From: Hyphomicrobiales bacterium
Lineage (GTDB): Bacteria; Pseudomonadota; Alphaproteobacteria; Rhizobiales; MH13
Reading direction: 5' to 3'
Assembly: GCA_046290645.1 (NCBI GenBank)
Contig: JBKAGZ010000004.1
Coordinates: 196,327-260,326, forward strand
DNA length: 64,000 nt
In this document: positions 1 through 64,000 of the stretch, piece by piece
How positions within the stretch are numbered: the first letter of the stretch is position 1
How the letters are laid out: each line of letters opens with the position of its first letter
Position numbers and translations under genes: made by a program
The notes under the pieces: model-generated
Database searches by the model: none
The model's input: only the letters and a program-made list of their open reading frames with translations
What the model was told of the DNA's origin: nothing

Positions 1-12
1 GGAGTCCCATCC

Positions 13-858
13 ATGACACAGGCCGTCGCCCTTCTGGGAGCCGGAGGCAAAATGGGCCTTCGCGTCACCAAGAAACTCGTCGATGCAGGCTATGATGTTC
101 GCGCTGTCGAGACCGCAGATGTCGGCAAGGCTCGCCTTGCCGAGGCCGATATTCAAGCCGTCGACCAAGCCACCGGAATTGCTGGCGCTGATGTTGTGGT
201 GCTTGCTTTGCCGGACAACATTATCGGCAAGGTTTCGCGAGATATTATGCCGTCGCTCAAGTCGGGCGCACTGCTCATCATCCTGGATGCAGCGGCCCCC
301 TATGCTGGCGATGTGCCAACCGAGCGAGATGATGTCTCCATCGTCATCGGTCATCCTTGCCACCCGCCGCTCTTCAACGATGAAACCGAGTGGGATGCCC
401 GGCGGGATTATCATGGCGGCATTGCACGCCAATCCATCGTTTGCGCCCTGATGAAGGGGCCCGAAGAAGCCTACACATTGGGCGAAGACATCTGCAAAGC
501 CATGTGGTCGCCGATCACCAACTGCTACCGTGTCACCGTGGAGCAATTGGCCATTCTGGAACCTGGCCTGTCAGAAATGGTGGCCATGCCCTTTGTGGAC
601 ACGATGGTGGAGGCCGTCGATCTGTGCGCGTCCAAATATGACATTCCGCGCGAAGCAGCGTTTGATTTCATGATTGGGCATTTGAATGTCGAGATCGCCA
701 TGTGGTTCGGCTACTCGCCCAAGGTACCCTCCGATGCAGCCCTAAGGCTGATGCGCTTTGCCAAGGGCGTGGTGGTGCGTGAGGATTGGGAAGAGGCTCT
801 CAATCCGGCCAAAGTGAAAGAAGCCGCCGAACTGATCGTCTACGGTAAAGGCGCTTAA
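13..858 (+). CDS. NAD(P)-binding dehydrogenase; candidate acid-sugar (D-apionate-type) oxidoisomerase
   Basis: 281-aa ORF with N-terminal Rossmann motif LLGAGGKMG. GGAG lies 8 nt upstream of the ATG, and only 6 nt separate it from the next gene. The specific function is inferred from context with the RLP and DUF1537 kinase downstream. Confidence 0.7.
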   Translation: MTQAVALLGAGGKMGLRVTKKLVDAGYDVRAVETADVGKARLAEADIQAVDQATGIAGADVVVLALPDNIIGKVSRDIMPSLKSGALLIILDAAAPYAGDVPTERDDVSIVIGHPCHPPLFNDETEWDARRDYHGGIARQSIVCALMKGPEEAYTLGEDICKAMWSPITNCYRVTVEQLAILEPGLSEMVAMPFVDTMVEAVDLCASKYDIPREAAFDFMIGHLNVEIAMWFGYSPKVPSDAALRLMRFAKGVVVREDWEEALNPAKVKEAAELIVYGKGA

Positions 859-864
859 GTCCTG

Positions 865-2529
865 ATGCGCGAGTCACGCCGCCTATCTGTCGGGGATATT
901 TCCTTTCTCTACGAACCAGGCCTGATCCGACGATTAACGGTGGCTGGCATCGAAGTTGTTCGCATGATCAGCGCACCGGTGCGCGACGCCAACTGGGGCA
1001 CCTTTTCGCCAACGCTGCTGTCCAGTTCGATAGACGAAGCAACAGACAGCGTGCGTATCGAAGAGGTGTTCTCGGTTGCCGATGGCAAGCTGTTGGCAGA
1101 CCTCGTTTTCGACGTCCACGCCGATGGTTTTGTGTCTGCCGAACTGACTTTCACTGGAAAGGAAGATGTGCAGACAAACAGAGCCGGCTTCACACTGCTT
1201 CACCCCATTGCTGGAACGACGGGCACCGCCCTGACCGTCTCGCACAGTGATGGTCGCGTGACCAAAACACGATTCCCCGAGCACATCGCGCCCGGACAAC
1301 CTGCCATCGATATCGTCGGACTTTCCCACACGGTGGGCGATGTGGATGTTAGCATCACTTTCGAAGGTGAGACGTTTGAGACCGAAGATCAGCGCAACTG
1401 GTCGGACGCTTCTTTCAAAACCTATTGCCGCCCGCTTTCGCTGCCGTTCCCTTACACGATTGCAAAAGGCGAAATCGTCACACAGCGCATTGCGATCAAT
1501 CTGAACCGCAAGCCAGAAAGCACCCGTCAGGGCGTGACCGCAACACCGACGCAGAGAATTGAAAAGCCTGTGGGTTTGCCGCAAATCTGCTTGGCGGTCG
1601 AACCAGATTGGCTGACGCATGCGCCGCTGCCACATAACATGGTTCCCGTCTTACGCTTTGCTAGCGCAGACTCTTGGAGCGATGAAAAGCTAGCTCAGAT
1701 CGCGCAGACGCATCGTGATGTCGATATCGAAATCATCGTTCCGGAGGGCAAGGCTGCGCCCAGCGTTTGTGAGGCCGTGAAAGCCTGCCTTGAGGGGTGC
1801 GGGTTAAACGCCAGGCACGTTGTCGCGCTGCCGCAAGCCTATCTCAAAAGCTACCAGCCGACCGGTCTCTGGCCAGAAGGCCTTTCGCCAGAGTCTTGCG
1901 CGCAATCTGCACGCCAAATCTTCACGAACGCGCGCATCGGTGTGGGCATGCTGACCCACTTCACCGAGTTCAACCGCAGACCACCCGATACCTCGCTTGG
2001 CGATTTTGTGACGTTCGCGAACACCGCCATCGTTCACGCTGCTGATGATCTGTCGGTGTGGGAAACGCTTGAAACTTTGCCGCATATCTTTGCCTCAGCC
2101 AAAGCACTTTCAGGCAACTTGCCGATTCGTCTTGGACTGGTCTCCATCGGCATGCGCTCCAACCCATATGGAGACGGTTTGGCACCGAACCCTAGTCACG
2201 CCAAGATCACCACGACAGGTGACGACCCACGGCAGAGAGAGCCGTTTGCCGCTGCCTATGCTGTGGCTGCGTTTGCGCTTGCTGCACAGGCAGGCGTTGA
2301 GGCCATCACGCTTGCCGCACCGACTGGGCGATTGGGCATGATGAACGATGATGGTTCGCTCCTTCCTATCGGCAAGGCATTGAACGCCATGGTCACTCTC
2401 GGCTCACAAGCAAACCTTCTGATGGGTGAAAACAAGGTGACACTCTCAAACGCGACCGGGTCACTATCAGCCGACATCTACGGCCAAGGCGCCGTGCATG
2501 TGTCAGGCTTTGGGGGGCAAGATGACTGA
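865..2529 (+). CDS. uncharacterized 554-aa protein (no recognisable motif), member of the RLP/DUF1537 operon
   Basis: Long ORF in the operon frame with no signal peptide or TM segment. Its stop (2527-2529) overlaps the next start (ATG 2522) by 8 nt. Confidence 0.75.
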   Translation: MRESRRLSVGDISFLYEPGLIRRLTVAGIEVVRMISAPVRDANWGTFSPTLLSSSIDEATDSVRIEEVFSVADGKLLADLVFDVHADGFVSAELTFTGKEDVQTNRAGFTLLHPIAGTTGTALTVSHSDGRVTKTRFPEHIAPGQPAIDIVGLSHTVGDVDVSITFEGETFETEDQRNWSDASFKTYCRPLSLPFPYTIAKGEIVTQRIAINLNRKPESTRQGVTATPTQRIEKPVGLPQICLAVEPDWLTHAPLPHNMVPVLRFASADSWSDEKLAQIAQTHRDVDIEIIVPEGKAAPSVCEAVKACLEGCGLNARHVVALPQAYLKSYQPTGLWPEGLSPESCAQSARQIFTNARIGVGMLTHFTEFNRRPPDTSLGDFVTFANTAIVHAADDLSVWETLETLPHIFASAKALSGNLPIRLGLVSIGMRSNPYGDGLAPNPSHAKITTTGDDPRQREPFAAAYAVAAFALAAQAGVEAITLAAPTGRLGMMNDDGSLLPIGKALNAMVTLGSQANLLMGENKVTLSNATGSLSADIYGQGAVHVSGFGGQDD

Positions 2530-3571
2530 TCGACCTCTACGCGGTGTGCTGATCGGCTGCGGATTTTTCTCCGACAATCATATGAATGCCTGGACCCGTC
2601 AGGATGGCGTAAAGATCACCGCCGTGTGCGATCTTGATGAAGACAAAGCGCGCACAACTGCGCAGCGCTTTGGCGTGAAAACCGTCTACACCAACGCTCA
2701 AGAAATGTTGGCCACAGAAGCACCAGATTTCGTCGATGTGGCCACCACAGTCGGGTCACACCGCGCATTGGTTGAGCTGGCAAGTGGCTATGCCAAAACG
2801 ATCATATGCCAAAAGCCCTTCGCTGAAACCATCACTGATGGCCAGGCTATGATTGCGGCCTGCGAAGCATCTGGCAGCACACTTATCGTGCATGAGAATT
2901 TCCGCTGGCAGCGCGCCTTCACTGTGATGAAAGCAATGATCGAAAATGACGATCTTGGCACGCTCCATTTCGCGCAGTTTTCGTTTCGTCACGGCTACGA
3001 CAACTACGTCAATCAACCCTATTTGGCCGAAATTGAACGTTTCACGATCATGGATGTGGGGCTTCATCTCTTCGATCTTGCCCGGCACTTTCTTGGCGAG
3101 GTGGACACGCTTTCCTGCACCACCCAGCGCCTGAATCCAATTGTGCGTGGTGAGGACGCTTTTACCGCGATGCTCGTCCATACCAGTGGCGCGACCAGCA
3201 TCTGCGACTGCTCCTTCTTCAGCAAGGTCGACCCTGATCCGTTCCCTCAAACATTGGCGCGCATTGAGGGCGTAAAAGGCACATTGCTGCTTGGCCAGGA
3301 TTACCGCCTTACCCTTCACACCGGCAGCGGCGCGCGCGAAATCGACGCCGCGCCCGCCATTCCAAGCTGGGGCGCAGCACCCTGGCAGGGTGTGCAGGAC
3401 AGCGTGATCCGCTTTCAGAACCATGCCGCCGACGTGGCACGCGGACAGGCAGACCCTGCGCCCTCGGGCGCGGACAATCTAAAAACACTTGCGCTGGCCC
3501 TTGCCGCTTACGACGCGGCAGAAACTGGGTCCAGCATCACAATGGCCGATTGGCAGGAGACCACTTCATGA
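2522..3571 (+). CDS. Gfo/Idh/MocA family NAD(P)-dependent oxidoreductase (candidate sugar 1-dehydrogenase)
   Basis: N-terminal RGVLIGCGFFSDNH Rossmann segment and ICQKPF (EKP-like) motif. ATG 2522 (MTDRPL...) is preferred over ORF-track start 2498 because of the overlap with the upstream stop. Confidence 0.85.
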   Translation: MTDRPLRGVLIGCGFFSDNHMNAWTRQDGVKITAVCDLDEDKARTTAQRFGVKTVYTNAQEMLATEAPDFVDVATTVGSHRALVELASGYAKTIICQKPFAETITDGQAMIAACEASGSTLIVHENFRWQRAFTVMKAMIENDDLGTLHFAQFSFRHGYDNYVNQPYLAEIERFTIMDVGLHLFDLARHFLGEVDTLSCTTQRLNPIVRGEDAFTAMLVHTSGATSICDCSFFSKVDPDPFPQTLARIEGVKGTLLLGQDYRLTLHTGSGAREIDAAPAIPSWGAAPWQGVQDSVIRFQNHAADVARGQADPAPSGADNLKTLALALAAYDAAETGSSITMADWQETTS

Positions 3572-4833
3572 CCGCATCGATGTCCGTTACCGACAGCATC
3601 GAGGCTGATTATATCATCGAGACGGCGATAGACCCGCGCAAAGCTGCCGAGACCATGGCAGGCGAACAATCCTCTGGCACGTTTCTGCCCATTCCCGGTG
3701 AAACCGAAGAGCTGAAAGCCCGCTCCGCCGCCCGTGTTGAGCACTTGGAAGTTTTTCAGACCGTCGACACGCCATCCTTGCCCGGTGCAGCGGAGGGAGA
3801 AACCTATCAGCGCGCCCGAGTTACCTTGTCCTGGCCGCTGGGCAATGTTGGCCCGTCACTGCCCAACCTTATGGCCACCGTCAGCGGCAATCTGTTTGAG
3901 CTCAAGCCATTTTCCGGCCTGCGCGTTATGGACATTCGCATGCCGCAGGCTTTCGCAGATGCTTATCCAGGCCCGCAGTTCGGCATTGAGGGCACGCGCC
4001 ACTTAACTGGCGTCTCCAAAGGTCCGTTGATCGGTACAATCATCAAGCCAAGCGTCGGATTTTCCCCGCAAGAAACCGCTGAGCGCGTGGCGATTTTGGC
4101 GCAGGCCGGCATCGATTTCATCAAGGACGATGAGCTGCAAACCGATGGACCCTTTTGTCCGTTTGAAGAGCGCGTAAAAGCGGTCATGGCGGTGATCAAT
4201 GCGCACGCCGAGAAGACCGGCAAGAAAGTGATGTACGCCTTCAACCTTACAGGTGAGATCGATGAGATGCGCGCGCGGCACGATTTCGTGCGTGACCTGG
4301 GCGGCACCTGCGTCATGGCAAGCGTCAATTCGGTGGGGCTTGGCGGCATGATTGCGCTTAGCCGTCATACGCAACTGCCCATCCACGCGCATCGCAATGG
4401 CTGGGGCTACCTGTCTCGCCATCCCATGCTGGGTTGGTCGCATGTTGCCTGGTCGAAATTCTGGCGCCTGGCCGGTGCGGATCATCTGCATGTGAATGGG
4501 CTTCGCAACAAGTTTTGCGAACCAGATGCCAGCGTCATTCAATCAGCGCAGTCTTTGCTGACGCCGCTCTTTGACGACAAGCCGTGCCTGACCATGCCAG
4601 TGTTTTCCTCGGGTCAAAGCGCCATTCAGCCCGCTGAGACTTACCGGCGCATGCAAACCAGCGACCTTATCTACGCGGCAGGCGGCGGCATCGTCGGGCA
4701 CCCAGATGGCATTGAAGCCGGTGTACGCAGTCTGCGTGAGGCATGGGACGCTGCAGAGCAGGGCATCCCAGCGGCAGACTATGCCAAAGAGCATCCGGCC
4801 TTGGCCCGCGCCTTGGATGCCTACGCACAATGA
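3568..4833 (+). CDS. form-IV RuBisCO-like protein (RLP)
   Basis: RuBisCO large-subunit blocks GTIIKPSVGFSP, GIDFIKDDELQ (KDDE) and LPIHAHRNGWG. ATG 3568 makes an ATGA overlap with the upstream stop. No small-subunit or CBB genes are nearby. Confidence 0.9.
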   Translation: MTASMSVTDSIEADYIIETAIDPRKAAETMAGEQSSGTFLPIPGETEELKARSAARVEHLEVFQTVDTPSLPGAAEGETYQRARVTLSWPLGNVGPSLPNLMATVSGNLFELKPFSGLRVMDIRMPQAFADAYPGPQFGIEGTRHLTGVSKGPLIGTIIKPSVGFSPQETAERVAILAQAGIDFIKDDELQTDGPFCPFEERVKAVMAVINAHAEKTGKKVMYAFNLTGEIDEMRARHDFVRDLGGTCVMASVNSVGLGGMIALSRHTQLPIHAHRNGWGYLSRHPMLGWSHVAWSKFWRLAGADHLHVNGLRNKFCEPDASVIQSAQSLLTPLFDDKPCLTMPVFSSGQSAIQPAETYRRMQTSDLIYAAGGGIVGHPDGIEAGVRSLREAWDAAEQGIPAADYAKEHPALARALDAYAQ

Positions 4834-6185
4834 GCCAACCCAACGCGCCGTTGCTTGCCTGGTACGGCGATGATTTCACCGGCTCAGCAACTGTCATGGA
4901 GGAGTTTGCGTTTGCCGGCGTGGAAAGCGTTCTCTTCCTCGATATCCCTGATGCAGAGCAATTGGCGCGTTTTGCAAGCGCACGCACCACTGGCCTGGCG
5001 GGTACCAGCCGCGCCCACAGTCCGGACTGGATGGAACAGAACTTGCCCGCGCCCTTTGCATTTCTGCAACGGCTGAACGCGTCGCTTAACCTCTACAAGA
5101 TTTGCTCCACGCTTGATTCCTCGCCTGAGATTGGTTCCATCGGCAAGGCGCTGGCGATTGCCAGAAAGCAGTTTGGGCAGGGCGTGATCCCCCTCTTCCC
5201 CGCATCACCGAAGATGGGACGCTACCAGTGCTTTGGCACGCTTTTCGCCCGCGCTGATCAAACGGTCTATCGTCTGGACCGACACCCTGTCGTCTCTCAC
5301 CATCCCGTTACGCCGATGGATGAAGCTGATGTGGCCAGGCACATTGCGCGCCAAACCGATGAACCTATCGGATTGATCACACTGACAGACTTGCCGCGGG
5401 CTCAAGAGGTGTTCGCCACGCTGGCAAAGACCGGTGTTGGAATGGTTTCCATTGACGCTGTTGGCTCAGCCGATCTCATCGCCTGCGGGCAGCTTTTCGC
5501 CAGCCTGCCGCATGGCAGCTTGTTAGCAGGCTCCCAAGGCGTGGCGGAAGCGCTGGTGGAGTACTGGCGAACCATTGGCGAGAACGTTGGCGGCAGCGCC
5601 CAATTGCAAACGCCTGGCAGGGCAAACAAAATGGTGGGCCTGTCGGGGTCTTTGTCCCCAACGACACACAGTCAAATTGATCAAGCGCTGGCCGACGGTT
5701 TTGTTGGCGTGCCGCTTGATACCGAACGGTGCCTGGGCACTAAAAAGCAAGCGGCTGTTCGTCAAAGTGTCGAGGCGACACTCGCTATTTTGTCAGAGGG
5801 CAAATCGCCTTTGGTCTACTCCGCACGTGGCCGTGATGACCCGGCGGTAGCCAAACACCAGAACGCAGCAGAGCGGCTTGGCTTGACCAGCGAAGTTGCC
5901 AATCAGAAAATCGGTGAGGCACTGGGTGAGGTGTTAAGCCAGCTGGTCACTACGGGCGCGGTAACACGGGCAGCAATCGCAGGAGGCGACAGCTCTGGCT
6001 ACGCCCTGAAACGCCTTAACATGTTGGCTCTGACGGCATTGATGCCAACGGCTCCCGGCGCTGCGCTTTATCGTGCCCACCCAATGTCGAAGGAGGGTGC
6101 GACGCTCGAAGTGGCTCTAAAGGGCGGGCAGATGGGTTCGCGCACCTACTTTGCCGAAATTCGCGATGGAAATCAGCGCGCCTAG
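4830..6185 (+). CDS. DUF1537 / four-carbon acid-sugar kinase family protein
   Basis: N-terminus MSQPNAPLLAWYGDDFTGS, the hallmark DDFTG motif of this family. ATG 4830 forms an ATGA overlap with the RLP stop. The ORF-track extension from 4743 lies inside the RLP gene. Confidence 0.85.
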   Translation: MSQPNAPLLAWYGDDFTGSATVMEEFAFAGVESVLFLDIPDAEQLARFASARTTGLAGTSRAHSPDWMEQNLPAPFAFLQRLNASLNLYKICSTLDSSPEIGSIGKALAIARKQFGQGVIPLFPASPKMGRYQCFGTLFARADQTVYRLDRHPVVSHHPVTPMDEADVARHIARQTDEPIGLITLTDLPRAQEVFATLAKTGVGMVSIDAVGSADLIACGQLFASLPHGSLLAGSQGVAEALVEYWRTIGENVGGSAQLQTPGRANKMVGLSGSLSPTTHSQIDQALADGFVGVPLDTERCLGTKKQAAVRQSVEATLAILSEGKSPLVYSARGRDDPAVAKHQNAAERLGLTSEVANQKIGEALGEVLSQLVTTGAVTRAAIAGGDSSGYALKRLNMLALTALMPTAPGAALYRAHPMSKEGATLEVALKGGQMGSRTYFAEIRDGNQRA

Positions 6186-6201
6186 AAGGTGATGGAAAGC
6201 G

Positions 6202-6915
6202 CTAAAAAAGATCAAGCACGGATCTAAAGCGTTTGACGCTATCGGACACGTGATACGCGACCCGGCCAGGCGGTACAGGAACCTGGACGGCGCTTGCTTC
6301 GATCATGATCCCGAAACGCTTGGGGGCCATGTTGACCATAGATGGCAGCCGAAACCGCCGAGATTTGCCCCAGTCTCGCCAACTCTGTTCATCGGCATTA
6401 GGCAAAAAGCGCAAGGAATTATCCCACATGCGATCACGGATTGTATCGCTCTTGGCAACAAGTGCGTTGTAGATCGCAACCCGTTCCTTGCGATTGGAGG
6501 GCTCAAACGCTGCTGAAAAACAAAGGTCATGAGCCCCGATTTGAAGATCAAATTGCGGGCTGAGCTCCACCTCATCAAGGGTACGCCAAGCGATGTGGAC
6601 AAGGGCTTCTTCCCAAACGCGTCCAGGGTGCAGCCGCCCCAACCCTGGGTCATATTCAAGCGCGGCGTAGGGTTGGTTCAGAGCGGTGGAAAGATAGCGT
6701 GCGATATAGTCAGCCAACTCACGCGCTGAACTGGGAAGCAAGGCAACATCTCGTTCGAACCGACCACCAAACCGATGTCTTGGAGCCGACGCAGGGGCTC
6801 GCTTCAAAGCGCGCGCGATTGTCGAGAAGGTCTCAGACAACCGGTCACCACCGCGCTCATAAGGTGTTTGGAAAAAGGCAGCGTTACCCAGATCGTTTTG
6901 CGTGTGCTGCTCCAT
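6202..6915 (-). CDS. hypothetical cytoplasmic protein, co-transcribed with RND pump
   Basis: 237-aa ORF starting 6 nt after the RND permease stop. No TM segment, signal peptide or motif I recognise. Confidence 0.6.
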   Translation of the reverse strand: MEQHTQNDLGNAAFFQTPYERGGDRLSETFSTIARALKRAPASAPRHRFGGRFERDVALLPSSARELADYIARYLSTALNQPYAALEYDPGLGRLHPGRVWEEALVHIAWRTLDEVELSPQFDLQIGAHDLCFSAAFEPSNRKERVAIYNALVAKSDTIRDRMWDNSLRFLPNADEQSWRDWGKSRRFRLPSMVNMAPKRFGIMIEASAVQVPVPPGRVAYHVSDSVKRFRSVLDLF

Positions 6916-6921
6916 AATCGA

Positions 6922-9900
6922 TCACTCCGCTGCGATAGGTTGGGGGGTAAGGAGGCCACCGCCTTTACCTTCATCATTGTCGGCTTTGGCGGACTTGCGG
7001 GCAGCTTGCCTGGCAAGCTTGCGTTCGTCCTTTGCTTTGCGTTTGGCTGCCTGCCTCACGGCGTTCTCAGCCCGGCGCTCCTTGCGCAGATAGCTGTGGT
7101 AGAGCACCGGCACACCGACCAGGGTTAGAACTGAGGCGAACCCCAAACCGCCCATAATGCTAACTGCCATGGACGCAAAGAACGGATCGCTTAGCAGAGG
7201 GATCATGCCCAGTATGGTCGTGCCAGCTGCAAGCACCACCGGTCGCAAACGGCTGATCGACGCAGCAACAATCGCATCGCTTTGGAACGCATGATCCTTT
7301 TTCTGCTCATCGATTTCTTCAACCAAAACGATGCCGTTCTTGATCAGCATCCCTGACAGAGACAGCAGCCCCAGAAGCGCGGTGAAACTGAAAGGTAGCC
7401 CGGTGAAAAGCAGGCCAAGCGCCACGCCGTTCACGGCCATAGGAACGAGCGTCCAGATCACCGCCGTTTGACGCAGCTTTCCGAAAACCAAAATGGTCAG
7501 CAGAAGCATGGTGCCAAACGCCAGCGGCATTTGCCGACCCAGGCTTTGCTGCGCGGTGCTCGCGCTTTCAAATTCACCGCCCCACTCCATGCGGTAGCCA
7601 GGTGGGAGCTGCATGTCTTCGATAAGCGGGCGTACTTCGCTGAACACGCTTGGTGGCATGACGCCGGGCGGCGTGAAGGATTGCACAGAGATGGTCGGCA
7701 CGCGGTTGCGCCGCTCAATGACCGTGTCTCGGACTTCCACGTTGAAACCATCAACGACTTGTTCAAGCGGAACGAAACCCTCAGTCGCGCGAGAATACAC
7801 CGGTTGGTCGAGAACAAGGCCGTTGGCCGACTGCTCTTCACGTGGTGTGCGCACCAGGATTGGAATCTGACGTTCCCGCTCGCGGTAGACGCCAGCTTGA
7901 ACGCCATCCGTTGCCAGGGCGATGGCTTGGGAAACATCCTGGCGACCAATGCCGAGGGCCTGCGCGCGATCTGTTGCGAAGATGGGCTGGACGGCAAGTT
8001 CACGCTCACGCCAGTCGATGCGCTCGGTGAGCAGCAAATCGGTTTGTGTTTCAAAAATTAGCTGCGCTTCATCTGCCAAGGTGCGCAGCACATTTGGGTC
8101 GGGACCGGAGAACCGTACCTCGACATCAGCGCTAACTGGCGGACCGTAGATAATCTGCTCTGTTCGCACCTCAGCCCAAGGCAGGGTTTCAAAGCTGAAC
8201 GCATCCAAATCCGCACGCAGCTCTGGAATGGCCTCAAAACTCTCTGCGCGGATAATGATTTGACCAAAAGCAGGATCAGGGTTCGGTGGCGTATAGGTGA
8301 GGATGTAGCGTGAGAAAGGTCCGCCAGCGGTGGTCGTGAAAGCTCGCACATCCTCGCGCTGGGCAAGCCAGGCTTCCACTTTGACAAGGTCGCCTGCCGT
8401 CTCGTGGACAGATGTGCCCTGGGCTGCCTGGTAGTTCAGATAAAACAAAGGTGTATTGGCAGGCGGAAAGAACTGCTGGGTGACCATGCCGAATGCCCAC
8501 AAGCAGGCGACCGTGGTGCCAAGCAGCATCGTGATGACCAGCCAGCGGACGTAGAGCGCGCCGCGCACCACCTGGCCATAGAGGCGGAAAAACACCGTGT
8601 CATACGGATCTTTTCCCTCTTTCAGCCCACCAACCTTGAACACATAGTTGGCGAGCAGCGGTGTAACGGTAACAGCGATCAACCAGCTGAGCATGAGCGA
8701 GATGCCAATGACGGCAAACAGCGAGAACAGGAACTCGCCGGAGCTGTCCGGGCTCAAACCAATGCCCGCGAACGCCATGATGCCGATAACCGTGGCGCCA
8801 AGCAGAGGGAACTGCGTTTTACGAGCAACTTCGGAGGCAGCGTCCTTGGCTTTGCGGCCCCGGCGCATTTCCACCTGCATGCCTTCAGCAACAACAATTG
8901 CGTTGTCAACAAGCATGCCCATCGCGATGATCAGGGCGCCAAGGCTGATGCGTTCCACCTTCACATCAAAAATGTTCATGAAGAAGAAGGTGAAGCTCAC
9001 GGTCAGAAGCAGCGAAACGCCAACAACCAGCGCTGAGCGCCAACCCATGAAAACCGCCAGAACCAGGATCACGATGCCCACCGACATCATGAGGGAATTG
9101 AGGAAGTCGCCATTGGCTTCATCAACAACACGGTGCTGCTCATAAATGGGTGCAAGCTCGACACCAACTGGAAGAATGGTCTCAAGCTCGGCAAGCTTCT
9201 CTTCAACGCGCGCGCCCACCGCGACGATGTTTTCAGAGGTCAAACCAGCGATGGCGATCGTGAACGCTTCCTCCCCATTGTGGCGGATGATCTGGCCGGG
9301 CTGATCAACGCGGCTGCGATAGACGCGTGCGAAATCGGTGAGATTCAAAACCTCGCCATCAACACCAAAGCTCAGCGATCCAATCGATGAAACGCTATCG
9401 TCGGCTTCCGGCGCATCAATCTCAACTTGTCGCCCGCCGTTACTGGCTTCCCCGGTCGGGTTAAGGGCTGTTGAGCCACCGATGACAGAGAAGATCGTGG
9501 CCGGATCAACACCAAGATTGACGATGGACCGAGTGGACGGCTCAACGTAGATCGCCTCTTCCGGCAGGCCAAAAACCTCAACATTGGCCACACCGCCAAC
9601 AGTGAGGACTTCCCGGCGCAAGAACGTGGCAATTTCCCATATTTGCGCATCGCTGAAGCCTGTTGTCTTCACCGCATAATAGAGGCCGAAAACATCGCCG
9701 AAACTGTCATTGATGGTGGGGGGAAAGCTACCATCGGGAAGGACGGAGCGAGCATTGTCGATCCTGTCGCGCAAATCATCCCAAATCTGAGGCAGATCGC
9801 CGCCATCATAAATATCCTTCATCTCAACTTCGATAACCGAGACGCCAGGAATGTTGCGTGAGGAGATGATGTTCACCTCGCCCATCTGTTGAATTTCAGC

Positions 9901-10104
9901 CTCAAGAACCTCTGAAACTTCTATGGCAACCTCACTAGCCGAGGCGCCGGGATAGGGCGTGATGACGAGCGCTGATTTGAGCGTGAAAGTGGGGTCTTCC
10001 AACTTGCCGACCCCGGCATAACCAGCCAAGCCACCAAACAAACAGAAGAGTATCAAAAGCCAGGTGTAGAGTGGCTTCTCAATCGACAAACGAGCGATCT
10101 GCAT
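6922..10104 (-). CDS. RND efflux transporter permease (AcrB/HAE family)
   Basis: 1060 aa with the typical N-terminus (SIEKPLYTWLLILF) and 12-TM/large-loop organisation. It has a Lys/Ala-rich C-terminal tail. The start lies 4 nt after the adaptor gene stop. Confidence 0.95.
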   Translation of the reverse strand: MQIARLSIEKPLYTWLLILFCLFGGLAGYAGVGKLEDPTFTLKSALVITPYPGASASEVAIEVSEVLEAEIQQMGEVNIISSRNIPGVSVIEVEMKDIYDGGDLPQIWDDLRDRIDNARSVLPDGSFPPTINDSFGDVFGLYYAVKTTGFSDAQIWEIATFLRREVLTVGGVANVEVFGLPEEAIYVEPSTRSIVNLGVDPATIFSVIGGSTALNPTGEASNGGRQVEIDAPEADDSVSSIGSLSFGVDGEVLNLTDFARVYRSRVDQPGQIIRHNGEEAFTIAIAGLTSENIVAVGARVEEKLAELETILPVGVELAPIYEQHRVVDEANGDFLNSLMMSVGIVILVLAVFMGWRSALVVGVSLLLTVSFTFFFMNIFDVKVERISLGALIIAMGMLVDNAIVVAEGMQVEMRRGRKAKDAASEVARKTQFPLLGATVIGIMAFAGIGLSPDSSGEFLFSLFAVIGISLMLSWLIAVTVTPLLANYVFKVGGLKEGKDPYDTVFFRLYGQVVRGALYVRWLVITMLLGTTVACLWAFGMVTQQFFPPANTPLFYLNYQAAQGTSVHETAGDLVKVEAWLAQREDVRAFTTTAGGPFSRYILTYTPPNPDPAFGQIIIRAESFEAIPELRADLDAFSFETLPWAEVRTEQIIYGPPVSADVEVRFSGPDPNVLRTLADEAQLIFETQTDLLLTERIDWRERELAVQPIFATDRAQALGIGRQDVSQAIALATDGVQAGVYRERERQIPILVRTPREEQSANGLVLDQPVYSRATEGFVPLEQVVDGFNVEVRDTVIERRNRVPTISVQSFTPPGVMPPSVFSEVRPLIEDMQLPPGYRMEWGGEFESASTAQQSLGRQMPLAFGTMLLLTILVFGKLRQTAVIWTLVPMAVNGVALGLLFTGLPFSFTALLGLLSLSGMLIKNGIVLVEEIDEQKKDHAFQSDAIVAASISRLRPVVLAAGTTILGMIPLLSDPFFASMAVSIMGGLGFASVLTLVGVPVLYHSYLRKERRAENAVRQAAKRKAKDERKLARQAARKSAKADNDEGKGGGLLTPQPIAAE

Positions 10105-10108
10105 CGGT

Positions 10109-11332
10109 CTATTCCTCGACTTTCAGGCCGGTGTACCGGCGCACAGATTGCCCATCGCGTAGCAGGTGTGCGCCCACATTCACAACTTCAACATCAGGCG
10201 ACAGGCCGGTGACCTCAAAACTGGTGCCGTCAATGCTGGTGACGTCCACTTCAACAGCGCGCACTACACCTTCCTCGGCGCCTGCCGGCTCAAAAACCAT
10301 GACATAGGGATCACGGTTTTCATCCGCGGCGATGGCTGTGGTTGGGAGGATCAGCGAGGCGGTTGGGTGCGGAAGAGCCGCCGTGACGGTTAATGAGCTC
10401 CCGGGCAGGAGAGCCGTAGATGACACATCGGGCAGCGCCAAGCTGAACTGGTAGCTTTGGCCAACCCGCTCGGTTTGCGCTTGGAACTCAATGATCGAAA
10501 GCTCGATGGGAGCGTCCATGCCCAAAGGATGCGCGGTGAACGTCACCTGATCGACCCTTGGAAACCGTTGGATTAAACGCTCGGGAACGTCAATTTCCAC
10601 CCGCATCTGCGAGACGTCATGAATGCGGACCACTGGGGTGCCAGGCGCTATAATGACATGATTGGCAATCAGACGCTCAGCGATAAGACCGCGATACGGG
10701 GCCGTGATCGTCGCGTCTGCAAGAGCATCGCGCGCCTCACGCAGAGCAACGTCTGCAAGGTCACGGGCCGTTTCCGCATCTTCGGCCTGTGTGCGAGGCC
10801 CAACGTTCTGGCGCGCCAATTCCTGTGCGCGCTCTAGACTGCGCTCAGCCTGTATGAGCTGGAGTTCGGCGCGCTCCACCGCCCGTTCAAACGGTGCCAG
10901 GTCAAGCTGCGCGAGAAGCTGCCCTGGCTCCACAATTGTTCCTTCCTCAATCGGGAAAGATGTCATGGTTCCGTTGAGCGGAAAGGCCAAGTCGGCCGTC
11001 TCACGCGCGACCACGCGGCCGAAGAAATTGCGTTGCAGGATGGTTTGCCGATCCGCTGGCATCGCCAACTCCACTGCCCGCAGAACTGGCGCAGCAGTTT
11101 CATCGACAACCTCTTCGGCTGGTTCTTCGCCATCAACGGGTTCTTCAGCGCCTATGCCAATCAAAGCCAGCGCTTGCTCGATAAAGGACGGCGAAGCACC
11201 CGCCGGTTCCTGTTGTTTAGAGGCCGCAACAACGGGCGTGGCTTCTTGAGCATGCGTCTGCGGCGCCAAAACCAAAGCGCACATCAAGCCCGCACTGATG
11301 AGCAATGTCTTGGATGGGGGGATGACTTGCAT
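10109..11332 (-). CDS. RND efflux periplasmic adaptor subunit (HlyD/MFP family)
   Basis: 407 aa with a signal peptide (LMCALVLAPQTHAQE) and coiled-coil/barrel-sandwich type sequence. It sits immediately upstream of the RND permease. Confidence 0.9.
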   Translation of the reverse strand: MQVIPPSKTLLISAGLMCALVLAPQTHAQEATPVVAASKQQEPAGASPSFIEQALALIGIGAEEPVDGEEPAEEVVDETAAPVLRAVELAMPADRQTILQRNFFGRVVARETADLAFPLNGTMTSFPIEEGTIVEPGQLLAQLDLAPFERAVERAELQLIQAERSLERAQELARQNVGPRTQAEDAETARDLADVALREARDALADATITAPYRGLIAERLIANHVIIAPGTPVVRIHDVSQMRVEIDVPERLIQRFPRVDQVTFTAHPLGMDAPIELSIIEFQAQTERVGQSYQFSLALPDVSSTALLPGSSLTVTAALPHPTASLILPTTAIAADENRDPYVMVFEPAGAEEGVVRAVEVDVTSIDGTSFEVTGLSPDVEVVNVGAHLLRDGQSVRRYTGLKVEE

Positions 11333-11366
11333 TGTGCTATGCCTCGCACTAACTCTGTTTTAGTCT

Positions 11367-11380
11367 ACCGACCGGTCGGT
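11367..11380. promoter_or_regulatory. perfect 14-bp palindrome ACCGACCGGTCGGT, candidate TetR operator
   Basis: Located in the 72-nt divergent region between the adaptor gene (start 11332, -) and the TetR gene (start 11405, +). Confidence 0.6.
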
Positions 11381-11404
11381 TGGTTTATAGGTTAGGAAAA
11401 GTAC

Positions 11405-12049
11405 GTGGCAAGGTCGGCGCGAAAAAAAGAGGGCACTCTGGTGTCGACTGCTGACACAATCGTCGAAACCGCGACTGCGCTTTTTATGGCGCAGGGCTAC
11501 GCCGGCACGTCGATGAGCGCGTTGGCAAAAGCATCGGGCATCCAGAAAGCAAGTCTGTACCATCACTTTGATAGCAAGGAGGCGGTACTGTTTGCCTGCT
11601 TGCAAAGCGGGTATGCCGATCACGTCGCGCAGATGCGCGAAGCAGCGACCAACTCCAGCCTGTCATTTCGCGAGCGTCTCAGCCCACTTTTGGATGCTGT
11701 TTATGGCGCGATCGTTGAATCCAACGCTGGCAAGATGGCACCGATCATTGCTGAAACAACCGGTCGGTTCCCCGAGATAGCCGAGCGTTTCAACGACGAA
11801 TTCATGGCTGAGATGCAAGCGATATTTCAGGCCTATGTTGAGGGAGGCATGCAAGCTGGCGCGTTTGATCAGATGAACACAGAAACACTTGATCACGCGC
11901 TGTTTGGTATCCCGGTGAACCTCACACTGTGCCGCTCGATGTTCGATGGGTTCGAAATTGCTGATACCAAGTATGACATCGCGACCGTCAAAGCCCACCA
12001 CCTGCAAATCATGAGCAAGCTGTTCGGTATCGACGCTCAGACCAACTAG
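11405..12049 (+). CDS. TetR/AcrR family transcriptional regulator
   Basis: N-terminal HTH ATALFMAQGYAGTSMSALAKASGIQKASLYHHF. GTG start, divergent from the RND operon. Confidence 0.9.
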   Translation: MARSARKKEGTLVSTADTIVETATALFMAQGYAGTSMSALAKASGIQKASLYHHFDSKEAVLFACLQSGYADHVAQMREAATNSSLSFRERLSPLLDAVYGAIVESNAGKMAPIIAETTGRFPEIAERFNDEFMAEMQAIFQAYVEGGMQAGAFDQMNTETLDHALFGIPVNLTLCRSMFDGFEIADTKYDIATVKAHHLQIMSKLFGIDAQTN

Positions 12050-12051
12050 GT

Positions 12052-12522
12052 TTAGCGGCGTGTGCGCTGCTCAAAGGTCTTTTTCGCTCGCTTGTGCGCA
12101 TCAGCGATCAGCGGAATGCAGGCCTGCCACGTTGCTTCAGTGGGTGAGAGAACCGCAATCCACCCCATCCAGGCATAGACCGGATGCGGCATGATCATGT
12201 CTGCTTGGGCGAAGTCCCAGGGCCCTTCGATGGTTGCGCCGTTGCCAGGTCGCTGCGGTGTCGCGCCAAACATCGAAACATAGGTTGACTTCTGAACGCC
12301 AATGTTGAGCCGCCAAATACCCTCTCGATCGAGATTTGAGCCGCGGTCATTCTCGCCATCCTTTTCTTTGACGGTGGCAAAGTAGGTGCCGCGCTTCAAA
12401 GCCTCTCCTGGATTGTAGAAGTAAGATGTTTCACCCCAGGCCTGCCTTGGGGTAACACCCGGCAATCGCGCCATGATATGATCATGGACGCTGCTGATTG
12501 TGATCCATGTGCTTTGCGACAT
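12052..12522 (-). CDS. DUF6194-like conserved protein
   Basis: Block WGETSYFYNPG...YFATVKEKDGENDRGSNLDREGIWRLNIGV...MPHPVYAWMGW matches my recollection of DUF6194. The start is ambiguous: 12522 overlaps the YafY gene by 41 nt, and ATG 12474 is the alternative. The stop is 2 nt from the convergent TetR stop. Confidence 0.6.
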   Translation of the reverse strand: MSQSTWITISSVHDHIMARLPGVTPRQAWGETSYFYNPGEALKRGTYFATVKEKDGENDRGSNLDREGIWRLNIGVQKSTYVSMFGATPQRPGNGATIEGPWDFAQADMIMPHPVYAWMGWIAVLSPTEATWQACIPLIADAHKRAKKTFEQRTRR

Positions 12523-13183
12523 GAAGGAGATAGTCCTCAATGGTTTTGCCGGGTTCGGTTGCGAAAACCTCTCCAGTAACGTCACACGCTGTCATCCGAT
12601 CAATGCGAAAAGCACGAAAACCCCGGCGCAGCTCACACCAGGCTGAACACGTCCATGCGCGCCCCCAGTAGTCGGTTTGAAGCGGGCGGATCACACGCTC
12701 ACTCAGTTTGTCGGATAAGCTTAGATAGGTAAGGTTGACCTTCAGCCTGTCCCGGATGGCGCGGCGCAAAAGCGGCATGTATTTGAGCCCGGCTCTAACA
12801 CGCTCAAACTCGTAAAGACCGAAACCCCAGCTATCGGGCGTCTTTCTTCGGTTGGGCGCATGACTTGCAATTTTCTCATGCAGCGTTCTAGCGGCGCCCT
12901 GAAGTTCGGTATCCGCCACTTCCTGCACAATCGACATCCCAAGGCTGAGAGCTTCAAGTTCACTGAGCGATAACGCCAGGGGCGGAAGAAAGATCGGCTC
13001 GCGTAGGAGATAGCCAACGCCCCGCTCGCCTTCGATTGGCACCCCGGACGCAACGAGCGTGCCGATGTCCCTGTAAATCGTGCGCTCAGAAACCTCCAAA
13101 GCCTCTGCCAAGTCGCGAGCCAGGTGAAGCCGTCCATCACGGACGATCTCCACAATCTCGCTGAGCCGCTCACTGCGCCTCAT
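12482..13183 (-). CDS. YafY family transcriptional regulator (HTH + WYL domain)
   Basis: N-terminal RRSERLSEIVEIV...ARDLAEALEVSERTIYRDI HTH followed by a WYL-type C-terminal region. Confidence 0.85.
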   Translation of the reverse strand: MRRSERLSEIVEIVRDGRLHLARDLAEALEVSERTIYRDIGTLVASGVPIEGERGVGYLLREPIFLPPLALSLSELEALSLGMSIVQEVADTELQGAARTLHEKIASHAPNRRKTPDSWGFGLYEFERVRAGLKYMPLLRRAIRDRLKVNLTYLSLSDKLSERVIRPLQTDYWGRAWTCSAWCELRRGFRAFRIDRMTACDVTGEVFATEPGKTIEDYLLHVAKHMDHNQQRP

Positions 13184-13192
13184 GTCTGTCGA

Positions 13193-13513
13193 TCAGTTCA
13201 CAGACACTTCAAGTTCGGTGTGATGCATTTTCACGGTTGAACCGTCGATTGCCGATAAAAAAGGACGGTTGGTTTCCACCGCCCCAAGCGCAGCAGCGGC
13301 ACCTTTAGCCGCTTCCATCGTCTCCCACTCGATATGCTCAATCCACGCACCGTCTTCGCCACAAGACAAGCGGCGAGAGATGAAGCCGGGCCGTGCGGTC
13401 ACAAAATCATTCATCGATTGGGCGGAGGCGGAAAATTGCTCCCGGCTTACGCCCTCATTGAGCTTGAAGGTTACGGTCTCAATAACGTGCTTGGTCATGG
13501 GCTTCATCTCCAC
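13193..13513 (-). CDS. small ABM/Dabb-fold (antibiotic biosynthesis monooxygenase-like) protein
   Basis: 106 aa, 9 nt upstream of the YafY gene. Typical ~100-aa ferredoxin-like pattern (ETVTFKL...W.S.EA). The start could be GTG 13513 or ATG 13507. Confidence 0.6.
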   Translation of the reverse strand: MEMKPMTKHVIETVTFKLNEGVSREQFSASAQSMNDFVTARPGFISRRLSCGEDGAWIEHIEWETMEAAKGAAAALGAVETNRPFLSAIDGSTVKMHHTELEVSVN

Positions 13514-13675
13514 TTCGAGTTCTTAGATGTGGAGATGGTAGATGAGCCCAACTGACAAAGCCTGTCAGTTGATCGCATCACCGAAGCGCCGGAGCCGCTT
13601 ACATCATTTGCGAGCACCTAAGATCGGAGGCGGCAAAGAACTGGACGTAATAAAGCGGCAGATCCTCAAACACCA

Positions 13676-13957
13676 CTATGTCTCATCTTCAGGCGTTTCA
13701 GAGGATTTTTGGCTTGATCGCGCGCCGTCAGAGTTTGGATGTGTGCCGCGTGGCCAACGCTTGGCCTTGCGCATACCGTGGATGGCTACGCCAAGGACCA
13801 AAACCGCGAGAACCAGCGGCACCGCATGAAAAGGTGACGCCAAGAAATGATCGACCAAAGATGATGGTGCCATTGCATCATGATGACCGGGATGCGCCGC
13901 TGCGATCTGCGTTGAAGCCAGCATCAAGAGTGCGGTTCTCGATATCAGAGTCTTCAC
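13676..13957 (-). CDS. small secreted/membrane-anchored His-bearing protein (signal peptide, HPGHHD, one TM)
   Basis: GTG 13957 is preceded by AAGGGA and lies 1 nt after the His-rich gene stop. Predicted signal peptide KTLISRTALLMLASTQIAAA, then HPGHHDAMAPSSLVDHFLASPFH, then TM segment VPLVLAVLVLGVAI. Last gene of the riboswitch operon. Confidence 0.55.
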   Translation of the reverse strand: MKTLISRTALLMLASTQIAAAHPGHHDAMAPSSLVDHFLASPFHAVPLVLAVLVLGVAIHGMRKAKRWPRGTHPNSDGARSSQKSSETPEDET

Positions 13958-13958
13958 G

Positions 13959-14456
13959 TTAGTTCCCTTCGGTTTGAGTGTGTTTGGCATCGAGTGCGTC
14001 GACCAAGTCGACATCGGCCCGTTCGGTCAGCGACACGTAAACGAATGTCATGGTCTCACGCTCTTCAACCATGGATGCTGGGTAAGGAAGGTAGACCAGG
14101 TCGCGCTGCGCAAACGCTGGCGATGCTGTGCCCAGCTGCCATTTGCTTTCAATCACGGTATCAACGAGGTGCATCTTTAGGCCATCGCTCCCCGTACGAC
14201 TGATCGGGATGCCGGCCAGCTCCATGAAGGAAGGTTTATCGTCTGCCTTTCGGAACCCCTCAATAAAGGATGCGGCCAAGGACTGCAGACGATGCTGACG
14301 CTCCTTTTTTGGATCAACATGCACATGGCTGTGCATGTGCTCGTGGTCATGCGTGTGATTGTGACCAACGCCATGGTCATGGCCATGATGATCATGCCCA
14401 TCGTGATCATGGCTGTGGGTGTGGGTGTGCTCGTTTTGATGGCGATGTTGGCTCAT
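13959..14456 (-). CDS. extremely His-rich protein, putative metallochaperone
   Basis: 20 of the first 46 residues are His (HTHTHSHDHDGHDHHGHDHGVGHNHTHDHEHMHSHVH), followed by a ~110-aa non-repetitive domain. The ATG overlaps the ureohydrolase stop (ATGA). Confidence 0.8.
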   Translation of the reverse strand: MSQHRHQNEHTHTHSHDHDGHDHHGHDHGVGHNHTHDHEHMHSHVHVDPKKERQHRLQSLAASFIEGFRKADDKPSFMELAGIPISRTGSDGLKMHLVDTVIESKWQLGTASPAFAQRDLVYLPYPASMVEERETMTFVYVSLTERADVDLVDALDAKHTQTEGN

Positions 14457-15715
14457 GGCTTCAAATCCCAGCCTTGAGAGTCAACATCCGGCCCCTGAGG
14501 AATGGAAACAGGTTTGTCGATGATCGCCTTGTGAGAGCCGAGCTTCCCGTGGCTCACAAGAGTGCCAAGCACATCAACGATGACCCGTGTGGCCAGCAGC
14601 GCCGTGATGTCTGAGGTGTCATAGGGCGGAGAAACCTCGACCACTTCGAGCCCGCATATGCCTTCCTTGGCAACCAGCGAGACAAGCTCTAGCGCTTCAC
14701 GTGGCAGAAACCCGCCGGGCTCCGGCCAACCGGTTCCAGGCACGAAGCCACAATCAACGCTGTCAATGTCGAATGAGATGTAGACTGCGTCCGCGTCTTT
14801 CCATGCAAGTTCAAGCGCACGTGCTGCGGTTTCCGCCAGTCCCATCTCTTCGATGTCACGCATTGTAAAAATGTTGGTGTTGCGCTTGCGCGCTTCCTCA
14901 ACGCCCTCGCGCGGCACCTGCCAACCACCAATGCCCACCTGCACCAGGTTGACTGCCGGCACATTGGCAAGGTCCGTCGCATGGAACCAGGGCGTGGTGT
15001 GCATGCGTTCATCCAAGTCTTTTTCCTGGATGTCGATATGCCGGTCGAAATGGACAATACCGATGCGTTTGGACGTACATTGGGCAATACCGCGCACGCA
15101 TGGGAAGCCAATCGAATGGTCACCGCCGATCATGATCGGCAGCGCACCTGAGGATGCAACATGGCTGACTGCACGGGAAACCTGATCAAAGGTTTTTTCG
15201 ATGTTGGCGGGAATTGTGAAAACATCCCCGACATCACACAGCGTCATCTGCTCGCGTAGATCGATACCCATTTCATAATTGTAAGGCGTGTAGAGCGCCG
15301 AGATCTTGCGCACGCCTTGCGGGCCAAAGCGTGTGCCTGGGCGATAGGTGGTGCCGCCATCAAAAGGCACACCAATGATGGCTGCATCATAATTACCAAC
15401 CAGAGTGGCGTCTTCAATGTAAGGTGCCTTCAAGAAGGTGTTGATGCCGGCATAATGGGGCAGCTCACCACGGGCGAATGTTGGTATCGTCTTGTCTTCC
15501 AGACTGTCGGAGCCTGTCAGTCCCATACGCAGCGCCCAGGCGCGTTCTTGCTGCCAGGCGGCGGACGGCAGCGTGCCTTCCTTCTGGGCAGACTTCCAGC
15601 CGCGCATCTGGAGCTTGTCAAAATCAGGGTGGTGCTGCCGCGCACGACGGCCCTTTTTGGCCCGGTCCGATTTCCGAGAGGCACGGCGTGGCCCCATTCC
15701 AAACAGTTCTTCCAT
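14453..15715 (-). CDS. arginase-fold ureohydrolase (agmatinase family), candidate guanidine hydrolase
   Basis: Family motifs IGGDHSIGFP, HFDRHID, SFDIDSVD and GLEVVEVSPPYD. There is a ~70-residue Arg/Lys-rich N-terminal extension relative to SpeB-type enzymes. GGAG lies 7 nt upstream of the ATG. The gene is in a guanidine-I riboswitch operon. Confidence 0.85.
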   Translation of the reverse strand: MEELFGMGPRRASRKSDRAKKGRRARQHHPDFDKLQMRGWKSAQKEGTLPSAAWQQERAWALRMGLTGSDSLEDKTIPTFARGELPHYAGINTFLKAPYIEDATLVGNYDAAIIGVPFDGGTTYRPGTRFGPQGVRKISALYTPYNYEMGIDLREQMTLCDVGDVFTIPANIEKTFDQVSRAVSHVASSGALPIMIGGDHSIGFPCVRGIAQCTSKRIGIVHFDRHIDIQEKDLDERMHTTPWFHATDLANVPAVNLVQVGIGGWQVPREGVEEARKRNTNIFTMRDIEEMGLAETAARALELAWKDADAVYISFDIDSVDCGFVPGTGWPEPGGFLPREALELVSLVAKEGICGLEVVEVSPPYDTSDITALLATRVIVDVLGTLVSHGKLGSHKAIIDKPVSIPQGPDVDSQGWDLKP

Positions 15716-15730
15716 GGTTGGCTCCAGTCG

Positions 15731-16543
15731 TCAGTTAGGGTGTGCTGCTGGGGTGCTGAAGAGCTGTTCTGGCTCGGGCACCGTTGCACCGGTCTTTTGA
15801 TCAAGTGGTAGGTCGTAAGTGATGGTCGCCCCGTAGCGCTCCGGCGCGTGGGGGTCATGGCGCGTCTTGTCAAAAACGAGCACGCGGCTTCCAAGCTTGA
15901 AGGCTTCGTTGATATCGTGGGTGACCATGAAGATGGTCATTTCGAGCTCTTGCCAGAGGTCGAGCAGCAACGCGTGCATGTCCAGCCGGATGCCCGGGTC
16001 GAGCGCGCCAAAAGGTTCATCAAGAAGCAGAACGCTAGGTCGCTTGAGAAGCGCTTGCGCAATCGCCAATCGCTGCTGCATGCCGCCCGAAAGTTGGGTT
16101 GGAAAGCGCTTGCGTGCGGCCGCCAACCCAATTTTCTCCAGCGTTTCGCTGACTGCCTCGCGCGCTTGGCGGCGCGTGGCACCGAATAGCCGCCCCGTCA
16201 CAAAACTGCGCTCAAATTCGCTCGCCAGTATCAGATTGTCTTCGACCGACAAATGCGGAAACACCGAATACCGCTGGAACACGATGCCGCGGTCGGGGGT
16301 TGGCTCACCTGGCAGTGGCTCGCCATCAAGCAGGATCTCACCGCGCGTCGGTGTTTCCTGCGACAACAGCATGCGCAGGAATGTTGATTTCCCACAGCCG
16401 GACGCACCAACAATCGTGCAAAACGCTCCTTGGTCCACATCAAGCGAAACACGCTCCAGCACAATCGTATCGCCATAAGACTTGCCAACATTGCGCACAG
16501 CAAGCTTCGGTAGGGCGCCAGTCTCTGCCGCAGCCTCACTCAT
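15731..16543 (-). CDS. ABC transporter ATP-binding protein (NitT/TauT family)
   Basis: Walker A GASGCGKST, signature LSGGMQQR, Walker B LLLDEPF. Overlaps the permease gene by 4 nt. Confidence 0.9.
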   Translation of the reverse strand: MSEAAAETGALPKLAVRNVGKSYGDTIVLERVSLDVDQGAFCTIVGASGCGKSTFLRMLLSQETPTRGEILLDGEPLPGEPTPDRGIVFQRYSVFPHLSVEDNLILASEFERSFVTGRLFGATRRQAREAVSETLEKIGLAAARKRFPTQLSGGMQQRLAIAQALLKRPSVLLLDEPFGALDPGIRLDMHALLLDLWQELEMTIFMVTHDINEAFKLGSRVLVFDKTRHDPHAPERYGATITYDLPLDQKTGATVPEPEQLFSTPAAHPN

Positions 16544-17361
16544 AAGCTTTCACCTTGCATATGGTGCCAAGGGAAAGCTCGGCGCGAGAGCATTAAAAGC
16601 AACTGATCCAAAATGTAGGCGAGCAGGGTGATCCACAGCACGTAAGGCAAGATGACATCCATCGCCAAAAACCGCCTGACCAGAAAGATGCGGTATCCAA
16701 GACCGGACGTTGATGCGATGGCTTCGGCGGAGATGAGGAAAATCCAGCCAGGCACAAGCCCAAGCCGGACCGCTGTAATCAGCTTGGGCAACACTTGAGG
16801 CAGAACCAGTCGTACGATCATGTGCCAGGTGTTGGCGCCCAATGTCTGGGCCTTGATAACCAGCTCTTTGGGGATGTCGATAACGGCCTGGGCGATGGAT
16901 CGGGTCATGACCGGTGCAGTGCCCAGCGTGACCAACATGACCTTCGACGTTTCGCCCAAGCCAACCATGATGAAAAGGATTGGCAGGATGGTGATCGGTG
17001 GGATCAGCGAAATCGCCGCGACATAGGGCGCAAGCATCGTGCGCGCATGTGGCAGAAACCCGATCAAAATGCCCAGCACCAGTGCAACGGTAGTTGCCAG
17101 GCCCACCCCAATGCCGAGCCGCCAAAGACTATCGAACGTGTCGACCCACAACAGAAGGTCCCCTGTTCGGCGATCTGGGACAAAAGCCATGCGCCAGAAT
17201 GTTGACCCCATCTGCCCCAGTGAAGGCAACAGCTTGTCGGCTGGGTTTTCCAGGCGGCGATAGTGGCTCGCCACCGCGTAGGCAATCACAGTCGCCGCAA
17301 AGGGAAGCGCGACGAGTGTGAAAGCCGCAACCCGGCCAGGGGATCGATTGATCAGGCGCAT
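16540..17361 (-). CDS. ABC transporter permease (NitT/TauT family)
   Basis: 273-aa polytopic membrane protein of the BPD-transport type, lying between the SBP and ATPase genes. Confidence 0.9.
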   Translation of the reverse strand: MRLINRSPGRVAAFTLVALPFAATVIAYAVASHYRRLENPADKLLPSLGQMGSTFWRMAFVPDRRTGDLLLWVDTFDSLWRLGIGVGLATTVALVLGILIGFLPHARTMLAPYVAAISLIPPITILPILFIMVGLGETSKVMLVTLGTAPVMTRSIAQAVIDIPKELVIKAQTLGANTWHMIVRLVLPQVLPKLITAVRLGLVPGWIFLISAEAIASTSGLGYRIFLVRRFLAMDVILPYVLWITLLAYILDQLLLMLSRRAFPWHHMQGESL

Positions 17362-17387
17362 GGTTGCCGACGTCCGATCAGCGCGGC

Positions 17388-18449
17388 TTACAGCGCGCCG
17401 TCAGCTGCCATCTGCATGTAGGTGGTGTCAAAGCGCAGCTGCACATTGTCAGGGTCACCAAAGATCGACCCGTCGGGGAAGCTCACACCGACGAACTCCG
17501 GTGATGGTGCACCTTCACCAAGAATACCGTTGTCAAACAGGAATTCAGCAACGAATTGCATCGTTGTTGAAAGCTCAGGCGCGCTTGTGAAGGCCACCGC
17601 ATCGGCAGGATCATAAAACATGGTGGTTGTATCAAGCTGGGCCTGATAGCCAGCCAAATCGGTGCCTGATGCGGATGCCAGCGCATCAAGCACATCCGTA
17701 TCACCTGCCGCCATAAGATCCATCATCTCGTACCAAGCGCCAACCAGCGCCTTGCCAAAGTCTGGATTGGCCGCAAGCGTGTCGGTGTTGACCATCATGA
17801 CGTCAATGATTTCGCCGGGGATGTTCGAGGAATCAAAAACCTGCGTGGAACCGGGCATGGCAGTGATTTCCGACAGGAGTGGGTTCCACGTCACAACCGA
17901 AGTAACATCGTCGGTGGCATAGGCCGCGATCATGTCAGCGTCCGATGTGTTGACGACGGTTAGGTCACGTTCGCTCAAACCAACGCCATCAAGCGCACGG
18001 GCCAGCAGATAGTGTGAGACCGACAGTTCGACGAGATTGACGTTTTGACCGGCGAGATCGTCAACGCTGTCACCATCTTTCAAGACAATACCATCATTGC
18101 CGTTTGAGAAATCACCGACGATCAGTGCTGTTGTGTCGACCCCACCGCCAGCGGGAATGGAAAGTGCGTCCATGTTCGTCATGGAACAGCCGTCGAATGC
18201 ACCGGCCGTGTATTGGTTGATAGATTCCACATAGTCGTTGATCTGAACGATCTCGACGTCAATGCCGTATTTGTCGGCCCATTTATCCATGATGCCGGAT
18301 GTTTGTAGGTAGCCCCATGGCATCCAACCCACATAGATCGACCAGCAAACGGAGAACTCGGTCCGTTCCTGCGCCGATGCCGCTTGGGGAGCGCCCAGCG
18401 TCAGCAGTGTTGCAGACACCAGTGCCGCGGTTTTGATTGTCTTGATCAT
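17388..18449 (-). CDS. ABC transporter substrate-binding protein (NMT1/NitT/TauT-like), candidate guanidine-binding
   Basis: Signal peptide ALVSATLLTLGAPQAASAQE. AAAGAGG Shine-Dalgarno lies upstream. First gene downstream of the guanidine-I riboswitch. Confidence 0.85.
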   Translation of the reverse strand: MIKTIKTAALVSATLLTLGAPQAASAQERTEFSVCWSIYVGWMPWGYLQTSGIMDKWADKYGIDVEIVQINDYVESINQYTAGAFDGCSMTNMDALSIPAGGGVDTTALIVGDFSNGNDGIVLKDGDSVDDLAGQNVNLVELSVSHYLLARALDGVGLSERDLTVVNTSDADMIAAYATDDVTSVVTWNPLLSEITAMPGSTQVFDSSNIPGEIIDVMMVNTDTLAANPDFGKALVGAWYEMMDLMAAGDTDVLDALASASGTDLAGYQAQLDTTTMFYDPADAVAFTSAPELSTTMQFVAEFLFDNGILGEGAPSPEFVGVSFPDGSIFGDPDNVQLRFDTTYMQMAADGAL

Positions 18450-18553
18450 TGATACGCGCCTCTTTGCTCATTCGGCGATGTGATCGCCATGGTGAAAAGA
18501 GGTTTGAGCACGCATACCGGGAGAAGGTTCGCGCGCGCAAACCAGTGCAGTTA

Positions 18554-18655
18554 TCTCCCGGGATTTTGTCCCGCCGTGTTCACCGACCTGATCGCCGGTT
18601 GGCATCTCTCGGACCTGCATCATTTGCTAATATCAAATGATCGGAACCCTAGACG
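18554..18655 (-). promoter_or_regulatory. guanidine-I (ykkC) riboswitch aptamer
   Basis: Minus-strand RNA: GUCUAGGGUUCCGAUCAUUUGAUAUUAGCAAAUGAUGCAGGUCCGAGAGAUGCCAACCGGCGAUCAGGUCGGUGAACACGGCGGGACAAAAUCCCGGGAGAUAAC. It contains the three hallmark blocks CUAGGGUUCCG, GGUCCGAGAG and ACACGGCGGGA..AAA..CCCGGGAGA, plus a perfect 8-bp hairpin AUCAUUUG/CAAAUGAU. Confidence 0.9.
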
Positions 18656-18678
18656 CCCGCTGCACATACGCCTTGCTA

Positions 18679-18694
18679 TTCAACATTCGTGCCA
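18679..18694 (-). promoter_or_regulatory. candidate sigma-54 (-24/-12) promoter TGGCACGAATGTTGAA
   Basis: Minus-strand TGGCACG-N4-TTGA lies ~27 nt upstream of the riboswitch CUAGGG block. It matches the TGGCACG-N4-TTGC consensus except for the last base of the -12 element. Confidence 0.3.
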
Positions 18695-19583
18695 GTTGAC
18701 CAGAAGCCCGCCTGGACCGGACCTTGGACTTGATAGAGTTTGGTATAGGCGGCTTTGGCGCCTCTCTTTTGGGCGTTTGTGCAGGCATGCCCTTTTATTA
18801 TGCAATCCATGTAAAGCGCATCGCCGGGCTTTGGGCGCCCATCAGGTGGACCCAAGTGATAGGTCAGAACTGCCGGTGTGCGTGCATGATGTGATTGCAG
18901 CAACGCATTGGAGACGTTGGCCCACTCATGCGCGGTTGGCGCAGCCAGCCGCATGACCAATGCCTGTAACCATTCAGTACGATGAGGTCCGGTCGTCGGA
19001 AGGTCGCAAGAGCCAGCCGTTTCTCCGGCTGATTTGCCAGAGCCGGACTCGTGCAGCGAAAGCCATTACTTCTTATACAACAATTTGGAAAACATGAGGG
19101 GCTCGCCGCCACCGCTATAAGCGGTTTCTGTTTCAATCCGTAGATCGAAACGAGTTCATAATGCCACGGCCATGCGCGGTTGATTCACCGAAAGAGTATT
19201 TGGGGGTCAAACGCACCCCGATTGATCGTTGAGCCCCGCTGCCCACGCCTTAGGTTTCGACTGCAGAACCTACTTGGCAAATCCAGGCAGCGCTGCAGAA
19301 CAGGACCGGGTTGGGCGAAAAGCAGACCTTGACAGCGGCGCAACCTCATTTCCTGGAAAATCTGTATATCAGCTCTAAGCGGCATGCTGCAGCAGAGGCC
19401 TCATCCAGGTGGGGAACGGTCATCCAGTTTTTGTTTTTGCCAGAGCCAAAAAAGCTAAAAGGCCAGTCGCCCGAACAAGCCTGTTTCTGGCTATGCCAAC
19501 TGCGGCAGTCCGACCATGATCATCATTGAACTGTAAGCAAATCGTCATGGCCATGTCATGGAAACGCTCCACTGATAGCAGCG

Positions 19584-19599
19584 ATGTACACGTGTACAT
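19584..19599. promoter_or_regulatory. perfect 16-bp palindrome ATGTACACGTGTACAT, candidate LacI-family operator
   Basis: Lies 40 nt upstream of the SBP start (19640) of the operon that ends with a LacI regulator gene. Confidence 0.5.
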
Positions 19600-19639
19600 A
19601 TCCATTTTTCCTAGCTTTCACGCATCATTGGGGAATGCC

Positions 19640-20992
19640 ATGACCATCACTCGCACCTTCACCTGCTTTTCACTTGCAGCGGGCCTTTTGGCCAGCACCG
19701 CCGTGGCCGCTTACGCCGAAGATTACACGTTCCGTGTCTGGGCCGGCGGCTCAGGTCCGGTTGACGATTACCGCACGATCGCCATTGAAATGGCTGCTGA
19801 CATCCTTGAGCGCGAGGCTGCTATTCGTGGCGAAGAGCTCACCATCACCATTGAAGGTCGCACCACTTTCGATGGATGGGACGATTTCAAGCAGGCCATC
19901 ACCTTAGCGTCTGAAGCAGGCGATGCGCCGGAAATCGTTGTCACCTCGCACACCGATATCGCGCCCTGGTCACAAGCTGGCATTATTGTTCCGGTTGAAG
20001 ACTATGTGAATCTTGATGCCTGGCCACTCAACGACATCTTCCCCAACCTCATGGACATCGGCTCATTTGGTGGCACCGTCTGGGGTATCCCGCAAGACTC
20101 TGAAAGCCGCCCCTTCTTCTTCTGGAAGGAGCATATGCGCGCCATCGGTTACACCGATGATCAGATTGATGCGCTACCCGCCATGGTTCAAAGCGGTGAA
20201 TACACGCTGCAGAACGTGTTGGCAGACGCCGTCGCCATGCAAGAGGCTGGAGTGGTTGAACCCGGTTACGGCTTCTACCCACGCGTTTCCAACGGCCCGG
20301 ATTATTGGCAGTTTTATCTCTCGTTCGGAGGTACGATCGAGGAAGATGGCCAACTGGTCTTTGACCGGGACTCCATGCAGGATTTCTACCAGTTCTTCGC
20401 TGATGCTGTGGATGCCGGGATCACGCGGCAAAACCACATCGGCACCCCATGGGACCAGTGGTACGCTGAAGTCGCCTCCGGTCGCGCCGGCATGTGGCAT
20501 GGCGGCACTTGGCACTATGCGCGCTACACTGGTCGCGAGGGCTTGGAAGACTTTTTCAACACCATCCAGTTCACGTTGATTCCAGCTGGTGATGAGAATG
20601 GTGCTGCCAACACAATCACCCATCCGCTGATGTATCTGATCACCGATCAGGGTGATGAGGACAAGCACCAGATTGCTGCTGAACTGGTGACCATCGCATC
20701 AGAGCCGCGCATCAACACACTGCATGCGATCCGTTCCGCTCACCTGTCGATTGCTGAATCACAATCTGACATTGATCTGTTCGCCAATGATCGTTGGGCA
20801 TCGCAAGCGACCGAGCGTTTGCTCCCCTATGCGTCCGCACAGCCAAACAACACCGACTTCGGTGCCTACATTGACGTGATGTGGTCAAACCTTGAAGCGA
20901 CCTGGACCGGTCGCAAAAGCGCTGAGGAAGCCGTTGCTGACGCTGAGGCCGAACTCATCGCCACTTTGGGCGATGCCATCAGCATCCGCTGA
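19640..20992 (+). CDS. ABC transporter substrate-binding protein (family 1, sugar/glycerophosphodiester type)
   Basis: ATG 19640 gives signal peptide MTITRTFTCFSLAAGLLASTAVAAYAE. The ORF-track start 19526 adds an implausible N-terminus. Confidence 0.85.
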   Translation: MTITRTFTCFSLAAGLLASTAVAAYAEDYTFRVWAGGSGPVDDYRTIAIEMAADILEREAAIRGEELTITIEGRTTFDGWDDFKQAITLASEAGDAPEIVVTSHTDIAPWSQAGIIVPVEDYVNLDAWPLNDIFPNLMDIGSFGGTVWGIPQDSESRPFFFWKEHMRAIGYTDDQIDALPAMVQSGEYTLQNVLADAVAMQEAGVVEPGYGFYPRVSNGPDYWQFYLSFGGTIEEDGQLVFDRDSMQDFYQFFADAVDAGITRQNHIGTPWDQWYAEVASGRAGMWHGGTWHYARYTGREGLEDFFNTIQFTLIPAGDENGAANTITHPLMYLITDQGDEDKHQIAAELVTIASEPRINTLHAIRSAHLSIAESQSDIDLFANDRWASQATERLLPYASAQPNNTDFGAYIDVMWSNLEATWTGRKSAEEAVADAEAELIATLGDAISIR

Positions 20993-21002
20993 TCTCCCTC
21001 GT

Positions 21003-21030
21003 CGGGGCGGCTCGAAAGCAAGCCGCCCCG
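21003..21030 (+). other. intercistronic GC-rich hairpin after SBP gene (10-bp perfect stem, no U-run)
   Basis: CGGGGCGGCT-cgaaagca-AGCCGCCCCG, 10 nt after the SBP stop. Confidence 0.5.
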
Positions 21031-21066
21031 GCACTCCTTAGTGTTCGGTTGGATCGGTCCATCACT

Positions 21067-22374
21067 ATGACGTCACGCCAGCTCGGTTTTTTGTTCCTAG
21101 CCCCAGCGACAGCGTTCGTTATTGTTCTCTTTCTTGTACCTGTCGTGCTTACGGCCGTGTTCGCGTTTACCAATATGTCGACGGCCACCGGCATTACCGG
21201 CGGAGCGTGGCAAGTGAACCCGGGTGCTATGCGGCGGCTTGCTCTTGAGCATGAAGAACCGCAGCTTGCCGAGGCACTTCAAGTCCAAGTCTTTGCAGTT
21301 GACGATCTTGGATTGGAGCGATTGGTCCAAGACGGCCAGTCACAAGCTCTTATCAGCGAGATCGACGCAGAACTTTTTGGGCAGAGCTTTGACTCGCGCC
21401 GCGAGATCGCCCGTGCTTTGCGCGCCTTGGAGAACCGGCCCCGCTCGACTCGTGACATCAATGCGCTTGCCTCCATCTTTGAACGCTCTTTGGTCGGCAA
21501 CCGCTATGAGAGCGAGCAAGCGCTGTTCGAGGCCATCGCCATCAGCGGATTTGATCTGGACACTGATCAGCAACAGGCTGTCGCTGCAGCAACCTGGACG
21601 GGTTGGAATTGGACCACCGAAAACTTCAAGCGCATGGTCAGCCTGCCCGACACCCGCACGATCCTTCTCAACACTGTATTTTACGTCTTCACGACGCTTA
21701 TCATCTTCAACACCTTCTTCGCGCTCGTTCTTGCGATCACCACCCACTACATGCCCGAGCGCGCTGCGGGGGTTTTCCGCTCCATGTGGCTTTTGCCGCG
21801 CGTCTTACCGCCGGTTCTGTATGTCCTGATGTGGAAATGGTTGGCGTGGGACACGGGTTTCCTATCATCCCTGTTTGGCTATTTCGGCGTCGCACCGCGC
21901 AACTGGATGCTGCATGACGCACCGAGCGCGTGGACCTTCGTCATCATGATCAACGGCGTGATCGGTGCCTCGATGGGCATGCTGATTTTCGCCTCAGCCA
22001 TTAAGGCTATTCCACAACCAATTTTCTACGCCTCCGAAGTCGATGGCGCCTCACGTTGGCAGCAGATCCGCCACATCATATTGCCGCAGCTTAAATGGCC
22101 AATCCTGTTCATCACAACCTATCAGTCGCTGTCGCTGCTGACCTCATTTCAGGAAATTTTGCTCGCGACTGATGGGGGCCCGGGGGGTGCGACGGAGGTA
22201 TGGGCTTTGCATGCCTACCACACCGCACTTTCCAACTATGCTGGCAACCTTTCCTACGGTTATGGCGCCGCCCTGGCTCTTGTTTTGGTGGTGATCGGGG
22301 TGGTCTTGTCCCTCGCCTACCTCTTCTTTTTTGATTTCAAAACGCTGGTGCGACCGCCCAGAATTGAACGTTGA
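21067..22374 (+). CDS. ABC sugar-type permease (MalF-like, with ~160-aa periplasmic insertion)
   Basis: ATG 21067 (MTSRQLGFLFLAPATAFV); position 21049 is a TTG. A long hydrophilic segment lies between TM1 and TM2, and an EAA-type region sits in the C-terminal half. Confidence 0.85.
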   Translation: MTSRQLGFLFLAPATAFVIVLFLVPVVLTAVFAFTNMSTATGITGGAWQVNPGAMRRLALEHEEPQLAEALQVQVFAVDDLGLERLVQDGQSQALISEIDAELFGQSFDSRREIARALRALENRPRSTRDINALASIFERSLVGNRYESEQALFEAIAISGFDLDTDQQQAVAAATWTGWNWTTENFKRMVSLPDTRTILLNTVFYVFTTLIIFNTFFALVLAITTHYMPERAAGVFRSMWLLPRVLPPVLYVLMWKWLAWDTGFLSSLFGYFGVAPRNWMLHDAPSAWTFVIMINGVIGASMGMLIFASAIKAIPQPIFYASEVDGASRWQQIRHIILPQLKWPILFITTYQSLSLLTSFQEILLATDGGPGGATEVWALHAYHTALSNYAGNLSYGYGAALALVLVVIGVVLSLAYLFFFDFKTLVRPPRIER

Positions 22375-22384
22375 GGAGGATGCG

Positions 22385-23227
22385 ATGAGCCAGAACAGCG
22401 CCCCGTCACGCAACTACAACCCTTGGCCGATGATGATCCTGCTGGGCATCCTCACAGGGCCTTTGGCGCTGATGTATGTGTATCTGTTCGTTGACACAGT
22501 CACGAACACCGAGGCTGGATCGCTCATTCCTTCAGAGTTTACTCTGGAACATTGGCGGTTTCTGCACACCGATATTGAAGGGCGGGCCAACATTTGGGCT
22601 GTCACACTCAACACACTTGTTTTCGCCGTCTCACACACTGCTGTCGTGCTCTCAATCTCAATGACGGCTGGCTACGCGCTCTCCCGGCTTAATGTGCCAT
22701 TTCGTGGTTTCTTTCTGGCTGGGGTGATGGTCCTGCATGCCTTCCCAACCGTCACCTTGTTGATCGCCATCTTTCTGGTTCTGCAATTCCTCGGCCTCTA
22801 CAACACACTTGGCGGCGTAATCTTGGTGAAGGCCGCGCTGCTTCTGCCTTTCGGCATTTGGATCATGAAGGGGTTCTACGACACCGTACCCTGGGAGATC
22901 GAGATGGCGGGCATCCAAGATGGCGCCAGCCGCTTCACCGTCTGGCGACTTCTCGTGCTGCCACAGGTCCAGCCGGCGCTCTTTGCGCTCGGCTTGTTCG
23001 CGTTTCTCGATGGATGGTCCGAATACATCCTACCCCAGGTATTGGCGCCTGGTCAGGAGGTGCAGGTGCTGTCGGTTTATCTGGCAGGTCTGATCGCCGA
23101 TGATGCCAATTTTGACATGAACCTCTTCAAATCGGTTGGCGTCTTCTACGTTGTCCCGGTCCTGGTTCTGTTCGCTTTGTTCCAAAAACGACTCTTGAGC
23201 ATGTATGGCGGAGGCACGAAGGGCTAA
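22385..23227 (+). CDS. ABC sugar-type permease (MalG-like)
   Basis: ATG 22385 is preceded by GAGGAGGA at 4-nt spacing. Polytopic membrane protein. Confidence 0.9.
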   Translation: MSQNSAPSRNYNPWPMMILLGILTGPLALMYVYLFVDTVTNTEAGSLIPSEFTLEHWRFLHTDIEGRANIWAVTLNTLVFAVSHTAVVLSISMTAGYALSRLNVPFRGFFLAGVMVLHAFPTVTLLIAIFLVLQFLGLYNTLGGVILVKAALLLPFGIWIMKGFYDTVPWEIEMAGIQDGASRFTVWRLLVLPQVQPALFALGLFAFLDGWSEYILPQVLAPGQEVQVLSVYLAGLIADDANFDMNLFKSVGVFYVVPVLVLFALFQKRLLSMYGGGTKG

Positions 23228-24273
23228 TGGACATCAGACTTGAAAATTTCACCAAGCGCTTTGGACCCATCACGGTTATCCAGGACATGAACCTTGAAAT
23301 CCATGATGGCGAGATGCTGGCATTGCTCGGCCCATCAGGATGCGGCAAATCAACCACTCTGTTCGCCGTTTGCGGTATCCATCGCATTGATGGCGGACGA
23401 CTGTATTTCGGGCAGGACGATGTAACCGATACGCCCAGTCAGCAGCGCGCGGTTGGCGTCGTCTTCCAATCCTACGCGCTTTATCCGCACATGACCGTGG
23501 CGGAGAATATCGGCTTTCCTTTGCGGGTCCGCGGCGATGATACGGCGAGCCGCAAACGGGCCATCGCAGAAATGGCCGAGCTTGTGCAAATCACGCCCTA
23601 TCTGAAACGGCGGCCTGCTGAGTTATCCGGCGGTCAGCAACAAAGGGTGGCGCTGGCGCGTGCGCTCATTCGCCGGCCGGATGTGCTTCTGCTCGATGAA
23701 CCGCTGGCCAATCTGGATGCCAAGTTACGGCTTGAAATGCGTTCGGAGATACGCCGCATTCAGCGTGAAACAGGTATCACCGCAATTCTGGTGACCCATG
23801 ATCAGGTGGAAGCCATGTCGATGTGCGACCGTATTGCGATCATGGAAGAGGGCAAGATTGTCCAGATCGCCGCGCCGATGGATATGTACAACGAGCCTGC
23901 GTCCGATTTTGTCGCTGGCTTTTTGGGCAACCCACCCATTTCGTTCTTGGATGGCCGCATCGAGCAAGGGGCGTTCGTGCACCAGCAGAGCGGTCTGCGG
24001 ATCCCGTCCAATGGTGCAGCAGATCAAGCCAACGTCCGCGCAGGCATTCGGCCAGAGCACGTCCAAGCCAATGCGGGTGTGCCTATCGAAGGCGAAATTA
24101 CCTTTTTTGAAGCCCATGGCCGTGAAACGCTGTACGAGCTTGCACTCGCCGGTGGAGGCGCTTTGCGGTCTATCCAAGCAAGCACCCCGGACAAGCAGAT
24201 TGGCGACCGCGTGAACTGGGGCATCGACCCCAATGCTGTCTTTCTGTTTTCAGAAAATGGCGCCCGCCTGTGA
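23227..24273 (+). CDS. ABC transporter ATP-binding protein (MalK/UgpC-like)
   Basis: GPSGCGKST, LSGGQQQRVALARAL, LLLDEPL, and a C-terminal regulatory-type domain. TAATG overlap with the upstream stop. Confidence 0.9.
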   Translation: MDIRLENFTKRFGPITVIQDMNLEIHDGEMLALLGPSGCGKSTTLFAVCGIHRIDGGRLYFGQDDVTDTPSQQRAVGVVFQSYALYPHMTVAENIGFPLRVRGDDTASRKRAIAEMAELVQITPYLKRRPAELSGGQQQRVALARALIRRPDVLLLDEPLANLDAKLRLEMRSEIRRIQRETGITAILVTHDQVEAMSMCDRIAIMEEGKIVQIAAPMDMYNEPASDFVAGFLGNPPISFLDGRIEQGAFVHQQSGLRIPSNGAADQANVRAGIRPEHVQANAGVPIEGEITFFEAHGRETLYELALAGGGALRSIQASTPDKQIGDRVNWGIDPNAVFLFSENGARL

Positions 24274-25772
24274 ACGGTGCCCGCGCCTTCCTTGAGCGGT
24301 TTGGCTGGACACAATGGTCAGATGAGGCGCTGCCAGTTGCGATTGCCCATCGTGGCGCAAGCGACCATGCACCGGAAAACACACTCAAAGCCTTTCGCAT
24401 TGCCCACGAGCTAGGCGCTGAAATGTGGGAACTTGATGTGCGCGTTGCCGCATGCGGGACCGTTGTGGTCAGCCACGATGCCAGCTTAGAGCGCGTAGCA
24501 GCAGATGCGCGAGCAATACGTGACACAACGGCTCAGGCCCTCAAAGAAACACGTCTACCTGACAGCGAGCAGATACCAACTCTATCAGATGTCATTGACC
24601 TTGCTGAGAATACGGCAACAGCACTCTACATTGAACTGAAAGACAAAAATAGCGGATCAGCCACGTGGCAACTCCTGAAGGAAAAGGGTTTCAAGCGGGC
24701 TGTCATCGGCGCGTTTGATGCCGATTGGATTGCAGACTTGCGCGATCAGGGCTGCGAATGGCCGCTTTCTGTTCTGGTACCAAATGGCGAAGACCCGCTT
24801 GCCTACACAGCATCTGCCAAACCCGACATCATTCATCTGTGTTGGGAGAAGGCTGCGCAGCAACCCGATACACTTCTGACCGATGACCTCATTGAAGCGA
24901 TTCACAGCACGGGCGCAGCCATCGTTACCTGGCATGAAGAGCGTTTTGACGTGGTGGAAGCACTTCGCACCAAACCGGTTCTCGGCACATGTTCCAACCG
25001 ACCTGAACTGTTAAAGCCAGCACAGCACACGCACTCCATCGCAACTGTGTGCCATCGTGGAGCCAATAGCTTTGCTCCGGAGAACACGCTGGAAGCCGCA
25101 CGCATCTGCTTTGACCAACGACTTGATTTCGTTGAGCTAGATGTGCGCGCCACCAAGGACGGGCACCTTGTGGTGATGCATGACGCAACGCTGGAACGTA
25201 CCACCAATGGCACCGGCTTGGTCACGGATTTCACCCTGGATGAAATACGATCCTTGGATGCAGGAAGTTGGTTTTCCGAAACGTTCGCGGGAACGCAGGT
25301 GCCAACACTGCGTGAAATGCTCTCCTTGGCTCATAACCATCCTTACGCTGGCGCTGGTATCTACATTGAGATCAAATATGCCAGCCCACGCCATGTGCTT
25401 GATGAAATCAGGGCTACGGGCATGCAGGATCACGTTTTCCTCTGGGGCGCTGACACTGACGCGCTGGAATGGTTGCGCGCTCAGTCTGACGATCTGCAAT
25501 TGATGGCGCCTTTCTGGCTTTATGGCTCGGTGGAGAAGGCGCATGAGCATTATCGCGCTCAAATCATAGAATTTGATGTGACCCGGGATGATCTAAGCCA
25601 GATCGAACGATGCAGATCTTTGGGTTTGAAATCGATGATCTACTCTCAAGCCCATGATTGGGATGAACTTGCTGGCTATCTCAAGTATAGACCCGACATG
25701 GTCAATTTAGACCGGCCAGATCGTTTCAAGCTTTTGACAGATTATGCTTGGCATGAACGCGAGCAGACATAG
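24270..25772 (+). CDS. tandem glycerophosphodiester phosphodiesterase (two GDPD domains)
   Basis: Two copies of the GDPD N-terminal motif: VAIAHRGASDHAPENTLKAF...ELDVR and ATVCHRGANSFAPENTLEA...ELDVRATKDGHLVVMHD. GTGA overlap with the ATPase stop. Confidence 0.85.
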   Translation: MNGARAFLERFGWTQWSDEALPVAIAHRGASDHAPENTLKAFRIAHELGAEMWELDVRVAACGTVVVSHDASLERVAADARAIRDTTAQALKETRLPDSEQIPTLSDVIDLAENTATALYIELKDKNSGSATWQLLKEKGFKRAVIGAFDADWIADLRDQGCEWPLSVLVPNGEDPLAYTASAKPDIIHLCWEKAAQQPDTLLTDDLIEAIHSTGAAIVTWHEERFDVVEALRTKPVLGTCSNRPELLKPAQHTHSIATVCHRGANSFAPENTLEAARICFDQRLDFVELDVRATKDGHLVVMHDATLERTTNGTGLVTDFTLDEIRSLDAGSWFSETFAGTQVPTLREMLSLAHNHPYAGAGIYIEIKYASPRHVLDEIRATGMQDHVFLWGADTDALEWLRAQSDDLQLMAPFWLYGSVEKAHEHYRAQIIEFDVTRDDLSQIERCRSLGLKSMIYSQAHDWDELAGYLKYRPDMVNLDRPDRFKLLTDYAWHEREQT

Positions 25773-25781
25773 GGGCGAAGC

Positions 25782-26807
25782 GTGAGTGCTAGCGAACGAC
25801 GCAAACAGGCCGTCACATCCCATGACGTCGCGCGCACAGCTGGCGTCTCCCGTGCCTCTGTAAGCAGGGCATTTGCCACTGATGGTAACATCTCGCCGGA
25901 GCTGCGCACCCATGTGCTGCAGGTTGCACAGGACATTGGCTACAGCGTCAACCAGATTGCTCGCGGTCTGAACCGGCAGCGCAGCGACCTTGTCGGCATC
26001 ATTGCATCGCGCCTCGACAACCCCCACCGCTCTGCCCAGGTGGAGGCGCTGACAAAGGCGATTGTTGCTGAGGGCTTGCGTCCTCTTCTGTTCTGCATTG
26101 AACGGCACGAACCAGTGGGGCAAATTCTCCGGCTTCTGCTCGACTACCAAGTGTCCGGCGTCATCATCACGTCGGGCTCTCCTGATGAGAGCATCGTCGA
26201 ACGTTGCGCGACAAATGACGTGCCACTGATCCTGGTCGACCGACCCGAAACAGGCTGGGATCGGGTTGACCATGTCAGCGGCGACAATATCGCCGGCGGA
26301 CGTATTGTTGCCGAAGCTTTGCTGGCCAAAGGACGCAGCACCGTTGTCGCTCTGAAACCTAAAGCAATTACGTTTGCAATGGGTGAGCGGGTGGACAGCC
26401 TTCAAGCGGCTTGCCGCGATGGAAGCCTTGCGTTCCAAACAATTCCAACGAATGGGTCAGACTATGAGGCGGCACTGCATGCCGTCACAGATTTGTTCGG
26501 TTCCCAAAGCGCACCGCCTCGCGATGGCAGCGTCGCGTTTTTTGTCCCTAATGATGTATCAGCCCTTGGCGCTCTTGATGCCATGCGCCAGGCGGGGGTC
26601 TTAGTCCCTGATGAGATTGGCCTCATGGGGTATGATGATATCCCCCAAGCCGCATGGGTCGGCTCAAGTCTAAGCACCGTACGCCAAGACCCCAAGGCAA
26701 CGGCAAGGGCCGTCCTTACCCTACTGAAGCAACGCATTGCCTCACCAGACAGCCCGCGACGTGTTGTTCGGATTCCCGTCACTCCTGTCCTTCGGAACAC
26801 CCATTGA
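25782..26807 (+). CDS. LacI family transcriptional regulator
   Basis: N-terminal HTH VTSHDVARTAGVSRASVSRAF plus a periplasmic-binding-fold effector domain. GTG start. Confidence 0.9.
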   Translation: MSASERRKQAVTSHDVARTAGVSRASVSRAFATDGNISPELRTHVLQVAQDIGYSVNQIARGLNRQRSDLVGIIASRLDNPHRSAQVEALTKAIVAEGLRPLLFCIERHEPVGQILRLLLDYQVSGVIITSGSPDESIVERCATNDVPLILVDRPETGWDRVDHVSGDNIAGGRIVAEALLAKGRSTVVALKPKAITFAMGERVDSLQAACRDGSLAFQTIPTNGSDYEAALHAVTDLFGSQSAPPRDGSVAFFVPNDVSALGALDAMRQAGVLVPDEIGLMGYDDIPQAAWVGSSLSTVRQDPKATARAVLTLLKQRIASPDSPRRVVRIPVTPVLRNTH

Positions 26808-27655
26808 CCTCAAATCCTGCCTCCTCCAGTCTTCTTTCCACCCCACTTGATCCGTCAGAAATAGAAAATCGGCTAACCTTCGCGTGTGACTTGGTACGCC
26901 GCGCTGGAAAAGCGGCACGCGTGGCGTGGCAAACCGGCAGTCTCGCCGTTGAAGTTAAGGGGCCGCAGGACTTCGTCACCGCCATCGACCGCGATACCGA
27001 AACCTTGATCCGCAATGAGCTGGCCCAAGCCTTTCCTGGTGACAGTGTCTTGGGCGAGGAGTTTGGAGGCGCTGAGAGCGATGGCCCCTTATGGGTGGTC
27101 GACCCCATCGACGGGACAGCCAATTTCATCCGCGGGCTCGGGGATTGGGCAGTCTCACTCGCGTTGGTGCACCAAGGAGAACTCATCCTTGGCATTGTTT
27201 ATGATGGCGGACGGGATTTGCTCTATTGGGGTCGATCTGGGCATGGCGCATTTTGCGAGGCGCGCGCGTTGCATGCGGCAACCACGGATCAGCTTAGCAA
27301 AGCCTTGATCATGTTGGGCACCAATCAAAAAACCGCGCTTGATGACCATCTGGACGATCATCGTACTTTAAGAGCGCTTGGCACAGAGTATCGCCGTCAT
27401 GGCTCAGCTGCTACAGGGTTGTTGATGGTGGCTGATGGACGGGTGGATGCTTACTATGAGCGCTATCTCAACGCATGGGATGCGCTTGGTGGCCTTTGCA
27501 TCGCCCAAGAGGCCGGCGCGCTGAGCAAGTTACCAGCAATGGATGCTTTTCTGACCTCAGCCGGTCCGGTTCTTTGCGCCACCGCTACGCTTTTTGATGA
27601 CGTGAACAGTGCATTGAATGCAAACCGTTCGAGCCCTCCCATCGTCCAACTCTGA
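26804..27655 (+). CDS. inositol monophosphatase family protein
   Basis: Motifs GEEFGG and WVVDPIDGTANFIRG. The proposed TTG 26804 start (TTGA overlap with the LacI stop) is tentative. The ORF-track start 26654 overlaps the LacI gene by 154 nt. Confidence 0.75.
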   Translation: MTSNPASSSLLSTPLDPSEIENRLTFACDLVRRAGKAARVAWQTGSLAVEVKGPQDFVTAIDRDTETLIRNELAQAFPGDSVLGEEFGGAESDGPLWVVDPIDGTANFIRGLGDWAVSLALVHQGELILGIVYDGGRDLLYWGRSGHGAFCEARALHAATTDQLSKALIMLGTNQKTALDDHLDDHRTLRALGTEYRRHGSAATGLLMVADGRVDAYYERYLNAWDALGGLCIAQEAGALSKLPAMDAFLTSAGPVLCATATLFDDVNSALNANRSSPPIVQL

Positions 27656-27801
27656 ACGTGCGCTAGCGCCCGATGGCATGTGCTTAGCGTTCCTCGCGCA
27701 AAGTCCAAATTGGGCTCAAGACTGCCAATGCGGCCTTGTATTCTTTGAGCTATGATCGATTGCTCGAATGTCGGGAGTGAGGTGGTGTGGAGGGATTGGG
27801 A

Positions 27802-28695
27802 TCATTGGCCTGCCTGATCGATCTGTTGCTCAAAAGCTTCTATCTCTGACAGCCCAAAGGCGGTCGGCTGCAAAGCAGGCATCCTATCTCTCGGTTCCAG
27901 CAACCCGATCTGCTTAGCGACAAGTCGCTTGCCGTAACATAACATTCCAGGAATCGACCGCGACATGAACACGATAGCGGGCAGTAGTTGCTGATGGATC
28001 GCTTCGGCACGCACGACATCACCTGACTGCCACGCCTCGAACAGGATAACCTGTGCTTTCAGGAAGTCCGGTGCCGGGATCAAACCAGCCCCGCCTGAGC
28101 GCAAAAGTGCAGGAAACTCGATACCGCCATATCCACCAAACACTTGGTAGGCTCCACCCGAACCTTCGATGGTCCGGGCAATGTCAACCGAGAACCCCTC
28201 GCCCTTCAATATCGAGATGTTGGGGTGGACCTTGTTCAGATCGACCAACGCATCCGGTGAGAGCGAAACATCCAGATCAATCGGATTGTTTTGGATAGCG
28301 ACGTCAACGTCCAGCGCATCAGCGACGCTGCCGAAGAACCTTATCAGATCACCCTGGGAGGTTCCTTTGATTGGCGGTGGTTGAAGGATCACCCAGTCAG
28401 CACCGGCCTTGGCGGCAGCTTTGGAAAATGCAACCTGCCCGGCAAGCGACGGCTCACCAACGGTGACGGCATAGGGCAGACGGCCATCGATCATTGTGCC
28501 GACCACCTCGACCAGGTGCAGGCGCTCGTTCACATCCATCTTGTGAACTTCAGTAACCAGTCCAAGCACGGCAATGCCATGGGCGCCCGATTCGATACAA
28601 TGCTCAACCTGTGCACGCATCGCTGCTTCATCAAGCGCGCCATGTTCATCCCAGAAAGCATAGAGAATGGGGTAAATGCCCGACCAATTTGCCAT
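27802..28695 (-). CDS. DHDPS/N-acetylneuraminate-lyase superfamily protein (candidate 2-keto-3-deoxy-acid aldolase)
   Basis: 297 aa with DapA-like pattern (GIAVLGLVTE..., WVILQPPP). Last gene of a nine-gene operon that contains dgoD. Confidence 0.75.
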   Translation of the reverse strand: MANWSGIYPILYAFWDEHGALDEAAMRAQVEHCIESGAHGIAVLGLVTEVHKMDVNERLHLVEVVGTMIDGRLPYAVTVGEPSLAGQVAFSKAAAKAGADWVILQPPPIKGTSQGDLIRFFGSVADALDVDVAIQNNPIDLDVSLSPDALVDLNKVHPNISILKGEGFSVDIARTIEGSGGAYQVFGGYGGIEFPALLRSGGAGLIPAPDFLKAQVILFEAWQSGDVVRAEAIHQQLLPAIVFMSRSIPGMLCYGKRLVAKQIGLLEPRDRMPALQPTAFGLSEIEAFEQQIDQAGQ

Positions 28696-28697
28696 GA

Positions 28698-29795
28698 TCA
28701 GATGGTCATCTGGAAAGGCGCTGCAACCTCGCAGCCAGTTGCGGTGACGATCAACATAAACTCGCAGCGCGCGCCACCAAGGCCGGGGATGTAGCTTCCC
28801 GGCTCGACCATCAGCACCATATTCTCTTCAATCAGTGCTGTTTCATCGGGCAGCAAGCGGGGGAACTCATGCACTGAGGTGCCAATGCCGTGCCCGGAAT
28901 GGTGAGGGTAGGAAAATCCATGACGCTGCATGTTAGCCCGCAACATGGCATCAAAATCGCAAACGCGCAGACCCGGGCGCAGTTCTGCAATGGCAAGGTC
29001 CAGCGTTTCTTTCGACGCATTAAAGAGCTTCACATAGGGTTCGGTCGGTTCATTGCCGACGACAAACGCACTGCAACTGTCACCCCAATACCCACTCACA
29101 CGCGGCGCCAGATCACAGACAATTGGATCGCCATTTTGCAACGCGCGCTCGGTCGGCTGAAGACCAAGAACGCTCGTGCGCTCTATGCCGCTAAGATACT
29201 CGCCAGCCAAGGCGCAACGTTCACCCGCGGCACGCTCCATAGCCGTGCGGATGCGCCCCCAAACCTCCAGTTCAGTTATGCCTGGCACACTCTGCGCCCG
29301 CGCTGCTTCCTGTCCGGCTGCAGCCACTTCAGCGGCTTTGCGCAGCTTGGCAATTTCACGGTCGGTTTTCACAGCACGAAGGCGTGCCAGCTCCTTATCG
29401 AAAGGCATGAGGTCACTGCCAAGCAGGTCAACGGCACTGGCAGGCAGGCTGCCACCTTCATAGGCGATGCTGCCAGATACACCCAACTGCCTCAGCATTG
29501 AGGCCAGGGCGTTTTGATAGTTGGCGGGCTGATCTGTTACCGCCCGCGCGAAACCTTCATAGGTCTCATAGGCAAGTCCATCGATTTGCGCGCCATCCAC
29601 GTTGGCAGCGACGACACCAACTGCCCCATCCTTGCTGATGAAAGCTGTACACGGCCCGCCGGTGAACGGTGACATGCCGATCTCAATGGGCACGATATGG
29701 CCGGTCGCAAAACAGACACTGTCGGCACCCGTGAGCACGACCCAATCATGGCCTGCGTCTGCCAGCAATTGCCCAATGCGTTTCACATTCTCCAT
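28698..29795 (-). CDS. M24 family metallopeptidase/creatinase-like hydrolase
   Basis: Pita-bread motifs HHSGHGIGTSVHEFP and LMVEPG. ATG 29795 is preceded by AAAGGA. The ORF-track start 29936 runs into the dgoD gene. Confidence 0.8.
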   Translation of the reverse strand: MENVKRIGQLLADAGHDWVVLTGADSVCFATGHIVPIEIGMSPFTGGPCTAFISKDGAVGVVAANVDGAQIDGLAYETYEGFARAVTDQPANYQNALASMLRQLGVSGSIAYEGGSLPASAVDLLGSDLMPFDKELARLRAVKTDREIAKLRKAAEVAAAGQEAARAQSVPGITELEVWGRIRTAMERAAGERCALAGEYLSGIERTSVLGLQPTERALQNGDPIVCDLAPRVSGYWGDSCSAFVVGNEPTEPYVKLFNASKETLDLAIAELRPGLRVCDFDAMLRANMQRHGFSYPHHSGHGIGTSVHEFPRLLPDETALIEENMVLMVEPGSYIPGLGGARCEFMLIVTATGCEVAAPFQMTI

Positions 29796-29817
29796 CTGAA
29801 ACGTCCTTTCACTTGCC

Positions 29818-30966
29818 CTACCACTCGGCCACTGAGCCGTCCTCGTGACGCCACAAGGGCGGACGCCAGCTGTGGCCATCTTTCGCCATCGCGCGCACAT
29901 GCTCTTCGTTGATTTCCAGCCCCAGGCCTGGCCCATCGGGAATGCTCAGCGATGCATTGTTGATCGCAAAGACTTGCGGGTTGGTGACATAATCCACCAT
30001 GTCGCCGCCCTGATTGTAGTGGATGCCCAAACTCTGTTCCTGAATGAAGGCATTGTAGCAAACCGCATCAACCTGCAGGCAGGCTGCCAGCGCGATCGGG
30101 CCAAGTGGGCAATGCGGGGCAAGCGCGACATCATAGGCTTCAGCCCAATGCCCAATGCGCACCATCTCTGAGATACCGCCGACATGGGCGGTGTCAGGGT
30201 TGATGATATTGGCCGCACGTTTTTCAAAAACCTGTTTGAAATCATAACGCGAGTGCAGTCGTTCGCCGATGACCAGAGGTATGGCTGTGGCACTGGCAAG
30301 GTCCGCCATTGCATCGACTTGCTGAGAGACCACGGCGTCTTCAATGAACATGGGGCGCATCGGCTCAAGTTCAGCAATGAGTTGACGTGCCATAGGCACA
30401 TGAACGCGCCCATGAAAATCGAGCGAAATGTCCAGCTTGTTACCCACAGCCTCGCGCAAGGCGAACAGTTTGGCGACGATCTGATCGAGCTTGGCGTGCG
30501 TGTCGACGATGCGAAGCTCAGCGCAAGCATTGAGTTTCACAGCGTTGTAACCCTGCGCGATAAGCGCTTCAGCCTCTTCGATCAAATTGTCCGGACGGTC
30601 ACCGCCAATCCAGCGATAGGTGCGGATAGTATCGCGCACTTTGCCACCAAGAAGCGCATGAACAGGGGCGTTGTGATATTTGCCCTTGATGTCCCAAAGC
30701 GCCATGTCCAGTCCAGAGATGGCACTCATCAACACCGGACCGCCGCGATAGCAGCCAGCGCGGTAGATGGATTGCCACATATCCTCAATGAGCAGTGGAT
30801 CCCGCCCAATGACGAGGTCTTTCAACTCTTCAATTTTAGCAGCCAGCGTTTCTGCGTGCCCCTCCAGTACGGGCTCGCCCCACCCCACAAAACCTTCGTC
30901 AGTGGTGACCTTGAGGAACAGCCAACGCGGCGGAACAAGAAACGTTTCAAGACGGGTAATCTTCAC
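29818..30966 (-). CDS. dgoD: D-galactonate dehydratase (enolase superfamily)
   Basis: 382 aa. N-terminus MKITRLETFLVPPRWLFLKVTTDEGFVGWGEP and C-terminus WRPPLWRHEDGSVAEW closely match my recollection of E. coli DgoD. GTG start with a GTGA overlap on the upstream stop. Confidence 0.85.
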   Translation of the reverse strand: MKITRLETFLVPPRWLFLKVTTDEGFVGWGEPVLEGHAETLAAKIEELKDLVIGRDPLLIEDMWQSIYRAGCYRGGPVLMSAISGLDMALWDIKGKYHNAPVHALLGGKVRDTIRTYRWIGGDRPDNLIEEAEALIAQGYNAVKLNACAELRIVDTHAKLDQIVAKLFALREAVGNKLDISLDFHGRVHVPMARQLIAELEPMRPMFIEDAVVSQQVDAMADLASATAIPLVIGERLHSRYDFKQVFEKRAANIINPDTAHVGGISEMVRIGHWAEAYDVALAPHCPLGPIALAACLQVDAVCYNAFIQEQSLGIHYNQGGDMVDYVTNPQVFAINNASLSIPDGPGLGLEINEEHVRAMAKDGHSWRPPLWRHEDGSVAEW

Positions 30967-32186
30967 GTGACATCACCAGCGATCAGAATTGCTCCGTCGA
31001 GTGCCAGCTGCTCAATACTCTCTTCTGCAAACCCGAAGTCTGCCAGAACGTCCCGGCTGTCAGCACCATAGAGGGGCGCTGGCGTGACATAAGGCTCGGG
31101 TGCCTCAGAAAAGCGGACGGCTGGGGTAACAGCTTTGTATGTGCCGCCGACAGGATGGATCACATCCATCAATCGACCTTGCGACTGCGGATGGGCCAAA
31201 AATGCATCGTAATCATTCACAACCACGCACCACACACCCAGCGGTGCAAGCAGTGCATCCCAGTTGTCTGCAGTATCAGTGAGAAGCTTTGCCGCGACGG
31301 TCTGGTAGATATCGTCCCGCCAAACGGCGACATCCGCGCCATCACCAGTGTCCGGTCGCGCAGCCTTTTTTTCCGCCAGCATAGGGAGCTTTAGCGCGGA
31401 GGCCAGCACATCAAGATCGGCCTGCGCGATGGCAAAAAAGCCGTCAGAGCATTTGTAGATACCGTAAGGCGGCTCTTGATAGATGGAGACCTGCGGAGAA
31501 CTGCCGCGCTGGGGCGGTGTATCGGTGGCAAGGTAGGAGGTAATCTCCTGGCACTGCATCTCCATAATAGCAGCCATCATGGAAACGCTTACGGCTTGCC
31601 CTTCGCCCGTATGCGAACGTGCAACCAGCGCAGCCAAGACACCCTCACACACCATGTGCGAGGCTGTCACATCCACCATATAAAGCGGCGAAGCCTGGGG
31701 CAGTTGGCCAGCCTTGCCACCATTCATGGTCAGGCCAGTGAATGATTGCAGCAGCAGGTCCTGACCTGGACGGTCCTTCATCGGACCTTCCTCGCCATAA
31801 CCATTGATCGAACCGTAGACCAGACGCGGGTTCATCGCCCGCAACGTCTCATACGCAATGCCCAGTTTGGTGGCCACGCGCGGACGGAAATTCTGCACCA
31901 AAACATCCGCCTGTCGGACCATGTCGTAAAGCACGTCCCGTCCGGCATCGGACTTTAGATCAAGCACCAAAGAACGCTTGTTTTGGTTCAGCGTCACGTA
32001 GCAGGTTGCATCACCAAATTTCGTAATGTCGGCCATCGGGGCATGACGGGAAAAGTCACCGCCCCCAGGCGCTTCAATCTTGATGATGTCGGCGCCCATT
32101 TCACCCAGACGCTGGGTGCATAAGGGTCCAGCCATGGCAATGGTAAGATCAAGAACTCTGATCCCTTCCAGCGGTCTTCGGCTCAT
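30963..32186 (-). CDS. family III CoA-transferase (CaiB/BaiF-like)
   Basis: PLEGIRVLDLTIAMAGPLCTQRLGEMGADIIKIEAPGGGDFSR. ATG 32186 lies 1 nt after the crotonase stop (TAGgATG). Confidence 0.85.
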   Translation of the reverse strand: MSRRPLEGIRVLDLTIAMAGPLCTQRLGEMGADIIKIEAPGGGDFSRHAPMADITKFGDATCYVTLNQNKRSLVLDLKSDAGRDVLYDMVRQADVLVQNFRPRVATKLGIAYETLRAMNPRLVYGSINGYGEEGPMKDRPGQDLLLQSFTGLTMNGGKAGQLPQASPLYMVDVTASHMVCEGVLAALVARSHTGEGQAVSVSMMAAIMEMQCQEITSYLATDTPPQRGSSPQVSIYQEPPYGIYKCSDGFFAIAQADLDVLASALKLPMLAEKKAARPDTGDGADVAVWRDDIYQTVAAKLLTDTADNWDALLAPLGVWCVVVNDYDAFLAHPQSQGRLMDVIHPVGGTYKAVTPAVRFSEAPEPYVTPAPLYGADSRDVLADFGFAEESIEQLALDGAILIAGDVT

Positions 32187-32187
32187 C

Positions 32188-32982
32188 CTATTTACCCCGG
32201 AACACTGGTTCGCGTTTTTCAGCGAAAGCGGCCATGCCCTCGCGCGCATCCTCAGTCATCATGCACAGCGTGTAGCCATCATTTTCCCAAGCCAGACCTT
32301 GCGCAATGGACGTGCCCTGGCTTTGTTTGATGACGTTTTTGGCGGACTGAACTGCAATGGGCGGGTTCTTGGCAATGCGGGCAGCAATGGTCTGAACGCT
32401 CGCCAGCAAATCATCCGGCTCGGCAATCTTCTGAACAAAACCAACACGGTGTGCCTCATCGGCAGGCACAATATCGCCGGTCAAAATCCACATGGCAGCA
32501 TTGCCGTAACCGATCAGGCGCGGCAAAACACTGGTGTTCCCACTGCCTGCGTGCCAGCCGCGTTGAACTTCTGGGGCGCCAAAGCGCGAGCGCGGGGTCG
32601 CGACGCGAATATCGCAACAGATCGCAACTTCCAGGCCTCCACCCAGACAGTAGCCATCAATGGCCGCGATAGCTGGTTTGCGCAGCTTAAGCAGCGGGTC
32701 GATATAATCGCGATCATACTCAGCTCGGTTCCGTCCCTCCCAGGGCGTTCCCAGATCATCAAGCATGTTGACGTCGCTTCCAGCAGAAAACGCCCGTTCT
32801 CCAGCACCATCAATCACCAAAACCTTGATGCTGTCATCGGTGTCCACGCGCCGCGCATGCTTCACAATCTGCCCTCCCATGGCCGCCGTAATGGCATTCA
32901 TTTTGGCCGGGCGGTTGAGCATGAGATAGGCCACACCATCCTCAACGCGGAACAGAATATGCTCGTCTGGATTATCAGACAT
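32188..32982 (-). CDS. enoyl-CoA hydratase/isomerase (crotonase) family protein
   Basis: VLVIDGAGERAFSAGSDV and GYCLGGGLEVAICCDIRVA oxyanion-hole blocks. Confidence 0.85.
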   Translation of the reverse strand: MSDNPDEHILFRVEDGVAYLMLNRPAKMNAITAAMGGQIVKHARRVDTDDSIKVLVIDGAGERAFSAGSDVNMLDDLGTPWEGRNRAEYDRDYIDPLLKLRKPAIAAIDGYCLGGGLEVAICCDIRVATPRSRFGAPEVQRGWHAGSGNTSVLPRLIGYGNAAMWILTGDIVPADEAHRVGFVQKIAEPDDLLASVQTIAARIAKNPPIAVQSAKNVIKQSQGTSIAQGLAWENDGYTLCMMTEDAREGMAAFAEKREPVFRGK

Positions 32983-32994
32983 GGTGGTCTCCTC

Positions 32995-33864
32995 TCATTG
33001 CGGCGCAAGCAGTGTGATGGTCGATGTCCAGGCGCGGCTTTGAACCGGCTTTAGCCAAACGGCATGCTCACCGGCAAGCGCGCCTGCAAGGTCATCGGTA
33101 GGGCTGGTGGTGGGTTCGATAGCAATCTGATGGACTGGCGCGTCTTCTGGCCAGCCACCATAATCAAACCAGAAACCTACATAGGGGGCGTCTTCAGCGT
33201 TCCAGGAAAAGGCTATGCCGCCATTGTCCCCGGCAATTGATATCCGCGCCTGGTCCGTCAGGCTTCCATAGGCCTTGAGCGCCAAGCGAGAATCCAAATC
33301 ATGGACTTTGGTGAAATCAGTGCCATCAACATTGGTAAGATCGATGGGCTGACCATCAGCTCTGATGTCCGTGATCCCCTCCAGTGTCAGTCTTTCACCT
33401 GGTAGACAGGCAAGCAGACAATGCTGGCTCCAAAGGGCTGGCATCAGCGTTTCATTTGCGTTGGTGGCTTTATAGGAAGCGACGATTGATGTGCCATCCA
33501 GCGCAAGCGTTCGGGTAAAGCGGATCTGGTCATCTGTGTATGTTGCTGAGATGCCGGCGGGCGTGCGTGCGCATTGCCAAGAACGGCCCCATAGATCGCC
33601 GTGATCGCGTAGGGTCCGCCTCCAAGCGATGGACATACAGCGACCAACAGTTGGATAACACTCATCCCAGCCGCGGGCTTGCGGGCCCAAAAAAGGTGCC
33701 TCATTGTCTTGTCTGCCAACCAGATCACCTTGAACAAGCCAGTCTCGCCCCGTCCGCTTGTCAATCAACGACGTCACACGTGCTCCAAATTGGGGTGCGA
33801 GTGTGAGCTCGACATACTCATTTTCCAGAGTCAGCCAGTCATCCATCTGTAGTGTCTCAGCCAT
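32995..33864 (-). CDS. aldose 1-epimerase (galactose mutarotase-like) family protein
   Basis: 289 aa, all-beta type sequence with an aldose-epimerase-like N-terminus (LTLENEYVELTLAPQFGARVTSL). The start overlaps the permease stop (TGATG). Confidence 0.6.
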   Translation of the reverse strand: MAETLQMDDWLTLENEYVELTLAPQFGARVTSLIDKRTGRDWLVQGDLVGRQDNEAPFLGPQARGWDECYPTVGRCMSIAWRRTLRDHGDLWGRSWQCARTPAGISATYTDDQIRFTRTLALDGTSIVASYKATNANETLMPALWSQHCLLACLPGERLTLEGITDIRADGQPIDLTNVDGTDFTKVHDLDSRLALKAYGSLTDQARISIAGDNGGIAFSWNAEDAPYVGFWFDYGGWPEDAPVHQIAIEPTTSPTDDLAGALAGEHAVWLKPVQSRAWTSTITLLAPQ

Positions 33865-34925
33865 CAGTTACCGCCGGAGGCTGCGATGCGGGCCTGTGCT
33901 TTTTCCGAGCGGGCAATGCGCCACTGGCCGATAGCAACGGCAATCACAAGCAAAAGCCCCTTGGCGACCAGCTGATAGAAGGTCGGAATACCCAGCAAAT
34001 TCATGCCGTTGGATAGGGTGGCGAGCAGCAAAACCGCTAACATTGTGCCAACGATTGTGCCCTTGCCACCAGCAAGCAACGCGCCGCCAAGAAACACAGC
34101 CGTGATGGCCTCAAGCTCCAGCCCTTGCGTTCCCGAAGCAGGTTGGCCGGAGCTGGTACGAGCAGTAACAATGACACCAGCAAGCCCTGAAAGCGCTCCT
34201 GAGATGGCATAAATGTAGTAGCGCATGCGCGTGAGATTGATGCCAGCAAGACGCGCCGCCGCTGGGTTGCCACCCATCGAATAGATGGACCGGCCAAAGA
34301 CCGTTGATGTCATCACGAAATGGGCAATGACAGCCACAACAACCAGAATGATGAACGCGATGGGAATGCCTGGGAAATCACCGGCCTGAAAAAGTCGGCC
34401 TGACCCCAGCAGCGCAAGGGTTGGATCAAGAACGCCGATGGGCCGACCGTCCGGGGCAATCAAGAAAGCGACGCCGCGAAAGGCCGAGAAGGTCGCCAGC
34501 GTTGCCACCACGGGGTTCACACGCAAGATGGATATGATGGAGGCGTTGACCAGGCCAAGCACCACGCCGATGCCCACACCGAACACAACGCCGCCCATCA
34601 CGGTACCGACCTGGGTGACCATAAGAGCGCAGACGACAGAGGCGCAGCCGGCAATCGAACCAACCGAGATATCCAGACCTGCTGAAACGATCACCAGCGT
34701 CATGCCTACGGCGATAAGCCCGACGACAGCCATGTTCTGGCCGATGTTGAGGATGTTTCGGGGGGAGAAGAAGAACTCTGTCTGACTGGCGATCAGCGCC
34801 ACCATGATGATCAGAGCAATAATCAGCGACAGGTTCTCAGCGCCAATGGAATGCAGAAGTCGTTGGGGTAGCCCAGGACGACGAGGATGCGAAGTGCCAG
34901 CGGATTGAGCAGGTGTGTCGGTCAT
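33864..34925 (-). CDS. ABC sugar permease (RbsC/AraH type)
   Basis: Polytopic membrane protein of the monosaccharide (CUT2) type. The start is ambiguous: ATG 34925 is chosen, with ATG 34934 and TTG 34955 as alternatives. Confidence 0.85.
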   Translation of the reverse strand: MTDTPAQSAGTSHPRRPGLPQRLLHSIGAENLSLIIALIIMVALIASQTEFFFSPRNILNIGQNMAVVGLIAVGMTLVIVSAGLDISVGSIAGCASVVCALMVTQVGTVMGGVVFGVGIGVVLGLVNASIISILRVNPVVATLATFSAFRGVAFLIAPDGRPIGVLDPTLALLGSGRLFQAGDFPGIPIAFIILVVVAVIAHFVMTSTVFGRSIYSMGGNPAAARLAGINLTRMRYYIYAISGALSGLAGVIVTARTSSGQPASGTQGLELEAITAVFLGGALLAGGKGTIVGTMLAVLLLATLSNGMNLLGIPTFYQLVAKGLLLVIAVAIGQWRIARSEKAQARIAASGGN

Positions 34926-34960
34926 GGAAAACATTGCTCCATTGTGAGGGTACAAGACCC

Positions 34961-36472
34961 TTAGGCAGCAGCCTGTGTTGTTGGTTCTTGGCCGAGCGCG
35001 AGGGTGACGATCACCTCTTCGCTGGCCTCAGATTTTTCGATTGGGTCTGAAATTTTACCATCGCTCATGACGATGATGCGATCTGACATCGCAAGCAGCT
35101 CGGGCATCTCCGAGGAGATCATCATGATCGCCATGCCCTGCTGGGCCAGCTCGTCCATCAAGCGATAAATTTCCGCTTTTGCGCCTACGTCTACGGCGCG
35201 TGTTGGCTCATCGAGAATAAGAAGTTTCGGCTTGGCTGCCAGCCATCGGGCCAGCACCACTTTTTGCTGGTTGCCACCGGAAAGCTTCCCAACCTCCTGT
35301 TCCATGGACGGGGTTTTGATATCCAGCTGCCGCACATAGGGCACGACAGCGTCGATCATCTCGCGATTGCGCAAAATGCCCATTTTGGACAGCGAAGAGT
35401 AGATCGCCATCGACACGTTTTCGATGACCGAACGCACCAGAATAAGACCTTCGGCTTTCCTGTTTTCTGGCGCAAAGCCAATGTTGGCGGCAATGGCATC
35501 CGAAGGTGAGCGAATGTTGGTAATCTGCCCATCGATTTTAACGGTGCCACCTTCACGCGCATATTCACCGAACAGGACTTTGGCGAGCTCCGTGCGACCC
35601 GCTCCTACAAGGCCCGCAAAACCGACGATTTCTCCGGCGCGAATGGAGAAGCTGATATCGTCATGCCAACGGCTTTTCAGGTTCTCCACCTCAAGCACCA
35701 CATGGTCTGTGGTCGTTTCTTCGCGCTGGTAGCCATGCTCCAACTCGCGCCCAACCATAAGCCGAACGATCTCTTCTTCATTGGTCTGTTCAATGCGCAA
35801 GTCGCCGGTCGGCTCGCCATCTTTCAGGATCACCACGCGGTCTGCGATGCCCATGATCTCATGCAGGCGATGGGAGACGTAGATGACGCCCAGGCCTTCT
35901 TTTTTTAAAATCTCAATCAGCGCGAAAAGCGCATCCGTTTCCTTGCTGGTCAGCGATGATGTTGGCTCATCAAATGCAACAACCTTCACGCCATCTTTCA
36001 GCGCGCGCATGATCTCAACAATATGCATCTGCGCGGGGGACAGGGTGCGCCCAAGCTGATCAACATCGACCATGCCAGCGAACCCATAACGCTCAAGCAG
36101 GTCGTTGACCTTGCGGCGCATGGCAGCAAAATTCACTTTGCCGCGGGTGCTGGGGTATTCACCGACAAAGATATTTTCGATGACCGAAATATGGGGGACG
36201 ATTTCGGGCTCTTGGCGTACCAGCCGGAACCCGGCATTGCGCGCCGCCAGAGGGCTGGCGTGGCTGACCTCGACACCATCAAGACTCACTGAGCCTTCAT
36301 CAAGCTGATAGTCGCCGGAAAGGATCTTCAGGAGCGTCGACTTGCCAGCGCCGTTTTCGCCAACAAAGGCAACAACTTCACCTGCGTGGACGGACATGGA
36401 AACGTTGTAAAGCGCGCGAACACCGGGAAAAGACTTCCCAATTGCCCTGGCTTGAAGAAGGACCTTCGTCAC
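34961..36472 (-). CDS. sugar ABC transporter ATP-binding protein (RbsA-like, duplicated ABC domains)
   Basis: GENGAGKST, LSGGNQQKV and two nucleotide-binding domains. GTG 36472 (preceded by GGGGAAGAG) is preferred over GTG 36493. Confidence 0.9.
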   Translation of the reverse strand: MTKVLLQARAIGKSFPGVRALYNVSMSVHAGEVVAFVGENGAGKSTLLKILSGDYQLDEGSVSLDGVEVSHASPLAARNAGFRLVRQEPEIVPHISVIENIFVGEYPSTRGKVNFAAMRRKVNDLLERYGFAGMVDVDQLGRTLSPAQMHIVEIMRALKDGVKVVAFDEPTSSLTSKETDALFALIEILKKEGLGVIYVSHRLHEIMGIADRVVILKDGEPTGDLRIEQTNEEEIVRLMVGRELEHGYQREETTTDHVVLEVENLKSRWHDDISFSIRAGEIVGFAGLVGAGRTELAKVLFGEYAREGGTVKIDGQITNIRSPSDAIAANIGFAPENRKAEGLILVRSVIENVSMAIYSSLSKMGILRNREMIDAVVPYVRQLDIKTPSMEQEVGKLSGGNQQKVVLARWLAAKPKLLILDEPTRAVDVGAKAEIYRLMDELAQQGMAIMMISSEMPELLAMSDRIIVMSDGKISDPIEKSEASEEVIVTLALGQEPTTQAAA

Positions 36473-36498
36473 GTTCTCTTCCCCGGGAAACACTGTGC

Positions 36499-36537
36499 AA
36501 GAAAAGGCGGGCCCAGGCTTTTTTGCCCGGACCCGCC
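36499..36537 (-). terminator. intra-operon Rho-independent-type hairpin after SBP gene (attenuator/mRNA stabiliser)
   Basis: Minus strand: GGCGGGUCCGGGC-AAAAAA-GCCUGGGCCCGCC (13-bp stem with 2 mismatches) followed by UUUUCUU. It sits 14 nt after the SBP stop. Confidence 0.5.
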
Positions 36538-36550
36538 CTCGGGAGAGACC

Positions 36551-37522
36551 CTAATTGCAGGGCATGATGTCCGCATAGTTGGACGGATCAACGATCGTTG
36601 TGTTGGCGACTGTCTGTAAAGGCAGCGCTTCACCAGTTGTGACCGAGTTGATCAAGGCGCGGGCCGCAGCATCACCAACGTCAACGCCGGAGATGTACAG
36701 AGCCGCTTTGAAGGCGGTATCGATGCCTGCTTCCCAAGGGCGGCAAGCTTCATACGCACCCAGGCCGACAGCAATGATGTCGTCGGGCGCAAACCCGGCA
36801 TTGGCCAGCGCGTTGTTTGCACCCAACACGCCTTCATCATTGCATGCAAAGACCACCCATTTGTCGACCTGTGGATGGGCGGTGATCACCGGACCGGCGG
36901 CTGCCAGGCTGGTGTCCGCCGTGCCTTCATAGGCAACAGCGTAGATGTTCGCTTCATCGGCACCAGCTGCCAAAACCTGCTCACGCGCAGCATTGGTGCG
37001 GTCGTTGCAAACAGAGAGCGTCTGCACTTCAACGCTCAAAATGCCGTACGTGGCTCCGTCGAGCCAACCGGAAGCGGCCAGAAGTTCACCGGCGCGTTCA
37101 CCAACCTTGGTGCCCATGGCCGTGCCATCAAACCCGGCAAACGGAACAGGATTTCCATCACCATCCTCCAGCGGATCATCTGTCGCGATGACGGGGATGC
37201 CCGCTTCAGCGGCGGCCGCCGCGATTGCCGGGCCGAGCGCCTGATCTGGAGCGGTAATGGCGATGGCGTCCGCGCCACCTGCAATGGCATCAGAAATTGC
37301 GCTGATCGCAAGGTTGGCATCAAGCTCGACATTGATTGTGCGGGCGGTGAAGCCCAGCTCCTCAGCAGCTGCGACAAAGCCGTTGGCCTGATCGATGAAA
37401 TATTGCTGGGTGCCGCTCTTATAGATGGCGACAATCTCATCAGCGTTGGCAGCAACCGTTCCAGCAGACATGATAAGCGCTGCGGTTGTGGCCAGGGAAA
37501 GTGAAAGGCGTGTCGATCTCAT
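36551..37522 (-). CDS. sugar ABC transporter substrate-binding protein (RbsB-like, PBP type I)
   Basis: ATG 37522 is preceded by GGGAGG at 5-nt spacing. Signal peptide MRSTRLSLSLATTAALIMSAGTVAANA. Confidence 0.9.
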   Translation of the reverse strand: MRSTRLSLSLATTAALIMSAGTVAANADEIVAIYKSGTQQYFIDQANGFVAAAEELGFTARTINVELDANLAISAISDAIAGGADAIAITAPDQALGPAIAAAAAEAGIPVIATDDPLEDGDGNPVPFAGFDGTAMGTKVGERAGELLAASGWLDGATYGILSVEVQTLSVCNDRTNAAREQVLAAGADEANIYAVAYEGTADTSLAAAGPVITAHPQVDKWVVFACNDEGVLGANNALANAGFAPDDIIAVGLGAYEACRPWEAGIDTAFKAALYISGVDVGDAAARALINSVTTGEALPLQTVANTTIVDPSNYADIMPCN

Positions 37523-37566
37523 TGTTTCCTCCCGGGTATGGACCTTAGACATAAATGTTATTATCC

Positions 37567-37581
37567 GTTTATCTTATAAAG
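37567..37581. promoter_or_regulatory. GntR-type operator GTTTAT-CTT-ATAAAg
   Basis: Located in the divergent region between the SBP operon (start 37522, -) and the SDR gene (37610, +). A 14-nt core identical to this site occurs upstream of the GntR gene at 40436-40450. Confidence 0.65.
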
Positions 37582-37609
37582 TCAATTGACGGCAGGGAAG
37601 TGACAAAAA

Positions 37610-38389
37610 ATGCAACGACTTCAAGGCAAAACAGCCATTGTGACAGGTGGAGGCCAAGGCATAGGGGAGGCGATTGCCCGCCGTTTTGCACAAGAGGGTG
37701 CCAAGACAGTCGTCGCTGAACGCAACGCTGAGATAGGCGCGGCGACCGCGCAAAAACTGGCTGATGAAACTGGAAGTCAGGTACTGTTTGTGCACACCGA
37801 CGTTGCCGATGAGCCAAGTGTTGCCGCCATGTATCAGGCAACAAAAGCCGCTTTCGGGTCAGCTGATATTCTGGTCAATAACGCTGGTATCGCTGTGTTC
37901 AAAGAGCCTCTAGACTGCACGCGCGAAGATTGGTTGCGCTGCATGTCTGTCGATCTGGACGGCGTATGGACCTGCTGTCGAACTGTTTTGCCAGATATGC
38001 TGGAAAAGCATGACGGAGCGATCATCAACATCATTTCCAATCATGCCTTCTCAGTGATCAAATCCACCTTTCCCTACCCGGTTGCCAAGCACGCTTTGCT
38101 TGGCCTCACGCGCTCACTGGGGTTGGAGTACGCTGACAAAGGTGTCGCAGTGAACGCCATTTCACCGGGCTACACAGAAACACCTCTGGTGCGGGCCTAT
38201 TTTGAAACGTTTGACGACCCTGCTGCTGAGCGAGCTCGAGTTGAGGCACAACAGCCAGTTGGCCGCCTCTGTCAGCCCGACGAGATAGCAGCCGTCGCAG
38301 CGATGCTGGCTTCAGATGAAGCACGCTTCATGGTTGGCGAAAACATTGTGATCGACGGCGGCGTCACAATCCGCATGTATGAGGATTAG
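37610..38389 (+). CDS. SDR family oxidoreductase
   Basis: TGGGQGIGEAIA cofactor motif, NNAG, and catalytic YPVAK (YxxxK). Confidence 0.9.
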   Translation: MQRLQGKTAIVTGGGQGIGEAIARRFAQEGAKTVVAERNAEIGAATAQKLADETGSQVLFVHTDVADEPSVAAMYQATKAAFGSADILVNNAGIAVFKEPLDCTREDWLRCMSVDLDGVWTCCRTVLPDMLEKHDGAIINIISNHAFSVIKSTFPYPVAKHALLGLTRSLGLEYADKGVAVNAISPGYTETPLVRAYFETFDDPAAERARVEAQQPVGRLCQPDEIAAVAAMLASDEARFMVGENIVIDGGVTIRMYED

Positions 38390-38488
38390 AGCGTTTCGCG
38401 TTTAGCTCAAGACACAGAGCATCACATAACGCGTTGAAATCTTTGATTTCAGGCAGCGTTCTATGAATCAAGTTTAACGCAAAACGCT

Positions 38489-39568
38489 TTAGGATTGGAA
38501 CGCCTTGCGCGCAGCAATCGCGGTCAGCACCGGCCCTTGACCCCAAGGCACGATTTTGTTCACCGGCACGTGCCAGTAGTGTTCTTCCACGAGCGCGGAC
38601 ATGACCGCAGCCGATACGCCCATCAGATTGCCTTGCGCGTCCAGATTGCCAACCATAGCCTGATAGGCAAGCTCAGCAGGTTCTTCAAATTGCTCGCGTG
38701 GCAACAGCCCCCAAGCCATGCCGCGATAAAAAGCCGTAGCCATGAAGGCCGCTGTTGAAGATTCCTCGCCCGAACGCGGCTCATGCGCCAACGACCACCA
38801 ATTGCCGTCAGCGCGTTGATAGCCGAGCATCTGCCGCGCCAAGGCCAGCCCTTCGGCTTTGACCTGGTCCAGCTTGGCGTGCGCGCTGACATAATGGGCT
38901 ACATCAAGCAGACCCAGCAACGCCCAACCCTGACCACGCGCCCAGCCACGGGTGTAGGATCGGCCAACATTTTCAAGCCAAAAATGATTGTAGAGCCCCG
39001 TACCTTCATCAAACAGCAGGGGCCCGTAACCCAAAATCTCATCAACTGCATGGTCGTCCCAGCCATTGCCTGGATCGAGCCGCGAGAGATGGGCAAAGAA
39101 CGGCGGATCAAAATGCATACAGTCAAGATAAATGCCTGGACCAGGGTTTCTCATCTGATCGGCTTCCTCGGTTGAGAGTTTTACACCCCCATAAGGCTCG
39201 CGCAGAGACCGCAGCGTGTCCTCAAACGTCACAGAAACACCGCCAACCTTGCGTCGATCACGCAAATGACAGGCCAGCTCCAGCACAGCGGCTTTTAGTA
39301 CGTCGTCGCCGGTACGCTCCACGACATCACACATCACATGACCCGGCGCCGTGTTATCATCAGGTAGGAAGGGGCAAACGCGCGTGCCCCAAGCGCGGAA
39401 AAAGCCGTGCGAGAAATCAAGCCATTTGCGATCTTCCAGGGTATCGGAAGCGGCAACAAGCCCTTCGAACCCGATGGAATCGCCGTAAAACCAGCCCTGA
39501 AAGGCGTGCGCCATCAGCCGGTCGGCAACCGCGCTAACCAGCGGTGCACGAACATCATTGTCTTGCAT
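38489..39568 (-). CDS. glycoside hydrolase family 88/105-like (unsaturated uronyl hydrolase-like)
   Basis: 359 aa with alpha/alpha-barrel type blocks (WARGQGWALLGL, EESSTAAFMATAF). No signal peptide. Lies 14 nt downstream of the GntR gene. Confidence 0.7.
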   Translation of the reverse strand: MQDNDVRAPLVSAVADRLMAHAFQGWFYGDSIGFEGLVAASDTLEDRKWLDFSHGFFRAWGTRVCPFLPDDNTAPGHVMCDVVERTGDDVLKAAVLELACHLRDRRKVGGVSVTFEDTLRSLREPYGGVKLSTEEADQMRNPGPGIYLDCMHFDPPFFAHLSRLDPGNGWDDHAVDEILGYGPLLFDEGTGLYNHFWLENVGRSYTRGWARGQGWALLGLLDVAHYVSAHAKLDQVKAEGLALARQMLGYQRADGNWWSLAHEPRSGEESSTAAFMATAFYRGMAWGLLPREQFEEPAELAYQAMVGNLDAQGNLMGVSAAVMSALVEEHYWHVPVNKIVPWGQGPVLTAIAARKAFQS

Positions 39569-39582
39569 GACTATCCTGTTTG

Positions 39583-40419
39583 TTATCCGCTCTGACGTCT
39601 CTGAACAGCACCGTCAGATCCAGGGGATTGATCAAGCAATTGAAACCCTTGCTTGGCATCGTCAATCGCACATTGAATGAGGGTGCGCATGGCCGCTTCT
39701 GTTGCCTCTGGATCACGCGCTATGAAAGCCTGAAAAACACGCTCATGGAGGGCGTGGCTTTCATCCATACCAATCATTGTGCTGGTGTAGCCTTTTGCCG
39801 TCATCTGCAGGTCCAGCAGCAAACCGAGCGCCGCCTCAATGACCGAGAACAGCTGCTCCAGCAGTTCCGATTGCACCGCTCCAATCAGTGCGCGGTGGAA
39901 CTCAAGGTCCGTTGTGATGAAGGCCTCGCGGCGCGCCTCATGTGACCCAGTCGCATTGTCATACACATACTGCTTGGCCTGCCATGCGGCCTTGACTCGC
40001 TCAATGTGCTCCTGGTGCGCGCTTTGCGCTGCGAGATAGGCAATGCCTGGTTCCATGACCAAGCGCAGTTTTAAAAGATCGCGCAACAGTGACTCAGTAT
40101 CACCTGCTTTGATCCGCCATTCCATAACGTCGGGGTCAAGCAGTCGCCATTTTGACCGCGGCTGGATACGCGTACCATCGGACGTTTTGGAGCGTATCAT
40201 GCCCTTGGCACCAAGAATGCGGAAGGACTCACGAATGACGGACCGACTGACCCCCAGTTGATCCACCAGATCGGCTTCGCGTGTAACCGCTTCGCCTTCA
40301 CCCCATTCGCCTGAGGCAATGCGCGTACCCAAATGCTCAACGGCGCTGCCTAAGATGCCGCGTAGCTCAATCGCGCCGTCCAGCAATGAATTTGGCCCGA
40401 TTCCGCCACGATTGATCAC
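39583..40419 (-). CDS. GntR family transcriptional regulator (FadR/FCD subfamily)
   Basis: HTH EADLVDQLGVSRSVIRESFRILGAKGMI plus a helical FCD-type C-terminus. GTG start preceded by GGAGG at 7-nt spacing. Confidence 0.9.
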   Translation of the reverse strand: MINRGGIGPNSLLDGAIELRGILGSAVEHLGTRIASGEWGEGEAVTREADLVDQLGVSRSVIRESFRILGAKGMIRSKTSDGTRIQPRSKWRLLDPDVMEWRIKAGDTESLLRDLLKLRLVMEPGIAYLAAQSAHQEHIERVKAAWQAKQYVYDNATGSHEARREAFITTDLEFHRALIGAVQSELLEQLFSVIEAALGLLLDLQMTAKGYTSTMIGMDESHALHERVFQAFIARDPEATEAAMRTLIQCAIDDAKQGFQLLDQSPGSDGAVQRRQSG

Positions 40420-40435
40420 GAAGATTCCTCCATTT

Positions 40436-40450
40436 GTTTATAAGATAAAC
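40436..40450. promoter_or_regulatory. GntR-type operator, perfect inverted repeat GTTTAT-AAG-ATAAAC
   Basis: 17 nt upstream of the GntR start codon. Reverse complement of the 37567-37581 site. Confidence 0.65.
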
Positions 40451-40964
40451 CGACTTATAGGGAGGGGCAAGCCTCAATTGTCTCCACATGAGCCGTTGCA
40501 GTCGGGCTGGCCATCTCCCCCAGAACCACCACGAGAAGTTTCCATCGACAGACGGTCAGACCATTGTCTGGCGTTTGATTGGACAAAGCGCAAGAAAGGA
40601 TAGGGGGGCCTTAAATCTGTATCCCGTTTAACTGCCGAAACAGCAAACCCCAAAAATCGAAGGATACCGCAGCAGAGAAACGATTGGGATTCAATCGATC
40701 AGAAGGTCTGCTCTCAGCCCAATTCAAAGCTTGGTTGTGGATTGCCACTTGGCCGCTTGGCCCACATCACGGACCTCAGATCCATCCGCCCGCGCGTTTT
40801 CAACCAATGGCGGCTGTCAGGAAGGTAGGCTGCAGGCTTGCCGCTGCTCTTGAACTGCGATTTTGGGCCCATTGCGTTGAAAAAGTCGTTTGATCTGACG
40901 TTCTGATACCCGTTACCAATCTCTTTCGAAGCCCGATCTGGGGTTCGCGTCTCGCAACGCACTT

Positions 40965-43013
40965 TTAGAACGCCATACCCACTGTGATTTGGCCATCGAA
41001 GCCTTGGGCTGTGTCGCCGAGGAGGTAGTTGGCATCGAGTTCCAAAAAGGCTGTCTCGCCCAAGGCGCTGCGCAAGGTGGCGCCGAGGGTGGCAGCGTTG
41101 AGGTTTTGGGTGTCTGAGGCCACGGTTTGGGTGACACTGTTGAGCGTGATGCTGGCGCCATCATCGCCGGTGCTCCAGCGACCCAGATAGCCGATGCGTC
41201 CGGTGAGGGTGCCGAACGCGAAGTTGCGGGTGACATCCAGCCCGGCGCGGGCTTCCAGGGTACCGACAAAGCGATCCTCGACAGTTGCATTGGCGGCTGG
41301 GCTGACGGCGCCGGATTCTGAATAGCCGCCCAGCCATTGCGCTGCGTAGCGTAGGCCCGCATTGGGTGTCAGTGTCTGGCCGCTTTCCAGCGCGATGTCG
41401 GTAGAGAATCCAAGTTCTGGGCTGACAAAGAACCCGCCATAGTCGGCGCTGACCCAGCTTTCGCCCAGCGGTGCCAGATTGTCGTTGACGAAGCGATTGT
41501 GATCGATTTGAGAATAACCCGCGGTCAGCCCGAACTGTAGGGCACCTGAACCAAAAGTCCCCCAACCCAGTTGGTGCTCGCCATGCAGGCTGGCAAACAG
41601 GGTGTGGGTGTCATGATCGAAGGAGGGCGCCCATACCGCATCGGCTTCGTTGGAGCCCATCACATAGCCCGCCATGGCCGACAGCGTCGTCCCTGGCGTG
41701 TGCTGCCAAGTGGTGCCACCGGCAAAGCCAAAATGCCCGATGGTGCTGTCGAGTGTCGTGCCGCCGCCGTCATGGTCCATCTGACCACCAAGCACGGTCG
41801 CCCAGACCTGGCCAAAACGGTGGCCAGCGTCCCTGTGCATGGCCCGTTCGGCAGCCTGGACGCCGGCCGGATAGCTTTCACCCGGCTGATAGGCCAACGG
41901 ACCAGTGCCGCCTGACCCAAAACCCGCACCCAAACCCGCACCAAAACCTTCCACTGCGCCAAGACCGACCCGTGACAGAAGGCGTGTCAGGTCGCCCAGC
42001 GCGTGGCTCTCAGAGGCCAACAACGTTGGATCGAATGTCGCAACAGTCTGCGTCGCGGTATTGTAGAACCAAGGCACGCTGCCAGAGAAGTTCGGTGCAC
42101 CACCAGCCAAGTCATTGGGCGCCCCCATTTCCCAAAGAATCGAATGCGATGGCCCGGTGACGATGTTGACGGTTGTTTGCGTGCCACCAACGCTTCTGCT
42201 TCCAAAATCAATATTGCCGCCGATGAAACCAGGCGCCAGCAGGTTGATGGTGTCGTCGGCAGCGCTGGCGTCGGAGACACTGATCGCTTCGCCTTGCACC
42301 GAGATGATGCGGCCCGAATTGGTCACCACCACGCCGCCGCTTAGTTCAATACCCTCGGCATTCAATCCAGTGGTCCAAATGGTGCCTGTGTTAACGACGA
42401 CCCCGCCCTCGTTCAGTTGCACGGCCGCAGCGTCTGTCGAACTGGTGGCAATGAGACCGGAGTTAATCACCGTGCCGGGTCGGAGGAAAAAAACGGCCGA
42501 ATTGCCATCGTCGGTGGTCCTTATTATGCCGGTGTTAACCAGTGTGGTTCCGCCACTGTTCACTGTAGCAAAGAGGGCATGGCTAGTCTGGCTCTCAATG
42601 GTTCCGTTGTTCACAATGTACGAATTGGCGCCCTCAACTTGCACGCCGATGGTCGCTGTGCCGCCTGGGGCGACGACACCGTCAACCGTGCCGTTGATTG
42701 TGATGCGCGCATTGGCCCCGCGTGACTCGATACCGCGGGCTGTGCTGTCCGTACTCACCACCCGAACACGTCCGTCGACCACGATCACATTGTTTGCCCC
42801 GTCTGCGAAGATGCCCTCTGCGGCGTCGCCGGTAACCGTGATTGAGCCATTCTCGGTGACGGTTATCTGGTCGTCACCATCAATCGTCGGGCCACGATTG
42901 GTGCTTGTCTGCGCATCATCGATCACGATGACTTGCTGCGCGGGCGCCGGGCTGATGGCCAGCGCCAGGGCTATGGCGGTTGAAGAGGCAAGGACGCCCA
43001 AGCGACCACGCAT
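40965..43013 (-). CDS. autotransporter outer-membrane protein (repeat-rich passenger + C-terminal beta-barrel)
   Basis: ATG 43013 gives signal peptide MRGRLGVLASSTAIALALAISPAPAQQ. The passenger is Gly/Thr/Asn/Val-rich with beta-helix-like repeats. The C-terminus ends in ...QITVGMAF (terminal Phe). Confidence 0.85.
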   Translation of the reverse strand: MRGRLGVLASSTAIALALAISPAPAQQVIVIDDAQTSTNRGPTIDGDDQITVTENGSITVTGDAAEGIFADGANNVIVVDGRVRVVSTDSTARGIESRGANARITINGTVDGVVAPGGTATIGVQVEGANSYIVNNGTIESQTSHALFATVNSGGTTLVNTGIIRTTDDGNSAVFFLRPGTVINSGLIATSSTDAAAVQLNEGGVVVNTGTIWTTGLNAEGIELSGGVVVTNSGRIISVQGEAISVSDASAADDTINLLAPGFIGGNIDFGSRSVGGTQTTVNIVTGPSHSILWEMGAPNDLAGGAPNFSGSVPWFYNTATQTVATFDPTLLASESHALGDLTRLLSRVGLGAVEGFGAGLGAGFGSGGTGPLAYQPGESYPAGVQAAERAMHRDAGHRFGQVWATVLGGQMDHDGGGTTLDSTIGHFGFAGGTTWQHTPGTTLSAMAGYVMGSNEADAVWAPSFDHDTHTLFASLHGEHQLGWGTFGSGALQFGLTAGYSQIDHNRFVNDNLAPLGESWVSADYGGFFVSPELGFSTDIALESGQTLTPNAGLRYAAQWLGGYSESGAVSPAANATVEDRFVGTLEARAGLDVTRNFAFGTLTGRIGYLGRWSTGDDGASITLNSVTQTVASDTQNLNAATLGATLRSALGETAFLELDANYLLGDTAQGFDGQITVGMAF

Positions 43014-43362
43014 CACGACATGACTGGCGCAGACAGGGACCCTCTTGCTGGGCTTGGTGTCGCTTGGCCAAACAGTGTGTGTCATCATGGTGTCCGCATG
43101 GAGAGTGAAGCACGCGCGACGCGCCCCTCGTCACGGGCCAAGACATAAACGCCCATGCAAGGCGATGATATTCCACTGGATTCTCATCTTTGTTGGCTGT
43201 GCGTCTCACCGGCTCGCTCTCTTGGCTAGCCGTCTCACAAATCTTGGCTGTACGTCTTATGGCACCGACCGACGGACGTGCCGTGACAGCGGACTCGGCT
43301 TGGTCGGTGTCGCTTGCTGATGCAGGTTGTCTGTGATTCCCAAAGCTAGGCGGTCCGGTGAC

Positions 43363-44337
43363 CTAGCTGTGCCGAATATGGTCTAGCCAATGTTCGACAA
43401 TGCGGATTTGATCCGACGGCGCACCCGAACCCGGGTGTATGCCTGTCGAAAGACAGGCCGATGGCGATAGGCCGAACCGGTCACGAAACAGCCGGTTGAA
43501 ATGCTTGGGGTCGGTGAAGTGCCATCGCCGAGCGACCGCTGAGACTTGACCGCGCGACGGCTTGGCTCCCGCAAGTTCAAAAAAGCATCGGTCTAAACGG
43601 CGGTTGCGGATGTGGCGCGCGACGCCGCCTTCTTTCTCAAAGTGCCGGTAGAGCGTTGCACGCGACACGTCGAAAACGGCCGCGAGCGTATCGACACCAA
43701 GGCTGGGATCATGAAGGTTCGTGGCAATGTAATCCTGCACAAGAAGCGTCAAGGGAAGGTCGCGGTCCTCGCTCGGCGCTTCGCCAGGTCTCGGCCCGAG
43801 CATGAGCTGGCGCACCAGCCCAACAAAGGTCTGCGCAATCAGCGCGGCGTCCTGTGCGGTTCTGTCGGTGTGTGTGTTCAGCAGTTCGGCATGCGCAGCG
43901 GCCAGCAACCGGCCCTTGGGCGAGTCCATCTCAACCGAGGTGAAGGCGGGCTCCTCGCCGCGTTGGTAGCCGAGCAGCGCGTGTGGAATGCAAATGCCGC
44001 GGCTAAGGCTGCGCGCCTTCATTGACACATAACGCTGGGACATATCGATGACGTGCAAGCGCGAGGGCGAAACATCGAACCCGATATCACCGACTTCGGC
44101 CTGCCCGCCGCCCTCATAGAAGCGCTCGAACAGCAGATAGTCGTGGCATACATCCTTACGGGTGGTCGGGTCGTGAATGAGCATCTGGGCAGGCGTGGCG
44201 ACCTTGGCCATAAAGAGACCGTCTGTCTCCTCAATCTCAATGTCGACGCCTGCGCGCTCAGCCGGCTCGCGCGGGTAGACCTCGTAGATAGGCGAGGCAA
44301 GCTCTCGCCACTGTTCCAGATCAAGGTGCATGATCAC
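43363..44337 (-). CDS. AraC family transcriptional regulator
   Basis: C-terminal double HTH (VDTLAAVFDVSRATLYRHF ... WHFTDPKHFNRLFRDRFGLSPS). Confidence 0.9.
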   Translation of the reverse strand: MIMHLDLEQWRELASPIYEVYPREPAERAGVDIEIEETDGLFMAKVATPAQMLIHDPTTRKDVCHDYLLFERFYEGGGQAEVGDIGFDVSPSRLHVIDMSQRYVSMKARSLSRGICIPHALLGYQRGEEPAFTSVEMDSPKGRLLAAAHAELLNTHTDRTAQDAALIAQTFVGLVRQLMLGPRPGEAPSEDRDLPLTLLVQDYIATNLHDPSLGVDTLAAVFDVSRATLYRHFEKEGGVARHIRNRRLDRCFFELAGAKPSRGQVSAVARRWHFTDPKHFNRLFRDRFGLSPSACLSTGIHPGSGAPSDQIRIVEHWLDHIRHS

Positions 44338-44462
44338 ATCGTGTTGTGCATTCCAAACGACCTACCCGCGCACTGATCACAAGTGTGGCAACAACAGCGC
44401 AGGCGAGCGGACCGAAACGGCCCGCCAGCCCGGTTTACTAGCAGCTACCAAGCCGACTGTCG

Positions 44463-46106
44463 TTAGGTAAGGTTGCAAATGCTCTGCGAGTTGCTGAACC
44501 ATTTACCGTCATTGTAGGAGGCCGCGACCCCTTTGAGCTTTGTCAGATTGGGTCCGAAATAGAGCTCTAGGGCATCTTCCAAGGGCGGCGTATCGGCTGC
44601 AGTGCTGCCAAGGTCAATGTCGGGATAGTTGTAGTAACACCCCTGCAACCCAGTCCCGGATGGCACGCCGCCGGTCGCCACATAGACGCCTTCATAGATG
44701 TCCCTCATCCAAGTCAGGTGTGCATCCTCGAGCGCCTCATCATCATAGCCAGGGCCGACATTGGTGGTCCAATAGCTCTGATACTGAAGCTTGGCGATCG
44801 AGTCGCGCTGATAGATGGCCGTGGCGTCATAAGGGATTTGATTGATTTGGCCGCCATAGGAGTCAAACTGGATAAGCGACTGGCTCATATCGACAAAACC
44901 CGGCTGACTGGGAATGGAAACCGGCGTCGTCAATCCCTGATAGGCTCGTTCCAACATGGTCGTGGTGAACGCGGTCATATGGTAGGCTGATTTGTACTTG
45001 CCATACCGGTTCGGGCCAGAGCCGTTAAGTGTCTGCATGCCTTCCAGGAAGGTGTAGATATGGTCGGGCCCATAGCCCACTGATGTCGATACGCCCTCAT
45101 ACTGGACGCCCAGCGCGTGGGTGCTGGCAATGTAGGGATGGCCAACCAGCTTGCAGTCCCGGTCCGACAATGGCGCGATCTCCTGCGCCAGTTTTCGATT
45201 GGCGGCAAGACGCTCACTGCGCTCAGCTCTGTAGTCCGGCAGGCTTTGCCCAGAGGATTCATAATAGGTATCGATGTCAGCCAAGCTGATCGATTTGGCG
45301 TCCATGTGGCTGCCGTGAAGAATGCCAAAAATGTTGTTGGTTATGCCGCTTTGGTCGCAATACTGCCCAAAGAAGAACGTGTTGACGATGCCGTTGAACT
45401 GATCCTGAGTCAGCGCAATGTTGCCGTCCGCATCAAACCAATCCCAGCTGTAGGTCGTCGTGAAAACGTAGGACGGCGCATCTGGCAGTGTCTCAGTGGC
45501 AAAATAGTAGCGGGTGATGATCCCAAACTGGCCGCCGCCACCGCCTCTTACAGCCCAGAACAAATCGCTATGAACATCTTTTGTGCAAGTGATCAGTTGC
45601 GGCGTACCATTTTGGACGACGACGATGTCGACGGCGGATAGATAGTCGATCGACAGGCCCATCAGCCGGGAAAGAACGCCATAGCCTCCGCCGGTGATAT
45701 GGCCGCCAAGTCCGACCGAATAGCACGAACCGGCCGGAATGGTTTTCTGGTAGAGATTGTTGAGAAGCCGGTACATGTCCCAATTGCCCATCCCCACATC
45801 CAGATAGACCATGGCAACACCGCCAAGGGTGGTCTCACCATAGCCTTTCAGAGCGGTCACATCGATGATCGCCTGCGTGTTTTCGTTGTAGACAAAGCCT
45901 TCATAGCAATGGCGGCCACAGGTGACCTGCACGGCCGACCCGCTGATGCCGGATGCCTGAATGGCGATGACCGCGTCATAAACGCCTTGCGCACTTGTCG
46001 GTCGATAAACCTGGAGTGCTGAACTGTCGGCAAACCATCGTTTGTTAAAACCCTGACGGTCACTCAATGAGGGAGGTAATAGCGCGTCCATAATCCTGTC
46101 CTTCAT
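44463..46106 (-). CDS. FAD-linked oxidase, berberine-bridge-enzyme-like (VAO/PCMH fold), probably bicovalently flavinylated
   Basis: FAD_binding_4-type region with TCGRHCYEG (His site) and PAGSCYSVGLGGHITGGGYG (Cys site), plus a BBE-type C-terminus (CYYNYPDIDLG). No signal peptide. Confidence 0.85.
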   Translation of the reverse strand: MKDRIMDALLPPSLSDRQGFNKRWFADSSALQVYRPTSAQGVYDAVIAIQASGISGSAVQVTCGRHCYEGFVYNENTQAIIDVTALKGYGETTLGGVAMVYLDVGMGNWDMYRLLNNLYQKTIPAGSCYSVGLGGHITGGGYGVLSRLMGLSIDYLSAVDIVVVQNGTPQLITCTKDVHSDLFWAVRGGGGGQFGIITRYYFATETLPDAPSYVFTTTYSWDWFDADGNIALTQDQFNGIVNTFFFGQYCDQSGITNNIFGILHGSHMDAKSISLADIDTYYESSGQSLPDYRAERSERLAANRKLAQEIAPLSDRDCKLVGHPYIASTHALGVQYEGVSTSVGYGPDHIYTFLEGMQTLNGSGPNRYGKYKSAYHMTAFTTTMLERAYQGLTTPVSIPSQPGFVDMSQSLIQFDSYGGQINQIPYDATAIYQRDSIAKLQYQSYWTTNVGPGYDDEALEDAHLTWMRDIYEGVYVATGGVPSGTGLQGCYYNYPDIDLGSTAADTPPLEDALELYFGPNLTKLKGVAASYNDGKWFSNSQSICNLT

Positions 46107-46122
46107 TCAAAAGCCCCAAGCC

Positions 46123-46158
46123 ATATATTACATAATAAAGTAATATAATACGTAATAA
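46123..46158. promoter_or_regulatory. tandem AT-rich 16-nt elements (20-bp phasing), candidate shared operator
   Basis: ATATATTACATAATAA (46123-46138) and ATATAATACGTAATAA (46143-46158), 17 nt upstream of the oxidase start. The first is the exact reverse complement of 55625-55640. Confidence 0.5.
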
Positions 46159-46480
46159 GGTATCATCAGAATCGCGCCTTGCCTAGCCATTGGGGCAAAG
46201 TATGAAGTCTTTCGACGAGGGAAATCAGGAGACGATCAGATCTTGTCTAGCAAGTTGTTGAAAGACTGCATGAAAAAGCTTCGTTTCAAGCGCGTAGATC
46301 GCTCTTGCGAAATAAAACATTGCTGATAGTGCTAAGCATACCGTGCAGACACGCCAGATGATGGCCATCTTTGATCTGTGATTGACTGTCTAACAGAACC
46401 GATTCGCCACGCGCCATGATTGCAACCGATGTGGCAAAGCCCATAGTCTTGAACGCAGACTTGGCGCGCGTTCGATCAAC

Positions 46481-47704
46481 TCAATTGTCGCTGAGCCAAC
46501 CCAAATACCCTTTCACACCACCATTGCGGGCGCGGTGAAGGTCATCAGGTTCCTGCGAAAAGTCTTGCCCGCGCTTCAGCACATCATAGACGGCCTGGCC
46601 AACAACCTCGCCCTGCCCTGGAACAAGGTTGCAAGGGTCAAGTTGGAAATAGCCAAGCTCAACTTCGTGATCGCGCACGATTATGGCCGGCTTTTGCTGG
46701 CTTAAGACACGTGCAAACGTCGCAGCGCTCGCTCCGGCTTGCCGGGCATCCACTTCCACCTGCAGCCGGTTCAGCGGATTGCCTGTCGGATCGGCGATGA
46801 CGATGGGGTTGATGCCAGGAAGTTGCGCCAGACGCGCGCGCCACGTTTCCAACACCCGGTCTTCGGCCTCGCGCATGGCCTCATGATCACGTGCCATCCA
46901 CGCCTCCATGGCGGCGATCGCGCCGGCGATGCTTTCTTTGCCGATTTTCATGCCTCGGCCCAGATTGATGTTTTGAAGATAGGCGGCACGAACAGCGGCG
47001 CGCTTCCCAGCTATGATCCCACCGGTTGGACCACCGAGAAATTTGTGCGCCGAATACACAGCAAGATCGGCCCCCGCGGCAATGAAGCCGCGCAGATCAT
47101 ACTCCGATGCCGCATCGACAATCACCGGCACGCCCTTGGACTTGCAGATCGATACAAAGCGATCGAACGGGATCTGCCCATAATGGACCACATGGTGAGA
47201 CACCACATACAGCGCGGCAGCGGTTTGATCGCCCAAAGCGCCTTCAAGCTGATGGTCCATGGCGAGGGTCGACTGGCCGATCTGTCGCGTTCTCGCCCCG
47301 GTCAGCGCAATGGCCGTATCGATCGGAGCGCCATAGCCGCAAAGATGCCCGGCCTGGACAACCACCTCAGAACGCGGTCCGGGCTGCGCGGGCAAAGCCT
47401 CGGCCTTGGCAGGGTCCAGCCCGCTCATGCATCCAGCAACCGCAAGGCTAATGCCGGCGCTTGCCGATGCCGTCATGCAACCGGCTTCGGCCCCGGTTAG
47501 ACGGGCGATGACGCCGCTGGCGTGGGCTTGCAACTCGTGCATGTTCACAAAACGCGCCATGGCTTGGCTGGTCGCATCGCGAACTTTTTGCGAGGTGATG
47601 GATGCACCCAGGCCCGTCATCGTGCCGGAAACATTGATGAGGGGCGTGTAGCCGTGCTGGTCGTACCAGTGCCAGTTGTCGTTGAGATCGGTCGACTGAG
47701 TCAT
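46481..47704 (-). CDS. SelA-like PLP-dependent enzyme (DgaE / glucosaminate-type ammonia-lyase family)
   Basis: PLP-lysine block YSAHKFLGGPTGGIIAGK, as in the SelA/DgaE family. ATG 47704 (AAGG upstream) is preferred; ATG 47737 is the alternative. Confidence 0.8.
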   Translation of the reverse strand: MTQSTDLNDNWHWYDQHGYTPLINVSGTMTGLGASITSQKVRDATSQAMARFVNMHELQAHASGVIARLTGAEAGCMTASASAGISLAVAGCMSGLDPAKAEALPAQPGPRSEVVVQAGHLCGYGAPIDTAIALTGARTRQIGQSTLAMDHQLEGALGDQTAAALYVVSHHVVHYGQIPFDRFVSICKSKGVPVIVDAASEYDLRGFIAAGADLAVYSAHKFLGGPTGGIIAGKRAAVRAAYLQNINLGRGMKIGKESIAGAIAAMEAWMARDHEAMREAEDRVLETWRARLAQLPGINPIVIADPTGNPLNRLQVEVDARQAGASAATFARVLSQQKPAIIVRDHEVELGYFQLDPCNLVPGQGEVVGQAVYDVLKRGQDFSQEPDDLHRARNGGVKGYLGWLSDN

Positions 47705-47777
47705 CGTTTTACCTTGCGTTATGAGAAGCGTTTCCATAATAGTGGAATATGAGAATCGAACCGAGGTTTATCACGCG

Positions 47778-48548
47778 ATGAACGCACCACCACGCAAACG
47801 CACCAGCGGGATAGATCGCGCTTTGCAAGTCATGGACCTTTTGACCCAGCACCAACGGCCGATGACGGCCTATGAGCTTGCAAAGCTGGCCGGCGCGCCG
47901 GTTTCGACGATCTATCGGTTGATCGACGAACTGGTCGAGCGCGACATGCTTTCGCGCCTTGATGGCACGCAGATTTGGCTCGGCCCACGCCTGATGCGGT
48001 ATGGCTTGGTCTACCGCTCCAACATGGACATGTTTGTCGAAGCCAAGCGTGAAATGAATGCGCTGAGCAAAAGAACCGGCGAAACGGTGCAGGTTTGCGC
48101 GCGCGATGACAACATGATGGTCGTGGTTGCGATGGTTGATGGCGGCGGGCATTTGCGCGTCACATCGGATGTCGGCACGCGCGTGCCGCTTAACTGGACG
48201 GCGTCTGGTCGCCTGTTGCTCGGCCACCTTTCCGACGATGAACGCCTGAAAGCCTTCCAAGAATGTGCCGAGCCGTCGGAAACCGGTCGCGCCGAAACAA
48301 ATCCGCAACGACTGGCCGAACAGTCGCGGGCTGACTTTGAGCAGGGGCTGGCGCTGCAAATGAGCAACTCCGAATACTCCGTCGCTTGCCTTGCTGCGCC
48401 GATCCGCGATGTGTCCGGCGCGTGCGCCCTGACCATGTCGGTCGTGCTTTCCGAGCAGCGCGCGCAGGAACGCCTGCCGGAACTGACCAAAGAGGTGCAA
48501 CGAGCCGCTTTGTTGGTTGAGCGTGCGCTGGGTCGGGAAGCCGCCTAA
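47778..48548 (+). CDS. IclR family transcriptional regulator
   Basis: ATG 47778. HTH IDRALQVMDLL...MTAYELAKLAGAPVSTIYRLIDEL plus an IclR effector domain. Confidence 0.9.
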   Translation: MNAPPRKRTSGIDRALQVMDLLTQHQRPMTAYELAKLAGAPVSTIYRLIDELVERDMLSRLDGTQIWLGPRLMRYGLVYRSNMDMFVEAKREMNALSKRTGETVQVCARDDNMMVVVAMVDGGGHLRVTSDVGTRVPLNWTASGRLLLGHLSDDERLKAFQECAEPSETGRAETNPQRLAEQSRADFEQGLALQMSNSEYSVACLAAPIRDVSGACALTMSVVLSEQRAQERLPELTKEVQRAALLVERALGREAA

Positions 48549-48561
48549 CGGTTTCATGGCG

Positions 48562-49083
48562 TCAATCGAGCCGCGTCTCGAAGACGGCCTCGATCTCGAC
48601 GGTGATCTGGTTGGGTAGCGATCCGACGCCGAAAGCGCTGCGCGCATGCACGCCGTCCTCTGCGCCAAAGACCTCCGTTAGCAGTTCCGACGCACCGTCA
48701 ATCACATAGGGATGATTGGCAAATTCCGGGACGGCGTTCACCATGCCCAGCAGCTTCACCACACCATTGATCTTGTCCAAACTGCCCACATGGGCGCGCA
48801 ATGCGGACAGGATGTTGATGGCCACAAGGCGGGCATGGCCACGCGCGTCTTCATCGCTAACGTCCAAACCAACTTTGCCGCATTTCAACGTGCCGTCGGG
48901 CAAAACAGGACCCTGGCCGGAAACAAAGACCAGCGCTCCAACCTGCCGCACATTCTTGAAGGCACCTATCGGCTTGGGCGCCAAGTCAGGAAGGCTCAGT
49001 CCGATTGCCCTTAGGCGACCTTCCGGTCCAAGTGGCTGGCTGGTTTGCGCTTTGGATGGATGATCGGACTCAGACAGAGTCAT
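48562..49083 (-). CDS. RidA/YjgF family reactive-intermediate (enamine/imine) deaminase
   Basis: VFVSGQGP ... ARSAFGVGSLPNQITVEIEAVFE. Overlaps the upstream ATPase gene by 14 nt. Confidence 0.85.
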   Translation of the reverse strand: MTLSESDHPSKAQTSQPLGPEGRLRAIGLSLPDLAPKPIGAFKNVRQVGALVFVSGQGPVLPDGTLKCGKVGLDVSDEDARGHARLVAINILSALRAHVGSLDKINGVVKLLGMVNAVPEFANHPYVIDGASELLTEVFGAEDGVHARSAFGVGSLPNQITVEIEAVFETRLD

Positions 49084-50035
49084 TAAGAGCCTCGATTCGT
49101 TTGCAATAGCTGGTATGAGAAGGCGAGAGCATCACCGGATCGGGCACGCCCGAACCACATGGCTCCTGGGCGATTGGGCAACGCGTTCTGAACACGCACC
49201 CCGATGGTGGATTGAGCGGACTTGGAATATCGCCCCGCAAAATCGTACGGGTTTGCGCAGCCTTGGGGTCGGGCACTGGAATGGCCGAAAGCAAGGCGCG
49301 CGTGTAAGGGTGCGAGGCGCGCTGATAAAGGTCGCCAGAGGCCCCCTTTTCAACAATCTTGCCCAAATACATGACGATCGTCTGATCGCACAGATACTCA
49401 ACAACTGACAGATCATGCGCGATGAACAGCATCGTCAGGTTGCGCCGTTCTCGCAGTTCCAGCAGCAAGTTCAACACTTGGGCCTGAATGGAAACGTCCA
49501 ACGCCGAAACGCTTTCATCAGCAACGATGAACTCCGGCTCCAAGGCCAGAGCCCGGGCGATGCCGATACGCTGGCGCTGGCCGCCGGAAAACTCGTGCGC
49601 GAAGCGCTCCATATGGTCGGCCTTAAGGCCAACTTCCTCAAGAAGCGCTGCCACCCTTTCGCTTTGCTCGCTGGCTGAGCCAATCCCATGGGCCACCAGC
49701 CCCTCGGCGATGATCGCTTTCACGCGAAGCCGTGGGTTCAGCGAGGACACAGGGTCCTGAAAGATAATCTGCATGCGCTTGCGCATGGCGCGCAACGCGG
49801 CGTGGGACAGGGTGTTGATGTCATGGCCATCAAACAATGTTTGGCCGCTGGTGGGCTCAATCAGTCGCAAGAGCGTGCGCCCAAGCGTCGTTTTGCCCGA
49901 TCCACTCTCGCCAACAAGGCCGGTAATCGAGCCTCTTTGCATATCAAAACTAACGTCGCTGACGGCCTGAACCAGCCCATCGCCGGTCTTGAACGTCTTG
50001 GACAGATTGCGGATTTGGACCAGGGGTTCAGGCAT
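49070..50035 (-). CDS. ABC transporter ATP-binding protein (DppF/OppF-like)
   Basis: ATG 50035 ([15 protein letters not shown]), GESGSGKTT, FSGGQRQRI. 8-nt overlap with the upstream ATPase gene. Confidence 0.9.
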   Translation of the reverse strand: MPEPLVQIRNLSKTFKTGDGLVQAVSDVSFDMQRGSITGLVGESGSGKTTLGRTLLRLIEPTSGQTLFDGHDINTLSHAALRAMRKRMQIIFQDPVSSLNPRLRVKAIIAEGLVAHGIGSASEQSERVAALLEEVGLKADHMERFAHEFSGGQRQRIGIARALALEPEFIVADESVSALDVSIQAQVLNLLLELRERRNLTMLFIAHDLSVVEYLCDQTIVMYLGKIVEKGASGDLYQRASHPYTRALLSAIPVPDPKAAQTRTILRGDIPSPLNPPSGCVFRTRCPIAQEPCGSGVPDPVMLSPSHTSYCKRIEALNDSV

Positions 50036-51026
50036 CGGCCAACGCCCCTTCGACCTTGATGCACGCGACCTGGTGGGCCGGCCGAAGAGGCATGAGGTCG
50101 ACCGGGTTCCGACAGGCGTCGTCGGCACGCACACAGCGCGGGGCAAACGCGCATCCTGGCGGCATGGCACTCAACGCTGGAACAGTCCCAGGAATGGGCA
50201 CAAGCCTTGTTTCCGGATCGCGGCCAGGCCTGGGTATCGAGGCCAGCAAACCTTGCGTGTACGGATGAAGTGGCAAGGCAAACAGATCATCGACGCCGGC
50301 ATCTTCGACCACGGCACCGGCATACATCACCGCCACGTCATCGGCCATTTCGGCGACCACGCCCATATCGTGTGTGATGAACAGGATGGACATGCCCAAC
50401 TCGCTCTGCAAACGGCGCATCAGGTCCAAAATCTGCGCCTGAATCGTCACATCCAGTGCAGTCGTGGGTTCATCGGCGATCAACAAAGAAGGATTGCACA
50501 CCATCGCAAGGGCGATCATCACCCGTTGGCGCATGCCACCGGAAAGCTCGTGCGGGTAGCTGTCTATGCGCTGGCCAGCTGCTGGGATCTCCACCAGATC
50601 GAGCATGTCTAGAACGCGTTTACGACGGGCTGCTGGATCTAGCTCGGTGTGCAGAAGGAGCATTTCGCCGATCTGATCGCCGATCGTGAAAAGCGGGTTC
50701 AGGGACGACATCGGCTCCTGGAAAATCATCGCGATGTCCGAGCCGCGCATGCCGCGCACCTCAGCCTGGGAGGCCTTTGTCAGGTCAACCGCGCTGCCGT
50801 CGCGGTGATGATAAGTGATCGAGCCGCCAGCCACCGATCCATTGCTGGGAAGAAGGCCCATAATCGCCAGCGAGGTCACCGACTTACCCGAACCGGATTC
50901 TCCAACGAGCGCCAGTGTCTTGCCGGCGTGCAGTTGGAAGCTTACATCGCGCAAGGCACGCACCTGTCCGCGCGGCATCTGAAAGGCGACGCTCAAGCCT
51001 GCCACGTCAAGGATCGGCGCGCTCAT
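50028..51026 (-). CDS. ABC transporter ATP-binding protein (DppD/OppD-like)
   Basis: [30 protein letters not shown]. The start overlaps the amidohydrolase stop (ATGA). Confidence 0.9.
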
Positions 51027-52153
51027 GCCAGCCCCTCGCCGTCTCGGCGCGCCGCTGGTTCCAATGACGCACCGATGACACTCATGCGCGGTTCGAACAC
51101 TTTGCTCAGTGTGAGGACATTGCCCTGACTGTCGCGGGCGCCAAGGCTGGCATCGGTGAAATCAAAGATCGTAAAATCGGCCTTTGTCCCAACCGTCAGC
51201 CCGTCGGCACCGCCCAGCCCTAGGATGGACCGTGGACGATTGGTGATAGCTTGGACGCATTCCTCAAAAGACAGGCCAACGGCCGCCAGTTTGGAAACTG
51301 TTGTTGCCAGATCGTGCACCGGTCCATCGATATTGCGCAGATGCAGGTCGGTGGAGATGGAAAATGGCACCAATCCATCACCAATCGCTTGGCGCGCCGT
51401 CTCAAAATCAAAGGACGCCACGCCATGACCAATATCCATATGCACGCCACTGTCGGCCAGGTTGCGCGCCTGCGCATAGAGCGCAGCCGTATCGGTGATG
51501 GATCCAGCTTTTTTACCATTAAAACAGTGCGTTATGATGTCGCCAGGTGCAAGGATATCAAACACCTCATCGATCAGCGGTGGCGGCTCTCCAACATGCA
51601 CCATCAACGGTAGGCCTGCGATTTCAGCCACACGTTTGGCGATCTTGGCAGGCGTGATGCCCCAACTGCCAACGATCACGCCGCTGGCACGCACCTTGAC
51701 CCCGCAAATCACATCACGATTGGCGTCGATCACCGCCAGCGTGCGGTCGATATCGATCGAGCGCAGATCGATCAGTTCCGGCACCCTGTTGCAGGCAACC
51801 AGGCCGATAGAACCGATATTGAGAAACGCACGGATCGTTTCCGTGCTCGGCTCAATCACATACTCGCGCAAACCGTGAAAACTTGCTTCGCCCGCCGAGC
51901 CGGCATCGGCCATCGCCGTGACGCCCGTCGCTCGCCCCGCATCGCCTGGACGCACGGAAATGTCGGTGCCGCCATGCCACACATGTACATGCAAATCACA
52001 CCAACCCGGCGACAGGTAAGCGTCGCCGCAATCGACCGTGTGAGAATCTGGGGCCGGCGTATCAGAGACCAGCCCAGCATCATCCACGTGGATGACTGTC
52101 TTGTCGGCGCCGTCAAAACCGATGGCACGAAAATTGGTCAACGTGAGCGCCAT
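51023..52153 (-). CDS. amidohydrolase/deacetylase family metallohydrolase
   Basis: Metal-binding HxH block SPGWCDLHVHVWHGG plus later His/Asp blocks (MVHVGE, ITHCFNG, ISTDLH). The gene is embedded between the permease and ATPase genes. Confidence 0.85.
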   Translation of the reverse strand: MALTLTNFRAIGFDGADKTVIHVDDAGLVSDTPAPDSHTVDCGDAYLSPGWCDLHVHVWHGGTDISVRPGDAGRATGVTAMADAGSAGEASFHGLREYVIEPSTETIRAFLNIGSIGLVACNRVPELIDLRSIDIDRTLAVIDANRDVICGVKVRASGVIVGSWGITPAKIAKRVAEIAGLPLMVHVGEPPPLIDEVFDILAPGDIITHCFNGKKAGSITDTAALYAQARNLADSGVHMDIGHGVASFDFETARQAIGDGLVPFSISTDLHLRNIDGPVHDLATTVSKLAAVGLSFEECVQAITNRPRSILGLGGADGLTVGTKADFTIFDFTDASLGARDSQGNVLTLSKVFEPRMSVIGASLEPAARRDGEGLA

Positions 52154-53011
52154 CTAGACCTCCTTGGCCAATCTGGGATCAAGCGCATCACGCAAGCCAT
52201 CGCCGACCAATTGTAAGGAGAGAACGGAGATCGAGATCGCGATTCCTGGGAAGAAAATCAGGTAAGAGGCCTGATCGATATATTGCCGCCCCTCATTGAT
52301 CATCGTGCCCCAGGTCGGCGTGGACGGGTCTACGCCGACGCCGAGGAAAGACAGACCGGCTTCGGCCAGCATGGCATAGGCAAAGATGAACGTGCCCTGC
52401 ACGATGATCGGCGACATGATGTTACGCAGCACGTGGGTGGTCATGATCCGAGACGTCGAGGTGCCCAGCGCCCGGGCCGCTTCCACATAGGGCAGCTCGC
52501 GGATCACCAGCGTTGAGGCGCGCACGATGCGTGCGATGCGCGGGGCGTAAACAATGGACAAGGCAAGGATGACATTGACCATCGATCCACCCAGGATCGA
52601 TACCAAAGCGATGGCCAGCAGAATATCGGGAAAGGCCATCATCGCATCGATCAACCGCGACAGCAGTCCGTCCAACTGGCGAAAGAACCCGGCAAGCAGG
52701 CCGATAAAGATGCCAACGATGGACGACAGGATCGCCACGCCTAGCCCGATGGCAAGCGACACTTGGCCGGCAAAAAGCAGCCGCGAGGCGACGTCGCGAC
52801 CGAAGGCGTCCGCCCCCAACCAGAACGCGGAACCGGGTGGCGTCAACCGCTGACGAACGGACATCTGCGCCGGATCAGCCGGCGCGATAAGGGCAGCAAG
52901 AGCACACAGAGCCAGGATGATGAGAAAAATGATCAGCGCCACAAGGACAGAACGGCGCGAGAACAGGAGTTCCAGAAATTTCGGTTCATCGGCAAACGCG
53001 GAAACAGCCAT
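52154..53011 (-). CDS. ABC permease (DppC/OppC-like)
   Basis: Polytopic membrane protein. Its stop abuts the amidohydrolase start codon. Confidence 0.9.
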   Translation of the reverse strand: MAVSAFADEPKFLELLFSRRSVLVALIIFLIILALCALAALIAPADPAQMSVRQRLTPPGSAFWLGADAFGRDVASRLLFAGQVSLAIGLGVAILSSIVGIFIGLLAGFFRQLDGLLSRLIDAMMAFPDILLAIALVSILGGSMVNVILALSIVYAPRIARIVRASTLVIRELPYVEAARALGTSTSRIMTTHVLRNIMSPIIVQGTFIFAYAMLAEAGLSFLGVGVDPSTPTWGTMINEGRQYIDQASYLIFFPGIAISISVLSLQLVGDGLRDALDPRLAKEV

Positions 53012-53018
53012 CAGACCC

Positions 53019-53960
53019 TCAATATTTCACGCGTTTGTCGACGACCAGATAGAGCAGATCGACGACGAGATTGATAACCACATAAAGCGTGGCAACAACG
53101 ATCAACGTGCCTTGGATAACTGGGTAGTCGCGTCGCAGCACCGCCGACACTACCAGATTGCCCATGCCAGGAATGTTGAACACACGCTCTGTCACCACCG
53201 CGCCAGACACCAGCAACGCGAAGGTCAGACCGACAACAGTCAGGATGGGAATGGCCGCGTTCTTGAGGGCATGGCGCAGCACAACCCTCCGCTCGCCCAT
53301 ACCCTTGGAACGGGCGGTGCGAATGTAATCCTCACCCAAAATGTCGAGCATGGACGCACGCGTAAAACGCAAGATGATGGCCGAGTTGGCGATACCCAGA
53401 ACGATCGATGGCAGGATGAGAAAGCCCATGCGATCGAAAAAATCCGCGTCCGGCCCGCCATATCCGGACGCCGGGAACCAGCCGAGCTCTGTGGCCAGAT
53501 AGCGCTGGAACATCAAACCGGTCCAAAAACTGGGAACGGAGGCCGCCAGCATCGCCGCTGAGATGGCTGTTTGATCAAGCCACGATCCGCGCCGATAGGC
53601 AGCATAAATGCCGATGGGCGTGGCAATGACCAGCGCGATCAGCAGGGAAAAAAGGGCTAGAAAGATGGTCGGCTCGGCCCGGCCCGCGAGAACCGTCGTC
53701 ACCGGTTGATTGAAGAAGATCGAAGTCCCCAGATCACCGCGCAGCGCATTCGCCGCGAAGGTGAGATACTGCACGATGATGGGACGGTCGAGACCAAGGC
53801 GTTCGCGCAACTGCGCTGCGTCTTCGGGCGTCGCATCCGGACCCAGCATCAGCGCCGCAGGGTCCCCAGGCGCCAACCGCACGATCACAAAGGCGATTGT
53901 CAGAACCATCAGGATCACGACAATCATGCCAAAGGATCGCCTAAGAAGGTATCGGGTCAT
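53019..53960 (-). CDS. ABC permease (DppB/OppB-like)
   Basis: N-terminus MTRYLLRRSFGMIVVILMVLTIAFVIVRLAPGDP is typical of DppB. Confidence 0.9.
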   Translation of the reverse strand: MTRYLLRRSFGMIVVILMVLTIAFVIVRLAPGDPAALMLGPDATPEDAAQLRERLGLDRPIIVQYLTFAANALRGDLGTSIFFNQPVTTVLAGRAEPTIFLALFSLLIALVIATPIGIYAAYRRGSWLDQTAISAAMLAASVPSFWTGLMFQRYLATELGWFPASGYGGPDADFFDRMGFLILPSIVLGIANSAIILRFTRASMLDILGEDYIRTARSKGMGERRVVLRHALKNAAIPILTVVGLTFALLVSGAVVTERVFNIPGMGNLVVSAVLRRDYPVIQGTLIVVATLYVVINLVVDLLYLVVDKRVKY

Positions 53961-54041
53961 AACGCCTTTACTTCTCGCAACGGTTGGGGGCGGCGGGGGT
54001 GCAGTCTAGGGGGAGACGGCGCGGGATGCACACATTGGATC

Positions 54042-54074
54042 CATGGGATCGACCCGCATAGGACCGATCCCATG
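54042..54074 (-). other. intercistronic hairpin after SBP gene (10-bp perfect stem)
   Basis: CATGGGATCG-N13-CGATCCCATG, 14 nt after the SBP stop. No U-run. Confidence 0.4.
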
Positions 54075-54087
54075 TCGCTTTTCGGCG

Positions 54088-55611
54088 TCAGTTCGCGCTG
54101 GCGTTCCAGAAGAACGGCCAGGGTGTTGGGGTAACGCCAGTCAATCCTTGGCGATGACCCATCAGCGCATTGAAACCGCCAATCTTGATAAAGCCAACAT
54201 CTTCAAAAACGCGACGTTGCAGATCAGCAAACAGAGCTTGACGTTCTGCCGGATCTGTCTCGGTCGTAAAGGCAGCCAAGATGGCATCCTTTTCCTCATC
54301 CGACCATCCAAGACGAGACGTCGCCGCATAGAGGCTGGTGAGCGCCGGTTCTGGGAGGAACGGCGAGTGGGTGATGTAGATATCCCACAGAGCCGGATCA
54401 TTGCGGCGCTGGCCGAGTGTGGCCCAGTCCACCACGTCCATGTGAACGGAAAATCCAGCCTGCTCCAGGGCAACGGCGGCAACTTCAGCCATCTTGAAGT
54501 GGAATTCATACTGGCGCGACGTCAGGATGCGTAGCGGCGTGCCGTCATACCCAGCTTCGCTCAGCAGATCGCCAGCGCGTTGCTGATCGTTCTGATTGTA
54601 AAGCTCAACGCCTTCATCCGTGCGCCATGACCAGCCATCAGGGTACATCGGGCCGTCAACCACGAAAAAGTTATCATCGCCAAAGGCTGCAAACAGCATA
54701 TCATCAATCGGCAGTGCAGCCTGCAAAGCCTGGCGCACCGGCAGATCGGTCAACAGGCCAGCCTTGTGGTTGATCGCGAAGATCGGCCAACCAAACGGCC
54801 GCAGCAATAGAGGGTCGGCAACATCGCTGGCCTCTATGCGCGCTAAAGATTCTGCCGGCAATCCATCGGCAAAATCGAACTGGCCAGAAAGCAAACCCTC
54901 AACGCGTGTGTTGGCATCCGGCACCGGCACGAAACGAATTTCATCAGCAATCTGCGACCGCATGCCAGCGGCACCGCTGGACGGCTCCTGGCGCGAAACA
55001 TAGCCGTCAAACCGGCTAAGCTGTAAATATTGGTCGGGCACATGATCGACGATTTGATACGGTCCTGTCCCGACAATCTCGCCCATCGTCTCCGCCAGCG
55101 TCTCTTCGGGATAGATCACAGCCGCCGAGTTAGAAAACGCAAGCAGGGAAAGCAGCGGCGAGTACGCTTCGTTCATCTGAATTTCGATCGAATAATCCGA
55201 CGTTGCCGTGACCGCAGCGACTTGCTCCGCCACCCCGCGACCACGCGTGGCGACCTCCAGCCAGCGATTGAGCGACGCCACCACATCAGCGGAGTCCATC
55301 GATGAGCCATCATGGAATGTGATGCCCTGGCGCAGATCGATCGCGTAGGTAAGCCCATCATCACTGATCATCGGCAGGTCGACGGCAAGCAGTGGAGCCA
55401 CCGCCCAACTTTCATCGAAGGTGTAGAGCGTTTCGACAAAATGCTGGGTGACGATGCTGACAACATCCTTTGTCGACATCATCGGATCAAGCGTTTCAGG
55501 TTCGCCGACAATGGCAACATTCAAGGTTTGCGCTGACGCTGGCGTTGCCAGCATTGCACCGGCCAAAAGGGCCGCGCAGAATGCACTCTTTTTCAGAAAC
55601 TGGACTGGCAT
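54088..55611 (-). CDS. ABC transporter substrate-binding protein, family 5 (peptide/nickel/oligosaccharide type)
   Basis: 507 aa with signal peptide FCAALLAGAMLATPASAQ. GGGAGG Shine-Dalgarno upstream. Confidence 0.9.
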   Translation of the reverse strand: MPVQFLKKSAFCAALLAGAMLATPASAQTLNVAIVGEPETLDPMMSTKDVVSIVTQHFVETLYTFDESWAVAPLLAVDLPMISDDGLTYAIDLRQGITFHDGSSMDSADVVASLNRWLEVATRGRGVAEQVAAVTATSDYSIEIQMNEAYSPLLSLLAFSNSAAVIYPEETLAETMGEIVGTGPYQIVDHVPDQYLQLSRFDGYVSRQEPSSGAAGMRSQIADEIRFVPVPDANTRVEGLLSGQFDFADGLPAESLARIEASDVADPLLLRPFGWPIFAINHKAGLLTDLPVRQALQAALPIDDMLFAAFGDDNFFVVDGPMYPDGWSWRTDEGVELYNQNDQQRAGDLLSEAGYDGTPLRILTSRQYEFHFKMAEVAAVALEQAGFSVHMDVVDWATLGQRRNDPALWDIYITHSPFLPEPALTSLYAATSRLGWSDEEKDAILAAFTTETDPAERQALFADLQRRVFEDVGFIKIGGFNALMGHRQGLTGVTPTPWPFFWNASAN

Positions 55612-55624
55612 GGTAATACCTCCC

Positions 55625-55660
55625 TTATTATGTAATATATATCATTGTTAAGGAGTATAC
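55625..55660. promoter_or_regulatory. tandem AT-rich 16-nt elements (20-bp phasing), candidate shared operator
   Basis: TTATTATGTAATATAT (55625-55640) and TTGTTAAGGAGTATAC (55645-55660, 11/16 match), starting 14 nt upstream of the SBP start. The first is the exact reverse complement of 46123-46138. Confidence 0.5.
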
Positions 55661-56215
55661 GCTTTTTCGTTCCAATCGGTCAAGACAGTGGATTGACGTT
55701 ACGATCGACGGCGATGAAAACAGGTTGGAAAGCGAAAGTTGGCACGACGAAAAGTGCAGAAAACCCAGCGCCCTGCGAAAAGGGCGTTCGACATCCAACA
55801 CTGGATGTGGGCGTTTAAAGGTTGGTCTTGGGCTGATGTAAGAACGGCACTGCGGGCCGAACTGGCTGGTCAATGTGTGATTGAATTGACAGCGGAAAGG
55901 CTCAAGCCCCAGCGCACCAACCGCGGATCATATCGGCCATAAAGGCACAGGTCAGCGAACGCCTGTGGCTGCCAATTCGCCACTCAGGGCAATTGGTCTG
56001 CGTCGCCATCCATCAAAACGCTGGCTTGATAGCTAGCTGTTTGAATAGCGCGTTGCGGGTCGGTTGTGCGTTGACGAGAACCTAGGAGGATTGTGATGCC
56101 AAACGGCTTTCGGCAACCCCACAACTGAGGGCCGAACCAAAGCGAAAGCAAACGGCTGCGGCAACCAGACCATGTTCTTCGACGGCCGACGACATGCGCC
56201 AATTGTTGCCCGCCA

Positions 56216-56932
56216 TTAAGGCGCCATTTCGTCAATGATTTCTTCGATCGCTCGATCGTCATTTTCTTCCGCCCGCGCGATCGCTGGTGTCGCGCCGATC
56301 CAACTGCCGTCCTCAACGCATGTAAGCATCAAATGCGCAAGGTCCCCATGCCGCGTGCGGATCAGATTTTTTGGAATTGCATCTGGCTGTACCACATAGT
56401 CGTCGGTGCATGCACCGTCCATCAGCCATCCTGGCCTCACGGCTGTCCAGTTGAGATCGGTGCCGCGCAGTTGGCTTTCCATTTCCGCCATCTGCGCAAA
56501 CACACGTGCCAGCGCTGGTAACGCCGTTAGCTTAAACGCCAGTGGACCTCGGTTCAGGGTTTCGACAAAACTGGCCGAGATCACAACCAAGCGTTTGACG
56601 CCGACCTCGTTCATCGCCTGACAAATCCGCGCCGTCCCTTGGGTGTAAAGCGGTGGCGGGTCCAACAAAGTTGGAACATCATTGGCAACGCCCAATGCCG
56701 ATAGGACAGCGGTTGAACCATCGATGATGTCGCCGAGCGGATCGCTGAGAACATCAGCATTGTGCCAGCTTAGTCCATCTCTGGCTTCAAGTGCCTCGGC
56801 ACCTTCGTGAACTATACCCCTCACCTGAAATCCGCGCGCGAGCGATTGGGCAACAAGATGTTCGCCGGTCGCGCCATCCGCGCCAAAAATGGTAACAGTT
56901 CTGGTGTTGCTCTTCGTCACATTGAACTCCAT
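56216..56932 (-). CDS. NAD(P)H-binding (NmrA/atypical SDR-like) oxidoreductase
   Basis: N-terminal VTIFGADGATGEHLV glycine-rich motif; 238 aa. Confidence 0.75.
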   Translation of the reverse strand: MEFNVTKSNTRTVTIFGADGATGEHLVAQSLARGFQVRGIVHEGAEALEARDGLSWHNADVLSDPLGDIIDGSTAVLSALGVANDVPTLLDPPPLYTQGTARICQAMNEVGVKRLVVISASFVETLNRGPLAFKLTALPALARVFAQMAEMESQLRGTDLNWTAVRPGWLMDGACTDDYVVQPDAIPKNLIRTRHGDLAHLMLTCVEDGSWIGATPAIARAEENDDRAIEEIIDEMAP

Positions 56933-56990
56933 TTGAAATAATCTGCTTGTCGGCTCCGCCGAACCGGCTCTCAGGGGTTTAGCCCCTAAG

Positions 56991-57677
56991 CTAGCCTTGC
57001 TCAGGATTGGCTGTTTTCAAGACCGTTGCGAGCATGTCGCCCTCGCCATAGACAAGCAGGGTGTCGCCGCTTTCCAGCGGCCGATCCAAAGACGGGACGC
57101 CTTCCCAACTGCCATCCTCGCGCTCAATACCCAGAACGATGACCTGGCTGTCGCGGAGCCAAAGGTCGCGGAGCGACTGGCCAATAAAAGGCGAACTGGC
57201 GTCGAGCTGAAACTCGGCAACACGCCAATTGTCGCGCAGGTGAAGAAGCGCGGCGTAATCCCGCAAATCCAGTGCCGGTGTGGTCTTGAGGATGCGCTCG
57301 ATGAACGGGCGCGTCAGGCGCGCCAAGGACCCGGAGCGAGCTATGAAGATAATGGCAGCGCTGCCCAAGAGGAACGTCGCAAGCTTCGCCTCGGTCGAAA
57401 AACTGTCGCCAGCAAAGGAGAGCATGAGCGTGGTAATGGCCGTCACGATGCCAGCCGACCCCGCGCGTATGAGCATCGCAATGATGCGGCGGCGCGCCGG
57501 CCCATTGACGACGTTCTCAGCCTCCCCGGTCGTGAACCCCGCTCCAGAGAACGCTGAAAGCGCCTGAAATTTTGCAACGTCTTCCGAAACGCCAGTCATC
57601 GTCAGCGCGATCGCGCCAACCCGTACAAACAGCAGCGAGAAAGCGATGACCAAAAGAAGTGATGCGATAGCAAGCAT
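56991..57677 (-). CDS. membrane protein with C-terminal TrkA-C (RCK_C) domain
   Basis: ATG 57677 (MLAIASLLLVIAFSLLF). Two to three TM segments with SAFSGAGFTTGE, then a TrkA-C-like domain (VAEFQLDASSPFIGQSLRDL...GDTLLVYGE). Confidence 0.7.
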   Translation of the reverse strand: MLAIASLLLVIAFSLLFVRVGAIALTMTGVSEDVAKFQALSAFSGAGFTTGEAENVVNGPARRRIIAMLIRAGSAGIVTAITTLMLSFAGDSFSTEAKLATFLLGSAAIIFIARSGSLARLTRPFIERILKTTPALDLRDYAALLHLRDNWRVAEFQLDASSPFIGQSLRDLWLRDSQVIVLGIEREDGSWEGVPSLDRPLESGDTLLVYGEGDMLATVLKTANPEQG

Positions 57678-57691
57678 GGTGGCAAACTCTC

Positions 57692-59026
57692 CTACAAAAG
57701 CCCTTCGCGGCGGGCAGCAATGAGTGCGGCCGCACCACCCAGCACATTGCCGACAGCAAGCGCGGCATAGACCGCCCAAACGTCGAACAGATAAGCGGCA
57801 AGAAACGCCAGCGGAATGGTGACAACGAACATGCGGATCGACGCTGCAATAGTGCCAGGTATCGGTTTGCCAGCAGCATTGAGCGCACCAATGACGACGA
57901 TCAGCGCGCCATACCCAAAGACCGACGCTGGCACGATCATGAGGAACAATGCGGCCTGATCGGCGATCGTCTGGCTATCGGTGAAGAGCGCTGTGACCTG
58001 CCCGCCAAATAGCGCGAGAGCAACGGCAAGGACCGCGGTATAGCCAACGATAATCTTCAGGCAGAGCATGAGAGCGCCGCGTACGCGTTCCGACAGGTCG
58101 GCGCCGTAATTCTGGCCGATCAGCGGACCGATCGCCGCCGAAAGACCAAGCAGTGGCACTTGAGCGAAGTTCAAGACGCGGCTGCCAACCCCGAAAGCCG
58201 CGACAGCCTGCTCCAAGATCAGTGCCAGAGACGCGGTCAGGGCCGCCAAGCCGAGCGGATTGATCATATTGGAGGCGGCAGCCGGCGCCGCGATCTGACC
58301 GATCTCGGTAAATCTATCCGATGAACCAAGCTGCAAATGCGTTGCGATGGAGCGTCCGTCACGAAGCAAGAACCAAACGGCGATCCCCGCCATGGCCAGT
58401 CGCGCGATGATCGAGGCGAAGGCTGCGCCATCGAGGCCGAATTCCGGGATCGGACCTAGGCCGAAAATAAAGATCGGGTCGAGGGCAGCGTTCACGACTG
58501 CGGTGGTTGTCATGACCAAAGCAGCGCGCGAGCTTTCGCCTTCGGCACGCATGATGCCGTTTGACACGATACCAAAGACAAGAAAAGGCAGGCCAATCAA
58601 CCAAAGGCGCATGAAGCTGGTTACAAGCTCCAGGCTCTCACCCGACGCGCCTTGCAAGCGGAAAATGGCTGGCGCTGCAATGGCCCCGGCAAGCGCAACA
58701 AGCGTCGCAACACCGACTGCGACCGCTAAGACGTTGCGAGCATGTCGCCTGGCAAGCTTGGTTTCATCACGCCCTCGCGCCTTGGAAACCAGAGACGTCG
58801 CAGCCGCGGACAAGCCAATCCCCAAGCTTGTCAGAACCATCTGCATCGGAAAGGCAAAACCTAACGCGGTGAGCGGTTTTTCGCCGTATCGACCAACGAA
58901 GAAGGTATCAACCAGAGCGACCGACATCACCATCGCGACGCCCCAGGTCATAGGCACCCAGAGACGGAGGAGGTGGTTGGCAAGCGATCCGTCGGTGAGG
59001 TCGCGTTCGCGCAGGGCATCAGCCAT
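57692..59026 (-). CDS. MATE family efflux transporter
   Basis: ATG 59026 (MADALRERDLTDGSLANHLLRLWVPM). 12-TM MATE-type sequence. Confidence 0.85.
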   Translation of the reverse strand: MADALRERDLTDGSLANHLLRLWVPMTWGVAMVMSVALVDTFFVGRYGEKPLTALGFAFPMQMVLTSLGIGLSAAATSLVSKARGRDETKLARRHARNVLAVAVGVATLVALAGAIAAPAIFRLQGASGESLELVTSFMRLWLIGLPFLVFGIVSNGIMRAEGESSRAALVMTTTAVVNAALDPIFIFGLGPIPEFGLDGAAFASIIARLAMAGIAVWFLLRDGRSIATHLQLGSSDRFTEIGQIAAPAAASNMINPLGLAALTASLALILEQAVAAFGVGSRVLNFAQVPLLGLSAAIGPLIGQNYGADLSERVRGALMLCLKIIVGYTAVLAVALALFGGQVTALFTDSQTIADQAALFLMIVPASVFGYGALIVVIGALNAAGKPIPGTIAASIRMFVVTIPLAFLAAYLFDVWAVYAALAVGNVLGGAAALIAARREGLL

Positions 59027-59241
59027 GAAGGTCACCTGACAAAGAAGGGAAACAGTAGGAATCGCGCCGCAGTGCATGGTCGGCATCACAGCTAAGAAAG
59101 GCGCGCGAGAGAGAACCAAGCGCAGACATTCCGAAGCCTTTAGGATACATGGGCGAATGCGCAGCCTGCCCAATCGTTCCAGCCGAGCCACATTTTTTTG
59201 CCTATGATGGAACGCCGTGGCGGTAGCAGCATTGGCCCTTC

Positions 59242-60525
59242 ATGATGGATTTGCCGCTGACGCTTGATCTCCGCGATCTTTTTTATGTTCTCGTCGGCTT
59301 GGCTTTGCTCGGCCTCACGCTGCAATCAGCCCTTGCGCACGTCCGTTGGATCAACATCCCTGCGTTCTATGTGTTGACCGGGATCGTGGCAGCGGCCTGG
59401 GGCTTGCCGACGCTCACACCGCTTGGGTCAGAGCTGGAAGCGAAGATACTGGAGCACCTGGCCGAGTTGATCGTCATCATCTCGCTCGCAGGTGCGGGCC
59501 TTGCTATCGACACGCCGATGACATGGCGCAATTGGCGACCTGCCTTCCTTCTCCTGCTCATCACCATGCCGCTGACCATGGCAGCCGTGTTCGCGCTAGG
59601 CTTCTGGGGCGCCGGGCTGTCGCTTGCAAGCGCTATGCTGCTGGCGGCCGCACTGGCCCCGACCGACCCGGTTTTGGCCCGTTCAGTGCAGGTGGGGCCG
59701 CCGGGAACCACTGAAAAGCCAATGAAGCTGTCGCTAACCGCCGAAGCAGGCCTCAATGACGGCTTGGCATTCCCTTTCATCTATCTTGCAATTGGCCTTG
59801 CGACTTACGGCGTCTCGAACGGTCTAGGATGGCTGGCCAACTGGGCATTTATCGACCTCGTCTACCGTGTTGCCGCCGGCATCGGTGCCGGCTATGTGGT
59901 GGGCTTCGCCATCTCCCGTTGGACCTTTTCCCCGCAAGGTGATGCCGCGCAGGGATCGTGGAACGCCACCGTCGTGGCGCTTGGCGCAACCTTACTCAGT
60001 TATGGCATTGCCGAGGCCATTGATGGGTATGGGTTCCTTGCCGTGTTCTTCGCCGCGCGCGCTGGACGCATCCTTAGCCGCAAACGTGGCAAAGCTGGAT
60101 ACGAAGAGCATGCGCATCATGGCGCCGATCAGTTGGAAACGATCCTCTTGGCTTTGCTGCTGTTGTGGGTCGGTAGCTTTATCGGCCAAGGCGGCTTGCA
60201 AGGGCTGACATGGGTTGACATCGCAATTGCCGTTGGGCTCATTTTCCTCATTCGGCCGATATCCGGCGATCTTGCCCTAAGGCTGTTTCGTTGCAAGGAA
60301 TTGGAGCGCCGCAAGGTGGCGTTCTTTGGCGTTCGCGGCATGGGGTCGATTTTCTACATCGCCTACGCTCAAAACCATGCCGACTTCAGCGATATGGATG
60401 CTGTTTGGCGCATCGCGGTCGTTACGATCGCCCTGTCGATCTTCGTGCATGGCTTTGCTGCGAACGTTCTGGTTTCCGACGATGGTCCCAATGAGCCCCG
60501 CGCCCATCCTCGTAAATCTGGTTAG
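59242..60525 (+). CDS. cation:proton antiporter (CPA1, Na+/H+ exchanger-like)
   Basis: Polytopic membrane protein with LAPTDPVLA and TAEAGLNDGLAFPF blocks. Confidence 0.85.
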   Translation: MMDLPLTLDLRDLFYVLVGLALLGLTLQSALAHVRWINIPAFYVLTGIVAAAWGLPTLTPLGSELEAKILEHLAELIVIISLAGAGLAIDTPMTWRNWRPAFLLLLITMPLTMAAVFALGFWGAGLSLASAMLLAAALAPTDPVLARSVQVGPPGTTEKPMKLSLTAEAGLNDGLAFPFIYLAIGLATYGVSNGLGWLANWAFIDLVYRVAAGIGAGYVVGFAISRWTFSPQGDAAQGSWNATVVALGATLLSYGIAEAIDGYGFLAVFFAARAGRILSRKRGKAGYEEHAHHGADQLETILLALLLLWVGSFIGQGGLQGLTWVDIAIAVGLIFLIRPISGDLALRLFRCKELERRKVAFFGVRGMGSIFYIAYAQNHADFSDMDAVWRIAVVTIALSIFVHGFAANVLVSDDGPNEPRAHPRKSG

Positions 60526-60543
60526 CGGGAGAGAAAAGCGCGG

Positions 60544-61908
60544 CTACTCAACCGGGCGCGCATCATTGAGAAGATCTTCCTGGTCACCTTGCGCGCGCTC
60601 TTTCTCGACCTGTTTTTGAACGTCGAGCTCAGGCGTGACATCAATGTCGGCGGCATCCACGCTGCGTGACCGAGAGGCAGGTTTCTCAGGCACCTTCTGA
60701 CGCACCTGCGATGTTGCTAGGTCGGCAAGATCCATACCGTCGATACGCAGCCGATAGATCGGTTCTGGCAAGGTGAACCCTTGTTCTTCCAAAACCTGTT
60801 TAACGGCATTGATAGCCCCACTGCGGGCCTTCAAGAAGTTGGCGTCGCGCTGATCCACCCAGGCGGCGAACCAAATAATGATGCTGGAATCGCCGACTTC
60901 CTTGATCCCGGCCAGCGGCTGCGGATCGGTCAGAATGAAAGGCAGCTTTTTCAGTGCCAGATCGCCTGCCTCCATGGCGGCCAACGGATCGTCATCGGCA
61001 TCCACGCCAAGCTCAAACTCCAGCCGGCGCTGGGGATTGCGCGTGTAATTGAGGATAATGCCCTTAAACACCTGTGCGTTGGGAATGCGCAGATGATTGC
61101 CTTCCAGTGTCATCAGAATTGTCGCTCGCGATGTCAGGCGAACGACGATCCCTTCATGGTTGTCGATAACGACATGATCGTTGGCGCGGAACGGTTGCCG
61201 CAAGCTCAACATTACGCTGGCAATATAGTTCTCGATCGTATCGCGGACGGCAAACCCGACGGCAAGGCCGATGAGCCCCGCGCTGCCCGCCGCCGCGCCG
61301 AAAAGCGCCATGGCATCAAGAATGCTCAGCGCCAGCAGCAGGCCCAAAAGAATGCCTACGATGCGAATGGTCTGAACGATAAGGCGGGCTATGAACGGGT
61401 TGGGCGCAACCGTCGCCCACAGTGTAGAAGCCGAAGCAATGGCGTAACCAAAAAGCGCGACAAGCACGAAGGCGGTGAGCGCCACCGCATAGAGTGGCCA
61501 GGCACGCGCCAACCCTTCAAGGGTCGCCTGGTAGCGTTCTAGAAGCGGGTTGAGATTGTCTTCAACGCTCAGTGTCCGGTCGATAGCGTCTTCGACGGCA
61601 ACAATGCCTTCCAGGCGTTCGGTGAGCGATAAGGCCCGCTCTGCAGCACTCTCATTGGGCACCGAACCCGACAGCACGACCACACCTTCGCGAACAGTAG
61701 GCTGAAGGTCCTGCAACTCATCGATCTCTGAAAAAATGGCAACGAGCCGCTGGCGGATATCAGCATCGGTTGTGGCGCTGGCCTCCACCGCAATGGGTGT
61801 TGACGGGTCGCCGCCGTCCGCTGTCTGCGCAAGGGCGGCCCCAGTAACCAGCCAAAACCCGATGATGGCCAAAGCAAGGTTTTTGGCGAGGCCGGGTAGA
61901 CTGGGCAT
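60544..61908 (-). CDS. mechanosensitive ion channel (MscS family) with N-terminal BON domain
   Basis: ATG 61908 gives a signal-like N-terminus. BON-like VREGVVVLSGSVPNESAAERA, TM helices, then an MscS beta-domain (ANDHVVIDNHEGIVVRLTSRATIL). Confidence 0.8.
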   Translation of the reverse strand: MPSLPGLAKNLALAIIGFWLVTGAALAQTADGGDPSTPIAVEASATTDADIRQRLVAIFSEIDELQDLQPTVREGVVVLSGSVPNESAAERALSLTERLEGIVAVEDAIDRTLSVEDNLNPLLERYQATLEGLARAWPLYAVALTAFVLVALFGYAIASASTLWATVAPNPFIARLIVQTIRIVGILLGLLLALSILDAMALFGAAAGSAGLIGLAVGFAVRDTIENYIASVMLSLRQPFRANDHVVIDNHEGIVVRLTSRATILMTLEGNHLRIPNAQVFKGIILNYTRNPQRRLEFELGVDADDDPLAAMEAGDLALKKLPFILTDPQPLAGIKEVGDSSIIIWFAAWVDQRDANFLKARSGAINAVKQVLEEQGFTLPEPIYRLRIDGMDLADLATSQVRQKVPEKPASRSRSVDAADIDVTPELDVQKQVEKERAQGDQEDLLNDARPVE

Positions 61909-62183
61909 AGCAAACCCAGAGCCTGCGCAGACGCTTGGCGGAAACTGCATTTCTAACTGCTCCAAGACGCACGTGGCGAGTGCAAGTTAACAAGAACCAA
62001 CGCATGGTAACCGATCAAGTTCCAGTGCTCGTCCACGCGGTCGCGGTTTCGTCGATGCATTCAAGGCCATTAAGTTGGTCGGCGCTGATGCTGGCCACCA
62101 GGTCCAAAATGGCGCGTTCCTCAACGTCGAGCTATCAACGGTCCGGTGTTCACATCGTCCATGCTGCAAGCATGGAGGTCGCA

Positions 62184-63407
62184 CTATCCAGCCAGCTTGC
62201 GATCGTGTGTTGGAAGCAGATGATCGTCTAAGGGGCCTGGTTTGCCAAGCAGATAACCTTGGCCGGTGAAGATGCCGAGCGCTTTTAACGTTTCCTTCTC
62301 GGCGTCTGTCTCAATGCCCTCTGCAATGACCATGGTGCCCATTTCTCGGGCAAACATCACCATTCCGCCAACAAGCGACCGCTTTGCGTCATCCTGATCG
62401 ATGTCGCGTACAAGCCCCATATCGAGCTTGATCACATCTGCCCTCAGTTGAAGAATATGACTGAGACTAGCGTATCCCGCACCAGCGTCATCTACGGCCA
62501 GTTTGAGCCCACGCTCGCGCAACGGCTTCAAAGTGCGGTGCAATGCCTGATAGTCTTCAACTTGCGAGTGCTCGGTGATTTCCAGCATGAAGCTGTCGAG
62601 GTACTGCTCGGCGGCGAGAATGGCCAAGAAGGCATCCTCAAATACGTTCTCAGGCGAGATATTCAGCGACACATAAATGTTCGACGGCAAGGTTTTAGCC
62701 TGCTCAAGCGCGCGTTGAATGGCAAGGCACTCAAGTTCTGTGCCCAGCCCAACGCTGGCAGCATCGTCAAACCAAACATTCGGGGGTCGGTAGGGTTCTG
62801 ATGTGAACCGGGCCAGGCTCTCATAACCTTTGACGGTGTCGTTTGCCAGGTTCACGATGGGCTGGAAAACCATCCGAAACGTGTCGCCCTGGATCGCTCT
62901 TTCAATGCCCTGCTTCTTTGCATCTAACTCCCGCTCTTGCCCAATTCTCTCGGCAACGCGTTCAGCTGCCAGGTCGGCAAACATTCTCATAGTGTTGAGG
63001 TCACGCGTATTGAGCGAGGGATTGGGCGCAGCACTCAAACAGCAAAACATCCCGTAGAGCTCACCATCGGGAAGCCGCAAAGGGATCGACATATGCGATC
63101 CGATCGGCGCTTGCTGCGTGATCGGCATCGATTGTGCCAATGCGCTTGCGCCGGTATCGGGGATAAGCTGCGGCAGGCGGCCTTCGATGATGTGCTTGCA
63201 GTAGACGTCGTCGAGCGACCTTCTATCGCCTGGCTTTACAAGGTCTTCCAAGCCGGGAGCATCGACGAGTTCAAAAACCGAATCGTTGCCATCGATGCGA
63301 GACAGGTAGGCCACATCCATATCGAGATGTTGGCGCACAGCAGCAAGCGCCCGTTGCAGAGACATGTTGCCGGCATCGCCAGCACTTGGCAGCGCAGAAT
63401 TTAACAA
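62184..63407 (-). CDS. GAF-EAL protein (candidate c-di-GMP phosphodiesterase)
   Basis: N-terminal GAF-like domain. EAL-domain blocks YESLAR, SLNIS, LEITE, VDDAGAGYASL, IKLD, IAEGIET and GQGY. Confidence 0.85.
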   Translation of the reverse strand: MLNSALPSAGDAGNMSLQRALAAVRQHLDMDVAYLSRIDGNDSVFELVDAPGLEDLVKPGDRRSLDDVYCKHIIEGRLPQLIPDTGASALAQSMPITQQAPIGSHMSIPLRLPDGELYGMFCCLSAAPNPSLNTRDLNTMRMFADLAAERVAERIGQERELDAKKQGIERAIQGDTFRMVFQPIVNLANDTVKGYESLARFTSEPYRPPNVWFDDAASVGLGTELECLAIQRALEQAKTLPSNIYVSLNISPENVFEDAFLAILAAEQYLDSFMLEITEHSQVEDYQALHRTLKPLRERGLKLAVDDAGAGYASLSHILQLRADVIKLDMGLVRDIDQDDAKRSLVGGMVMFAREMGTMVIAEGIETDAEKETLKALGIFTGQGYLLGKPGPLDDHLLPTHDRKLAG

Positions 63408-63767
63408 TGATCATATCCTTAAAATCTTGGCACTTGCCCAAAGAAAACCTGAGCGTGTTTGTCCGTTGTCACGATCCTCGAATGAAGCAGGCAACAAGAA
63501 AGTATCTTCGTCCGACAGAGGCTAACAATCGGTTTAACGAACGGCGATGTTTAGAGTTGAACACTGACGGTCAAACAAAGATCGTGTTCGCCGATTCCAA
63601 AATCGCCCAGCTTTGGTGCGTCTCGCGGCACCTTTCAAAGTTGGCTTGAACTCTCATTCTAAAAGAACCGAGAAACCCGATCCTCCATGCCGACAAGCTA
63701 CCCAAGAGGGTGATCGACAAGATTTGCGCTGAGGCGACTGTTTGGTGTGGATGCAAGGTTATCGAGC

Positions 63768-63995
63768 TTAGCTCTGAGCCTGGAAACGCAACAAGCGACC
63801 ACTCCAAACCAAAAGTATTGGAACGACCAACAGCTCCATGGCCAGGCCAAGTTGGTGACCAACCGACGGGGTGCCATCCACGATGAGAGATAAAAGCCGG
63901 GCGCATCCGCCCGCGATCGTGAGGATCGCAAGGAACTGGAACCGGTGGAGATAATTGCCGATTTGGATCGCAACGCTCCAGTAAGCCAAGCCCAT
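63768..63995 (-). CDS. small membrane protein (possibly DUF4345-like); N-terminus may lie beyond the window
   Basis: Hydrophobic 75-aa ORF at the window edge. Weak support only. Confidence 0.3.
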   Translation of the reverse strand: MGLAYWSVAIQIGNYLHRFQFLAILTIAGGCARLLSLIVDGTPSVGHQLGLAMELLVVPILLVWSGRLLRFQAQS

Positions 63996-64000
63996 GGTCA

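Follow-up and report, generated by a model that had tools for sequence, protein, structure and literature searches.

GlcNAc1A and GalNAc1A (N-acetyl-D-glucosaminate and N-acetyl-D-galactosaminate) are C1-oxidized GlcNAc and GalNAc, and GlcNAc1A is a product of chitin oxidation. For GlcNAc1A, Pseudoalteromonas prydzensis has the ong pathway, with the deacetylase OngB, the deaminase OngC, the RidA protein OngD, KdgK, and the regulator OngR (PMC9537276, PMC12017989). DgaE, the PLP enzyme of a PTS-linked system (DGL), carries out a beta-elimination on a D-alpha-amino acid (PMC9529869). Ralstonia solanacearum has an N-acetyl-D-hexosamine oxidase (HexNAcO; EC 1.1.3.29, PDB 7zzk) with a biological role stated as unknown (PMC9299179). 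Haloarchaeal chitin clusters combine genes for glucose 1-dehydrogenase, a DgaE-like enzyme, and Rid in a pathway that is only predicted, and an IclR regulator has been reported for those of Natrarchaeobius (PMC12343721). Uncharacterized operons of Enterococcus and Klebsiella, with SFCGS/DUF4310-4312, PTS IIC, MupG, KDGP aldolase, and lactonase genes, contain the same adjacent amidohydrolase and lyase pair, in the same order, as the locus described here.

We analyzed a 64-kb window (the whole stretch of DNA), in which a first-pass annotation had proposed an island for oxidative amino-sugar catabolism. All genes on its list were found, on the minus strand throughout except for the plus-strand IclR gene, and profile and structure matches bore out the oxidase, family-5 substrate-binding protein (SBP5) importer, amidohydrolase, PLP enzyme, Rid, and IclR. 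A public contig of identical sequence has been annotated independently, with gene calls that match these ranges. Nine genes form the core of the module: SBP5, two permeases, an EF_0837-type amidohydrolase, two ATPases, Rid, IclR, and a DgaE-like PLP lyase. This core is syntenic in approximately 62 of 80 species-level loci in related genomes of other species (designated by L numbers below), and the exceptions are mostly truncated contigs. Therefore, the gene arrangement is not due to chance. The module is a conserved, mobile unit of marine Alphaproteobacteria. Its carriers are for the most part free-living marine bacteria, it is often plasmid borne in Rhizobiaceae and roseobacters, and integrases are found at its flanks. 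Among cultured strains, candidate carriers are Sagittula stellata E-37, Salipiger abyssi, Roseibium marinum, Martelella sp. AD-3, and Oceaniradius stylonematis. Apart from the recurrent genes described below, those immediately next to the module vary widely (131 Pfam families among 93 neighbors). An AraC regulator gene (43363 to 44337) had been counted as part of the island. However, it lies outside the interval originally assigned (44463 to 55660), is not a conserved neighbor, and is not in the predicted regulon described below.

The transport operon begins with the gene for a family-5 periplasmic SBP of the Dpp/Opp type (54088 to 55611, minus strand; PF00496, 2.5e-59), which has a signal-like N-terminal sequence and is 63 to 90% identical across the syntenic loci. 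Also on the minus strand are the genes for permease 1 (53019 to 53960, with a start at 53927 in the public gene call, L100; BPD_transp_1 plus BPD_transp_1_N), permease 2 (52154 to 53011; BPD_transp_1 plus OppC_N), and two oligo_HPY-type ATPases, both with PF00005 and PF08352 (50028 to 51026 and 49070 to 50035). We moved the start of the second ATPase gene from the ORF start at 50170 to 50035 (the L100 call is 321 amino acids). The SBP had been placed in the family that also contains chitooligosaccharide-binding proteins, but its closest solved relatives bind opines, glutathione, and nickel. Its best PDB matches are 8vdx (2e-35), AgaA (4e-24), and GsiB/YliB (1.7e-23), and it also resembles NikA and AppA. 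The agrocinopine binder AccA (~1e-11) and the chitooligosaccharide binder VhCBP (5yqw, 1.4e-8) are weaker matches. Dpp-type ABC uptake is shared with the haloarchaeal clusters, whereas the ong pathway uses an SSS symporter and TonB receptors. The Enterococcus and Klebsiella operons have PTS-like/SFCGS uptake and therefore phosphorylated intermediates.

Between the permease and ATPase genes, inside the operon, is a gene for a metallo-amidohydrolase of the EF_0837/PRK09237 "amidohydrolase/deacetylase" family (51023 to 52153, minus strand). The protein scores 362.3 bits against NF006689 (cutoff, 371) and 269.6 bits against TIGR03583. It matches PDB entries 2ogj (2.7e-129) and 2ics (EF_0837; 2.9e-56), and no D-aminoacylase structure was matched in the PDB search. 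From these family matches, we propose that it is a putative N-deacylase. Amidohydrolases of these families are also paired with DgaE-family genes in Klebsiella, alongside KDGP aldolase (also given as KDPG aldolase) and lactonase, and in Enterococcus, alongside MupG and a sugar kinase. Those operons hold an aldolase and a lactonase but lack Rid, the oxidase, and IclR.

The first-pass annotation had also described a SelA/DgaE-like enzyme (fold-type I, PLP dependent; 46481 to 47704, minus strand; TIGR01437, NF047797, PDB 7lc0). Its ORF spans 46481 to 47737, and the true start, an ATG at 47704, gives 407 amino acids. The homology holds: DGL (7lc0) is the best PDB match (2.5e-64), identity to the PLP enzyme of the DgaE system is 36%, and the PLP Lys, the His162-His163 loop, R301, and R332 are retained. 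However, the protein scores below the equivalog and subfamily cutoffs for DgaE (TIGR01437, 296 bits with a cutoff of 385; NF047797, 268 with a cutoff of 600), and one proposed phosphate-site residue, Arg346, is replaced by Cys. This position is Cys in all ABC-linked members and Arg in both PTS-linked members. This pattern suggests that the lyase acts on an unphosphorylated substrate, although the argument depends on a manually docked model of the 6-phosphate site and on two PTS-linked sequences. We propose that it is a putative 2-amino-2-deoxy-aldonate ammonia-lyase working by alpha,beta-elimination, and the same reaction, beta-elimination on a D-2-amino-aldonate, is expected of the DgaE system. 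Compared to that system, the module lacks the PTS, the DgaF aldolase, and the sigma-54 activator, and it adds a deacylase and Rid. The haloarchaeal lyase is distant (33% identity) and lacks the His-His loop.

The last gene of the operon encodes a Rid-family (YjgF), Rid2-like protein (48562 to 49083, minus strand; PF14588, 1.1e-17) with the catalytic-Arg motif HARSAFGVGSLP. Its best PDB matches are 3d01 and the Rid proteins PA0814 and ACIAD3089, and we propose that it is a putative enamine/imine deaminase. In four loci, DgaE-like and Rid genes without the amidohydrolase accompany amino-acid-type (PAAT) ABC systems. Such an association would be expected for glucosaminate, which is an amino acid as well as a sugar acid.

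The remaining enzyme is a BBE/VAO-type FAD oxidase (44463 to 46091, minus strand). Its ORF spans 44463 to 46106, the probable start is an ATG at 46091 (542 amino acids), and an identical protein is on record. The closest solved or characterized relative is the Ralstonia HexNAcO (7zzk; 5e-72, ~40% identity). The two proteins share the BBE/VAO fold, the His and Cys for bicovalent FAD linkage, a small hydrophobic residue at the Leu251 position, and the lack of a signal peptide in the sequence. We therefore propose the module protein as a putative N-acetylhexosamine C1 oxidase. In the haloarchaeal clusters, which likewise combine amino-sugar C1 oxidation with DgaE-like and Rid proteins, an NAD(P) dehydrogenase rather than a flavin oxidase would perform this step, after PIG-L deacetylation. 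The oxidase gene adjoins the module in 5 of the 80 loci and is absent from ~90% of modules. Homologues next to the module (L039, L053, L055, L066, L075, L081-84, L095, and L097) come from three separate subclades and show at least four different gene orders. The clade B oxidase gene lies beside iclR on the same strand, and a lactonase gene is at the SBP gene flank.

The IclR-family regulator (47778 to 48548, plus strand; HTH_IclR plus IclR_C), with its start corrected using 256-amino-acid homologues, is itself 256 amino acids long. Its gene is convergent to rid and divergent from the lyase gene, and it is conserved in 73 of the 80 loci. We propose that it regulates the module. A 20-nucleotide position weight matrix, trained on 55 other genomes, matched the 64-kb window only upstream of the SBP operon, the lyase gene, and the oxidase gene (17 to 33 bits; shuffled-sequence maximum, 16.1). 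At the SBP operon, the site or sites (55621 to 55654; 32.7 and 19.1 bits) lie between the ribosome-binding site and a sigma-70-like promoter, TTGACC-18-TATACT (55654 to 55683, minus strand). This promoter, a consensus match only (10 of 12 positions), is directly upstream of the operator, with the same spacing in L001. The SBP upstream region contains the 16-mer TTATTATGTAATATAT (55625 to 55640), with an exact copy upstream of the oxidase gene (46123 to 46138) and a two-mismatch copy there (46143 to 46158); 0.03 matches were expected at up to three mismatches. Two or three overlapping sites occupy the oxidase upstream region (46123 to 46162; 23.1, 19.9, and 17.3 bits), and the pattern recurs in L081, L083, L097, and L053, with equivalent sites upstream of their oxidase genes. 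In the 73-bp IclR/lyase intergenic region is a palindromic site, TTCCACTATTATGGAA (47732 to 47752; 26.0 bits), which is kept in L001, L081, and L083. From this distribution, we predict coregulation of the oxidase and lyase genes with the SBP operon. IclR would be the protein that binds these sites, controlling the three transcription units via an AT-rich dyad with the consensus ATATATTACATAATAATGGA. A dedicated local repressor-type regulator and a marine habitat are also features of the ong system. In the Halorussus stretch examined, no IclR was annotated.

Several neighbors of the module in other genomes are sugar-acid genes. KdgK-like kinases adjoin it in five loci, each with NF052444 as its best match by far, and PF10282 and SMP-30 lactonases recur beside it. 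L083 has a complete nag cluster and a separate canonical GlcNAc ABC system beside the oxidase. In wider contexts, a Halorussus locus combines a Dpp-type ABC system, PIG-L deacetylase, DgaE-like enzyme, glucose 1-dehydrogenase, and Rid, and L080 combines a CUT1 ABC system, Gfo/Idh/MocA, ROK, NagA-like, Rid, and DgaE-like proteins.

We judge the chances about even that the module is a self-contained, horizontally mobile catabolic unit for an N-acylated 2-amino-2-deoxy-aldonate. We infer the substrate, most likely GlcNAc1A or GalNAc1A, and every catalytic step. The family-5 SBP and the Dpp-type importer would take up the N-acyl aldonate, and the amidohydrolase would strip the acyl group to give a free D-alpha-amino acid (glucosaminate). 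The DgaE-like enzyme would then remove the C3 hydroxyl by alpha,beta-elimination, and Rid would hydrolyze the enamine/imine, releasing NH3 and 2-keto-3-deoxy-gluconate or -galactonate. This product would pass into the Entner-Doudoroff route through KdgK and Eda, whose genes are elsewhere in the genome. Here and in close relatives, the cytoplasmic HexNAc-oxidase-like flavoenzyme would turn GlcNAc or GalNAc inside the cell into the lactone and from there into the aldonate, which would enter at deacylation. The same sequence of intermediates, fed by a C1 oxidase, had been suggested at first pass, and its support is contextual (HexNAcO kinship, sugar-acid neighbors, sugar-acid partners of the amidohydrolase and DgaE pair in other bacteria, and the shared operator). 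The GlcNAc1A route of Pseudoalteromonas mentioned there also exists (PMC9537276). By analogy, that route would provide a precedent for the module's chemistry: deacetylation of an N-acetyl-aldonate and then PLP-dependent deamination with a Rid partner to KDG, without prior phosphorylation. However, the ong deacetylase is a subtype-V D-aminoacylase and its deaminase is of the OngC type. Homology of the module enzymes to OngB and OngC was rejected, their PDB matches being of the EF_0837 and SelA/DgaE types. The module also lacks the GH20 enzyme OngA and KdgK and adds a flavin oxidase, and it is carried by Alphaproteobacteria rather than Gammaproteobacteria.

The transporter architecture and oligo_HPY ATPases would also fit a module that imports dipeptides or N-acyl-D-amino acids built with D-Ser, D-Thr, or some other beta-hydroxy amino acid. 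In that case, the amidohydrolase would function as a dipeptidase or as a D-aminoacylase, the DgaE-like enzyme would be a dehydratase of the D-Ser/D-Thr type, Rid would quench aminoacrylate, and the oxidase would act on a separate substrate. An SBP nearest to GsiB, NikA, AppA, and AgaA, the D-alpha-amino acid chemistry of DgaE (PMC9529869), the PAAT-linked loci, and the M20 and M81 peptidases at the module flanks in L018 and L080 all favor this reading. We nevertheless find it doubtful. It accounts neither for the KdgK-like kinases, lactonases, HexNAcO-like oxidases, and nag cluster that recur near the module nor for the partners that both enzyme families have elsewhere (KDGP aldolase, lactonase, and MupG), and it leaves unexplained the haloarchaeal glucose-dehydrogenase/chitin context and the operator that the module shares with a carbohydrate-type oxidase. 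Still less probable is a substrate of the opine or Amadori kind, a sugar-amino-acid conjugate or lactam like agropinic or mannopinic acid, which the amidohydrolase would open or cleave, leaving the sugar part to the oxidase and the amino-acid part to the lyase and Rid. Similarity of the SBP to the agropinic-acid binder AgaA and, more weakly, AccA points that way, as do the plasmids and flanking integrases. However, the AgaA similarity is modest, carriers are mostly free-living marine bacteria, no opine oxidase or opine synthase-type genes are in the module, and elsewhere the amidohydrolase and DgaE pair is accompanied by sugar-acid enzymes.

The first-pass annotation had the importer carry GlcNAc or chitobiose, with the cytoplasmic oxidase as the obligatory first catabolic step. 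Family-5 SBPs do include chitooligosaccharide binders such as VhCBP, archaeal Dpp-type systems adjoin DgaE-like genes in chitin clusters, and the oxidase is within the predicted regulon. However, ~90% of modules have neither the oxidase nor any conserved dehydrogenase and would therefore be incomplete, L083 has its separate GlcNAc ABC system and nag cluster, and the module has no hexosaminidase gene. Because the oxidase adjoins the module in just 5 of 80 loci, the core must work without it; therefore, the imported substrate is more likely an N-acyl aldonate, and we consider the original version unlikely. The N-acyl aldonate reading has points against it as well. The transporter is of a peptide type (Dpp/Opp), with SBP kin that do not bind sugars, the lyase and amidohydrolase fall below curated cutoffs, and the oxidase is only ~40% identical to HexNAcO and mostly absent. 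Also counted against it are the heterogeneous neighbors, the peptidases in two loci, the oxidase homologues in unrelated contexts, and the absence of kdgK, eda, lactonase, and hexosaminidase genes from the 64-kb window.

The oxidase might instead be merely adjacent and functionally unrelated to the ABC/amidohydrolase/lyase module. Most modules lack it, its gene lies 374 bp from that of the lyase, and equally close homologues (44 to 56% identity) occur in unrelated contexts (a YcaO cluster, cyanobacterial loci, and housekeeping loci). However, adjacency is seen in three oxidase subclades and at least four arrangements, and the oxidase-upstream operator is shared by the window, L081, L083, L097, and L053, so that we regard this as very improbable. 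The oxidase is an accessory part of the module, predicted to be coregulated with it. In contrast to the Ralstonia enzyme, its gene is predicted to share a regulon with catabolic enzymes that act downstream, and coregulation with the module would give an orphan HexNAc-type oxidase a physiological role.

ORF listing combined with Pfam and NCBIfam scans recovered all of the genes that the first-pass annotation had listed within 44463-55660, where it proposed an oxidative amino-sugar catabolic island. They comprise a nine-gene core, here called the module, and a flavin oxidase. The IclR gene alone is on the plus strand, and all other module genes and the oxidase gene are on the minus strand. The module includes a family-5 solute-binding protein (SBP; 54088-55611) and two permeases (BPD_transp_1). 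An amidohydrolase gene (51023-52153) lies between the permeases and two oligo_HPY ATPases, the second of which has a corrected start at 50035. The remaining core genes encode a Rid-family protein (48562-49083), a SelA/DgaE-like PLP lyase (ATG at 47704, 407 amino acids), and the IclR regulator (ATG at 47778, 256 amino acids). The BBE/VAO flavin oxidase (ATG at 46091, preceded by AAGGA; 542 amino acids) is separated from the lyase gene by a gap of 374 bp. Homologues, together with the gene calls of L100, a public contig identical to the window, were used to correct the starts of the second ATPase, the regulator, the lyase, and the oxidase. The oxidase protein that begins at 46091 has a database record, and the one from the ORF start at 46106 has none.

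A scan with the lyase, using one genome per species, yielded 80 loci, mostly from marine Rhodobacterales and Hyphomicrobiales. When all window proteins were used as tblastn queries, the nine-gene core was found in unchanged order in approximately 62 of these loci, and most exceptions were truncated contigs. No other window gene was conserved beside the module in the related loci, which were covered with flanks of ±10 kb and rather crude ORF calling. For the 93 non-core genes nearest to the module, a Pfam census returned 131 families, the commonest being integrases (4 of 93). The census had no dominant extra family, which rules out a hidden conserved tenth gene. An NAD(P)-binding gene (56216-56932), a TrkA_C gene, and a MATE gene were also rejected as parts of the module, having no counterpart in any related locus. 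Some copies of the module are plasmid-borne, in Sagittula, Salipiger, Martelella, and Paracoccus. Therefore, with its core synteny, heterogeneous neighbours, and plasmid locations, it behaves as a self-contained mobile unit.

The lyase is 36% identical to the Salmonella ammonia-lyase for D-glucosaminate-6-phosphate (DGL, or DgaE; PDB 7lc0), and its structure matches are to SelA/DgaE-type and Cys/Met-type enzymes only. It falls below the curated cut-offs of NF047797 (267.6 versus 600 bits) and TIGR01437 (296.2 versus 385.3 bits). Alignment to 7lc0 showed that the PLP lysine (S-x-x-K) is kept, as is the His162-His163 pair (SHH), which is the proton-donor loop of DGL (PMC9529869). Of the three arginines in the proposed 6-phosphate site of DGL (R301, R332, and R346), the lyase keeps the first two and has cysteine at the third, in the motif DPCN. 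This position is cysteine in the window lyase and in all 11 ABC-linked lyases examined, arginine in both PTS-linked members, and methionine in an archaeal member from Halorussus. The cysteine weakly favours an unphosphorylated substrate, as in the Pseudoalteromonas ong pathway for C1-oxidised GlcNAc (GlcNAc1A), the arginine site itself coming from a docked model. An operon context of the Salmonella dga type for the lyase, with a PTS, aldolase, or kinase, was found in neither the module nor the window.

The amidohydrolase appears to belong to the EF_0837/PRK09237 family. Against the "amidohydrolase/deacetylase" models it scored just under the cut-off of NF006689 (362.3 versus 371 bits) and below that of TIGR03583 (269.6 versus 432 bits). 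Its structure matches included 2ogj (2.7e-129) and 2ics (2.9e-56), and none at an E value of ≤1e-3 was a D-aminoacylase. An EF_0837-type amidohydrolase is paired with a DgaE/SelA-related gene in 62 of the 80 loci, and also in Enterococcus and Klebsiella. This pairing is not universal. On Rhizobium etli CFN 42 p42e, an amidohydrolase homologue (54% identical; 8974-10182 of locus L098) stands alone, and the lyase homologue of this plasmid is approximately 46 kb away. On Rhizobium leguminosarum pRL2, a lyase and a Rid gene are in a Dpp-type ABC operon that has no amidohydrolase (5989-13089 of locus L087). These rhizobial separations mean that the amidohydrolase-lyase pairing is not obligatory.

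The Rid protein matches PF14588 (64.6 bits) and contains the catalytic-arginine motif HARSAFGVGSLP. It is below the cut-off for archetypal RidA (TIGR00004, 37.6 versus 106.25 bits), and its closest structural matches are 3d01 and two Rid proteins, PA0814 and ACIAD3089. The importer is of the Dpp/Opp (PepT) type, with a family-5 SBP, two BPD_transp_1 permeases, and two oligo_HPY ATPases. The closest relatives of its SBP are 8vdx, AgaA (agropinic acid), GsiB, and NikA, and a Vibrio chitooligosaccharide binder was matched at just 1e-8. A literature search on 8VDX, 8T7J, 2OGJ, 8JE0, and 8WZY found nothing on function, and the Aeromonas and OngB papers are silent on the enzyme family in question.

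Among solved structures, the oxidase is closest to the Ralstonia N-acetyl-D-hexosamine oxidase HexNAcO (PDB 7zzk; 5e-72, approximately 40% identity over the full length). The margin in bit score is moderate (246 for 7zzk versus 185 for TamL, 173 for Dbv29, 170 for AknOx, and 80 for ChitO). PF08031 was matched at 27.1 bits and PF01565 weakly, and there is no signal peptide. The residues for bicovalent FAD attachment are kept, with GRHCYE and GSCYSVGLGGH aligning to His64 and Cys123 of HexNAcO. The position of HexNAcO Leu251 is isoleucine in the window oxidase (residue from PMC9299179). Context is supportive of C1 oxidation of GlcNAc or GalNAc as its putative activity. The paper on HexNAcO calls the biological function of that oxidase unclear (PMC9299179).

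An oxidase homologue occurs within 10 kb of the module in 5 of the 80 loci and ties with KdgK-like kinases as the commonest non-core neighbour. Homologue look-ups added further linked oxidases, in L081/L082 and L097 (81-86% identical), L083/L084 (67%), and L095 (44%). In a neighbour-joining tree without support values, the linked oxidases formed three separate subclades: that of the window, that of L039, L055, L066, and L095, and that of L075, which is nearest HexNAcO. Between them were clades with members in unrelated contexts. Placement also varies, the oxidase gene being downstream of the lyase gene, transcribed divergently from the SBP gene, or upstream of iclR on the same strand. There have been at least three independent associations of an oxidase with the module, counted on an unsupported tree and with related genomes not taken as independent. 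A metagenome scan with the oxidase gave a single match, which was weak and irrelevant. One locus without the oxidase, L062 (496-2774 and 14853-16418), keeps a GntR/Peripla_BP regulator and a PF10282 lactonase, as in the oxidase-bearing clade-B loci. It has an AAA-ATPase_like/PDDEXK_9 gene approximately 2.5 kb past iclR, on the clade-B oxidase side, and its oxidase may have been replaced by this mobile or defence-type gene.

The 64-kb window contains two exact copies of the 16-mer TTATTATGTAATATAT. One copy is 14 nt upstream of the SBP ATG, and the other, in the opposite orientation, precedes the oxidase ATG (46091) by 31 nt. Another 20 nt upstream on the oxidase side is a copy with two mismatches, and 0.03 matches with up to three mismatches are expected. 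A 21-mer upstream of the SBP gene in L083 is repeated, with two mismatches, upstream of the oxidase gene. We trained a 20-nt weight matrix by seeded EM on the sequence upstream of the SBP gene in 55 other genomes, leaving out the window, L070, and L081 to L084, and scanned both strands. Its consensus was ATATATTACATAATAATGGA. The six best window matches (17-33 bits) were confined to three places, namely upstream of the SBP operon, between the IclR and lyase genes, and upstream of the oxidase. The intergenic site is the palindrome TTCCACTATTATGGAA. The next window match was below 11 bits, and the maximum over twenty shuffles was 16.1 bits. Corresponding sites were the top matches in related loci. 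L083 has all three, and L081 and L097, whose contigs lack the SBP end, have sites upstream of the lyase and/or oxidase genes. In L053 the sites are in the intergenic region common to oxidase and SBP. A site upstream of the oxidase was not evident in the L039 clade, which has just a weak site before iclR.

At its 3' end the operator model runs into the ribosome-binding site of the SBP gene. We considered whether the AT-rich element might be an RNA-level or ribosome-binding feature and rejected this, because its orientation is opposite at the oxidase and the lyase site has no ribosome-binding site nearby. The occurrence of both orientations, and of sites away from any ribosome-binding site, argues for a DNA operator. 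A sigma-70-like promoter (TTGACC-18-TATACT) is directly upstream of the SBP operator, in a position that would suit a repressor. We infer that the operator is bound by the module's IclR protein, which has HTH_IclR and IclR_C domains. The analysis predicts that the SBP operon, the lyase, and the oxidase are co-regulated, which bears directly on the lack of co-induction that the first-pass annotation had named as an argument against its hypothesis.

Directly adjoining the oxidase are genes for a 707-amino-acid autotransporter and a FeaR-like AraC regulator (40965-44337, minus strand). The first-pass annotation had counted the AraC gene as part of the region, and we place it at 43363-44337, outside the coordinates then proposed. 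This pair is kept in L100 but is absent beside the oxidase in L081 and L097, and it has no operator site. The AraC gene was rejected as a module part on these grounds, and the pair is probably an unrelated insertion. The window contains other groups of genes. A PGDH_C dehydrogenase (13-858) and a Gfo/Idh/MocA oxidoreductase (2498-3571) precede a RuBisCO-like protein (3550-4833) that overlaps a DUF1537-type acid-sugar kinase (SBD_N and NBD_C; 4743-6185), all on the plus strand. We take this group (13-6185) to resemble published tetronate/apionate acid-sugar catabolic clusters. An ordinary AcrB-type RND efflux pump (1060 amino acids), with an HlyD-type adaptor and a divergent TetR gene, occupies 6922-12049. 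On the minus strand, an M24 peptidase-family protein, an enolase-superfamily MR/MLE enzyme, and a family III CoA-transferase are in a row (28698-32249). Also on the minus strand, a GH88 unsaturated glucuronyl hydrolase-family gene (38489-39568) adjoins a GntR/FCD regulator (39583-40419), and further downstream is a ribose-type ABC transporter (Peripla_BP_4 SBP, double ATPase, and BPD_transp_2 permease; 33864-37552). The stretch from 33864 to 40419 is probably a separate uronate/oligosaccharide utilisation unit.

Sugar-acid functions recur beside the module. Five KdgK-like kinases adjoin the lyase in five related loci (NF052444, 222-284 bits, versus no more than approximately 120 for any other kinase model). 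PF10282 lactonases are present in L039, L062, and L095, and an SMP-30 gluconolactonase is present in L028. In L083 a complete GlcNAc cluster (CUT1 ABC, ROK kinase, SIS deaminase, GntR/UTRA, and NagA) adjoins the oxidase. The amidohydrolase and DgaE are accompanied by a KDGP aldolase and a lactonase in Klebsiella and by MupG and a sugar kinase in Enterococcus faecalis. In Halorussus, a DgaE-like protein and Rid occur with a Dpp-type ABC transporter, a PIG-L deacetylase, and glucose 1-dehydrogenase; for haloarchaeal clusters of this kind, a route from GlcN through glucosaminate to KD(P)G has been proposed (PMC12343721). In L080, the Rid and DgaE-like genes are beside a CUT1 ABC, a Gfo/Idh/MocA oxidoreductase, a ROK kinase, and a NagA-like deacetylase. 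In the window itself, tblastn found no NagA, NagB-type (SIS), ROK-kinase, KdgK, lactonase, or SSS-transporter gene, and no Eda or hexosaminidase was among the window genes annotated with Pfam. Therefore, the ends of the pathway are not within the 64 kb.

A lyase and Rid without amidohydrolase occur with an amino-acid-type ABC transporter in L020, L022, L030, and L074, with a Dpp type in Rhizobium, and with a CUT1 sugar type for the second copy in L048 and L049. This spread of transporters would be explained by a substrate family that is both amino acid and sugar acid, and glucosaminate is such a compound.

Some of these loci have further features. The second Rid and DgaE-like pair of L048 (13472-20769; L049 has the same layout) is a few kilobases downstream of the main module. 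Its lyase is 43% identical to that of the window and is linked with the CUT1 ABC and an Fe-ADH_2 protein, which suggests a related substrate taken up by a sugar-type importer. L080 (7995-21108) also holds an MlrC/M81 peptidase, Asparaginase_2, and GntR/UTRA; the cluster could process glycosyl-asparagine or some other derivative of an N-acetyl amino sugar, with a dehydrogenase replacing the oxidase. The uncharacterised amidohydrolase/DgaE-family operons of Klebsiella pneumoniae (5327-14027 of L099) and E. faecalis (1-10861 of L089) share PRD regulators, an SFCGS glycine-rich protein, DUF4312, DUF4311, and DUF4310. The former adds the KDGP aldolase and lactonase, and the latter adds MupG, a PTS IIC, and the sugar kinase. 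They are likely to be a phosphorylated counterpart of the proposed pathway.

The substrate assigned to the module is putative and rests on genomic context. Most likely, an N-acyl-2-amino-aldonate (GlcNAc1A or the corresponding GalNAc1A) enters through the importer. The amidohydrolase would then remove the acyl group, the DgaE-like enzyme would eliminate the C3 hydroxyl of the deacylated aldonate, and Rid would hydrolyse the resulting enamine/imine to 2-keto-3-deoxy-gluconate (KDG) or KDGal plus ammonia. The route would be completed by KdgK and Eda from elsewhere in the genome. The oxidase would be an optional feeder, converting cytoplasmic GlcNAc or GalNAc to the aldonate. The first-pass annotation, taken literally, had the sugar itself imported. 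We prefer import of the acid, because approximately 90% of modules have neither an oxidase nor a conserved dehydrogenase and because L083 has a separate GlcNAc importer beside its oxidase.

A module for peptides or D-amino acids would match the transporter type and the relatives of the SBP, but it leaves the associations with kinase, lactonase, oxidase, aldolase, and MupG unexplained. A substrate of the opine or Amadori type is another alternative. That the oxidase is adjacent by chance is contradicted by the shared operator and by its repeated recruitment. As a putative functional unit, the module is supported by comparative genomics and the predicted regulon.

The proposed aldonate pathway has the same logic as ong (PMC9537276). 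However, the module's transporter is from another family, and so, judged by structure matches, are its putative deacetylase (compared with OngB, a D-aminoacylase) and deaminase (compared with OngC). A Rid gene is present, as in ong, but the module adds the oxidase, and KdgK is absent from the window. The Salmonella dga system has the lyase family in common with the module, but its PTS, its aldolase, and its complete phosphate site have no equivalent there. Our literature search found no paper describing this module.

LPMO oxidation of chitin yields large amounts of GlcNAc1A in the sea. To our knowledge, one catabolic route for it has been described so far, in Gammaproteobacteria. We tentatively propose, with some doubt, that marine Alphaproteobacteria have an oxidative route, complete and non-phosphorylative, for N-acetylhexosamines and the aldonates that LPMOs derive from them. 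Each catalytic step would use a family unlike that in ong (an EF_0837-type deacetylase, a DgaE-like lyase for unphosphorylated glucosaminate, and a Rid2-like deaminase), with Dpp-type uptake and HexNAcO as an IclR-controlled cytoplasmic feeder. A testable prediction is a single IclR regulon with a defined 20-nt operator. If the proposal is true, it would give a function to the EF_0837 and DgaE-like pair, found also in Enterococcus and Klebsiella, and a biological role to N-acetyl-D-hexosamine oxidase. Marine metagenomes, in which these genes currently carry the labels "dihydroorotase," "selenocysteine synthase," "peptide ABC transporter," and "aclacinomycin oxidase," would be annotated differently. 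A second, non-homologous GlcNAc1A route would be located on roseobacter and rhizobial plasmids and islands, and the known consumers of oxidised chitin products would be more numerous.

Follow-up and report, generated by a model that had tools for sequence, protein, structure and literature searches.

The AT-rich repeats of the window (the whole stretch of DNA that was analysed, 64,000 nucleotides in length) are, judging from sequence comparison, very probably the operators of an IclR-family regulator whose gene (47778-48548, plus strand) lies inside the cluster. On this reading, what had been a nameless AT-rich repeat becomes the basis of a regulon map that can be tested, comprising three promoters with five operator sites and a single candidate repressor, and it would functionally tie a BBE-type oxidase to a cluster of ABC transporter, amidohydrolase, RidA and DgaE-like genes. 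Membership of one regulon is supported for the BBE gene, the DgaE/SelA-like gene and the whole ABC operon by comparison with contigs that carry BBE homologues of 60-90% identity (L001-L009) and with genome loci that carry orthologues of the IclR gene (L010-L019). The latter include Roseibium marinum, Oceaniradius stylonematis, Jiella pacifica, a Pseudorhodobacter MAG and Enterobacteriaceae RIT691, and the compared loci are phylogenetically non-independent.

The BBE/FAD-linked oxidase (44463-46091, minus strand) was recognized by the Pfam families BBE and FAD_binding_4, and the DgaE/SelA-like PLP-dependent ammonia-lyase (46481-47704, minus) by Pfam SelA and by NCBIfam TIGR01437, with 296 bits, which is below the cut-off of that model. 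The IclR-family regulator has 256 residues and matches PF09339 (HTH_IclR, 46 bits) and PF01614 (IclR_C, 97 bits); a 319-aa minus-strand reading frame at 47709-48668 is a shadow of this plus-strand gene, as the gene calls in orthologous contigs show. The ABC/amidohydrolase operon (48562-55611, minus), annotated with Pfam and NCBIfam, begins with the gene of an SBP_bac_5 binding protein (SBP; 54088-55611, minus) and further encodes two permeases, a COG3964-type amidohydrolase/deacetylase (51023-52153, minus), two ATPases and a RidA/YjgF protein (48562-49083, minus). Its gene order is kept in L003, L006, L008, L010-L012, L019 and a Salipiger plasmid (L124), and a megablast search of a plasmid collection gave only partial matches to the ABC genes, of ~75%. 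An AraC-family gene (43363-44337, minus) adjoins the BBE gene. Compared with the product of the gene that follows BBE in the closest relative (L001 4835-5674), the AraC protein is 82% identical over the first 38 residues and then diverges completely, as might result from a frameshift, from a rearrangement or from a difference in assembly.

The first-pass annotation had singled out a 16-nt element, and its copies were confirmed: ATATATTACATAATAA is present exactly at 46123-46138 (plus) and its reverse complement exactly at 55625-55640 (minus), each accompanied 20 bp away by a weaker copy, at 46143-46158 (14 of 16 positions) and at 55645-55660 (11 of 16). The accompanying statement that an exact recurrence of this length is very unlikely by chance did not survive, as ~0.95 exact 16-mer pairs are expected by chance in 64 kb, and the coding DNA of the window holds a further two exact pairs of at least 16 nt. 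With up to three mismatches allowed, four matches to the 16-mer are found in the window against 0.09 expected, a number reached in none of 100 shuffles. The significance of the pair lies in its position, its 20-bp partner and its conservation across species, not in the exact match alone. The position had been given as 14-17 nt upstream of the start codon at both genes, and this stands for the SBP gene (13 nt from the 16-mer to ATG 55611). At the BBE gene the distance is ~32 nt and not 17, the start being most likely ATG 46091 and not 46106, because the homologues have 541-546 residues (541-543 in the closest ones) and a ribosome-binding site, AAGGACAGG, stands ahead of that ATG. Codons 1-5 of the BBE reading frame of 547 aa (46092-46106) are probably untranslated. 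The opposite orientation of the element at the two promoters is likewise real, but it is a by-product of quasi-palindromy, since the 16-mer consists of one arm plus the spacer of a longer inverted repeat and both promoters have the same layout.

The true unit of the predicted operators is a 22-bp quasi-palindrome, ATA-TTnCA-(T/C)TATTA-TGnAA-TAT, which is offset from the 16-mer and has in each of them the arms TTnCA and TGnAA around a 6-bp AT spacer. A weight matrix was built from 21 sites, all taken from orthologous loci outside the window, and scanned over the whole 64-kb window, where only five of 63,979 positions scored at least 13, all five being the predicted operators; the next-best matches are background (11.8 at 26541 and 8.7 at 18787). 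The top match, with 32.9 bits, is the strong BBE operator O2 (46125-46146, minus), which reads ATA-TTACT-TTATTA-TGTAA-TAT in gene sense, is self-complementary at 18 of its 22 positions, holds most of the 16-mer and is conserved in L001-L004 and L006. Its weak partner O1 (46145-46166, minus; ATG-ATACC-TTATTA-CGTAT-TAT), centred 20 bp distal of O2 and overlapping the inferred -10, scores 13.9 and ranks fourth to fifth. The second-best match (28.9) is a single operator at 47729-47750, ATA-TTCCA-CTATTA-TGGAA-ACG, in the 73-bp intergenic region between the divergent IclR and DgaE-like genes; it is conserved in nine loci and is presumed to be the autoregulation site of the IclR gene. The strong operator O2 of the SBP/ABC promoter (55617-55638, minus) comes third with 26.1; in gene sense it reads ATA-TTACA-TAATAA-GGGAG-GTA, its right arm being the Shine-Dalgarno sequence GGGAG, and it holds most of the second 16-mer and is conserved in L006, L010, L011, L012, L017 and L019. 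The weak SBP operator O1 (55637-55658, minus; ATA-CTCCT-TAACAA-TGATA-TAT), 20 bp distal of O2 and largely identical with the 11/16 degenerate copy, is the fifth-best position at 13.4 when strands are pooled, and the sixth-best scan match. The predicted sites are 68-84% A+T in a window of 57% G+C.

The O1 sites score weakly throughout (5.9-21 bits), and their position is nearly constant: of 14 BBE and SBP promoters, drawn from the window and from ten further loci, 13 have their best secondary site exactly at -20, on the promoter-distal side (six of six BBE and seven of eight SBP promoters). No secondary site at -20 was found in any of the nine IclR/DgaE(SelA)-like intergenic regions. These counts, together with the conservation of the tandem pair in other genera, support the original suggestion of tandem binding by one local regulator at a phasing of two helical turns. 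In L012, TAATAAGGGAG occurs twice within 9107-9148, exactly 20 bp apart.

For the ABC operon a sigma-70-type promoter is predicted at 55654-55683 on the minus strand (TTGACC-18-TATACT, 10 of 12 consensus matches), and its -35 TTGAC is kept by the alphaproteobacterial orthologues and by L017, not by L019. SBP O1 overlaps the predicted -10 TATACT and O2 covers approximately +9 to +30, ending 5 nt before the start codon. A consensus promoter scan upstream of the BBE gene gave no match, and the promoter proposed here (46157-46186, minus) was derived from conserved alignment columns only (T31, G33, T51, G52, T54, A55, C56, T58, T59); it would consist of a -35-like CTAGGC (46186..46181), an 18-nt spacer and an extended -10, TG-A-TACCTT (46165..46157), an arrangement which suggests the SBP layout here too, O1 covering the -10 and O2 lying downstream of it. 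The site centres lie 16-65 nt upstream of the start codons, and relative to these predicted promoters the sites would be placed in the classic manner for repression by occlusion. Since SBP O1 doubles as the -10, and the ribosome-binding site forms the right arm of O2, part of the conservation could reflect those functions. The right arm of SBP O2 (55617-55621, minus) is GGGAG in the Alphaproteobacteria, whereas L017 and L019 have a regular TGGAA or TGTAA arm followed by a separate ribosome-binding site. Just downstream of BBE O2, and outside the operator motif, there is a G-rich block, GGCTTGGGGCTTT, at 46110-46122 (minus), conserved in L001, L002 and L004 with the consensus GGCYnTGGGGCT, which may be a leader or transcription-start feature. 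No convincing gene is present in the ~550 bp upstream of the SBP promoter (55661-56215); this stretch does contain a hairpin resembling a terminator (55769-55786) and another promoter-like match (55955..55927).

The operators have been conserved in surroundings that have not. Upstream of the BBE gene the flanking DNA is unalignable, and 21 of the 27 invariant columns fall inside the 40-nt block 46126-46165; in the SBP upstream region the operators are conserved and TTGAC is kept, with diverged flanking DNA. In L002 both arms were altered together (GTATTTC...GAAATAC), so that the inverted repeat was preserved. In L008 and L009 a single control region, which carries a very strong site, separates the BBE gene from the divergently transcribed ABC operon, and this arrangement provides an independent link between the two units. 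This BBE/SBP region of 419 bp (L008 9582-10000, the same in L009 and L014) has in its middle the strongest operator, ATATTACCTTATTATGGAATAA, with 34.4 bits; the SBP-proximal site of L008 is degenerate. The earlier proposal that the two loci form one regulon is supported, as far as sequence can tell, by this shared control region in one lineage and by the presence of the pair upstream of both in other genera.

The motif accompanies IclR orthologues of 47-96% identity, and its combination with the IclR gene ranges over marine Hyphomicrobiales and Rhodobacterales, an enterobacterium and metagenome contigs. The site in the IclR/DgaE-like divergent region is present in nine loci, no site was detectable in L015, an IclR orthologue locus, and L018, an unrelated locus, lacks the motif. 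Over 247 kb of related loci, the matrix gives strong matches at these promoters only. On the Salipiger plasmid, where the IclR and SBP genes are divergently oriented, the motif is kept, and on two metagenome contigs (L040, L043) a TRAP transporter (DctM) takes the place of the ABC system beside the RidA, DgaE-like and IclR genes. In L040 (7565-7606; 7705-8385), where the IclR protein is 47% identical, a strong site is found with a weaker TTCTC-TATAAA-AGAAG 20 bp away. A metagenome search with the exact degenerate 22-mer returned 104 matches, mostly due to chance in AT-rich contigs; among the five in G+C-rich DNA, which alone were informative, three carry a homologous cluster and two, L071 and L099, have unrelated contexts. 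In L071 (359-396, on a contig of 61% G+C), TTACATTATTATGTAA stands in two direct copies, 18 bp from start to start, ahead of genes for a deaminase and a SpoIID-like protein, and the sequence examined there contains no IclR gene; this repeat may be a similar operator for another regulator.

The attribution to the IclR protein follows the distribution of its gene, which is present in every orthologous locus that keeps the motif, including L010-L012, L017 and L019, where the BBE and AraC genes are missing. The DNA-binding region of the protein is nearly invariant among the orthologues, and the third site of the window lies in the gene's own divergent control region. Both the AraC and the IclR protein had been put forward as possible binders by the first-pass annotation; synteny and the site in its own promoter favour IclR, and the AraC gene is absent from most of the loci that carry sites. 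The closest relatives of the IclR protein in the PDB are two repressors, BlcR (3mq0, E = 2e-19) and TtgV (2xrn, E = 3e-13), with IclR and KdgR as further relatives. It scores below all curated NCBIfam equivalog cut-offs, the best models being BhcR, PcaR/PcaU and KdgR, and is therefore not an orthologue of any named regulator.

According to the proposed mechanism, one IclR dimer would bind each 22-bp quasi-palindrome. At the BBE and ABC promoters a strong gene-proximal O2 and a weak distal O1 would be occupied, and since their centres are exactly 20 bp apart, the two operators would be on the same face of the helix. Two dimers could then bind O1 and O2 cooperatively as a tetramer, which the spacing makes fairly probable. 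With O1 over the -10 and O2 at approximately +9 to +30, the bound protein would block RNA polymerase, and repression is, with good probability, the direction of control, given the site positions. A pathway metabolite would release the protein from its operators, and the single operator at 47729-47750 would serve both for autoregulation of the IclR gene and for control of the DgaE-like gene. Repressors of the IclR family generally act by occlusion of RNA polymerase, often with autoregulation, and bind as dimers or tetramers (bioRxiv 10.1101/2023.07.27.550818).

The same protein might work from the same sites as an activator or a dual regulator, as PcaR and some other family members activate from operators that overlap the -35/-10 (bioRxiv 10.1101/2023.07.27.550818), but the strong site of the ABC promoter follows the predicted -10 and reaches down to the start codon, which makes activation unlikely. 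A different protein altogether, the AraC-family regulator encoded at 43363-44337, could be imagined to bind the 20-bp-phased copies as direct repeats, its gene being the neighbour of the BBE gene in the window. AraC-type proteins often use direct repeats ~21 bp apart. The sites found here are, however, inverted repeats located at -12 to +30 and not upstream of the -35, and a third one is in the IclR promoter; moreover, the AraC gene is beside the BBE gene in the window only (in L001 it is recognizable for its first 38 residues) and is missing there in L002, L003, L004, L006 and L008, all of which keep the sites. Binding by the AraC protein is thus very unlikely.

Two further explanations were considered. 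The conserved sequences could act in RNA, as a 5′-leader hairpin or riboswitch that governs translation or stability, since O2 is probably transcribed and the palindrome in the BBE leader can form an 8-bp A-U stem (z = -2.3). The SBP and DgaE-like leaders, on the other hand, fold no better than shuffles (z = +1.4 and +0.7), the arms of SBP O2 are not complementary (8/22), O1 is placed at the likely transcription start or upstream of it, and there is no Rfam match at E <= 1 over 44000-57000; because only one of the three leaders folds, the hairpin was rejected, its probability being slight in the extreme. The base composition of the sites, A+T-rich in a G+C-rich window, and the roughly one exact 16-mer pair per 64 kb that arises by chance might suggest generic AT-rich promoter DNA (-10 or UP-like), the target of a nucleoid-associated silencer, a REP-like repeat or plain coincidence. 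Such origins would not account for position-specific conservation, for the matched change of both arms, for the fixed 20-bp phase or for the fact that the sites go strictly with one regulator gene in more than one class, an enterobacterium among the carriers. REP/BIME and MITE elements are recognized by many extragenic copies per genome, and REPs are usually G+C-rich stem-loops, a description that these sites do not fit. A common REP-like repeat, which the original annotation had named as the finding that would overturn it, was not encountered: only three loci, all at promoters and none between convergent genes, are present in the 64 kb, and no extra copies occur in the 247 kb of related loci. 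Generic or repetitive DNA is accordingly as hard to credit as the RNA element.

The window contains another inverted pair, of 17 nt, TCCGTTTATCTTATAAA and TTTATAAGATAAACCGA, at 37564-37580 and 40437-40453, with 94% complementarity. The first arm lies between the divergent genes of a sugar-type binding protein (36551-37552, minus) and an SDR protein (37610-38389, plus), and the second ~18 nt upstream of the gene of a GntR/FCD regulator (39583-40419, minus), beside a GH88 gene. From its sequence and placement the pair looks like a second, independent local operator.

As for the meaning of the IclR-associated regulon, no description of this DgaE/COG3964/IclR cluster was found in the literature, and the RefSeq/PGAP names of the Salipiger copy are generic and give no specific function. 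A tentative proposal is that the operators define the regulon of an IclR-family sensor controlling an undescribed catabolic route. This route would be made up of a peptide/opine-type ABC (or TRAP) importer, the COG3964 deacylase, the DgaE-like PLP ammonia-lyase and RidA, joined in some lineages by a cytoplasmic BBE-type FAD oxidase. By analogy, one possible substrate, named with low confidence, is an N-acylated amino-sugar acid or a related amino compound; the enzyme set resembles the ong pathway for N-acetyl-glucosaminate (PMC9537276) in its logic, not by homology. An intermediate of the pathway should act as the inducer of the IclR protein, so that the link between the BBE-type oxidase and the cluster offers a handle for finding the substrate and, should the proposal of a catabolic sensor be true, the protein would be a ready-made biosensor for a pathway metabolite.

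The closest frame of reference is the survey of Suvorova and Gelfand (2021; PMC8222616), who distinguished two types of IclR-family motifs, group 1 being GKTYCRY-W3-4-RYGRAMC with a WTTYCRY...RYGRAAW subgroup. They predicted tandem palindromes 18-22 nt from centre to centre in 94 orthologous groups, which they attributed to tetramers on one face of the DNA, and found sites typically 20-80 nt upstream of the start codon (PMC8222616). The sites of the window share with group 1 the palindrome type, the 20-nt tandem and the small local regulon with a transporter, and their centres (16-65 nt) fall mostly inside that range. The pattern WTTYCRY-W4-RYGRAAW has its sole 18/18 match of the window at 47731-47748; BBE O2 scores 15/18, SBP O2 and SBP O1 14/18 each, and BBE O1 12/18. 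The window version combines the W...W edges with a 4-nt W core in an 18-mer and thereby stands outside the four subgroups of the survey, where WTT...AAW is paired with W3. An everted core, TGnAA-TATA-TTnCA, or a three-box site was considered as an alternative unit and rejected, since the single IclR/DgaE-like site has TTnCA-N6-TGnAA only and the inner spacing does not fit the group-2 consensus TGRAACA-N1-2-TGTTYCA: only 4 nt separate the inner boxes (CGTAT-TATA-TTACT and TGATA-TATA-TTACA), against 5-6 nt between the TGRAA and TTYCA cores in the three-box class. A pair of group-1 palindromes with a spacing of 20 nt is a better description of the tandem layout than a three-box site. In the portion of the supplements to PMC8222616 that was accessible, the DNA-binding signature of the regulator does not appear, and COG1921 (SelA) and COG3964 are among the IclR-regulated COGs; a related regulog may therefore already be predicted there.

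Among characterized regulators, TtgV, which acts at the ttgGHI operator of Pseudomonas putida and is released by its effector, is a detectable sequence relative of the IclR protein. It is a distant one, with a different operator sequence and an efflux pump as its target, and the oligomeric state of the window regulator is suggested by the 20-bp phasing only. The operator of BlcR consists of two inverted repeats a few bases apart, on which two dimers bind to form a tetramer. Like the repressor proposed here, BlcR of Agrobacterium tumefaciens represses a small catabolic operon (blcABC) and is relieved by pathway intermediates (PMC3907764), but it serves a gamma-butyrolactone pathway and its operator has a different sequence. 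The ong cluster of Pseudoalteromonas, with OngR, which is dedicated to oxidised chitin sugars, likewise combines a deacetylase, a PLP-dependent deaminase, RidA, a transporter and a local repressor (PMC9537276); its parts are not homologous to those of the window, comprising a MurR/RpiR regulator, a D-aminoacylase-type deacetylase, a different PLP fold and an SSS transporter. Set beside these systems, the predicted operators are a further, uncharacterised example of a switch whose type is already thoroughly documented, and mechanistically nothing new for the IclR family.
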